Positions 1 to 64,000 of a stretch of 64,000 nucleotides of DNA are shown piece by piece. How positions within the stretch are numbered: the stretch's first letter is position 1; every line of letters starts with the position of its first letter. Where the stretch lies: positions 27,590,001 to 27,654,000 of the forward strand of contig OZ260663.1 in assembly GCA_965285935.1 (NCBI GenBank). The letters are read 5' to 3'. Position numbers and translations under genes: made by a program. The notes below the pieces were generated by a model. It did not search any database. It saw only the letters and a program-made list of their open reading frames with translations, and had not been told where the DNA came from. The stretch comes from Ophelia neglecta (taxonomy: Eukaryota).

Positions 1-3000
1 ATAGCCTTAAAAATAAACTAATTAACTGCCTTTTTACTGCTCATTCAAATAAGGCCGTTAACAAAATATGCAGACACAAACTATAGGACTGTTTAGATAA
101 TCAAGTTTTAGGCACACCTTTCTTGATAGACTCACATAGCCTCTCTTGTCTCATAAGATTTTTCAGTAAATTCCTCTCTAAACTATGTTGCTTATTAATT
201 ATTTTTCGTGTCGACGTAAGCGGCATGTGGCCAGTGGCCGTGTATGGCCAAGTGGGGCCTAATGACAAAATACCTCGGACGGCGGTATGCGCCAAGACAC
301 CTCTCAGCCGACCAAAGCAACATAATCCGACCTACAAAAATGTGCCTTCTAAATTGTACGTATGCCGTTAGGATCAAAACTTGAATATTTGACTTTTTTG
401 TCTGTCCACATTTTCATTGGGTGTACCCAATAAACAAAAGGGGAGAGAGGTATTGGCTATAACAAAGCAATATACCATATCATTGATTACCCCCGCCGAG
501 GTGTTTATTGCGATGAAGCTAGCGGTAGAAAAGCCAGGTGATTGAGGGTGGGCTTGTCAGCGTGTCACCTCTCGCCCTGGTCTCGAGGGAATCTGCCCAC
601 CTCAGCTAAACACCTGGCAGCATCGATAATTAAATCAAGCGCGTAAAGTGATGACCAATTTTATTTTAATACTCATTCGACACGGTGCTAAATTGGGGGA
701 ATACATGGAATAAACCAGTGCTTCTTGTGATAGGCGAGGGGGTTATTGTATATATATATATACATGTATGGATGAAGGCTGGCCGAGCGTTCTTTGAGAG
801 TGCCAGCATGTACAGCACACAGACACTGGCTGTGACCTGTGTGCTATCACAATAGGATGAGGCAGCTAGCTCTACAGGTGCGCCATGTCACGCGGGTACA
901 CGTGTGCTGATATAAAACTGGGACACAGCCGTCATCGATATTTAAATCGGGGTGGTGGTATTTGGACAGCCAGCGCGGAGCCATGAGCAGACGATAGCTG
1001 CAGCCGAGACTTGGCACAGTATATCTATTGGTATTAAGGCACCCCTTCTAATAATCAATGAAAAGAGGAATTAACGGCAGGGGAAGCGGACAGACAGGGG
1101 CCAGATAGTTTGTGGCAGGCGTCCGTGCATTGTGCGATCTCTGAATGCATGAGATATGTACGTAGACCCATTGCCGACCACGTACATACACCCAGGACCC
1201 GGACCATCTGCTGCCGAACAAACAACGGTAAAGAGGGCCAAACTAAGCATATGCTTCCACACAGCTATTGATCGCGGCCCCAGAACAATGGACCCGCTAC
1301 ATTCGGTGGCTGCCAACTCGACCAGCTCCATCGTAAAGCCTTCCCCGCAGTGTGTGCCTCGCTCACTCCAGATCGTGGTCCTTTGTTCAGGCGACTGGCA
1401 TCGAGACCGTTCGTCCCTGTAGACCCAGTTCACCTGTAGCCACACACAATACATTGATGGCTGCTGTCACACAGAGCTCGGGTCCTCAATAACCTTGTTC
1501 TGTAGAGGAGTCAGACCGCCAGCTGACACTGGCGGCCGCTGCGGGCCCTCTTTTCCCTTGAAGAGAACTCTGCCTCCTTCGCTTGTCCTCCACCCAGTCT
1601 CATTGTAATCTGATGATCGCAGTCACCCCCTGAACTCCTAAACAATGACTCACCCATCGGCCATGCTTCTGTTATTTTTATCAGAGTCGGGCCAATAGAT
1701 TAACTATTCTGCTGCCAAACCCGTCTTGGTCTGCCACAAACCATACCTAACCCAAACCGCCCGCGCCATAACCCGGCTCTGCGTTAAACGCGATTACTTT
1801 TGACTTCAACCCTCTTTAAATTCAGCCGTGGTCCTTATTCAACGACCGGGCGCCTTTTTTTAACAACCCGACGGTCCCTAGACGGGCGTAACCATGTGAC
1901 GAGAATGGTGGCCACTTTGTAGTCACAGCCAATATTTGTATAAGCGAGCTCTCGACCACGACAGCCACACCCCGGCGTCCAAGGTTTAAGGTATAATCTT
2001 CCTGGTGAAATCATCATGCAATTCTATAGCTTTAGCTAGTCGGCAATGCCTGCGGAGACGGGGCACTAAGTAGGCGTGTACAAAACAAGTCACTTTGCCA
2101 GTGACGCTGCGACTTGCCCTCTCCTGGACTAATTTCACTCTTCTCAGAGTCTTTGGCTACCCTTTGGGGGGTGCCAGTGCTGATGAAAATGGGTTTGCTG
2201 CGGCGAGCAGCGAGCGAGCCAGGGCCAGCTTCCCGGAAAGACTCTCCGGGGCTGACTGCGGCGTGATGGGCTCTATTAGCGAGTCCATTTATTACAGATT
2301 ATCACCCTCGTAACCAAATCCGCCTTTTGGAAGGAAAGTCGTGTTCGCCGTGTGCGTTCTCTGGGGCTGTGTGGCCTTTCTCGTGGGAGGAGCTCTCCGC
2401 CAGCCCCACTAGCCTGGCGCTTACCGGAAGCCAGCTCGGCAGTGATGAGTTTTCATACCACTTCTACAAGGGCAGGTTTACATCCACGCAGATCTATCAA
2501 CTTGCTTATGATGTATTGTTTTCGTCATACCACACGATGTGTGCATACACTCGAGCGCCAATCTTAAAAAGCTATTACCTGAAAAGGGAGTTGTTTTTCT
2601 TAGCCAGCTCGTGCTCAATGGAGAAATTAAAAATTAAACATAAATAAATAATGATAACCATCTTAGACAGAGGAGGGACACGCTGATTTTCTCTGCATTG
2701 ACAAGTTACATGATGTGAGCGGTTACAATGTACGAGTCCCATGTAGGCCTAGTCGGTTGATGACACAATATGGGCGTTCACCCAATTCTTTAGTAAAGTG
2801 GGCATTTGGTTTGCGGGGTGTTAAAAAATGCCAGGTGGAAATGGCTAGAACATCATGCTTTGGCCAGCGTGTAAATGCACCCAATATAACACCGATAATA
2901 ATCATCAATTAGAAAGATTGGTTTGCTGGCAGACGACATTTAGCTGATACCAAGGCGGCAGCCGGCTTTGTTTGTGCAGCCATTGCCGACCAGGCGACAT

Positions 3001-4718
3001 AACACCAGCTCAGCTTGCCGCGCCCCTCCGAAGCCAAATTATCTTCGCCACAGACGCACCTATGCCACAGCAGAAAGATAAAGCTGTCCATAAAGCATTT
3101 CAGGCAGTGGGAAGACGCAATATAAATGATAAGAGTCATTTTATCGCGTGTGGACCTGACTCATGCATGGCCTGATGGTAACAGATCTCTGGGCGAGCGC
3201 CACAAGACTTACATGACGCTTGTTATTTCCTTTTAGCGAAGCACTCCGGCGATGTATGCTAGCCTTTGCCAGAGGGATATTTAGGGGTTCCAAGATGAGG
3301 CGAAATTAGAATCCATTTCAGGAACCGAAGCGGGTCGTTTGCCAAGGGATCCCGAGCTTTCAGCCGGTGAGCAGCTTGTAATTATGTCGAACAGGAAAAC
3401 ACAAAGTGCCGGCAAAGCTGCATTACAAGAAGAGTAAGGCTAGCCAATGCCCAGGAGAGACAAAATGGCGCTCCGAATTCGCCGAGGAAAGCAGTGTTTG
3501 GAGAGGTACAACTTATTGTAGATAAAGGCAAGAGGTCTCACCGGATATTTTCATTGAATTCTATTTTAGGCTTTCAACTATATTGCAAGGACTTACTCGA
3601 TTACCAAGCACGACTGCCTCGTAGGCACACTGCCTTGCACAAGAGAATAAAGCGAATGGGTGTGCTGCTGTCAGAGGCGATGTGTGTCAAGGGTCGGGGC
3701 CTTACAGGGGTGTCTTCTCTATCACCCAGGCTGGCAGCCATTGCTGACTAGCTGGCGCCGGCAAGTATGCACAACATGGACACAGGCTGATGGGGCGATC
3801 CCTTCAAGTCCTCGCCATCTAATAAGCTAGCTCAGCTCTTCCACTACCTCCATAAGAGAGGCCTGACCCTTGACCTGCCACGACCAGACGGCCCAAGCAG
3901 GCATAGGCCGAGACATACTGCCACTAAAATGCCAATGAACTAGGCTCCCATATCCAGTAAATGCAAAGGCCATTTTCATCAACTGTTTTAAACGCGGCCG
4001 ATTGTAGGGATGTCGTCGGGTTACTGCTGAGTGCCTTATGCATTCCGGATACTTTACGTATCACCAGTTCTCCATTTATCTCGAGACTACTTCCTTTAGC
4101 TGGGGTTTTGGTGAGCTAGATAAAAGCTCGAATTGTGCCTGCGACCGCTATTAAGCGTATTGATTAACGTGTTGCTTGTAACCATGCAAAGCGTCATTTG
4201 GAGTTTTCAATAAAAGTGTTTCATTGTGTCAGCTGGCTCTATATGCTCAGGACTAAACACCCTGTAAATCAAGGAAATCTCGCGAGAAGGAAATGTTCAG
4301 GGGTAGAAATATTCCCCTTGGTGCTGCCTACTCCACTGCTTTCAGTTTTTCAATCTAGGGGAGGAGGAGGAGGGGGGGGGGGGTGTTTGCGGATCATTAG
4401 CTGACTCTGGGCCGCTCCTCTCCCTCGGTAGCCCTCTTTGGCAACTGGCCAATAGGGCAACCTGTTGACAGGCTGGTCTACTTCTGGGGACTCGAAGGGT
4501 CGAGCTATGATGTGCCAGATATTAAACTAATATATCGCATCAGTGAATGTGGGCAGCACCACCGGGAATGATTCGCACTGAAACGTAGGGAAAACGTTCC
4601 TACAAGAGATTCCCCTACTGGAGGCTGTATTACAAATAACATCACGGTCTACTTCACCTTTCGTATATTTTATGCCAAAAAGATTGGTTTTTAACAGTAC
4701 GTTCCTTTTCCGTTCCAG

Positions 4719-7700
4719 CGGAGCTAGCAGACGTTGCCGAGACCAAGCCAATTAAAATACAAGTTGACCTGCAGAACAGAATTTGTCCAGGTATGACTGA
4801 AAAGGATGTGGCAGACGACTCAGTGGTGATGGCGGAGAGGAATGGAAACGGGATGGCGGAACCGGAAGAGAAGCCATTAAACATGGTAGCACCTGTGCGC
4901 GAGGACAAGGGACACCCCGAGAGGAAACGCCGGGCCAGTGACGACAGTATTGACGTGAGTTTACACACAGCTATAAGCTCGAGCCAGCCATATGTTAGCA
5001 TCCGAGCAGTAGGCCTATAATGTATTAATAGTTGCCTACTCCGAGCAACTGTTCAGCTCTGTCGGGTTATTATAATACTGCAATGATAGATATTGAAATG
5101 TAAACCTGACTTAGAAATAAGATATAGTATTTGTGAGATCAGCTCGCGAGTTAGGTGAATGACCGCAGCTCGGTTCTTCATTTCATTTTTATATTTCTGT
5201 TACGTGCAGAGTTCCACAAAGGCTAGCGAGAGTGCCGCCGATGACGCTAAAGATGATGATGATGAAAATGACGACGAAGAGGATGAAAAACTTCAATCAC
5301 GTGACCCGGAAAGATTGAAATCGTTTAATGTACGTCTGCTTTTATCAAAATAGTTCTCACGTGTTTCCTTGGATTTAAAAAATATGTGCACATATATATA
5401 ACTAATGGTCTGCCAGCTTAACTGCATAAGCGAGAAATGTTACAGCACATTTTGAAGCCGTAGCGAATAAATTTTAGGCCAAGTTATAAGACACTCCTAG
5501 AAGGTGGTAATGACAGACACATTATTGATGAACATGCAAACCTTTTCTCGTTAGCACAAGCCATAATTACATTTAACGAATGTTTTAATATTGATGCAAC
5601 CAGTTATATAATATCGTTAATTCAAGCGTTAATTCTTTCGACCATGCCTTCAAAACCAATATGAAACATGTCCAAACTTATTGCAATCCTGGAGTCTGCT
5701 CTGTCCATGCTTATGGGAAACTAAATTCCATGTATTTGGCTACCTGTGATGACATCTGTTTTAAAAATAATTTGTTTTTTAGTGTCCACTTGATACTGAT
5801 GTTAATGTTTTCATTTCCAGATGTTTTGTCGTCTGTTTGTCGACGAGAACTTGGACCGGTCAGTACCCATATCTAAACAACCCAAAGACAAAATTCAGGC
5901 CATTCTCGAGGCTTGCGATCGACAATTCCCGGAATTCCACGAAAGATCCCGAAAGCGAATCCGAACTTACCTGAAGTCTTGCCGTCGTATGAGGCGGTCC
6001 AAGGAGGCCAATGGATGGGAACAGGTACTGGCTTACGTCTCTCTTTTAATAAACACAATGTACAAATCTTCTTTGTTGGAAAAATCAACAGGTGTCCGTT
6101 GTATGATATGGAATGATTCAACCATTCATGACTTTCAAGATGGTGTTTTGAAAAGATGACAATTTAAAAGAATTTATTTAAAACCCTATTTTTTGGCGTG
6201 TCCTACGTTTTAATAAGTTCTACCTTCTTTCCGATCAGCCTCGCGTAAGTATTAATACACAATTCAACACAATTTGCACATGACACATTAGACCAGGTGC
6301 AATTATTTAAGAACATGATTTATTAATTGAATCAATTACCCAATACCTAAGGCGGCAATCACTCTGGCTATGCTTGCACTCAATCACATAGAGGGAATGT
6401 TTTTTTATGATTTGAACATAAATAATTTTAATGACCGTTAACATTGGTTCATTTGGTTGATATTACTTTTGATGCAATTGGTTGTTCCCCCCTTTGAAGT
6501 GTAGATTCTAATTTTGGTGGTGTTGGCTAATTATTGAAAATAATCTAAGTATATGTTTACCAACTAATGTTTATTTTCAATAAAAATTAAATACTCGCAT
6601 TGAGCTTTGGAATATATGTATGCTAAAATTTATTTAGTCCATGTTGGGCATATCTTTTTAAAAGTCTGTGGCAAGGAGTTAATTTTTTATATACATAAAC
6701 ACTGTGTAAGCTAAACAAACTGTAATCAAAATGCTATAAAGAACCAGAATCAGAACAATGTCGGCGAGCGCTTAGGAATTTTTTATTATAATTACACTAA
6801 TAAATAATTACATTTTTTTGTTGCAGTTGCGCCCAACTCCTCCTCATCTTACGTCTGCTGCTGCTGAAAGTATTCTCGCCCAAGCCTGCGAGAACGAGAG
6901 TAACAATGCCAAGAGAATGCGCATGGGCCTTGACCCACTTCCGGCTAATGTGAGTTTGCTTTACGTGTTTCTCATTTGAGTAAAATATCCTGTCTCCCTT
7001 TCAAAACAGAAGTCATATATATGTTATGGTAGGACATGTGTGTTACTTTTTACATGGGAACATGTGTCTACAGATGCTTTGTTTTTCTTCTCAGGTAATG
7101 TGTACTGGGAACCACTTATCGTCTAGTTCCACGGTCACTCCATCCAAGTCACCCCAAGTATCGCCCTCCTCGAGTCTGAAGCAGCCTCGCGAGCACGTGG
7201 CAGTACAACAGGCATCGCCAAATGGGCACGGGCAGACTGATCGCCAAACACCTGTTGGAAGCGGAAGTGACTTCATGAGACATGCGCCGCCATCAGCCCC
7301 GACAGCATTCCGCCCTCCCCACGAGCTGCCTTCGCCGTTTTTCACCAACAGCAATGGTATTTTTCGACCAGGGTTTCCTTCTGCGACCTACCAGCACCCA
7401 GCCCATCACCACCCACCAACCATCCAGCACGCGACTCCTCTCGCCACTCAGATACAAAACGGTAAGTGCCTTAGCAAGTATACTACTGCATCTACACTTC
7501 TGCATTATTCAACACTGATATCGATATATGAGAGTTTCGCATAGCACCCACTTGACAATTGTGACTATACTACTCCTTTAAACGTCTATTGTTACTACTT
7601 TCATACGCCTTTTACTTTTGTTTCGTCATTTGTTGAAGTACTGCTATTACATACATTACAGGCCCTACTGATCTGAGCATGAAGAGCGGCGGGAAAAGTT

Positions 7701-7840
7701 CAACCACTGGGTCCAAGAATCAGTTGAATCAAACCGAGGTCGCCACCATCAAACAACTGATCGCCGGGTACAGAGAGTCGGCCGCATTTCTCTATCGGTC
7801 AGCAGACGAACTAGAACAACTACTACTGCAGCAGAACTAA
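4719..7840 (+). CDS. NOL4: Nucleolar protein 4 / NOL4-like, 5'-partial; exons 4719-4954, 5210-5329, 5821-6024, 6827-6949, 7095-7461, 7662-7840
   Basis: All junctions are GT-AG and phase-compatible. The spliced product contains the NOL4 signatures [66 protein letters not shown] and [23 protein letters not shown], and ends PTDLSMK...[30 protein letters not shown]. The first exon shown follows an acceptor (ccttttccgttccag) and is open upstream of ATG 4793, so further exons probably lie 5'. Confidence 0.93.
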
Positions 7841-9960
7841 AAGGAGCCATGCCTCCCGGAATAGGAATACGGAATAGGACACGACGGTGTCCTATCTGCA
7901 TACATCTTAATTTGGAACTTTTATGTCTGCAAACTACTCACTCAGGATACTGACACATTGCACGATACTGGTGCTGGGCTCTTCAATCATGTGGGTGCTT
8001 GGGTGTTTATAACATAGGACCACGGCGTCATTTCCGGTACGGCCACCGTCTGTGCTTGTCTAGACGCTGTTGTTTTGTACCCTCTTCTTTTAAATACAAA
8101 CATATAGTGCATATGCAAGGATAGTTTCAATCTCAAAGACTAGTAGATGCATATGGAATACATTTTGCCCAGCACCATATGTGTAGACGAGCAGCAAAGG
8201 CAAGGGACAGTTCCCTTAATACAATTAGGCAATCTAAGGCATTACATATACGTTAACCAAAGAATGGGGGTTCTAGTCAAATGCTTGTAGTAATCTCATC
8301 AACCCAGAGTCACATAACTGAACCTACATGTCATGGCCACAGAATTTGGCCCAAAGTTGCACCTGGCGGTTATGTAAGTTGATATATAAAGAAGTCTATG
8401 GGGTTTTCCCTGTATATATGTGCCAGTGTATTGTCATGTGAAGTGCCTGTCCGACTTACGTCACATTTTGACTAATAGTGATGCTATTTTTGTACTCACG
8501 TTTTTCTTGCGCCGGGCCTCTAGACCAATGGGATCAATCTAGCCACAGGTATATGGTAATATTTTTCACGTTTGGAAGTGTACTAGGTCTGTTTATGTAT
8601 ACATGTAAATATAAAATATACAAAGCCTATATTTAACTAACACGGTTATATATAAAATAAAATATGAAAAACATTGCTATCACTCGTAAACTCCCTCATC
8701 CCCTTGCTGGCTTGTGCTTCCACGCAGCTGCAACTATTTGCTTTCCACATTCGATGCAAGACATTCCGACAAAAATTATTACTATGTGTTCTGTGTAGAT
8801 TTCATAGCTAGAGAGGTTGAAGTCGATGATGTTTTGAGGACACCTTTGTTTATTTCTAGTCAAACGCTTTTTATCCCCTCACTTGTGTTTAACCTGAATT
8901 GTTAACTTGTTTATATAGAAAATAAGGACCCACTTTGTTGGCATACATATTATCGCTTCTGTTTTGCGAGTGAAATCAGCAGGTGTGAGATCATGTATTT
9001 TTGTGAGATATGTAAATTGGGAATAACTGAGGGTAAATGGTGCTCTGATAAGAAAATTATTTAGTAGACCTATACGTTAGTAAACAGATGTGGTAATTTT
9101 TCGACATCATAGAATGGGTGTTATTTGTTTGATTGAAATAACAAGGCAGGGTTAGTATTTTATTTTATATAGCTAAGATTCCAAATGTGCATTAAACTGG
9201 TTTGAACTTTTTAATATGTTATTTATTATGTGGTATGGCATTAACTTATTAAGTTGAGCAAACATGCTTCTAGTCACTGTAAAAAAAATTTAATCAGACC
9301 CCTATTTTTTGCTGCCAATGTTATTTGCTACCTCAGAATAGAATATGTGTGATTGTAACATTGGCAATTGGCATTTGGCATTTGATTGTTTGATCTCCGA
9401 GGGTAATTAGTCAGAATATGACCGAATATTTTCTAGTCAAGAACCAATCACAACAAGTGTCCAAGTGATCTATTTATGGATGGTGGTTATGATACAGGTT
9501 AATGAAGTGGATTTTTTATCGTTCTCCAGTAAGGAAAAATAAATAGGGTTCGGGTGGCCATTATGAATCAATTTTGATTTGATAATGTTACGTTAATGAT
9601 ATTGATACAATTAGTAGCGTGGATTACATGTCTCTGATGTATAGTCTGGCAGGATTGCTTAAACATATTGTTAAACTATTAAGCATTTTAGTACGTCATT
9701 GAGTCGTATATAAATGAGGGCGGTACCGGTTTATAAAAAAAACTTGTTTGTCAGATATTGATATTTATATTTCCAAATTGATTTTGTATATTATTTGCCA
9801 ATGGTGTTGTATTTTTAATTATTGTAAGTATACTTGGCTCACGGTCCAAATTATTTACGTTATTTATTGTTTAGTACGCACATCTGGGCCACTGTCAGAT
9901 TTACGCCTTGTTGTAAGAACTAAATTGATTGAAATAAAATGCACTAGTCATTTATTGAAG
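7841..9960 (+). other. NOL4 3'UTR (about 2.1 kb)
   Basis: AU-rich and repeat-free downstream of the stop. AATAAA at 9933-9938 is followed by T/GT-rich sequence. The end is approximate. Confidence 0.6.
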
Positions 9961-10138
9961 CATTTTGTCATTTTTGTGTCTACCGACAAACATTTTTATA
10001 TATTATTGGTGTTATGAAGCTTCATGTAGTTTATATTACAGAATAGCTTCTAGTCGGGAACCGATGGCAACATACTGACAAAGTAATCTATTAACAAGTG
10101 GTTGTTGGTTGTAATTCATGTTTCTAGCGAGCAAAGTA

Positions 10139-10318
10139 CAGTGAAACCTGTGAATTAAGACCACCCAGGGGCTGGAAAATACTGGTCTGATTTCAGAGGT
10201 GGTCTGTTTAGACAGTTTTTTTTTAATACAGAAAGTATACATCATGGTCCTTATATTAGTGGTCTGAATTGACAGGTGGTCTGAGTGTAGAGGTGGTCTT
10301 TAAGGCAGGTTTCCAGGG
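10139..10318 (+). mobile_element. Tc1/mariner(pogo)-type MITE family A, copy 1
   Basis: TA-CAGTGAAACCTG... to ...CAGGTTTCCAGGG-TA degenerate TIR with internal GTGGTCT repeats. Homologous to the copies at 14706, 39343 and 61217. Confidence 0.8.
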
Positions 10319-13300
10319 TAACGTCCTTTGACTAAGTTCAAATGTGTGAATAGAGACAGACTGAGCTGCCACTCGAAACCAATATACGGACTCCATCAAA
10401 CAGGTTTATATCCCTTCTCTAAAGTATTTCAATAAACTATGATATTGTATACGATGATATAATAGTATTGTAAAAATAGAGCATACTAGATCATAACAGC
10501 CAACAGCAGGCGTGGCATTTCTAAAGATAATCCCAGGTCATTATTATTGTAGCCAATTTTATAATGCTAGTTCGCCATGGCAAGAATTCTAACAAAAATC
10601 TACTTCATCAGAAGATAGGAAAACTAATTATGATACTATCAGTATATTAAATGTACGTTTGCTATTTTTAATTTCGTTACAAACTTTATTGTGTGTGGGC
10701 CTGCAGCTGAAAGTTCCTTATGAATTCAGGCTAAATTAATTAACAATTTTTGGTTAGGAGTTTGCTTTATGGGGCGGTTATTCTCTCCTGATTTTTTGCC
10801 AAATAAATATATTAATACCATACATTCTTAAAGCGTGTCCACGTAAATAGTCATATCGAAACTAGGTTAAGGAAGAGGTTTACAACAAAAATTGGAAGAA
10901 TTTAAAGTTTATTGTTTCTTTAAAATACGTTAACATCATTATATGAATGTGAGAAATCAAATTATGTGATTGTGTGTAGCTTTCGATTTTAAACTTAAAA
11001 GACATTATCTTGTGACCTCCGAACGATTAGTCTCCTCAAATTAGATAACTTATATACAAATAATTGTGACTTTCCATGTCTATAGACATCATATCAGGAT
11101 ATTTCTAACAATAACATGTTTGCATTTAAATCCAGTTTTCACTAGTCAGTAGTGAAACAAGATATCATGTCATATCTGTACATTTCTTAATCTTCAGCTC
11201 GCTTTTAACAAGTGCAGCAATTGTGTAGTGGTGACGGTCGGTTTTAGCCAATGAGAAGAAAGCTTATATAATACATCCTTGTAATACCAGCGAAATGTTT
11301 CTGTAATATCGTTATGATTCGAGAATGCTTGGCGGAACCGGAAGTATTTTTCTAAGAATAGAGGTGGTCAATGCGAGACTGCATTTATCTCATTATTTAT
11401 ATTATTGGGCGGATAAACTTTGGTGTATAAACTATGCATTTATCATATAATTTATATTATCAAGCCGATAAACTCTAAAGTGTAAACTTTGAAAGACTAT
11501 GTATTCAAGAGTAAGAATATCAAGGCAAAACAAAAAGGTAAAGGAACAGATATAATCTATGAATTTGGCTAATCAGATGAAATTAAACAGGTCGAGCTGT
11601 GCAGAAGCTAATAATCTTCATGACAACAGTGGAACCAGAAACCAGAAGTTTATAACAAATGTATTAAGGCGGAAAAACCATGTGGGAATTCTTGGAAAAA
11701 CACATACAGAAGGTTAGTAACCTTACAAGATGGAATAGATACTTTTCACATAAAATAGCCATTTGCACTTAAAGACGTTGTCTTTTAAGGCAAAGCCAGA
11801 AATTACCATATCATATAACACATACGACTTAGGAAAAAAACTAAATATATAAGGAATGTCAAATCAGTGGATGTGAAGGAATAAAAATCACAGAATAAAC
11901 GTCGAAAAGTGCCTAAAGGAGATACTAAATGGATATACAGAATATGAGAAGGCAAACTTAAACGTGATAGAAGCATGAGTGACTTAGTAATGTATGTCGG
12001 CCGTACGCGCTATCACAGATGTGTATACATGAACATCTCTGGTCCTATGTATAATACATAACCAGGTGATCGGGAGATGTGACGAAACAATGCCACGGAT
12101 GAAAACATAGATACAAAGGATGTTTTAATAGAGGAATAAAAAGGTAACCGAATAGGTATAATTCACACATTAATAATGTCCTTCCATGGACTTCCAATGT
12201 GTCGAAACGGGGGTTTAAGATATTAACATAAGCGTCATGACAATTGAGTAGATAAATAAGAAGCAAAAACAAGACCTTTCCAATTGTCACTACTTTTCTA
12301 TGATATCAACCAAAAAATATGTCATATGTATTTACTTTCTCCACTTTAAAATAGAAAAAAAATGATAGAATATAAATCAATAGATATAAAATGACAGACT
12401 AGTCAGGAGTGGTTCTCAACAGCGTCCTGTTTAATTGAAGATACTATGCCAAGTGTAAGTTAATATTAACAATACCAAATCCGATATGTAATCCTGTTTA
12501 CTTTTAATTAGTTTCAATAAAAGACATATCTGTGTTAGAAAAAAGGTGGCGTCAAAGCACATATCTATACAATTCAACGCTCTGGGAGCCACAGCCGGAG
12601 GTTATATAACCGTCAAAAACCGTATTTTACGTTGCAAGTCCTAGGTCCAACGGCCAGACCATGAGAATAATTTGATGACTTCTTGGGTTTACTATACGTA
12701 CTTTATATGATAGATACATAAATACGTTGTATAACAAAATTTTAGTAATCTCGTTGCCAGCATAGTGAGCCCTGATTGTTCGAAACGCACAACAACCCCA
12801 AATGTTGACTTCTCATTGGTTTATTACTGGACATTAAATAAGGCACAGAGGTATTCTGAGAAGATGGAATGAAGAACCAAGCCCGGCATTAGCGCTTCGG
12901 AACAGCTTCTCTACTCAGAAAAGTTTTACTCCATGCTGCGTTCAAAATAATAAGCTCATCGATACACATTATATGTAATTAGCCTAAAATTCTGGATTCC
13001 GTGTCGCAGTTTAACATATATTGTAATCGACATTTTGCGCTGCAAAACTTTCACTTGACAATACAAATAATATATGTCTTATATATATATATTTTCTAGC
13101 AAATCCCCGACTCATATTTTCACTGGGGTTTGATTACATTTATAATGTGTTTCTTCAATTATCGCTGTGTTACAGGCGAAGTTATAATTTGTCTTTGTCA
13201 TGCCAAAAAGTGCACATGGTTCAATGACGCAAATGTGTCATCTTGACGTACATAATTTGTAGTCCTATTTATTTTACTTTCCAACCAATTAATAATATCG

Positions 13301-14705
13301 CATACATAGGCCAAGGCCTATAGGCCAATATATGTAGGTAAGTACATTGCAAAAAACAGCAGGTAATATTATATTATATAGATGTAGGTGGTGTGATGAA
13401 ATGATCGAATCATGATTATAAGAGATGATTTATGTTTTAGTTGGATGACTATGTTATTCATGTGACCTTTATTTCTCAATGATATATTAACTTCATTTTA
13501 AATGCACGTACACATGCTTGTACTTCATTTGCTTACAGGCTTTAGTTACCGTAAGCGTATCACACATTAGTACAGTCAGGTGCTTTTTAAGGTAGCCACC
13601 AATGTTTGTACACAGTACGTTGTATAGCTGTCCCCTATCGCCAGTCTACATGTAGGGCCTACTTCCCTAGGTGTAAGGAGAGCTTAACAAGACCTCAAGA
13701 AGAGTGATTATATGATGCCTTGATGTGTTTTCCTACACACATAGACTGTTCACTGGCTGGATTATTATATGATCTAACTACCAACTACAGAACTGTCAGC
13801 CGCAGTGTATCAGTGATTTTATACCATTTTTATATAAGTATATCGATTATTTCAAAAACTAGGACTTGAGATTTGGAATATCACCTCGGACCAGTGTCTT
13901 CAATGAAAATAGTCTTTCGCTAACTTGCAAGGTGAGCAGTTAAATGTTTCATGACGACTAGTTGGTCGACGGCCTACGTACAAATACCTCCCAGAAATGT
14001 TACACAGACAATAATGAATGTTAAACAGATCACTTTAGTTTACCTGTTGAACGGCATTTTCACACACTAGAGGGAAATATGGTGTTACCATTTGGGTTTT
14101 ACAATCGTCTGAGGCCACAAGGGTAGGTCTTCTACACCCCAACAAACTTGGCCGTAGGCGGTATATTGTATACATGGTATTTTTACATGGTTTTTAATCA
14201 GACACCTTCGCCTAACGTCTATAAATTCCCCCCATGTTAATAAGGGCGTATTTGCAGTCATAAAGACAGAAATTAATGAAATGAACTTCTGTCAAATATC
14301 AATACATATAGGCCTATATAGCGGAGCAACATCATATTTATCGCATTGCCAATGAATGACTCTTCTTATTATGGGTAATTTCATATACATGCATTGCCAA
14401 ACTTCGATCAAATCGTGCAAGCGCCATAATAATTGAATCACCTCTCAGTGCCTTCATACAACCACCAGGAATCAGGTAACCGAGGAGAAGAATGTCATTC
14501 CTACTTATCTCAAGGTAAAAATATATTAAACTGCGTAGTTCAGATAATTATCTATCGGGTGGCAACAGGTCTGGTTGTACTACGGTGTACTTGCTTGGCA
14601 GCGCACCTTCCATGTGTATGTGTATGCTAAATGGTTTTTTGTTTAATGTCCCATGCCCGGCTTCAATGCAGACGACCCAGTTAACATGGCAGAAAGTTCC
14701 CTACA

Positions 14706-14883
14706 CAGTGAAACCTGTGAATTAAGGCGACCAAAGGGACTGGAAAATAGTGGTCTGAATTCAGAGGTGGTCAGTTTAGACAGGTTATCTGATATTGAAA
14801 GTATACGGCACAGGCCTCATATTAGTGGTCTGAATTGACATGTGGTCTGATTATAGAGGTAGTCTTTAAGGCAGGTTTCACAG
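14706..14883 (+). mobile_element. MITE family A, copy 2
   Basis: CAGTGAAACCTGTGAATTAAG...GGCAGGTTTCACAG-TA; aligns end to end with copy 1. Confidence 0.8.
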
Positions 14884-14899
14884 TATATATATTGTTAAA

Positions 14900-14999
14900 T
14901 GTATGTTAAATCGGTTTTTCTATCGATACATTAAACTATGTATATATATATATACTTTATTGTATCGATAGATCGATAGAAGGACCGATTTAACATACA
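14900..14999. repeat. Imperfect ~100 bp palindrome with a central (TA)n and two TATCGATA (DRE) motifs
   Basis: tgtatgttaaatcggt...ctatcgat pairs with atcgatag...accgatttaacataca. Confidence 0.7.
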
Positions 15000-15163
15000 G
15001 TAAACAACCCATACATGCTTACTATTTAGAGCTAGCTCCGGTCTATTGTTGCATATTATCTACTATGTATACACTTGTAGACACAGGAGTAAATAATCAT
15101 ACATGGTGTACAAACATTCCATTCCCGACTTGATCGTCGGAATTAGATATTTCAGGTTAAAAT

Positions 15164-17209
15164 ATGGGCAGTCGTGGACTATTCTCGGACCTTCCAGAAC
15201 TGATGTGGTCAGATGATACCTATACGCTGAAGGAGATATGTCAGGGCTTAGAATCACCTACCCTCATCAAGTTACCCGGGGACACCCCGCACCTGAACCT
15301 GGGAGATCTGGTGGAGAAGGACCGGCCGTTCCTCGCCTATTCCCGCCGTCGGAGGACCAAGTTATACGGGGAAAACCTTACCTGGAACGCCGTGAGAAAA
15401 CAATATGTACCCACAGGGCCCGTCCTGGAGATACCTAAAGACTACGCTGGTATTTACACATATTAATAGCTAGGCCTATTCGGTGAACCCTTTTTAAGGT
15501 TTCCTCATAATTATAATAATTGAATATATACTTTTTTTTCCGCATTCAACCTTGTCAGTGATATTTGATCTTCATAATTACAATAGACACTTATGGTTCC
15601 TACATAAACTGACTATATCTATTAATTTATTTAAGTGCAAAGCATTACACCACTTGTCACCGAAATGATCTTTCACCAGTACATTAACAAGCATAGTCAT
15701 CCAGTTCGCTGCACACTAACCTCAAGGTGAAAGAAGAAAATCACAAAGTGCCCTCCTACATCGGAATTTGATCTCTTCTGCTATAATCCATTCAAAATAG
15801 AAAAGAATGGTGTGATTATATTATAATACAATCACACCTTGTGTAGGCCTACACATATTATTTGATTGTGACTTTGTTGAGACCTGATTCATTCTCAACT
15901 ATAATACTCAGTTACAAATTCTTGTCAAATTAATTTAAAAATTGTATGGCCTAATTACAGTTTGCCTCGAATCTTTTAGTGTGGGGAATTTTCTAGTAAT
16001 GGATCCTTGACATAATGTTAAAAGCAAGTTGTACTTTCAGGATGGTTTGACGTGGTGAGGGCAGGCGAGGACGCTCCCAGACACCACTTGTCCATAGAGA
16101 GTGTCGCCGGAACTGGATGTAAACATTTTCTCGTCTGCTCGACCTTAGCTGGCTTTAAATGCTCCGAAGGGACCGACGAGTTAAAAATCACCGCAGAAAT
16201 CAGGGTTTACCCGGGAGAAGTCATACAAGTGATCGGCATCGTCACAAAAACATGGAAGGTGAAGGATGACAAGGTAAAGATCTCGAAAAAACCCAGCACC
16301 ATTTTCCTGAAATGTATCGACGGAAAGAAAAGAGATATATATTTACCGTATGCGCATCCGGGCAAGTTTTGCGCCATACACGAAAATGAGAGGGATGACC
16401 ATAATGTTGTTTATCAGGCGGGAGATCTTCTGCAGTTTGATTTTCCCATATTAGTTAGGCTTGTTTTCGGATGGCCTCCGCCTACGTTTTCCGAGTTTAC
16501 CGGCTTCATTCGTTTAGTTGGCATTAACAGACCGGACAGTTTGGTTCTGTACAACATCGTACCAAACAGAAGTGTTGTCCTCGAAGTTCCGACAGATATC
16601 GACTGTCAATGGAGCAAAGCGGAAAATGAAGACGGGTTGAAATTGTCAGCAGATTTCAAAAAGGTTATGGAAAATTGTTGTAATAAAGTGTTTCCCTATC
16701 TCATTACGATGAAGTGTCTTGACGTTAGATACTTTCGGATTTCGAAAACATCACAAGCTAGTCAGGAGAGAGAAGAGGAGGCAGTTACAGAATCAGAGAC
16801 AGACCAGAAACAGCGGAAGACCGGGCGTATGGCACGGCCGGTAGATATGGACTCGTTCATCACTACAGACGTGTATCCAAAACTGACCAGAGAGACCAAA
16901 GTATCAGACAGCTGGAGTTTTTCATTCAAGGACCCGGATTACGTTTACGGCCACAATGGTCAAGTCGCAGAAGAGAATGCCGTCTGGGTTGATATAGAAG
17001 AAGGAGAACTAAAACCAATGCGCTCAAAGCACAATGGGAACAAAAAACGGAAGTCGAAAGCAATGAGGCCGGAAAGCTTTGCCGGTGAAGCAGGAGCGTT
17101 CCAGCAGATGTCGCTGCAAGAAACGATTGCCTCGCCTGAGCGAGAGTGGACCGGAACGGTGCGGGAGTCACGTGAACGAGACGTTATGTTTCGTGAAGCC
17201 AACTGTTGA
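15164..17209 (+). CDS. Single-CABIT-domain protein (GAREM/THEMIS/serrano family), ~484 aa; exons 15164-15449, 16041-17209
   Basis: A phase-1 intron (g|gtattt ... gtactttcag|ga) joins the two long ORFs into ...VPTGPVLEIPKDYAG-WFDVV... (cf. GAREM VIGPKIEIPVHYAGQF). N-terminal WS..TL...L.P pattern; CABIT Cys motif FLKCIDGKKRDIYLPYAHPGKF; low-complexity C-terminal tail. An acceptor ending at 15155 implies upstream non-coding exon(s). Confidence 0.85.
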
Positions 17210-20149
17210 GAAGCTGAAAACAAATCAAGATATTGACCACATGTCTGATGGCTTATATACTACGTACAGACTCGGCTTGAAGACAAACTACTTGGACATT
17301 CCAATTTAAAACTTGCCCAAATGTCCCGCCCACGAGTGGGAAGAGGCAATTCCACTTCCCTCCACTTGCCATAAAGGTTGGTTTTATGCAGTAATTCAGA
17401 TCTTCATTGTGCTAAAAGTGAGTCCAAACTAACCCCTTCCCCCAGTATTAATTGACGACACACTCCCCCTGTTTTGGCGTTAGGGACTCGGGTAAAATCA
17501 AGCAGCCCTTTTCGCTCGAGTTTTGTGGCTACGGCTAAGGCCTTTAGTCCTATTGCCGTACTAGTCTTGTTTAAAGTTGGTTCCATTAAATGTTAAACCC
17601 CAAGTCATGGTGTCTATTCAATGAAGAGCTCAAATATATAAATATAACCCATATAATTCTCGCATGCAGCTACATTAATTATATTATAGAGTTACATTTA
17701 TTTATTTAAAAGAGTCATTCCTGATCCATGACACAACACAACATACAAGGTATTATAATAAGATTCTCAAAGGGTCGAGTCGATATTCGTCAAAAAAGAA
17801 TAACAGCATAATAATATTAGTAGATAAGGAAAATTATAAAAAACACAAATACCGCGAAGCCAAACCACAACTTTCACTTATGGTCAGATCACGGGCCTCA
17901 TCATATTGAGTAAGGAAACGATTTAACTGGGGCCATTTTAGACCTTCAGGTATGTGTTAACCTACCAATGCCACTTTGGCGCGAGGTCTTGTGGCCTAGA
18001 CCATTTTGAGTCTAAATATTCTGCATGGCAAATTTGCTCCTAGTACTCTATATCCTTCCCCCCCCCCCCCCCCCGCTCGCGGGGAGGGGCACCGTTATGG
18101 GAAGTGTACTAACATGGGTCATCTTGCCGGGCACAAATAACTGGAAGTGCCGTTTTGGCCCAACTTCCAAAATTGGGACAATCACATCAAAGAATAACAA
18201 TTATTTTTAGAGTATTCCATTCGATAGGGGTAAAGTTATGATCAAAAAATTGAATTACTTTTGGCTGATTTTCCGAAAATTAGGTCTTAGGCCATTTTGC
18301 CCAAATAGTCTGAAGATATACCGCTTCTAATTAATATGCCGGGTGGGGCGAGGGGGGCTAAAGGCCTCGAAGGGAAATGAGGAATAGAGGATGGGGGCCT
18401 AAATGGCTTAAAATAGGACACTAGAAGAGGTGCCTTTTAAAGTATTATATACATGATAATCATAAAGCACAGAGTGTATGCTTACTATTTCGAAAGCTGT
18501 GATAATTTATAAGCTACTTGGGCCTGTATTCAAACAGCTTTCATAGCCGTTTTCAGAGCATATATTTTTGACGTTCATTATACCACATGGTTCCTAGTTT
18601 CAACAACTCACACTATTCGCTTATTTTAAGTAGGCCTTTAGAACAACATAAACAAAGTAACTTACTGAAGTCTAGTTTGATAAATACATGATATGTATGT
18701 GAATTATTGTATTTTACTCATATCAAAATAAAAGAAAAATTATATTTAGGAAGTATATTATTCATTGGCTGATTTATACTTTCTTAATTAAAAACAAAAG
18801 TTATGAAATTCAAATTTTTATGTCATATCCCAAGAAATAATTAATTATTGGCACTAGCTATATCTATATATGTTTACAAATATAGATCTATGTATAAACA
18901 TTTATGCATGTGTGCATATTTAAAACAGTACTTAAGGTGGATATTGCCATAATTATATCAAGATGAAAGGCGTCTTCAATTTGTATTACTATATCATGGA
19001 CATAGAAATGCTACTGCATCTATTAATCAGACCATATAACATAGTAAGTGAATTTAGCATACCGGTATGGCCTAAAACTTTTTAAGTGGGTCTTAAATTA
19101 GGTTAGAACTTATGTGATCAGTAATACATTGTTGTAAGTAGTAAATGATGTTAACAGTATAGTTAGTAGTTGATATATTGCCCGATGATATTTTTCTTAA
19201 CTGTCAGCTGAACTAAACCGAACCTAACAGTCCGAATCTAACAGTTCGGTCCACAGAAACATGAAATGCTCAGCTGTGATATAATGTCTACTGTGAACAC
19301 TACTTATTTGCGCATGTATTAACATTAGGATTAAGTAGGCCAATAGTTATCAATCAGTCGTTTAATATGCAATATATAGGGGTCAGCTGTCAGGTCAGGG
19401 GTGTCACAGAACGTGACTATTTAAGTAGTGAACGTGGTAAGCAGTATGTGCATTGGAAACTATGTGTGGTTCACGTTTGTTTAAATTCAAATTGGATGAA
19501 TTTAACAAATGTTGTTCTTATCTGTATTTTCTCACCACTACTGCTACCATGCTGCTAGGTATAATTTTAGCGTCCTCAATGGAGGTCAACAGCTTCTAGG
19601 CTTATTAGCATACAAATAGCTCATGATGGCATATTTTCCTTCTTTCTCAGTTTATTGCGAACAATTTCATATTAATCGAAATTCCGAACGAATTTTTATA
19701 TATTTAGGTCTATCTCGGCTGGAAATGTAACGGCCGCATATGGGAAATTAATTGACATATTCTCCCCGTTAGCCATTAGGTTAGGGACTTCAGGAGAAAG
19801 TTGTAACCTTCTAACTGGTTACGAGTGACATCAGAAAGTTCACTAAATGGAAACCTCGCTTTGTTCGCTTATCAGTGAATAAACCTATTAAAGTGTTTAA
19901 TGAAGTTAAAGTTTCTGAATTAGATCGCTTTGCGATAAATATTTGCCATTATTCATTAATCATTAACCCATCCTTAACCCGGCATGAATAAAATGTGGCC
20001 CACTCTATCCTGATTCGCAGCCCTAGGTACACAACATTCTTGGTAGATCCAAGACTTCATAATTATTTTTGTCCATATTTTTCGTGTTTCGTTTTACCAG
20101 CACTACTTTTTATTGGTGATGCTCGATGCAGAAGAACACTACTTATGTC

Positions 20150-20265
20150 AAAGCGGGGCTGCCATCTGACGAATGAAAATAGAAACGGAAATCCCTGAGT
20201 GCATTGTGGGAAGTGTTGAAGCCACTTTTGGAGGTCGTCGGTGTTCACAAGTCTAACAGGTAAGG
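20150..20265 (+). promoter_or_regulatory. Probable COX6C promoter and non-coding exon 1 (donor ag|gtaagg after 20259)
   Basis: YY1-like GCCATCT at 20161 and ETS/GABP-like CGGAAAT at 20186, followed by a strong donor. The COX6C coding exon is preceded by an acceptor 5 nt before its ATG. Confidence 0.5.
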
Positions 20266-20988
20266 TTTTGATGTTTTATAGACGAACTTATCATTTTGAT
20301 CTGATACAAGGCTATACTGATTGAAGGCTACATACTTATGGGTTACTTTTAAGGGGATGTTAAATTCAGATTCATGTTGGGGCAATTTATTGGGTAGATT
20401 TAACACATGTATTTAGTACGTGATGTGCATGTTTGTCTGCATGCTGTCAAGCACTGGCTGTCCTCAGCCATGTAGCTGTGTGTCCTTTTGTACTTGTATG
20501 TATTTGGTAATGACGGAAATGGTTCAACCTTGCGTTAATTAAATAGTTCTGTCATCTTCAGGCAATTTTAAGTTGATACCTAAAAGCAAACAAAACCATC
20601 TTAAGAGATATCAGTACTTTTTGAGAGAATTGCTGAAAAAACATTCATTTACCAAGGGAGCAACATGCCTATCATGTTAACTGGTTAACACAGGTTGAAC
20701 TGTTGATTTAATATGCTTTGTATCGTTGATAGTCTGAATCAATACTCGGTACAAATTGCGGTACATTTATAGGCCCCAAAAACAAGAAATATTCATAATT
20801 CATGGAATGAAGCAGCTATAGAATGCCCGAATGAGTCTGTTATCTCTATGCATTTAATCAAATTAAATTATATTAGCGGTAACTTCCTATTGAACACATA
20901 ATGTCATAATGGCAAAGACCATTTTTAAACAAATTAAGATTTTAAAGGAAAATTAAAGCATAATATAATGTTTTATTCAACATGTTTG

Positions 20989-22085
20989 CAGCCTTTCGTA
21001 TTAGCGTCAGACCGTCCGACCAGACCTAGATAAAAATCAATATGTCGGAGAAAAAATGTGTTTCACCGGTCTCTTTGTCGGACTATATATTCACAGGTTA
21101 AATCACTACCTTTATTTCGTAATAGAAAACAAGTGTCATCCGTGTGCATCGATGGGCAAGCAAATGTATCAAGTCGCCATTTTGATTGTGTGTGAAATCA
21201 CATGATCAACCTTTCACAGCTCCGTGCAGACACCTAGCGGCGAAATCAACAGTTTAGCCTGGTTCCTGCACAACGAACTAGCGCAAAGTGTTAGTGCCTG
21301 TTAAAAATGCGACGGCATACGTGCCAGCGTAATACATGGAAACCTCCGGATTGGAACGAACACCTACGAGCAGGTCATCCACAGTGCGCGTACTATAAAA
21401 TATAGAGTACGGAGAACAAAATGAGCTTTCTAAAGTATGTGCCGGGTATTTTGCCCGGGAAAGGCAATAAAAGGCCTTGTGCCAGTAAAACAACATCAAC
21501 TGAAGCTGCCAAAAGGCCAAGGTTATTCCAGACACACTGGAAGGCTGGTAGGCCCTGGTTGTCCTATGAGGACAATAAAATGACGTGCACATGGTGAATA
21601 CATGCATGTAAGGCCCTATATAATTTCATTACATTTCCAGGGAAAGTTAAATTTCACTATACCACATAAATTTTTTGAGAATAATTCTTCGTAGTAAACC
21701 TGCTGTGCCCTATTCCAGCAGACTGTAACAGACTAATAAATAGCTCTAGGCCTAACATAATAATGAACTTTCTTTCAAATGACTGCTAATTAATAGCAAT
21801 AGTTTAAAACTGTTCTTTTATTCATTGGAAGCAGCAAAAAGTAGCTAGACTTCAATGAAAGGACAGCAGGCTTTTATTCATGGAAGAACCAATTTTAGAG
21901 TTGACACCTTGCAGGATCATGCTAAATCTGTTGGCCACATTAACGCTGAAAATGCAGCATTAAACGTTTAACCTGTTTTTGTGGTTCATTTTTTCTTGGT
22001 CTGGTAAGAATCTGGTGGGTCTGATAAAACTTAAAGTTTACCAGACCAGAAGTCTGATAAAAATTATTCCTAATACGAAAGGTTG
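20989..22085 (+). mobile_element. Non-autonomous hAT element with a decayed TTF-type zinc-finger transposase N-terminus
   Basis: 16-bp TIR (CAGCCTTTCGTATTAG / CTAATACGAAAGGTTG, 1 mismatch) flanked by a TGTTTG direct repeat. Internal spliced relic from ATG 21421: ...KRPRLFQTHWKAGRPWLSYEDNKMTCTW*I / FIHGRTNFRVDTLQDHAKSVGH (ZNF862/C17orf113-like finger), with two in-frame stops. Confidence 0.8.
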
Positions 22086-22099
22086 TGTTTGACAATATA

Positions 22100-23056
22100 C
22101 AGGGACCAAAATTACCGCTTTCACGATTGCACGGGGCAAAAGGTTTTGCTCTCAGGCTAGCTCTTTATTAGCTGTACTTGCCCGACGAGCAAATGAAGCA
22201 AAAAAAACACACAAAATTCGGGCAAGTAGTCAGTTTTGTCCGCTCATCGCTCCCATTTTGGTTCACAGTAAAATTGTCAAAATTGTTGTAACTCGTTCGT
22301 CCATATAGCAGATAGTGTGCTTTACTCGCGAAACGCAATGTGTGCAGTGGAGCCCAGAGCGAATTACCGCAAGAAGTGTATACTTGTATCCTCCCCTCTA
22401 GCGGCTGCTGTTATGCAAAATCAATGTGGGTCAAATTTATCGCGCCTCTCTCGTTGCAAAGGACAAAATTGGACCCCGAACCTGCTGTCCACCTATGGAA
22501 CAGTGGAAGCAGTAGGGGGAGAACAGTCATGAGGGTTAATGAAAAAATTGCTAGGATAGTATTGCTGGGGGTGGTGAAGAGATAGCAGGGGAGGTGGAGG
22601 ATGGGGATGGTATGGAACTGGGGAATCTTGATGGGGATGGTGTGAAGGCAGCACAAAAACATGACAGAGACATTGATGAGGACTATTAATCAGACGATAG
22701 TGACAGTGAAGGGGAGAAAGAGGCCTACAAATTGTTTTTAAGTGCCCAGCAATAGTTTTCATGATTCTGTGGGGTGGATTCTCATGAAAATAAAAGAAGT
22801 GTCAAAGCTATGAATATGTTTAATGTTTTTGCATTGCATTGCCTGCTTCATTAATGTTCTAGGTGGGTGTAACAATTCACTTCTCATTTTTTCACCATTA
22901 TTTACCACTATGTAGCATTTGTGGCAACCTCTTTCTTTTTTAGGGCAAGTTTAATTTTTATGTTACTTGCCCTTGGTCAAATAGATTTGAAGTTGGGCAA
23001 GTAACATAAAAACTGAACTTGCCCACAGGGCCAGTGATAAATGGCTGGATGCCTGA
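22100..23056. mobile_element. hAT-like non-autonomous element (CAGG...CCTG ends, subterminal CTTGCCC/GGGCAAG repeats)
   Basis: Clusters of gggcaa/ttgccc motifs at both ends; degenerate TIR; no clear TSD. Confidence 0.5.
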
Positions 23057-23390
23057 AATCGGCTATTAATGCCTCTTAGTGGCCATTTCTTGGCAACCAG
23101 CGCATCAATGTTTGGTAATAACTTAAAAAATAGCACAGGGACCTGCATTTTTTGTGTTTTCTATCTGTTATGCATGTCTTCAATTACCATCCTTAAGAAT
23201 AAAAAAAGAATATTTTTCATACCTAAAACATTTTGTCAATAGATTGAGGTCAAAATTTGATGTTTTAAACCCCATTTGACCCCATATGTGGAAATCTATG
23301 TTTTATAAGAATTATTCCCGAATGAGTTCTTGATATATTCCATTAATGTTGAAACTTTAAACATTGTATTATACATTTGAAGAAACACCC

Positions 23391-23640
23391 CAGGGTTCTA
23401 CACTAACTTTTCTCAGCTCTTGCCCTGAGGGAAAGTAGCACCAGGAAACTACTTGCGCACACCATAGGCTTACTGTCCCAAAAATATTGGTACATGTAAA
23501 ATATAAAAGATATCCAACAATCAGCGATTTGGGGAATTTTAGCAGGTTGCCCGGCGGGAAGTTAGTAACTAAAACCTTTGTGCCCGCAAGCAGATTTGAG
23601 GTGCCCTGGGACATCGAGCAATAGTTAGTGTAGACCCCTT
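23391..23640 (+). mobile_element. hAT-like MITE family B
   Basis: TIR CAGGGTTCTACACTAAC / GTTAGTGTAGACCCCT; the internal sequence recurs at 56521-56664. Confidence 0.75.
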
Positions 23641-24169
23641 CACCCTAGACAAGGCCTTGCCCCAGTGACCCACCTTAACAAATTAGTGCCAACAATTTTA
23701 GTGGAACATGTTTATAGAACCTGAGCAAAGCTCATAAAAAGTTTTTAAAGAATTAAATCGCCAGTGCTACCGTATAGGTACTCCTCACTGAGACACTGGT
23801 TGGGGGAACTAGCTGTCAAACATGCTAGTTTACAACAACCACCCCCTCGTGGACTTGTGTAGTGAGTAACAAATGCATATTGAGTAGCTGTGCGGGCTAC
23901 GTTACACTCCGGGCAATCTTGTCCTGGTCATTCGGTCGTAGATTGTCCTTATATGGAAGGAGGAAGGGGTACTGACACTGATTCCTATGTAACACTACAA
24001 GTGTACAACTTGTGGCGAATGTCACTCGACTGCATGGCCAGGTTCATTTGTTGAAAAATATTTTATGTCCTGGAAAAAAGGCATATTGAGAATTTAAATG
24101 CTAATCTAGCAAAAACAGAGTATCTAGTGCTCCCTATGTATATGTTTTTCTTTTCCTTTGACAGAAACA

Positions 24170-24896
24170 ATGTCTGCACCTCAGCTGCGGGGTCTCTTGA
24201 TGACAAGAGCCAGTAAACAGCTGGTCGTCGCTTCTGTGTCCTCCATCATAGCCGGCTGTGCCTGGTATGGTCTGGTCATGAGGAGGAGAACTCAACGATA
24301 TGATGAGTTTTGGAAGTAAGTTTCAGGCCTTAATTGTACGAAATATTGTTGATTCTTCAACCCCCTTAGTCCTAAGCTCCTTGACTCACAATTTCTATTT
24401 GCATTTTATCAAACAAAAATGGAAAAAAGGAAAAACAACTTGCTTTGATAGGTCTTATGTTTTTTTTATATATATTTAAAAAAAGCCTTATAAGTTAAAG
24501 ATATGGTCAGTCTACATATAAGACTCATGCTGTACTCCTGCCTCAATCAGTATGCAGAAAATGGTTACTGCTGTTATCATTCTCTGCACATCTCTAATAT
24601 TGTCACAAAAGATATACAGTACATGGCAAATATAATATATAAATGCAAATATAAAATTCACAAATTTTAATTTCACCAGAGTTTTTTTTGTAAAATTAGC
24701 AAATTTAAACCAACATGAACATTTTGACCATTAAACTCTACAGTTTTTAGATTAAGATTTCTAATAACTATTCCCTCCTTTTATGTTTGCACTTTGCAGG
24801 CACTATGACGCCCAGAAAGACTTTGAGCGTATGAGAGAAGCTGGGGTGTTCCACTCGGTGGCCCCTGGTGGAGCACTAGGAGAGCGAGAGTGGTAG
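24170..24896 (+). CDS. COX6C: Cytochrome c oxidase subunit 6C, 80 aa; exons 24170-24315, 24800-24896
   Basis: Spliced product MSAPQLRGLLMTRASKQLVVASVSSIIAGCAWYGLVMRRRTQRYDEFWK-HYDAQKDFERMREAGVFHSVAPGGALGEREW*. It has the COX6C hallmarks PQLRGLL, one TM, and Y.EF.K.YD..KDFERMREAGVF.S. Phase-2 intron gtaagt...tttgcag. Confidence 0.95.
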
Positions 24897-26318
24897 ACTG
24901 GAACATAACCTCTAGGTACTAGTTTAATGTGAAAATCTTGATCAAACTGATTTGTAAACTCTGTGGATTGAAGCTGTTGTATTGGAGCTCTTGACACCAT
25001 GTTCTTCCTAGGGCTTTCACTCTTAAGTAGTAATTTAGTCTGGGTTGAAACATTAAGCAAAGCTGAACATTGTAAAACAAATTTGAACTAGCAAAGTGCA
25101 TTTCAATGAACCTGCCTTTAGCTAAGCATAATTAATTTCTAAAAATTTTACCTAAAACATTTCATAAGGGGTTTTCCATGAATGTCGGATTGAGAAATTT
25201 GGTAGATTTGCAACCTACTCACCCTAGAATTCTGAATTTATTTTGAAGCAATAATGCTGATTTTAAATAAAATAGGACCATATGTGGTGATAGGAAGGCA
25301 TATGGTATGAGGGTAATAACTGAAGTTAGTCACGTTCCTTTAAAAAGTAGGCATGCTTGAATCAGTTGCCCATGCACAATCTTGAACTCCATATTCGATA
25401 CATTTTGTTTGGTTTTTGTGTGCATGTCTTCTGGAAACAGAGGTTAAAATTATCATCTGAAATCTGAACGTGGTACTTTCTGGGGGCAGTTAATCTCTGA
25501 AAGTCCAATTTTGTAGTGAGTTGGGATGTAGACTGAATTTTTGCTCATTCCCGTACTTCAAGGTTGAGATTCTTTCCTCCTCCCCCCCCCCCCCACCCCC
25601 CATCCCCCACACCCACTACATTACAAAATGGGAAAGGTCAGATACATATTTTTTCAATGCAATACAATGTTTGTCTCCTTATTCAAATAAAATTCATATC
25701 TCCATATATAGTCATTTTATATTTTAAAGTATTTTGGCGACTGGAAACCAGTTTTTGACCCGACCTACCGACCTAGACTACTTACTTATCAAGTTATCAA
25801 TGAAAAAATATTTTAATATAATGTTTTTCCTCAGGCCTGGACTAAGCTTATAAGTTTTGTTTTTCAGGTCAATGAACATTAGTGGTGGATTCCCTTCAAG
25901 AACACTTGTGAAATATAAAGACTGTTACATTAATAGATAAAAAATACATAGTTGAAAGTTGGAAGGTGTTCTGCTTTATATGAAGAAATAATGATATGCC
26001 ATCCCAATAAAATATAATAAATTATTTGATTGTGAACTGAGGTTGTTTTGTTTTTGGGAACAAATAGTGAATGGTATAAAAAAAAGCCTTTAAGTGATCT
26101 GAGGTATGTCCTGTCTTGTTCTTGTTGGCTTTCTGTTGGAGAATGTTGACTATAGGCTGTCATTAGGATGTGTAACAAGGAAATTTGGTATATTTTGAAT
26201 AGATTTGTGACAGGAAGGGACAGTACAAGTGAGACCTGGGACTTGTGTCTTACACCCTTGTTTGTGTGAGACTGGGCTCTCGGTCCTGGCCATTTCTAGT
26301 GACCTCCCACAGTCTAAA

Positions 26319-26990
26319 ACCACCAAAGCGTGGCAGGGTGGTTAGGGAGCGTTCATTATTTATGGCCGGGGGGGGGGTGGTAAATTTTTGAAATGAGTAC
26401 GTCAAAAAAAAATTGCCCCCCCCCTGGAAATAGGATGGAAAAAAATTGCCCCCCCCCCTCAGAAATAGGTGGAAAAAAATTGCCCCCCCCCCCCCCCATC
26501 AAAGACAGAATTTGGCTAAGTTTTATCAGTTTCACTACACACTTTTGTACAATATATATTTCTAAATAAAATTGCGCACCCTGTGAATAGACTAAAAAAA
26601 AACTGTCCCCCCCATGGAAATGGGTTGAAAAAAAACTGTCCCCCCCCAAATTTACCACCCCCCCCGGCCATAAATAATGAACGCTCCCTTAGGGTGTTTG
26701 CCTCGCAAGTGGGAGATCAGGGTTTGCTTCTCGATCGCGTCAAACCTAAGACGTAAAAATAGGTACTGATAGCTCCCCTGCCAGGCGCCCGGTATTTTGG
26801 GGGTAGTATCAGGACTGGTCAACCCGGTGTCAGTATAATGTGACTGGGTGGGGTTCCCTGTCTGGTGTCTACAGCAGGTACTCCAGTGAAGCAGCACTCT
26901 AAAGAGGGCATTGAACCAACTGTCACAAATAGGCGCAGTGGCGATATGACCGATAAGTGTTGAAAGCCACGTAAAACCCCAAACAACAAA
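26319..26990 (+). mobile_element. tRNA-derived SINE, interrupted by a MITE
   Basis: 13-bp TSD CCCACAGTCTAAA (26306-26318 and 26991-27003). A-box TGGCAGGGTGG and a degenerate B-box become contiguous once the MITE is removed. Core ggactggtc..ccggtgtcagtataatgtgactgggtgggg; (CAAA)-type tail. Confidence 0.85.
26345..26688. mobile_element. PIF/Harbinger (Tourist-like) MITE
   Basis: ~30-bp perfect TIR GGGAGCGTTCATTATTTATGGCCGGGGGGG, TTA TSD on both sides, internal A7-8/C7-13 repeats. Confidence 0.88.
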
Positions 26991-28984
26991 CCCACAGTCT
27001 AAATGAGAAGTTTGCTTGTAAGCACATGGTTAAAAATGTGTGGTCCCTACCACCACCACTACCCCCCAGCAAATCAGGGGGGAAGGGGGAGGGGTAGGTT
27101 GGTATGCCTGCCAAGAAATCCTGTCCTAAGGGTTTGATTACATATAGGCCTAAGCATTTTTATTTCTGAATTATTTTTAAGGCTACTAACTTCCACTGTT
27201 TGAACTTTCCCAGCCTTTGTCTAAACTTTCTCAGGTCAGAATAAAATACTTAAGGAAAGTTTTAATTAAAAGTCCAATTAAAATCAACATTATGATATAT
27301 ACTTATATACTACTATTAGCATGCCCTCTCACTGTAAGCACCAGGCTTACATTATAGTAGTATTTAATAAAGGTAGTCACAGCGTTGCCAAAGTTGTCCG
27401 AATTTCTCAAGTTTTCTCTAAACTATTGTAAACATTTTTAGCGTTACGGTATTATGAAGACAGACAGAAACCTTTGTTCTCAAAAAAACAACCTCTCATT
27501 GAATATCAATTAATATAATATGTAAATTTAACATTTACTCCATATAAAGTCAAATCAGCCATTTGATTGCATGGTCAGTTTATCCTAAATAGTTAAAAAA
27601 AATAGATAAGAATTAATAAGTAAATAATGACTGCCATTGGGGGCAATAGCGTGAATTATAATATACTAGGGAATGTGCCCCGAAGGACGCTATCCCGAGG
27701 CTCCAGGCCATGTAGCGCTTCGGGGCATACTCCAAAATATTTTCTCCAAAATTCGGCCAATAATCCAGATATATTGACCGGTCTAGCAGGTCAGTAGTAC
27801 TTGAACTTGCATATGACCGGTCAATAATATTTGACTATTGACCGGCTCTCTGACTTGCAGTAAAAAGTGCGTTTTAAGTCATCCCACAGGACATTTCGGG
27901 ACCAATGAAGATCTTCAGTGCATATTGGGTATAAAAGAATACCGACTATGATACTGTTACCTGTTTCATTTGCATCTAATGTTGTTCCCAATCATTTCGA
28001 ATAAAAGCAAATGTAGACTTTGTATCTGATTATGCATGTTTAGATTATTCATGTGCCATTTTTAAAGATTAGGAATTGATTGCATCTTAAAGTATTGTAA
28101 TTACTTACCCCCTTTTTGGTATTTGAATAACACCCCCTCCCAGGTCAGGTTAATCTATAAAATCATATTCTTGATATCAACCCGCCCCCTCCATCAAAAT
28201 CACTCGGTGTTCAAGTTCCATCTCGCCCCAAATCCATACAAGCTTCACACATATCGATCAGAGATAAGAACTGTTCACAAATCCAGCATGATCCACAAGC
28301 TATATAATTAAATAGGCCTAGGCCTAGTAAAAGCTGTAAGAGTTAATAATATTCATTGACGAAACCCCCGCGTCATTGTTTCATAGTTGGCCTCGAGACG
28401 GACAGTGTAGGCCTTATTGACGTGAAAGTAACAGGAAATACAGGTGAAATGTGGGCAAACATGGCACCAATATTAGTTTGTTTGGAATATTGAAATGAAA
28501 TAACTTCGCTTTTTCTAATAAAAATGCCCAGGTTTCAAACTAGAATGTCCTTATGGGCAAGGTAGGGAATGGAAAAAAAGGCATGGTGTACGAATTCATT
28601 TCTTCTATTGGAATCCAGGATTTCCTTTTTTCAAACAATTTCTAATACTTTGCCCGGCGTGCCGAAATAACACAGAGGTCCCCATTCACATGTACATGGA
28701 GGGGCTGTAGAGTCCGTTGTTATCGCTCATAATAAAGTAGTCAAGCGCATCAAGTCTTAATGCACTTGAAAAGTTTGTTGTCAAGTGGATTGAACAGTGC
28801 TAGAGTTGACATTTTTTGGCTGTTTTTAAAAGAAGTAAGCACTTTAAAACTTATTCAAAAGACAATCAAACACAGAATATATAAGTGAATAAAGTTTTAT
28901 TTTCACTGTAATCCATCTTTGTTCACTTCGTACCTGTGAAATCCACAGTCTCTTACATCTACGTGATTTTCTATGTTTTCCTTC

Positions 28985-29858
28985 TCATTTGGGTTGATTG
29001 GGAACTGAGTTTGTATTTCTGCAGCATCCCGTATGATATCTGACACAATTTTTAGAACGTTTTTGTCGACAAGAGTAAATTCCTCTTCTGTCTCTTCTCG
29101 TTTGCTCTCGGACGGAGCTGTATTTTATCTTCTTGTGGGTCTGTATCCGGTTCACATTTGTCCCACAATTCACCGCGGACAGTATATAGTATATAGATAC
29201 TCCGAGCAACTGCAATATCGCCAAGCCTGAAAAATGAACAAATCATGTGGGAGGGAACCCCTTTGATTTAATACCTATACCTACGGCTGTTTAGTTCAGT
29301 TTTTTATTGATTTAGTCTGCGGAACATCATCTAGAGGAAAGTTTAATCCTAGAGCATGATTTGCAATGAACCAGAAACTAATAGGCCTACTGTAATGAAC
29401 TCAAGATGCTTTCGCTAGCCAGTAACTTGGAATAGGTCCAAAATAAGGTCAATGTTTACTCTATTCTGAACGTGGCCAATCAAGGCATTACCCCCAAAAG
29501 AACCAAACACTGATGATATAGTAGCTGCTCTGACTGGCAATAATGTGTATTTTTGCGACATGAATATCAACTATATTTGAATTGTCAAAAAGATCCCCAC
29601 ATCCCATATAATAATCTTGTTATACTAATTCATTAACTCACCCTTAAACAAAATATTCTGGGCGTGCTTATCCTCGCACAAGTAGACATCCATGCAGGTA
29701 GCCGTGCCGCCGTCATCCCCCGTGACGACGATCTGCTCGGCTGCTATACCAAGGAAAGGGGAGGTAAAGTCGTCTGCTGAGATGGCGAACACGAAAAACC
29801 AAACACAATGGACCGTTGACAATAGCAGGCCTATCACGTTAACCTGTTTAATCATCAT
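28985..29858 (-). CDS. Small type-I membrane protein of unknown family, ~152 aa; exons 29858-29642, 29226-28985
   Basis: A phase-1 intron (aagg|gtgagt ... catttttcag|gc) fuses two ORFs. The product has a signal-peptide-like MMIKQVNVIGLLLSTVHCVWFFVFAISA, a short acidic ectodomain with 2 Cys, a TM segment ILFKGLAILQLLGVSIYYILSAVNC, and a basic Cys/Tyr-containing tail. AATAAA on the minus strand at ~28901-28896. Confidence 0.7.
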
Positions 29859-29937
29859 GAGCAAATGTACGATAACAACCCAAAGAACAACCCAAAGATT
29901 ATCGGCAGACCAAGACAGGGAAGCAATGAGGAGCCAA

Positions 29938-30013
29938 CTCTAGGCAACTGCTTGTTTCTCGCTTCTACAGAAGTAACAACGTGACGTCATTTCAATTATC
30001 TCTCATGACGTCA
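29938..30013 (-). promoter_or_regulatory. CRE-pair promoter of the small TM gene
   Basis: Perfect TGACGTCA at 29982-29989 and 30006-30013; RFX half-site GTTGCCTAG at ~29948-29940; near-CRE at ~30155. Confidence 0.55.
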
Positions 30014-30942
30014 CCGCTTCCGCGTTTGAAGACGAAATACGGTATATGCTGCGCCACCATAACTAAACACCGAACATTGCAAAAATGTTAATCGGAGATC
30101 CATGCTAAGTGCAACTTTCCGTTTTGGTTCTTATTGTGGGTACATTTTATACGATGACGTCCCTGAGTACTTTGCAGAATTAGGTAAAGGGACCAGCTGG
30201 TGACAGTTTCTAGAAGAATAGATCTAGGTCATTAAGGCATGTGACCCTGAGGTGATCTAGATCTTTCTCTGGGTTCTCCTCTTGGTTTTGTTGTTGCAGA
30301 ACACTTGGCGTGGCATTTTTCTGCTGGTCTGAATCTGGGCTCCGATGTATAAGAAAGACGTTGGTGGTCGCTTTTCGCAAGGTCTGGATTGGTGGTAATG
30401 GCCCGGCTTATGGGGTTCGAGTGCAGTGGCTAGTGAGGAGGATGTCCTGTGGGTTTCCAACTCTTCTCTTTCGGTGATAGATTGTTCAAGGATATGATTG
30501 TGCCATATCTATAAGTTTCTTTGCGCTTGTTATTTCAACTTTTTTTAGTAGCTTTCCAGGCGATGCAGGGTAGATTTAGGTCAGGGACAATGTTGATTTG
30601 TCGTATTTGTTCAATCATGTAAAGTTATCGATTGAAGTCTCGAATTCCTCAAGGCTTTTTAGGAGGATCTTTGAGGTCGGTAAACATCTCCGTTTTACAT
30701 CTTCATGCTTATTTTCATCTAGATTAGCTCGCCGTTAGATAGGTCTTCCACTTCCGACGCTACAATGTAAATTTAACCAGAAATATGACTCCACCTCCTT
30801 TGGAATATGTTCGTTTTTCCTGAAAACTCCCAAAATGTGTCATCGTTTTCCGGTAGAAAATGTTTTCCGTGATTTTCCGCTAAAAAACATGTTACGCGAC
30901 CACTTTAATCAACATCATAAATAGCTTTAAACCCAGCGCAGC

Positions 30943-33143
30943 GTTCACAGCAAGGGCCAAAGACACGCCACGTTTACCGCTAGGGCCAAAGTCACGCTAC
31001 GTTTACCGCTAGGGCCAAAGACACGCGACATTTACCGCTAGGGCCAAAGACAATTCACGTTTACCGCTAGGGCCAAAGACACGCGACGTTTACCCAAAGA
31101 CACGCCATGTTTACCGCTAGGGCCAAAGGCACGCCTCGTTTACCGCTAGGGCCAAAGTCACGCCACGTTTACCGCTAGGGCCAAAGACACGTCACGTTTA
31201 CCGCTGGGGCCAAAGACAGGCGACATTTACCGCAAAGGCCACAAACACGCGACGTTCACCGCTAGGGCCAAAGACACGTCACGTTTACCGCTAGGGCCAA
31301 AGACACGCCACGTTTACCGCTAGGGCCAAAGACACGCGACATTTACCGCTAGGGCCAACGACAATTCACGTTTACCGCTAGGGCCAAAGACACGCGACGT
31401 TTACCCAAAGACACGCCATGTTTACCGCTAGGGCCAAAGGCACGCCTCGTTTACCGCTAGGGCCAAAGTCACGCCACGTTCACCGCTAGGGCCAAAGACA
31501 CGTCACATTTACCGCTAGGGCCAAAGACACGCGACGTTTACCGCTAGGGCCAAAGACACGCAACATTTACCGCTAGGGCCAACGACAATTCACGTTTACC
31601 GCTAGGGCCAAAGACACGCGACGTTTACCCAAAGACAAGCCATGTTTACCGCTAGGGCCAAAGGCACGCCTCGTTTACCGCTAGGGCCAAAGTCACGCCA
31701 CGTTTACCGCTAGGGCCAAAGACACGTCCCGTTTACCGCTGGGGCCAAAGACAGGCGACATTTACCGCTAGGGCCAACGACAATTCACGTTTACCGCTAG
31801 GGCCAAAGACACGCGACGTTTACCGCTAGGGCCAAAGACACGAGACATTTACCGCTAGGGCCAACGACAATTCACGTTTACCGCTAGGGCCAAAGACACG
31901 CGACATTTACCGCTAGGGCCAACAACAATTCACGTTTACCGCTAGGGCCAAAGACACGCGACGTTTACCCAAAGACACGCCATGTTTACCGCTAGGGCCA
32001 AAGGCACGCCTCGTTTACCGCTAGGGCCAAAGTCACGCCACGTTTACCGCTAGGGCCAAAGACACGTCACGTTTACCGCTGGGGCCAAAGACAGGCGACA
32101 TTTACCGCAAGGGCCACAAACACGCGACGTTCACCGCTTGGGCCAAAGACACGTCACGTTTACCGCTAGGGCCAAAGACACGCGACGTTTACCGCTAGGG
32201 CCAAAGACACGCGACATTTACCGCTAGGGCAAACGACAATTCACGCTTACGGCTAGGGCCAAAGACACGCGACGTTTACCCAAAGACACGCCATGTTTAC
32301 CGCTAGGGCCAAAGGCACGCCTCGTTTACCGCTAGGGCCAAAGTCACGCCACGTTTACCGCTAGGGCCAAAGGCACGCCTCGTTTACCGCTAGGGCCAAA
32401 GTCACGCCACGTTTACCGCTAAGACACGCTACGTTTACCGCTAGGGCCAAAGACACGTCACGTTTACCGCTGGGGCCAAAGACAGGCGACATTTACCGCA
32501 AGGGCCACAAACACGCGACGTTCACCGCTAGGGCCAAAAACACGTCACGTTTACCGCTAGGGCCAAATACACGCGACACGTCCCGCTAGGGCCAAAGTCA
32601 CGCCATGTTTACCGCTAGGGCCAAAGACACGCGACATTTACCGCTAGGGTCAAAGACACGCGACGTTTACCGCTAGGGCCAAGGACACGTCATGATTACC
32701 GCTAGGGCCAAAGACATGTTAGGTCCACGCTAGGGCCAAAGTCAAGCCATGTTCACCGCTAGGGCCAAAAACAAGCGACATTTACCGCTAGGGCCAAAGA
32801 CACGCGACGTTTACCGCTAGGGCCAAGGACACGTCATGATTACCGCTAGGGCCAAAAACACGTCACGATTACCCAAAAAACGCCACGTTAACCGCTAGGG
32901 CCAAAGACACGCCACGTTTACCGCTAGGGCCAAAGTCATGCCACGTTTACCGCTAGGGCCAAAGACAGGCGACATTTACCGCTAGGGCCAAAGACACGTC
33001 ACTTTACCGCTAGGGCCAAGGACACGTCACGTTTACCGCTAGGGCCAAAAAACGCGACAATTACCGCTAGGGCCAAAGAAAGGCAACGTTTATAGCTAGG
33101 GCCGAAGACACGCCACATTTACCGCTAGGGCCAAAGACACGCC
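30943..33143. repeat. 29-bp minisatellite (~75 units), consensus TTTACCGCTAGGGCCAAAGACACGCCACG, with higher-order repeats
   Basis: Direct period count (units at 30973, 31002...). Recurrent 21-bp deletion units at 31089, 31400, 31624, 31964 and 32275. Confidence 0.97.
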
Positions 33144-33688
33144 CCCTTTTTTATTCTCCGCGCGGACCTCTTTCCTTGCCTAAAAAAGAACCCTTTTCTG
33201 TGATTTCTTATTCGGGCATGAGGGAATGTTTTGGCCCTGAGTTGCTTACCTCTATTTCCATCTCGGCCACACTGTGCATTTCGCCCACTGTGTATAATCA
33301 AAGCCGCTAAGCGTAAGAGAAGGTCATACTACCCCAGTAAATAAAGTACTCCTTTCTTTGGTATATTTGTCAAGAATTTTAAATGTGCATAGTAATGCTG
33401 ATATAATTATTGGTCATGATACTTATCAAAGACTTATAAATGTAAACAACAACAATACGAAACTGGGCTGATTTTAAAATGCTTTATATTTTATTTCATC
33501 CGGTGTTAACGTCTTATCATTCACCTACCCTGGTCAGTGTGTTAATACGCCTCACATTTTCATTGAAGCACTCAGCATTTTAAACTATGTATCAGGATGC
33601 AAGTAAGACAAGTTAAGATAATAATAGTCCCTATTTAACTGTGTCAATGATAACAGGCGCCTACATGTACTACTATGTACTGCTTGTG

Positions 33689-36600
33689 TTAAAGTAGGTT
33701 CAAAGCTTTTCTACTCCTGTCGCGAAAGTGTATCGTCATCGGCGTCTTCATTCTGTATCGCTCCAAGTCTTCATTGGAGAAATTGGCAAAAGCCTTGCCA
33801 TTGATCTTGGCTTTGCTGAAAGCCATTGCTGCAGACGTCGGAATATTCAGGAGATGAAGAAACACCAGCATCTCGTGAACGGTGAATTTCGAGACGTTTC
33901 CATCTTGTGGAATCTCCACCAAAGCTGAATATAGAAAAATTCTTAGATAGCAGGTTGTTCTAGGGATACGTAAACTACAAAGTGGTTAAATGTATATATC
34001 GTAGCACTGGACTTAAAACATAAGAGAGGGTAAGCTTGAAAAGGCCAAGGTTGATGAGTTCTCAACCTTGACAAGTTTATTTACAGCACCATAAAAACAC
34101 ACAATATATATACACAATTTATCTTAGCATAGGATTACATAACAGTCTCTATAGGTAGTTTATACAAGTCTGTGTGGGAAAATTGGTATTTGATTATCTT
34201 CCCTAATCTGCTAATATAACATCAAGTTCGTACTTGCGAGTATTAAAACAAAGTTACCGAGACATATGAACTTAAATCAAAACAACCTACGTATCTTTGC
34301 TCCACCAAGCAGATCTTCTTTTAACATGATGTTATCATAGATACTTTCATTCAGGAATTCATCTGAAAGAAACCAACAACAAATAAAAAATGTAAACACA
34401 GTCCAAATCTTGTGTGTTTGAGTGCGTGTTGGGGGTGGGGGTGGGGGTTTTAGGTGGGGAGGGCATCCCTTTATGTTTGGGGAAACATTTTGTACTTCAA
34501 CCTTGAGCATTTTTCACTTAGTTTCTTTTGCTAGCGATAAAGATAGAATTGTTCTGTAGACACTTAACAATTGGCGGAAATGATGCCATTGTTAAAAGAA
34601 AACTTTATTAAAATGTAAGCGTTAATAAGTTGATACCCTGATTCACAAATCCGCCGAGGTATTTAAGTAATGCCCGATGAAAATGGTATTTAATAATAGC
34701 AGTTCCTTTTTATTCTCCTCGCCGACATTGATGTGCCAATATTATTTTAATTTCTAGCTTCGATCAGACTTAAATCCTTTGCAAAGAATCGGCTACTTGC
34801 CAAAATGATGCTTATTAATACGAGTCCAAATGAAAGCGTCATGGACATGCATGCTTGTGGGACGTTCAGAACACACTTCGTATTCATGTAAAATGAATCG
34901 ACTGATGAATAACATGCACATGTCCCAGTGTCAGTATATTTCGTTTATCACTTTCTTATGACAGTGTCCATTGCCTAGTAGCCAATTAAATTATTTTGTT
35001 TCAACGGATACTTCCTTTACCCCTGGTTTGTTTTCCTTCACCCGACTGAATGATGCCTATTATTTATTTGAAACTTCACGGTAAGTTTGTAACCAAGAAA
35101 TCAAAAAAGATCCCAATAGTCAAAGTTTGATCACATTTAGCATACATTTGCCAAAATGCCGATCCTACTTTAGAAAAATACCCAAATGATTCCCCAGGAT
35201 AGCTTGCCCCTTAGTGGTCCAATAACGTTGTACACATTTTATGAACAATAGCTAAACCCGCGTTATAATGATATACAACACATTCACTTGTAACCACTTG
35301 AATATGAGGATTTTTATGTTGTCATACTTGAAACAGGTTGACTATAGACTACAACAAAACTAGTAACTTTATTATCCCGATTTAACCTTGTAGGAATATC
35401 AAATATTACATTGATTTTAAGTCATTCGAATAGGAGTTTAAACCTACCAGACCGGTTTGTAGGTACACTGGCTTTCGTACTAGTCTCGGCTGGAACGGGA
35501 GGAGCAGGAATTGGAGCTTTCGGTCCTGTTAGAGATAAAACATATTCAAAACAATCCAGCTATGTTAGCTTGTTGTCCCGTATTTTTCTTATAAAGTGAA
35601 TTTGTCGTGAATTCATGTATTGGTTAGTGATAGCATAAACCCATCTTTAGAGTAAAGCTGATTAGGACCGGATTCATATTTGTTATCCGATCTATCTCAG
35701 TCGTATGACCTATGTACAATTACAAACTGTAGACCTACTGTGATGCGGACTTATCTGTTTGTCCCCTGGTCCTGTTCGTTCAAGTAATTGGGGAGGAGGG
35801 TCCTTTGCTGGAGAAAGGCAAGGGTTATAGGATTTTAAGGGTTTTTTATTGTATCATTTTATGTTTTGTTGAACAAATTCCAACTGCCTATATTAAGCTA
35901 CCTAAAGAGTCCTTTTACTAACCCTAACCAGGGTTAGGGCAGGTGCTGGAAGCATGTCTCGATTTCCTAGTTTAGTACCCACCCATCCCATCCCCAACCA
36001 GCCCTCTCATCGCAAGTAATCTCGAAGAAAGTTTATTTGTTCAGTTTGTTTATAAGCAGTTTATAACATAGGTTTGATAATTGTCGATTGCTGTGTGGCA
36101 GTTAGTGACCGTTCTTAGTCGATAATTCAAAAGGTTAATATTGTTCGTTATTCATGCCATTTTCCTATTCACCCATTGGCTATATATTCTATGTATGGGC
36201 AACACATATATACCACGTGATCAAGGTCGTTATACGAGTAAACACTAATGCGTTTGCTCATCCTCTTAAATTTTTTTCCCGCGGGGACGTTATCCTAATA
36301 ATAAGTCGTGTCTTGACTTGAAAAGGCACCATAGCAGAACTACTATACCAGATAGAAATACTTGCCTATCAATGTTAATACATGTATGTTATTGTACAAT
36401 TATCTACTGCGGTGTGTAGCTTGGACTCGATGCTCCCAATCGGCTATAACCAGACTTTTATATACACAACGTATTATTTATGTGATAGGGAACCATTGCC
36501 GGATTCGTATTCTCATGTACTTTGATACTGTGATAGATACTTATATATCCTACCTGATGAATCATAACGGTTCCCTCCTTGACCAGGGGAGCTAAGTGTC

Positions 36601-38620
36601 CGCGACAGTTGCCCAGTCCTGGACAGTGATGCACTGGGTGTTATTGTGGGGGGCTTTGGCACCTTGGCATTTCGTATGGACCAACTTGTTGCCCTACATA
36701 ACATGCATTGATACAAAAAGATAAAAGAAAAAAAATCATGTTTCTCAAATAGGCACATAAATTAGATTAGGTTATATTAGATAGTTCATCTTCGAGGAGT
36801 TGGCCCCAATGTGTTACAATGTTTCTTTATAGAGGATTAAGATTTTCTAAATAATTACTGAAGCGTAGAACTCACTTCTTAACTGTGCATGGAATGGGCC
36901 GTCTGGGCGGTGGCTCATCGAGGCACTCGTAATCACTGTAGACGCTGCGGACATAAGTAACCAGTTTGTTGTATACAGTTTCGGAGATTTCTTCGCCGAA
37001 GCTGTCCAACACGGTGAGAGCGGGCACCTTTTCCCTCCCCGATAGCCTCTCTTCGAAGGTGAGCATTAGCTGTGTTCGTAGAGGAAGGTGGAAGCTTCGA
37101 GCATAGTTGGCTTTCTTGCTGGCGACGACACAAGGCTCTTCAATGATATGGGTAAGCAGCATGTTTTTGCGAGTCGGTATAGGATCATATGTTGGGTCAA
37201 CAGTCAGGTCGCCCGAATCGTCGAAATGCACTGGCACTGGGAACTCCATAGCCCCAATCCGGTTCAATCGACAGAGATCTGTCTGGTCGGGTGTCAGCAA
37301 CTCCTCGTATAAACCGTCCAGGTTAAATGGCACGGTTATCTGTCGTCTGACTTGGTGAGTATTGGGGTCGAGCAGCTCGATGCTGCAAACCTTTATTTCG
37401 TCTTGTTGGCTTGGTCCGATATGGGAAGTCTTCCGACTGGACGACACCACGCGGACGATATCGCCCTCCTTCAGGTCGTGAAGGTGTTTGTATGTGACCG
37501 GGGAAGACGCTTTGGTTACTTTTACTTTGATAAGCCGCCTTGTTGAGAACACCTCCCCAATAGAACGGTATTCGGTTGGTAAGATACGTACAGTTCTGCC
37601 GTAGTTGAGTGGAATTGCGAAGAACCTCCCATTGAGACCCATGGCAAGGACTTTGGGAACAGACTTTATTTTATGTAGGAGGACTTTGACACCTGGACGG
37701 ATGCCGAGGTTATCACAGATGGTGGTCATTTCCTCCCAGCTGGTAACGGTGATGAGGCCGGGCAGGTGGCTCGGGTTCTTCTCGATGTAATAGTCCAATG
37801 GGTATTCCATGCGGACGGCCCCCGTGTAGGTGTCTTCTCGAGGACTAACCATGATGGGGGTGGTGATAGGTACAGCTACAATATCTCCTGGGCAGTCGCA
37901 GGGGTAGAGCTCTGCCATCAGGCTCGGGGCCTGCATGAAAAGCTCTCCCTTGAATCCATCCGGTACACCTGGGAGTGGCACTGTGCCGCGGCTGTATGGA
38001 TCTTCAGCAACTCTAAGCAAGCGCTTCCTGGGCGGCTGGTTATACACTATCTCTTCCAGGGTGTACAGTTTCTTGTCCTTGACCGCTATGAAATCCCCCT
38101 CGCAGCCCATGGGTAACTGCATCACTTTCTGAGTCTTATGATGTTTGCATTCCAGATAACAGAGCCCATGCTTTGTCACCAGTCGTATCAAGGTTAGGCG
38201 ATCTTTTGCAGCAAATTTTACTGTTTTTGTCATTCCGAAGTCTTTGGTAGCTCTCACAACAATGGGCCAAAACTGCACCATGTCCTTGACCGTGTGGTAT
38301 ACTACTTCCTTCTTAGTGAGTCCTAGAATGCCCAGATAGGGCTGACAAAGGAATTTTGTTGGGTGGGAGACAGGCACCGAGGTTTTAACATCAATCCCAG
38401 AGGAGGGGTCACAATATGACAGAGTGACTGTAGGACACACGATATTATGTAGAACTATAACATCTCCATTGGAAAACTCACAATCGGAGCCCTCCGTATC
38501 GTAGAACCCCTCTATCACCTTTACCCTTTGAGGAAGGGTGTATGAATAACTGAGAATGAAATCATTCAGACTGTTCTCAATATCTAGTCTATACACATCT
38601 TCCTCCTGTAGCCTGGCCAT
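33689..38620 (-). CDS. THEMIS-like protein: tandem CABIT domains + proline-rich region + C-terminal SAM domain, ~779 aa; exons 38620-36876, 36693-36554, 35807-35739, 35525-35448, 34362-34291, 33924-33689
   Basis: All six exons are GT-AG and phase-compatible (2,1,1,1,1). N-terminal SLNDFI..TLPQRVKVIEGFY...CEFSNGDVI resembles THEMIS SLEEFV..TLPRVLEIQAGIY...CCFSTGEVI. CABIT motif LECKHHKTQKVMQLPMGCEGDF. GEEISETVY...EPPPRRP resembles THEMIS EEITEEQY...HPPPRPPK. The last exon is SAM-like (VSKFTVHEMLVFLHLL...FSKAKINGKAFANFSNEDLE). Confidence 0.87.
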
Positions 38621-39342
38621 GTCTTTCTTTCTGGCAAAATAACTTTCACATTACCCAGGATATTCGATTGTACTGCTCTCGTCTAAGCAAGTCAGTTATT
38701 TTTATCATTATGATTGAATGTGATCAAATTTTACTTCCTGCAAAGAATACGAAATGGGAATTTTATAATGGTTGAGTGGAAGCAATTTTTCGAATAGACC
38801 AACAAGTCAAAGTTTCAAGTGGTGTCTGGGGTACGTGACGGATTGTGGTGTTAAGATCTATCATATCAAGTATGTAAGCTCCTCTTCTAAATAAATTCAA
38901 GTGCTTAGTCAACGATTGGTTGTTTCTTTTCTTAACCCGTAAAGCACAAATGAGAATTCTACATGTTAAAATTGATGGAACCCTTAGGTGAAGTATTTAG
39001 GGACGCACCATAATATAACTGGGTTGGGCTAAACATGTTTTGATGAAAAAAATTGTCAAACATATTTGGATGAACAAATTTCGGGGGGCAAATTAATCAA
39101 AAATAGGTCTTTTTACAAAAGTTTGTCGTGAAAACGTCGAAAAGTGTGCGTTTGCGAAAAGATTAATACAAGTTTAAATATTGAAATTTCGTTTTTCGAA
39201 ACCTCTCGAAATTAGGAGAAAAGGCTCGAAATGAAGAAAAGATCACGAATTTAGTAGAGATAATTAAGAAAAGTTGCGGTAATACACTTTAAATCTCGTT
39301 ATTCCGGTCTTTAAATCGAGTTTTTCTACGCATTTCGAGGTA

Positions 39343-39531
39343 CAGTGGAACCTACCTTAAAGAACCTACCTTTAAGACCACCTTAAAGACCACATCTGTT
39401 AATTCAGACCACCAATATGAGGTTGTTGCTGTATACTTTCAATTTTAAATTACCTGTATAAACAGACCATTTCCAAAATCAGACAAGTATTCTCCAGTTC
39501 CTTTGATGGTCTTAATTTACAGGTTTCACTG
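39343..39531 (-). mobile_element. MITE family A, copy 3 (reverse orientation)
   Basis: TA-CAGTGGAACCT...CAGGTTTCACTG-TA. Confidence 0.8.
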
Positions 39532-40246
39532 TATTTCGTTTTTGTTTCCATTTATCCGGTTTTAAAGTCGTAATTTTGTGATTGATCTTGTAATTCCGTG
39601 TATTTTTTCAAGAATTTTATCGTTATTTCGAATATTCGAGTTTTAAGAAGGCGAAATTTAAAGATGTAAATAAATTATTTCATGTTCCGATTTGAAGGTA
39701 TACCAGACATTATCATATAAATAAAGCACCCTGCGTGCGGGTACGGCTGAGACAACATTTCGAAGTCAGTGGAACGACTTTAGCTAGACTAAGGACTTCA
39801 GTAGTACGGAGGCCGGTCATTAATTCTCTCTCTTCCAAGGAGCATATAGGCCTACTTTCAACCACAGAAGAATATCATGCAGTTCTCCGTGAATTTTACG
39901 GGGTTGATCTTCCGTACATAAATAACATCCCGGGTCAAAGCCCAGGAATAACTTTGTTTGGGCAGAGTTCCTACTTACAAAGCAAAACAAGACAGTTTTT
40001 GACATCTGTGACCTCAGTCAGTGAAATTCATGAATTGGCCCATTTTAACACAATCCATTGGTCGCCGGTAATAGGTACTTGAATGAACGGAAGTTATGTC
40101 CAACAGGATTGCTCCACATGTCAAGCGTCTTTAATATAGGCATACTATTTTATTTTTAAATTAAATAATACACACCGAAATTGCCTTAATAAATACCGCA
40201 AAATAGGTCAATAACACAGAACGTTGTATTCGCAGCACGTAGAGTA

Positions 40247-40482
40247 CTGTAAACCAGGAAAATTTCGCGACAGGAAAATTTCGCGGGAATCCCCACAGGA
40301 TATTTTCGCGCCAGGAAAACTTCGCGCTTCTGAAATTGAAAGTGAAGTATGTCATGCGTTGCAACTGATTTAACTAGTAGTATTTAGACACGAAATTTTC
40401 GCGAGCAGGTAATTTTCGCGGGTGTCTGCTATTCGCGAAACTCGCGAAAATTTCCTGCTCGCGAAAATTTCCTGGTTTACAG
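40247..40482. mobile_element. MITE with long TIR and TA flanks
   Basis: TA-CTGTAAACCAGGAAAATTTCGCGA ... TCGCGAAAATTTCCTGGTTTACAG-TA, with internal TTTCGCG repeats. Confidence 0.85.
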
Positions 40483-42629
40483 TATACACTGTGTGGGAAC
40501 AACGTCGCTCAGAGGGTTTGTTTTGAACCTTAAAGTAGGTGTCAAAACTAAGTCATATTCGCTGTCCAGAAACTTTGTTAATATGATAACCAATACACAT
40601 AGAACAGTTCACAATGGTACACCGCTTCCGCATAACTTCACCGCGTACACCGGCACACTTAGCCGGTAGAACAGCCGAAATTATGCGTATATCTAACAGA
40701 TATCAAGTACGTGGAAGCCCGGACTCGCATATTAATATATTCTATCGTCTTTGTGAAAGGGTCAAAAGACCGAAAATATTGTGGTAATATTTTGATGGTT
40801 AAACAAATTGCTATTGTTTCTATTTCTTCTCATACCTTATAATTGGTAAAACATTTGTCTAAGAATAAAGTTAGGCCCCACACTAATTTTGAAGATATAT
40901 TCTTATCTGTGTCCAAACGACCTAAGTTGGCATTCTCAACATTAAAACACGAAAATCATGCCAGCTGTTTCTTTAAGGCAACGCACTGGGTATGAGGATC
41001 CCGACTTTTCGCCAATAATTACTTCTAACAAATCATAATGCAGAACCTTAATTTTGAAAGACTTTTGTTGGCATTTTTTTAAAGGCTGCAAAACAACTGT
41101 GTACCCAAAATTAGAAGAAAATATCCAAAATTCAGCAGATGAAGCCCAAATAATTCAAAAAGGCGCTCTTGGTTTAATCTATACCCCATTTACCTTGTTC
41201 AATACGTCAACAAGTGACCAAATTTGTAAAAATGTAAAACTTATTTGACAGTTTAGTAAATTGGCCAAGAGTAGCGACTCTCATTATCTCCTCATGTCCT
41301 AAAACAATGTCGGGGGCATACCAATAGTGTTGCCATGTTTAACAGCCCCCTTCTTGGTCGAGAATATTGTTGCCCTATAGTCAGTTAATGTTTGCTTTTT
41401 AACTTGTATTTGTACTTAACGCACAGCAAAGGCCAACTTCATTTTTCTTGTATCGACGCGCAAAACTAGCAATATTTGAGATCAAACATGGTTTGTGCTG
41501 TTTCCTTATTATGTATCATTTCGTTTGAGATCATGTATCATGTCACCACTCGGGACAATAAACCACTTTTAACTCAAGTAGGGCATGTTACAAATATTGT
41601 AATTCGAGTGCCAGAAAACACAATCTTCAAATATTGACCACTTCATCCCATGCATTATATATAAATACAATCTAATTTCACCGCACTTGTACGCAGTTCA
41701 AGCTGGGTGCAAAGTTGACTACTTCAATAGAACCTTCTACACTTAGTAGATATGATGCCTGTTTTCTTACATGTTACTACGCCGTCTATCGTATGGCTGG
41801 TCAAGGCGTTAGTGCGATTTCTGCAGTAACATAATAAACACAACTATATATATTTTTTTTTAATAGCGCGTTTGGGATTGCATTATATTTGGTTAGTAAC
41901 GTTAGTGTAAGTTGAGTCTTTATACACCAAAGTACCAGAAGAGAAATTAAAACCCCATTCCCACTCTCATCACGTCCTCCCCAAATATTAATTGACCACT
42001 CCCTAAACTAAAAGTGGCAAAGAATGTAGAATATGACAGAGGGGATCCGAATGTACTGATTTCTGGAATTAATAACAAAGAGTTCGCACAAATTCACGAA
42101 ATCTTCTTCATCCACTAAAACCAACCAACTGTATATAAATTTGATATGGCCCAAAAGGCTCTTAGAAAGGTTACAAACTTAGTCAAGATATATATATCCG
42201 TATTGAGCATAGATAAACATCATTAATTTAAGTATTGTTACGTGACTGGGTAGTGGTCTTACTGAATTCTTGCAGTGCAGAAGAATGGACCAGTTCAGTC
42301 ATTAATTAATCTTATTTATTTTAAAGTAGCAGCAAGTCATGGAAATTTCATGAACGTTGTATCTGGCAAAGGCTAGGCAAGGCTTGTGCATAGTAAACCA
42401 TTGTACATATTATCTCTCCCATTTCCGTATAAAGCAGAATTTCGAATTATAGAATTTCTTGTATTTAAGAATTGTGAAAATATAGAAACTCCGAGTTTCT
42501 CAGAGTTCCGAACTGGGCTAAAAGCAGAACAAAAACTTCTAGTACGTAAAGTTAGTAGTAAGCCAACCAAAACTGATAAACTGCTTTGAAACGAAACGAA
42601 ACATTTAGTATTTTCAAAGAAGAAGAGGC

Positions 42630-43035
42630 CGCGGTTTACCTATTAAAGCGTCAATCTCGGAACAACTTTGTCGTCTCTTTCATAGATTAAAACAATTGTT
42701 ATCAGTTCCCAATTTAGAACTAAGCGCCTGCTTTTATATGCGCGTTCACGTGACTTGTGTTAAAAAAGCAAACAACAACTATGCTGGCCAAGCCTAGCGC
42801 CAAAACGACATTACAAATACTTCAATTAATAAGTAAATCGTCAGCCGTTATGTACAATATGTACAATTGATTAGGATCGCCAATAATAAATACCATTAAA
42901 AGCAGGTTTGAGTGAAAAACGATTTCCAAAAGAAGTTCGCTTGACAATAGTAGTAGTAAATAGGTCAGCTTAGGTCATTCAAAGATGGCGGCATCGAAGT
43001 CCGGTCGTGCAGTCTATGTGAATGTGCACGTGAGT
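42630..43035. promoter_or_regulatory. Candidate bidirectional promoter (minus-strand TATA, E-box, YY1) with a possible plus-strand first coding exon 42985-43029
   Basis: TATAAAAG on minus at 42738-42731, TCACGTGAC at 42747, minus-strand donor at ~42638. AAGATGGCGGC at 42982 overlaps an ATG, followed by 15 codons and GTGAGT. Confidence 0.45.
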
Positions 43036-43869
43036 TTATACCAAATAAAGGCGCCTGAGTTAGTGCAATAGGTAACAAAAGTTCATTGTGCGGAAACCTG
43101 GTTCTCCACAGTATAATTATCAATAGTTAGGTAGCCGCCAGACATTTTGAACAGCTGACTGTTGATTTGTCCGGTAAGAAATGTATCCAAAACAAAATTA
43201 TTTTTCCTCTGCCATTTTCGTTTTCAACTTAAAGGCATAACTGCATAAATTAAAATAATTGTCGGGTTTTTTTATTTGGATATTTTTGCACGTCTTTGCT
43301 GCAAGACCAATAATTTTTCCCAAAAAGAACTGAAATAACCACATCAAATACACGGGCTTTACATTAAAAAAATATACAGTGCCTTATATATCTCAACGAA
43401 AATATCAGCCATCCTAAGGGAGATGATAATTTCCTAAGCCTAGGTGTTGTCAAGGTGTTTTCTAAAAGTAAAAACAACAACGTAATATCTACCCAGCGAC
43501 AACTTAGAGAAAACATAGTCCTGTATTAAGATTTTTGTTTCTTAATTTAAGAAACAATTCTTTTAATATCTTCTATATATTTACACGTATACCAAAAAAA
43601 TTCATAAGAATAGGACATAAAATCCATTATGCTTTATTACACAATGATGGCATCCGAATTTACTATCTATTGACAAATATTTGTTTCAAACTCTAAAAAA
43701 GCCAAAAGATGAAAATTATATTATTTTCACAGACTGCTACTCCCTAGAAACATATAATAGCCTGCCCTCGCGTATAAGGAAAGGGTGTTTTAAAAAACAA
43801 TGGAAAGGACTTAGGAGTATTACGAACAATAATAATGAAATAGATCAATAGGTATTTTTTTCATTATTT

Positions 43870-44780
43870 GACATCCAGATAATCAACACGACTTAGTTCA
43901 TGTCATATGACAAGTTATCAACTAGAATTATACTCAGACTACAAGGTTTTCAACAATCAAAAAATAAGCAACAGAACTCTCATCAATCAAAGAATATACA
44001 CAGAAGATAACTCCAATATGTAAAGGACGTGGGAATTGCTTGGCAGTGGATAAAGAGGAGGGGGAGGGGGTGGGGGGTGGGGGTGGATAAAGGGTAGTTC
44101 GTTTGTGGATTCGAACAAAAGCAGGATATGTTTCAAAGTGTGAAAGACAACGTACGGAGTTAGGCAATGTTACAGGTTCCGGGGAAATGTACAAAATATC
44201 ATGCAGGTATATTTGGAGGAGTGAATGGTTTTGATTTCAAATAGCAATAAAATGACTAGGGAATATAGGAAAGAAAAGCCGAGGGCTAGCACCATTTATG
44301 GGACTGGATATCTATCTGACCGACTCACAGAGGAACAGAGAATTCAACAGACACACAAATGGTGGATAGTTTCATTAAAATCTAACAGTTATGGATGATA
44401 GTTACTTGGTATAGAGTCTAGATCCTTGGTGATTACAATCATCATGAAGTCAAAGTACATGTGTGGTTGGAAATCAACCTGAAGGAGACTCAAACCTCAG
44501 GGATTTCAACAATCACACAATATACAAAGAGAACAAGACAAAAGTAGACCGAGCAAAACACAGTTTAAATAGTACAGATTAAAGAACGAGACATAAATAG
44601 GGTAGAAAAAAGTCAGTTAATTTGCTGAAATCACTCCTCCGAAACGAGTCCTGTGATAGGGTTATCAAACCAAGTGAAGTGCGGTGCCAAATGCAATTTT
44701 AGGCTAAAATATCGCGCCTAGAAGTATTAGAAATTTTGTTTTATCCACGGCAGAGCAAACCCAGTTGAGAAGTGAGAAGC
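43870..44780 (-). mobile_element. Heavily decayed non-LTR retrotransposon (CR1/L2-like) fragment
   Basis: Minus-strand relics resemble the RT 'SQLGF' motif (~44770) and the terminal 'LPNSVR' motif (~44165); boundaries uncertain. Confidence 0.35.
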
Positions 44781-45084
44781 AGTATCAACGAAACACCTGA
44801 AGAATTAATCTCGACTATCTAGCTGACCTATTGACTGAGAGGGAGATAATTCGAAAGCCACGCGAGGGCATACTACAACAATTTTGAAAACGGAAGCCGA
44901 AGAATGAAATGCACATTTAAGATGATCCACAGTTACGGTTGTCGAGTAGTGTGATTTAAAGAATGGAAGGCATCGATCAAACATGAGTAACGTGGTGGAG
45001 GACAACGGAGATGTTGTGCCTATAATCATCGAACTGTATCACGCTGTCATTTGATTATTGTCACTAGCATGTTGTTGACATGGA

Positions 45085-48000
45085 TTAGATTCTCGGCAGA
45101 ATTCTTCCCTTGGATGGAACTCTTTCCTTCGGTTTACCTGAACAAAGAAAATCATAATGTAAAAACATGCCGGTAAAACTTCCGTTTTTAATTCTTTTAG
45201 AATCCATTCATTGATACACAAATATTACAAGAAACAATGTTATCTTTATAAGGATGTCTTGGTAGCGATGCCATACTTGGCTGTATGAGGTGAACACGGT
45301 GGGCAATCGCTTGGACAGACTTTTACAGGCCGTTAGGCCGGATCACACTGCCCAAAAGTCGCGTAAACGCATGAATCACGCACACATTTCGAGCCTTACG
45401 CGACACATCCGCGATTTGCGCATTTCATCACTTTTTTTCTGACGTGGAGCCTCAAGTATTCGCGCTGTTTGGGGCCTTTGCGTGCCTATGCGCCGACGTG
45501 CGTGAGTTGTTAGTGATTTGTGCGTGATCTTTCCGTAGTCCATTCATCGGTGATATTTCATCGCGTACATCAGCGAAAATGATCAAACGCATGAATCACG
45601 CATACAAATTTGGTTGTGCGTGCTTGTCCGTCGAGAATTTGATCATTTTCGCTGATGTACGCGATGAAATATCACCGATGAATGGCGCAAGAACTACGGA
45701 AAGATCACGCAAAAATCACTAACAAACCACGCACGTCAGCGCATAGGCACGCAAAGGCCCCAAACAGGCGAATGCGTGGTTGTGCGCGACGTAAGCTTCA
45801 CGGAAAACCACGCATAATCTGCGTACTATCACTACCGAACTGCGTATAAGTTATTTCTTCGGTGATTTTCAGTGATACGTACGTGTTACAAGCGCGAGAC
45901 ATGCGCAATATGTCTGCTAATCGTCAGTGGAAAGTCGTCGACGGATGCGATTGCAGCAACAGTTTTGCGAACGATCACTGATATTCCACGCATATTTCGC
46001 GCATTGTCCGCGTAAGAGCTACGCAAACTACGCAACAATAACGTAAAACAGCGCAATACTGCGTAAACTCTTACGTGAAAACGAGTTTTGAGCTGTTCAA
46101 AACTTGGAATCGCGTAAAGCACCGATCCCGCAAACATCGACGGACAACCACGGAGGCTCCACGTCGGAAAAACTGATGAAATGCGCAAATCACGGATGTA
46201 TCGCGGAGGTATCGCGTAAGACTCGAAATTTGTGCGTGATTCATGCGTTTACGCGACTTTTGGGCAGTGTGAACCGGCCTTTAGCGTGAGAAAAATAAAA
46301 CGTGTCCCGAACAGAAAATCGGGTTCGGTCATTATTTGCCGGTGAGTTCAACATCAAATAATTAAGTTCATGCTAATTTAAGCTGATGATACAAACTGCG
46401 CTTTTTCGTTGCTGGCACAAACACCAGTAGAACTGATATTTTAGACAGAGGTGTTAACTTGTGTAACGTACAACACATAACAAAAGAAAACTGACCATAC
46501 AAGATGGGAGGGAGGGTGTCACTTTCACTGCCGGTCTTTTCATCGCTGTACCGTGCAGCTTGCTCTGTAGCGGGAGGTAAACCTCTCCAGTCAGAGGGTT
46601 GGCCAGCCACGCGGGCCCTTGCCTCGCCGTAAGATTTCTGTTGTTCCTGTAAGCGTTGTATAACTCAGTAAAGATTGCAAAGCTATAAATTTCCAGGCAA
46701 CTATGCTTACATGTTATAAGTGAGCAGCATTGCTATGTATATTTGAAATATAACAAGTACTTGCTACACTTTCGTGGTGGGTATGGGATTGGGGGAGTTT
46801 GGCTGTATACAATGTAACTAACCATTTTGGGCAAATGCACGTATTGCACATCCATATCCACCGGTTTCTTTCCTTTTGGTGAATAAGACCTGGTCCATCC
46901 GCCTTCCTTTAGCGTCATGTTGACGTTGGAAATGGTTGCAGAAGCATCTATTCTTGGAAGAGTATGAGCCTGGTTGTAGTAGGCAGCATTGTAACGAGAT
47001 CCATACAGGGAGGAGGATATAGGTGTATCGTGTATATCCCCCTGTGGGGCAGGCGGCGGTATGTTGAGCACAGGCAAACCCCCTTGTGAGTTAGGGAAGT
47101 GCTCTGACGACAATCCTTGTCTCTTCTTCATTGATGCCGCTTTATGCTCGAATTTTTCTTCTTTCTTTACATGTTCATTCTTCCCAACAAGTTTCTTTGA
47201 AGAAACTTTGCGTTCGGGCTAAGGTGAAAATATTGTAACATTTAGCAAACATTCAAATTCATTTAAAGAAATTAGTTCAATTTTATTACCCAGGAGGAAA
47301 AAGAAATCTTATTTTAGCAATGCTAATACCCGTACTGTAAAATCATTATTTCATAACGAGCCACATATATTTCCTGAACTTCCACAAACCGTTAAGTTCA
47401 AAGACACGAGAAATAGGGCACAATTATTCCATACCCTACACCCAAAAACAAGGCAAATCTATAGTTCGATCCACTAAAAAACTTCTTGAAGAATAAAGGG
47501 CAGGACATTAAAGATCATACTAACTAAGGCACGTACCAGTCCTGGGATGATCATTTCCCAGCTGTTGACTTGAACAGACGATCTGGTGTCATGTGACACC
47601 ATGTTTTTAGCCATTTGCCCCCTATGGAGGAGACCTGAGTAAGTTCCTAAATCAGATCTTTTTGATGTGCCCTGTTTCATCTGTCCAGCAAGATGTGAGT
47701 TCGTCTCAGTCGTCTCTCTGGGGACAAATCCTTTCTTAGGGATAAACCTTGAAGAGTCCAAACCCGAGAAGGTCCTGGTAGGATTCCCTTCTCCCTGAGA
47801 AAAACTGCCTTGTTCCTCAAGTTCCCTGCGAGCGAACCTCGACCTCTTGCCTCCTTCTAAAGATGGTGGAACCTAGAAGATAGTTTATTTTTATTTCTTT
47901 ATGGTTCGGGAAAGAACTTCCCGCTAGAGTTATAGTTCAAAATGTATATTTGTCTGTTGGTTATGGCTTGTCTTTTCTTTCTTTCAGTAAAAAAAATCAT

Positions 48001-51000
48001 TATCTTGACGCTGTTTATACGTATGATCAAACCGGCGGTGACTGGACAGCTTCCGGTGAATTATTCGGCGTCTAGTACGAACTTATTACTTTTCTCTGTT
48101 TAGTTGTGATAAGAGAATGTGTCTTATTGAATGTGCAAACACTATGTAAAATTGATTCATCTAAACCTGAATCATACTTTAAAATCTATGCTAACACAAG
48201 GGAAGAAAATCCAAAAGAACTCCAAGTGTTTTTATCTTAATAGTATTATGAGAGTTATGAGAGATTGAAATGTATTTCACTGAAGTAAACAAACGAGAGA
48301 GAAGCAAAATAGGAAAGAAACATTTACACACACAATATAAATATATGAAAAGAATGCCTATACATGTATTTCTCACCTGGCACATTACAGCGGCCTACCT
48401 GTTCAATTAAACAGCGGTAAAAAGGTAAGTATGTATTATGGTAGACTTATTATGTTCTAGAAAACATCCAATGCCACTTGTACAACTAAATAAAGAAAAA
48501 GATAAACGGCGATCAGATCTGAAATGTTGAATCATGCTTTCTTGTACGAGTTCATTCATGCTTTATCGCCTGACATTTTCCACAAATTTAAAATTCATCC
48601 ATTCAATCGTGTTTTACCGCGCAAATCCATCTACTCGATTATCCAGCAGGGAATTGCTGCGTTTTGCAGAAAACGAATCAGCCTAGAACCTCAGCTGTAT
48701 ATAATAATGTGTGTACTGCAATAAGCTTTTGTGTCATAAATAAAAACTGATATAAAGGATGGGGAACCTAGTGATAGGTTTTCCGTAATCTAGTAAGAGG
48801 ATATGCATGGACTTTATTTAACTGACACTAATTGCAGCATTATTGTATTGTTTACATTATCTCCCGCTTATAGTACGTTTATTAACATAGTTCATATAAT
48901 TTAGCGTCCATCCCTTATTGCTAGATTAAAGTTAGTGATTTTAATTAAACGTTAATATACGTGTATATTTTCATACATTGCTTATAATAATAGTGTTTTT
49001 CTAATTTACTATAGTCAGCTATTCTTAATGTACTCGGAGTTGATAACCTCTTCAATTGTTTCATCACTTAACAATAACTTATACATATAATAATAATTAT
49101 TATCTTTTTTTTTCTTATCAGTAGATACTAGCAGTAATGGTAGTAGAAGTAGTAAGAGCAGCCGCAGTATAAGTAGTAATAACAGTAGTTGTAATAGTAG
49201 TAGTAGAAATAGCAGCAGCAGTAGTTGTAGTATGGTTATTAATCAAATTTTTAGATTTTTAAATTCTTGTTCAAAATATTCCTCACAATCTGGTGTATAC
49301 ATAACAAAGGACTCATGACTTAATTTTGCCTATATAGAGCGTATGAATACACTTAAACTGTGCAAAAAGGCTACGACCGGCAAAAAGAGATATCACCTAT
49401 AGTAACAATTTAATATCACCTACATGACCAATTGGTTATCATCTATAGTTATCACATATGGCACCACAATTTGTGTGCGGGTGGGTTTTTATTGTATATT
49501 CGTTAATATAATCGACCACTAAATCGATTATAAGACATTATTGATGGAATATGATATCGATAAAACCCCATTACTATTTTTTAAGATATAATGTATATAC
49601 ATATATACGGCAAAAAAAAAACCCAGTTCACTCTTCAACTTACATGTAGTTCGGCCTTATCCATTGTCTGGCTATGAGCTGCAAAAAGAGAAAGAATACT
49701 TATAATTATTCGGTTTATCAATTGCCTCTGACTTCAATCTATTATTTAGGCATACACAACAAAATTATGCACATACAAGCATACATAGATGATATAGAGA
49801 GACAATGTACCCTGGCTTTTTCCCGGCACAGAGAGTAAATTTAAAGCAAAATTTGGTGTACTTAGGGAAGTCAGTCGACACTGAATACGCTCACCACCAC
49901 CATTAAAGCTGCCCTATACAGCCACCAGATCATTTGACTGTGAGCTGGGAAAAGGTTCTAAATGCTATATATGTTTTACGTTTTGTACATACATGAAGAA
50001 TGCTTCTTTTGTAATATGACGGGTGCATAAATGGTTTCTGGGGTGTAAAACAATTAAATACACTAGAGCAATGTTTTTTTCCTTTATAGTTTTTTGAGAG
50101 TATAATGAAATTACATTCTGTTACCCGCCTCTTCACTAGATGGAAACACTAGTAGTTTTATTGTAACCTGGTAAATTGCGATGAGCAAGTGGTTGTTGCA
50201 CTATCATCACACAATATCTTACCAGGATTTAGTTGATTAAGTCGAGGTTAATTTGGTATTATCATGAATGTGGAAAAGTGAGCTCTGATTAAATTAATGA
50301 TATGCAGAGGCTGACATGGAACTCGTATTCGTATTTCCCGAAGGCTGGCTTGACAGTATCATAATTTATCAGGCGAGTGTCGGGCTTATACACCAGTAGT
50401 TTTCGTCATTTTTACTCAATATAACATGTCGACTCGATTATAATTAGAAAACAATAGTGTTCACAATTATCTGAGCACTGTTTAGTGCAGGAAAACTGAC
50501 TAATCGATTTAAGATCTCAAAATAGCGGTAGTGTCATAGCATAGTGACATTATGCTTTCCACGCGGTCACCACATAATGTACTAGTGTTACACTCAAATA
50601 ATGTAATGTAGGCACATTTTGACAGGGTATTTCCGAACCATGAAAAGTAAAAGGTAAAAAAGTTATTTTATTGATAGTTTGAGTATATTCGTGTATTAGC
50701 TCAACATTCATGTGTTTTAATCATAGAATGGATGCAATTGTCAATTGTTATATGCCGAGGTTTGGGCATTCATCGGTTGTAGGACATACAGGGGTTGGCG
50801 GTCCTTTTTACATAACTCCATCTTACCCTTTGATCTTCGATGCGTCCACGCAATTAGCAAAAATACCCAGCTAATAATATGCTGTCTGTTCATGGTTTTA
50901 AGAACATATATAGGCCAATGCAATATTAAATAGTATATCGAACCTGAATTTTGAAGCTGACGCTGGTTTATACGCCAAGCATTCCGATAAATCAATTACA

Positions 51001-63539: not shown

Positions 63540-64000
63540 CTGTAACCGTCACAATATAGGTTGTACCTTGTTGAAACCATAGCTAAGTGTATCCGTTATA
63601 TGTGTTCCCACCTAATAACGCTGGTTTCACCTTGCTAGGAACACTACATGGCTCCTTGGATACCTAATTTGGTTTAGGGGTATATGTGTACATGAAATCG
63701 CTCGACTTTCGCAAATTTTCGGTTCAAACTCATTATAACTACTAAACTAGGCCAACGCTGTCGGGGGGGCCGACAGCAAGGGGTATATCCGCGAATGCGT
63801 GCAATAATCGAATGGGGAACATGGCATAAGGCGAGGTAGAGAATATGGTAGTTTTTAGTTGGCACAAAAGATAACGACCTTAACTAATTTTTGTTCAGGT
63901 CATTAATAAAGTTAAACTTGTTAACTTATTACACAGTACTAGTTAACTTATTACACAGATTGTAGTAGGTTCTATTTGACCTCAATAATAATGCAGGTCA

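What the first reader, a model, noticed from the sequence alone, without database searches (positions are those of the whole stretch)
8272..9950. Four perfect miR-279 8-mer seed sites in the NOL4 3'UTR
Seen: TCTAGTCA at 8272-8279, 8855-8862, 9269-9276 and 9432-9439, plus CTAGTCA at 9944-9950, each in unrelated flanking context (not a tandem repeat). A rough base-composition estimate expects well under 0.1 copy per 2 kb. Known: this is the 8-mer complement of the protostome miR-279 family seed (UGACUAGA), a neural-fate regulator in Drosophila (target nerfin-1). Inference: NOL4 is a strong miR-279 target; I know of no report of this.
Basis: partly seen in the sequence, partly recalled or inferred. 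Interest (0 to 1): 0.72.

Follow-up and report, generated by a model that had tools for sequence, protein, structure and literature searches.

The report
Clustered miR-279 sites behind NOL4
Just downstream of the NOL4 gene of a worm-like or shelled invertebrate sit four perfect docking sites for the microRNA miR-279, far more than chance gives, which makes NOL4 a strong but untested candidate target of a microRNA that keeps neuronal genes off in non-neuronal cells of flies.

Summary
Observation confirmed. TCTAGTCA occurs four times in the window, all on the sense strand, 432-1592 nt behind the NOL4 stop; 0.02-0.03 copies are expected in 2.3 kb, and 0 of 4000 shuffles gave even two. The gene is NOL4 (PF23079) of a lophotrochozoan, probably not a mollusc, a clade that has miR-279. 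Additions: all four sites are the 9-mer TTCTAGTCA; a sixth site (7mer-m8, 10049) was missed and is a copy of site 9432 in an 85-nt local duplication; site 9944 lies 5 nt behind the best distal poly(A) signal; a proximal signal at 8656 would leave one site. Against: as 'any 8-mer anywhere in the window', a cluster this strong arose in 3 of 60 simulations; site context gives no extra support; the fly orthologue has no listed miR-279 site; UTR extent, conservation and host miR-279 could not be tested. Best reading (0.72): selected canonical miR-279-family sites on a long 3'UTR, repressing NOL4 where miR-279 is abundant. Known mechanism, apparently unreported target, prediction only. Interest 0.4.

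The parts
4719..4954 (+). NOL4 coding exon (first one recognisable in the window; the 5' part of the gene was not found)
   Evidence: AG/GT borders, weak tblastn hits of named NOL4 proteins
5210..5329 (+). NOL4 coding exon, acidic
   Evidence: AG/GT borders; open in the exon chain
5821..6024 (+). NOL4 coding exon, helical domain PF23079
   Evidence: Pfam E 1e-32; up to 97% identity to lophotrochozoan NOL4
6827..6949 (+). NOL4 coding exon, end of PF23079
   Evidence: Pfam E 9e-6; borders
7095..7461 (+). NOL4 coding exon
   Evidence: tblastn; borders
7662..7840 (+). NOL4 last coding exon, stop TAA at 7838-7840
   Evidence: C-terminus matches named NOL4 proteins; six-exon chain gives 408 aa without internal stop
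7841..9960 (+). Inferred long 3'UTR (end not shown)
   Evidence: Follows the stop; longest stop-to-stop frame 99 aa; T>A and G>C skew from about 8740 to 10240; no Rfam match
8272..8279 (+). miR-279-family 8mer site 1 (the only one upstream of the proximal poly(A) signal)
8855..8862 (+). miR-279-family 8mer site 2
9269..9276 (+). miR-279-family 8mer site 3 (most accessible, 91st percentile)
9432..9439 (+). miR-279-family 8mer site 4 (predicted paired, 9th percentile; inside duplicate copy A)
9944..9950 (+). 7mer-A1 site, 5 nt behind AATAAA 9933-9938, in the expected cleavage zone
10049..10055 (+).
9416..9500 (+). Local duplicate, copy A
   Evidence: blastn E 3e-6; score 63.5 versus 16+-3 in shuffles with core removed, 0 of 200
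10033..10122 (+). Local duplicate, copy B, next to a MITE-like element
8656..8661 (+). Candidate proximal poly(A) signal AATAAA: two TGTA upstream, weak GU-rich downstream element
9538..9543 (+). Candidate poly(A) signal AATAAA; an end here keeps all four 8mers
9933..9938 (+). Best candidate distal poly(A) signal AATAAA, with a U/GU-rich run downstream
8256..8263 (+). Single miR-9 8mer match, 8 nt upstream of site 1 (chance level on its own)
9328..9335 (+). Single let-7 8mer match (chance level on its own)
10138..10320 (.). MITE-like dispersed element just downstream; likely outer bound of the UTR
   Evidence: three further copies in the window at 77-85% identity; right end read from the sequence

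Best explanation
The four 8-mers are canonical, seed-only target sites for the miR-279 family (seed GACUAGA) on a long 3'UTR of NOL4, kept or gained by selection. Steps: (1) shown: the sites exist on the sense strand behind the NOL4 stop and are enriched; (2) from papers: the word is the optimal miR-279 site and lophotrochozoans carry and can highly express miR-279; (3) inferred: an mRNA ending near 9560 or 9955-9965 carries all four; (4) inferred: Argonaute loaded with miR-279 binds each site independently (they are 163-583 nt apart, beyond the short range usually given for cooperation, recalled) and lowers NOL4 mRNA and protein; (5) inferred by analogy to fly insb and nerfin-1: miR-279 is active in non-neuronal or progenitor cells, so NOL4, a nuclear cofactor that is brain-expressed in vertebrates, is confined to cells with low miR-279, probably neurons; (6) speculative: use of the 8656 signal gives a short isoform with one site that largely escapes. 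Steps 1-4 carry the stated confidence; step 5 about 0.3; step 6 about 0.2.
For: P(>=4) about 1e-8 to 6e-8; 0 of 4000 shuffles with two copies. The two top-ranked 8-mers of the region are TTCTAGTC and TCTAGTCA; after repeat masking they are the top non-homopolymer clusters in the window. The top word is in exact seed register: of 6 sense 6-mer cores in 7841-10137, 5 have the position-8 match and 5 the position-1 A, against 0 of 15 with the position-8 match among cores elsewhere on either strand as tallied except one (T.T), and 8mer > 7mer-m8 > 7mer-A1 is the efficacy order measured in fly (PMC6172730, passages). 4 sense versus 0 antisense 8-mers. Three sites beyond the proximal signal are enriched on their own, P 8e-7. 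Host is lophotrochozoan; mir-279 is reported in Capitella and Lottia and is the most abundant miRNA in pearl-oyster gill and mantle (PMC6627748). In fly only insb and nerfin-1 have two conserved 8mers and both are genetically critical targets (PMC5800810). My arithmetic: 58 seeds x 6e-8 is about 3e-6 per UTR, about 0.07 for an assumed 20,000 genes.
Against: No transcript end, host miRNA list or orthologous UTR could be examined. Fly CG46301 (NOL4) is absent from the 4,026-gene TargetScan table although neighbouring CG numbers are present. With no prior, 3 of 60 simulated windows gave as strong a cluster. Context adds nothing: flank AU 0.62-0.72 versus mean 0.65; accessibility percentiles 0.59, 0.71, 0.91, 0.09; no 3'-supplementary word for nt 13-16 upstream of any site. 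The duplicate does not show selection: one mismatch in 8 has neutral P 0.40. The invariant T opposite guide position 9 (4 of 4 independent sites, 0.35^4 = 0.015) cannot pair with the U that snail and oyster miR-279 have there, and position 9 was chosen in only 2% of fly efficacy models. Other seeds are at chance level (3 of 57, about 2 expected, compared by eye). Some flatworm lineages are reported to have lost mir-279, so presence is not guaranteed for every lineage.
Confidence: 0.72

Rival explanations
1. Chance cluster of a rare word, helped by local duplication; no function.
For: A scan of many windows will meet such clusters: 3 of 60 simulated windows had one as strong for some 8-mer. One real local duplication copied a site. 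Site context is unremarkable. The fly orthologue lacks listed sites.
Against: The word is not arbitrary: it is one of about 58 seed matches out of 65,536 8-mers, in register, on the sense strand, right behind a stop codon. The duplication explains only the sixth site; the four 8-mers have unrelated flanks. 0 of 4000 shuffles gave two copies.
Confidence: 0.1
2. The 9-mer TTCTAGTCA is a homotypic cluster for a DNA-binding factor (downstream enhancer) or for an RNA-binding protein, and the seed match is coincidence.
For: All four sites share a ninth base that miR-279 does not explain. A second word, TACGTTA, also recurs four times. Sense-only orientation of four independent copies has two-sided P 0.125, weak on its own.
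Against: I know of no factor with this consensus (recalled; no motif library on hand). Musashi-type words (12) and UAG (42 versus 38 expected) are not enriched. The two degenerate copies are exactly the canonical 7mer-A1 and 7mer-m8 types. No shared RNA structure: fold z-scores -0.3 to +1.9, no Rfam match.
Confidence: 0.07
3. The mRNA ends at the 8656 signal, so only site 1 is ever seen by a miRNA; sites 2-4 are relics or lie in untranscribed DNA.
For: Canonical AATAAA at 8656 in an AU-rich stretch with two upstream TGTA and a Pumilio-type element at 8604.
Against: Weak downstream GU element at 8656 (8 GU/UU dinucleotides versus 15 at 9538 and 9933); strand skew continues to about 10240; the three distal sites are enriched on their own (P 8e-7), which this reading leaves unexplained.
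Confidence: 0.08
4. Variant of the best reading: the main guide is not the canonical miR-279 but a family paralogue with A at position 9, which would pair with the invariant T (not exclusive of the best explanation).
For: T at target position 9 in 4 of 4 independent sites. The word for such a guide occurs in papers on Daphnia, mites and flatworms (search listing only). The family has many clade-specific duplicates.
Against: The two lophotrochozoan tables seen (snail, pearl oyster) list one member each, with U at position 9. No annelid, nemertean or brachiopod table was found. P 0.015 is post hoc.
Confidence: 0.15

Closest known systems
Drosophila insb (Insensible, CG6520) as miR-279/996 target (PMC5800810, passages)
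   Same: Same 8mer, several copies in one 3'UTR; nuclear cofactor; the paper shows miR-279/996 restricts it to neurons post-transcriptionally.
   Different: Two conserved 8mers, validated by reporter and genetics; here four 8mers, unvalidated, conservation unknown, a different gene and phylum.
Drosophila nerfin-1 as miR-279/996 target (PMC4456407 passages; PMC12064045 S2 table)
   Same: Most heavily targeted gene of the family (5 predicted sites); neuronal nuclear regulator; strongly derepressed in mutants.
   Different: Zinc-finger transcription factor with sites also predicted in Tribolium (PMC6961396); NOL4 is a helical-domain cofactor and its fly orthologue has no listed site.
NOL4/NOL4L family (Pfam PF23079)
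   Same: Helical domain and C-terminal motif present; in vertebrates brain- and testis-expressed and a cofactor of Mlr1/Mlr2 (LCoR, E93 family) (PMC5343783, passages).
   Different: miR-279 is described as a non-chordate family, so this control cannot exist in vertebrates; nothing was found on invertebrate NOL4 regulation in the searches run.

Membership tests
Canonical miR-279-family target | Perfect match to guide nt 2-8 (GACUAGA) plus A opposite nt 1 | tested here: met
   4 copies; seed from PMC7328434 Table II and PMC4238352
Canonical miR-279-family target | Sites on the sense strand behind the stop codon | tested here: met
   4 sense, 0 antisense, 432-1592 nt after the stop
Canonical miR-279-family target | Sites inside the mature mRNA | tested here: inconclusive
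   Only poly(A) signal context and strand skew; no transcript data
Canonical miR-279-family target | Enrichment over background | tested here: met
   weaker without a prior on the word (3 of 60)
Canonical miR-279-family target | Host encodes and co-expresses a GACUAGA-seed miRNA | not testable with these tools
   Clade-level support only; no mir-279 hairpin in this window
Canonical miR-279-family target | Sites conserved in orthologous UTRs of related species | not testable with these tools
   No animal genome collection; octopus site list unreadable
Pan-protostome conserved miR-279 target (like nerfin-1 in insects) | Predicted site in the fly orthologue | tested here: not met
   CG46301 absent from the TargetScan table; caveat: could be missing from that UTR set
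Canonical miR-279-family target | Favourable context (AU-rich, accessible, 3'-supplementary pairing) | tested here: inconclusive
   AU at the regional mean; 3 of 4 sites above median accessibility; no nt 13-16 pairing
Canonical miR-279-family target | Seed-dependent repression or AGO binding | not testable with these tools
   Needs reporter, CLIP or knockout
NOL4/NOL4L family | PF23079 helical domain above the curated cut-off | tested here: met
   112.8 bits versus cut-off 26
NOL4/NOL4L family | Conserved C-terminal motif ending the protein | tested here: met
Tandem or dispersed repeat as source of the four 8-mers | Homologous flanks around the copies | tested here: not met
   No pair among the four aligns above shuffles; a core-masked profile of the duplicate finds no third copy; TRF finds nothing there

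The most novel reading that the evidence does not exclude
NOL4 is a conserved, dominant miR-279 target across lophotrochozoans, the counterpart of nerfin-1 and insb in flies: miR-279's anti-neural role would be ancestral to protostomes but wired to a different effector, an LCoR/E93-family cofactor, with alternative polyadenylation (one site versus four or five) setting how much of NOL4 escapes.
Probability: 0.2. Interest if true: 0.65.

Novelty: new member of a known kind. Interest (0 to 1): 0.4.

Why it matters
miR-279/996 is one of few miRNA loci with strong mutant phenotypes, and its function is known almost only from flies. In fly, genes with two conserved 8mers proved to be the critical targets, so four 8mers single out NOL4 as a first concrete candidate effector in a lophotrochozoan and offer a handle on a poorly understood neural cofactor. 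The mechanism itself is textbook, and the claim is a sequence prediction in one genome until conservation and UTR extent are shown.

Tried and rejected
Hidden repeat or ancient tandem duplication behind the near-regular spacing (583, 577, 617 nt): rejected for the four 8-mers; the apparent 9269/9944 homology came from the single 85-nt duplicate and vanished when it was excluded (34 of 200 shuffles as good). Helitron 3' ends (CTAG followed by T; recalled): rejected, upstream flanks are not homologous. Coding sequence or structured RNA in the stretch: longest frame 99 aa, no Rfam match, folds no better than shuffles. Musashi-type enrichment: none. Selection test on the duplicate: uninformative (P 0.40). 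Conservation in octopus: the archive of PMC9699675 stopped at its first large file, so its list of conserved sites was not seen; it may bear directly on the claim. Pearl-oyster and Tribolium supplements hold no NOL4 name, which is no evidence either way. Narrowing the host with a CABIT protein: no hit among 7999 candidates. The NOL4 tree is the quick one; the careful search did not finish. Annelid miRNA tables with sequences were not found. Of the fly table I read part 1 of 14 and ran term searches on all of it. bioRxiv supplements were closed.

Full report
Observation. TCTAGTCA occurs exactly four times in the 64 kb, at 8272, 8855, 9269 and 9432, all on the + strand, and CTAGTCA is at 9944-9950 as stated. 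The count for the whole window is not remarkable (9 of 100 shuffles reach four); the clustering is. Markov models of order 1-4 expect 0.023-0.034 copies in the 2297 nt between the NOL4 stop and the next transposon-like element, P(>=4) 1e-8 to 6e-8. Of 4000 dinucleotide shuffles of that stretch, 93 had one copy and none two; 151 had some A-ending 8-mer at four copies, but only 1 of them a word as rare as this one. The two most enriched 8-mers of the stretch are TTCTAGTC (5 copies) and TCTAGTCA (4), and after masking repeats they are the best non-homopolymer clusters of the window. The honest limit: asked as 'any 8-mer, anywhere in the window', 3 of 60 simulated windows gave a cluster as strong as the four-copy one. 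The case therefore rests on the word being a known seed match and on its position. By my arithmetic 58 seeds x 6e-8 gives about 3e-6 per UTR and about 0.07 for an assumed 20,000 genes, under a null that ignores duplication.

Gene and host. The upstream gene is NOL4: PF23079 at 112.8 bits, up to 97% identity of that exon to mollusc, annelid and brachiopod proteins against about 76-84% for deuterostome and arthropod ones. Six GT-AG exons from 4719 to 7840 give 408 aa without internal stop, ending in the family's C-terminal motif; the 5' part of the gene was not found in the window. In a quick tree of 35 rows (named references only, 34 of the 120 listed hits) the protein falls with annelids, nemerteans and Lingula (SH-aLRT 84, unresolved inside), nearest to Ridgeia at 68%. 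The host is thus a lophotrochozoan, probably not a mollusc. PMC4238352 (section 7 read) reports ancestral mir-279 throughout lophotrochozoans, including Capitella and Lottia, and gives the seed GACUAGA. PMC7328434 (Table II read) and PMC6627748 (supplement row and passages) list one member each, with U at position 9. PMC3840308 (passages) reports loss of mir-279 in tapeworms and flukes, so presence in this species is likely, not certain. No mir-279 hairpin lies in the window.

A sixth site, TCTAGTC followed by G (7mer-m8), is at 10049. Its surroundings (10033-10122) are a 72-76% copy of 9416-9500, which holds site 4 (blastn E 3e-6; score 63.5 against 16+-3 with the core removed, 0 of 200 shuffles; alignment). 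A core-masked profile of the pair finds no third copy (best other hit E 4), and no pair among the four 8-mers aligns better than shuffles, so the four are independent and the sixth is not. The copy keeps 7 of 8 site bases, which neutral decay gives with P 0.40: no evidence of selection. All five TCTAGTC matches have a T in front. For four independent sites that is P 0.015 at the local T frequency. It cannot pair with U9 of canonical miR-279, and position 9 was chosen in 2% of fly efficacy models (PMC6172730, passages); it stays unexplained and keeps a paralogous guide or a protein-binding motif alive as rivals.

Is it UTR? Not shown. No frame over 99 aa lies there and no Rfam family. Canonical AATAAA signals are at 8656, 9538, 9933 and 10431. 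The one at 8656 has two upstream TGTA but a weak downstream element; 9538 and 9933 have U/GU-rich downstream runs; 10431 has none and lies beyond a MITE-like element. T>A and G>C skews run from about 8740 to 10240. An end at 9538 or 9933 keeps all four 8-mers; an end at 8656 keeps one. The three distal sites are enriched by themselves (P 8e-7), which argues for a long isoform if the miRNA reading is right. Site 9944 starts 5 nt behind the 9933 signal, in the zone where cleavage normally falls (established knowledge), so it may be cut or hidden; site 10049 is probably outside the mRNA.

Site quality. Of six sense 6-mer cores in the stretch, four are 8mers, one a 7mer-A1 and one a 7mer-m8; of the 15 cores elsewhere on either strand only one has the position-8 base and none is an 8mer. 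This is the signature expected of seed selection, given the measured order 8mer > 7mer-m8 > 7mer-A1 in fly. Other context features give no support: flank AU 0.62-0.72 against a mean of 0.65, accessibility percentiles 0.59, 0.71, 0.91 and 0.09, and no complement of guide nt 13-16 upstream of any site. Comparing the 626 A-anchored 8-mers of the stretch by eye with 58 seeds from the snail table, only miR-279 has more than one site; let-7 (9328), miR-9 (8256) and miR-1991 (9030) have one each, 3 of 57 against about 2 expected. The stretches behind the two CABIT genes carry one and no 6-mer core.

Mechanism. Most likely Argonaute loaded with a GACUAGA-seed miRNA binds the four sites independently and lowers NOL4 output on the long isoform (confidence 0.72). 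What for is inferred by analogy. In fly, miR-279/996 is active in non-neuronal cells of sense organs and restricts the nuclear factor Insb to neurons through two conserved copies of this same 8mer; nerfin-1 is the only other fly gene with two conserved 8mers (PMC5800810, passages) and is strongly derepressed in mutants (PMC4456407, passages). miR-279/996 is also enriched in neuroblasts over neurons (PMC12064045, section 7). In pearl oyster miR-279 is the top miRNA of gill and mantle; no nervous tissue was sampled. Vertebrate NOL4 is brain- and testis-expressed and modulates Mlr1/Mlr2, the LCoR/E93 family (PMC5343783, passages). A neuron-restricting role for these sites fits but is about 0.3 likely. 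The comparison 'four here versus two in fly' is not like for like: the fly count is of conserved sites.

Comparison and novelty. The one cross-species check available was negative. CG46301 is the fly NOL4 (PMC12154101, passage) and is absent from the table of 4,026 genes with a TargetScan site for 13 families including miR-279, while CG46298, 46302, 46304 and 46306-46309 are present; it could be missing from that UTR set for other reasons. In part 1 of 14 of that table only nerfin-1 had four or more miR-279 sites. The link is therefore not pan-protostome on present evidence; conservation within Lophotrochozoa is untested because the octopus list of conserved sites could not be read and no animal genomes were open. 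Searches for 'miR-279' with 'NOL4' (1 paper, the terms unrelated in the passages seen) and with 'nucleolar protein 4' (0 papers) found no report; listings showed none either. The library lacks most subscription papers, and unseen supplements may list the pair.

Verdict. A real, statistically strong cluster of canonical miR-279-family sites behind a lophotrochozoan NOL4; a new candidate member of a well-known kind of regulation, unvalidated, with UTR extent, host miRNA and conservation open. Interest 0.4; 0.65 if it proves a conserved dominant target (probability about 0.2).

Noticed in passing
window 8249, 9073, 9589, 9856 (and 10926): TACGTTA recurs four times in the inferred UTR (expected 0.19, uncorrected P 4e-5, not significant over 16,384 7-mers); it matches no seed in the snail table. 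Could be a lineage-specific seed or a protein motif. The first copy forms a 32-nt cluster with the miR-9 match and miR-279 site 1.
   Followed up: partly
window 8411-8418 and 8604-8611: Two Pumilio-type elements (recalled consensus) in the proximal UTR; 29 such matches in the window, so not enriched by themselves.
   Followed up: partly
window 10138-10320, 14705-14879, 39363-39536 (-), 61214-61367: About 180-bp MITE-like element with terminal inverted repeats, four copies at 77-85% identity.
   Followed up: partly
window 30953-33143: Satellite of period 29, about 78 copies, 80% matches.
   Followed up: no
window 15161-17209 (+) and 36872-38650 (-): Two CABIT-domain genes (PF12736); the second is a long single frame with no relative found among 7999 candidates, so the family diverges fast or the lineage is poorly sampled.
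   Followed up: partly
window 1-4700: GC-rich (44-52%), CpG-rich non-coding stretch upstream of the NOL4 exons, without tblastn hits to NOL4 N-termini; may be a long intron or promoter region with regulatory elements.
   Followed up: no
window 22177-23656: CTTGCCC occurs five times within 1.5 kb after repeat masking (P 6e-8); gene context not examined. It shows that other word clusters of similar strength exist in the window.
   Followed up: no
window 11142 and 12399: Two further 7mer-A1 matches sharing a 14-nt likeness (13 of 14), probably beyond the transcript end.
   Followed up: partly
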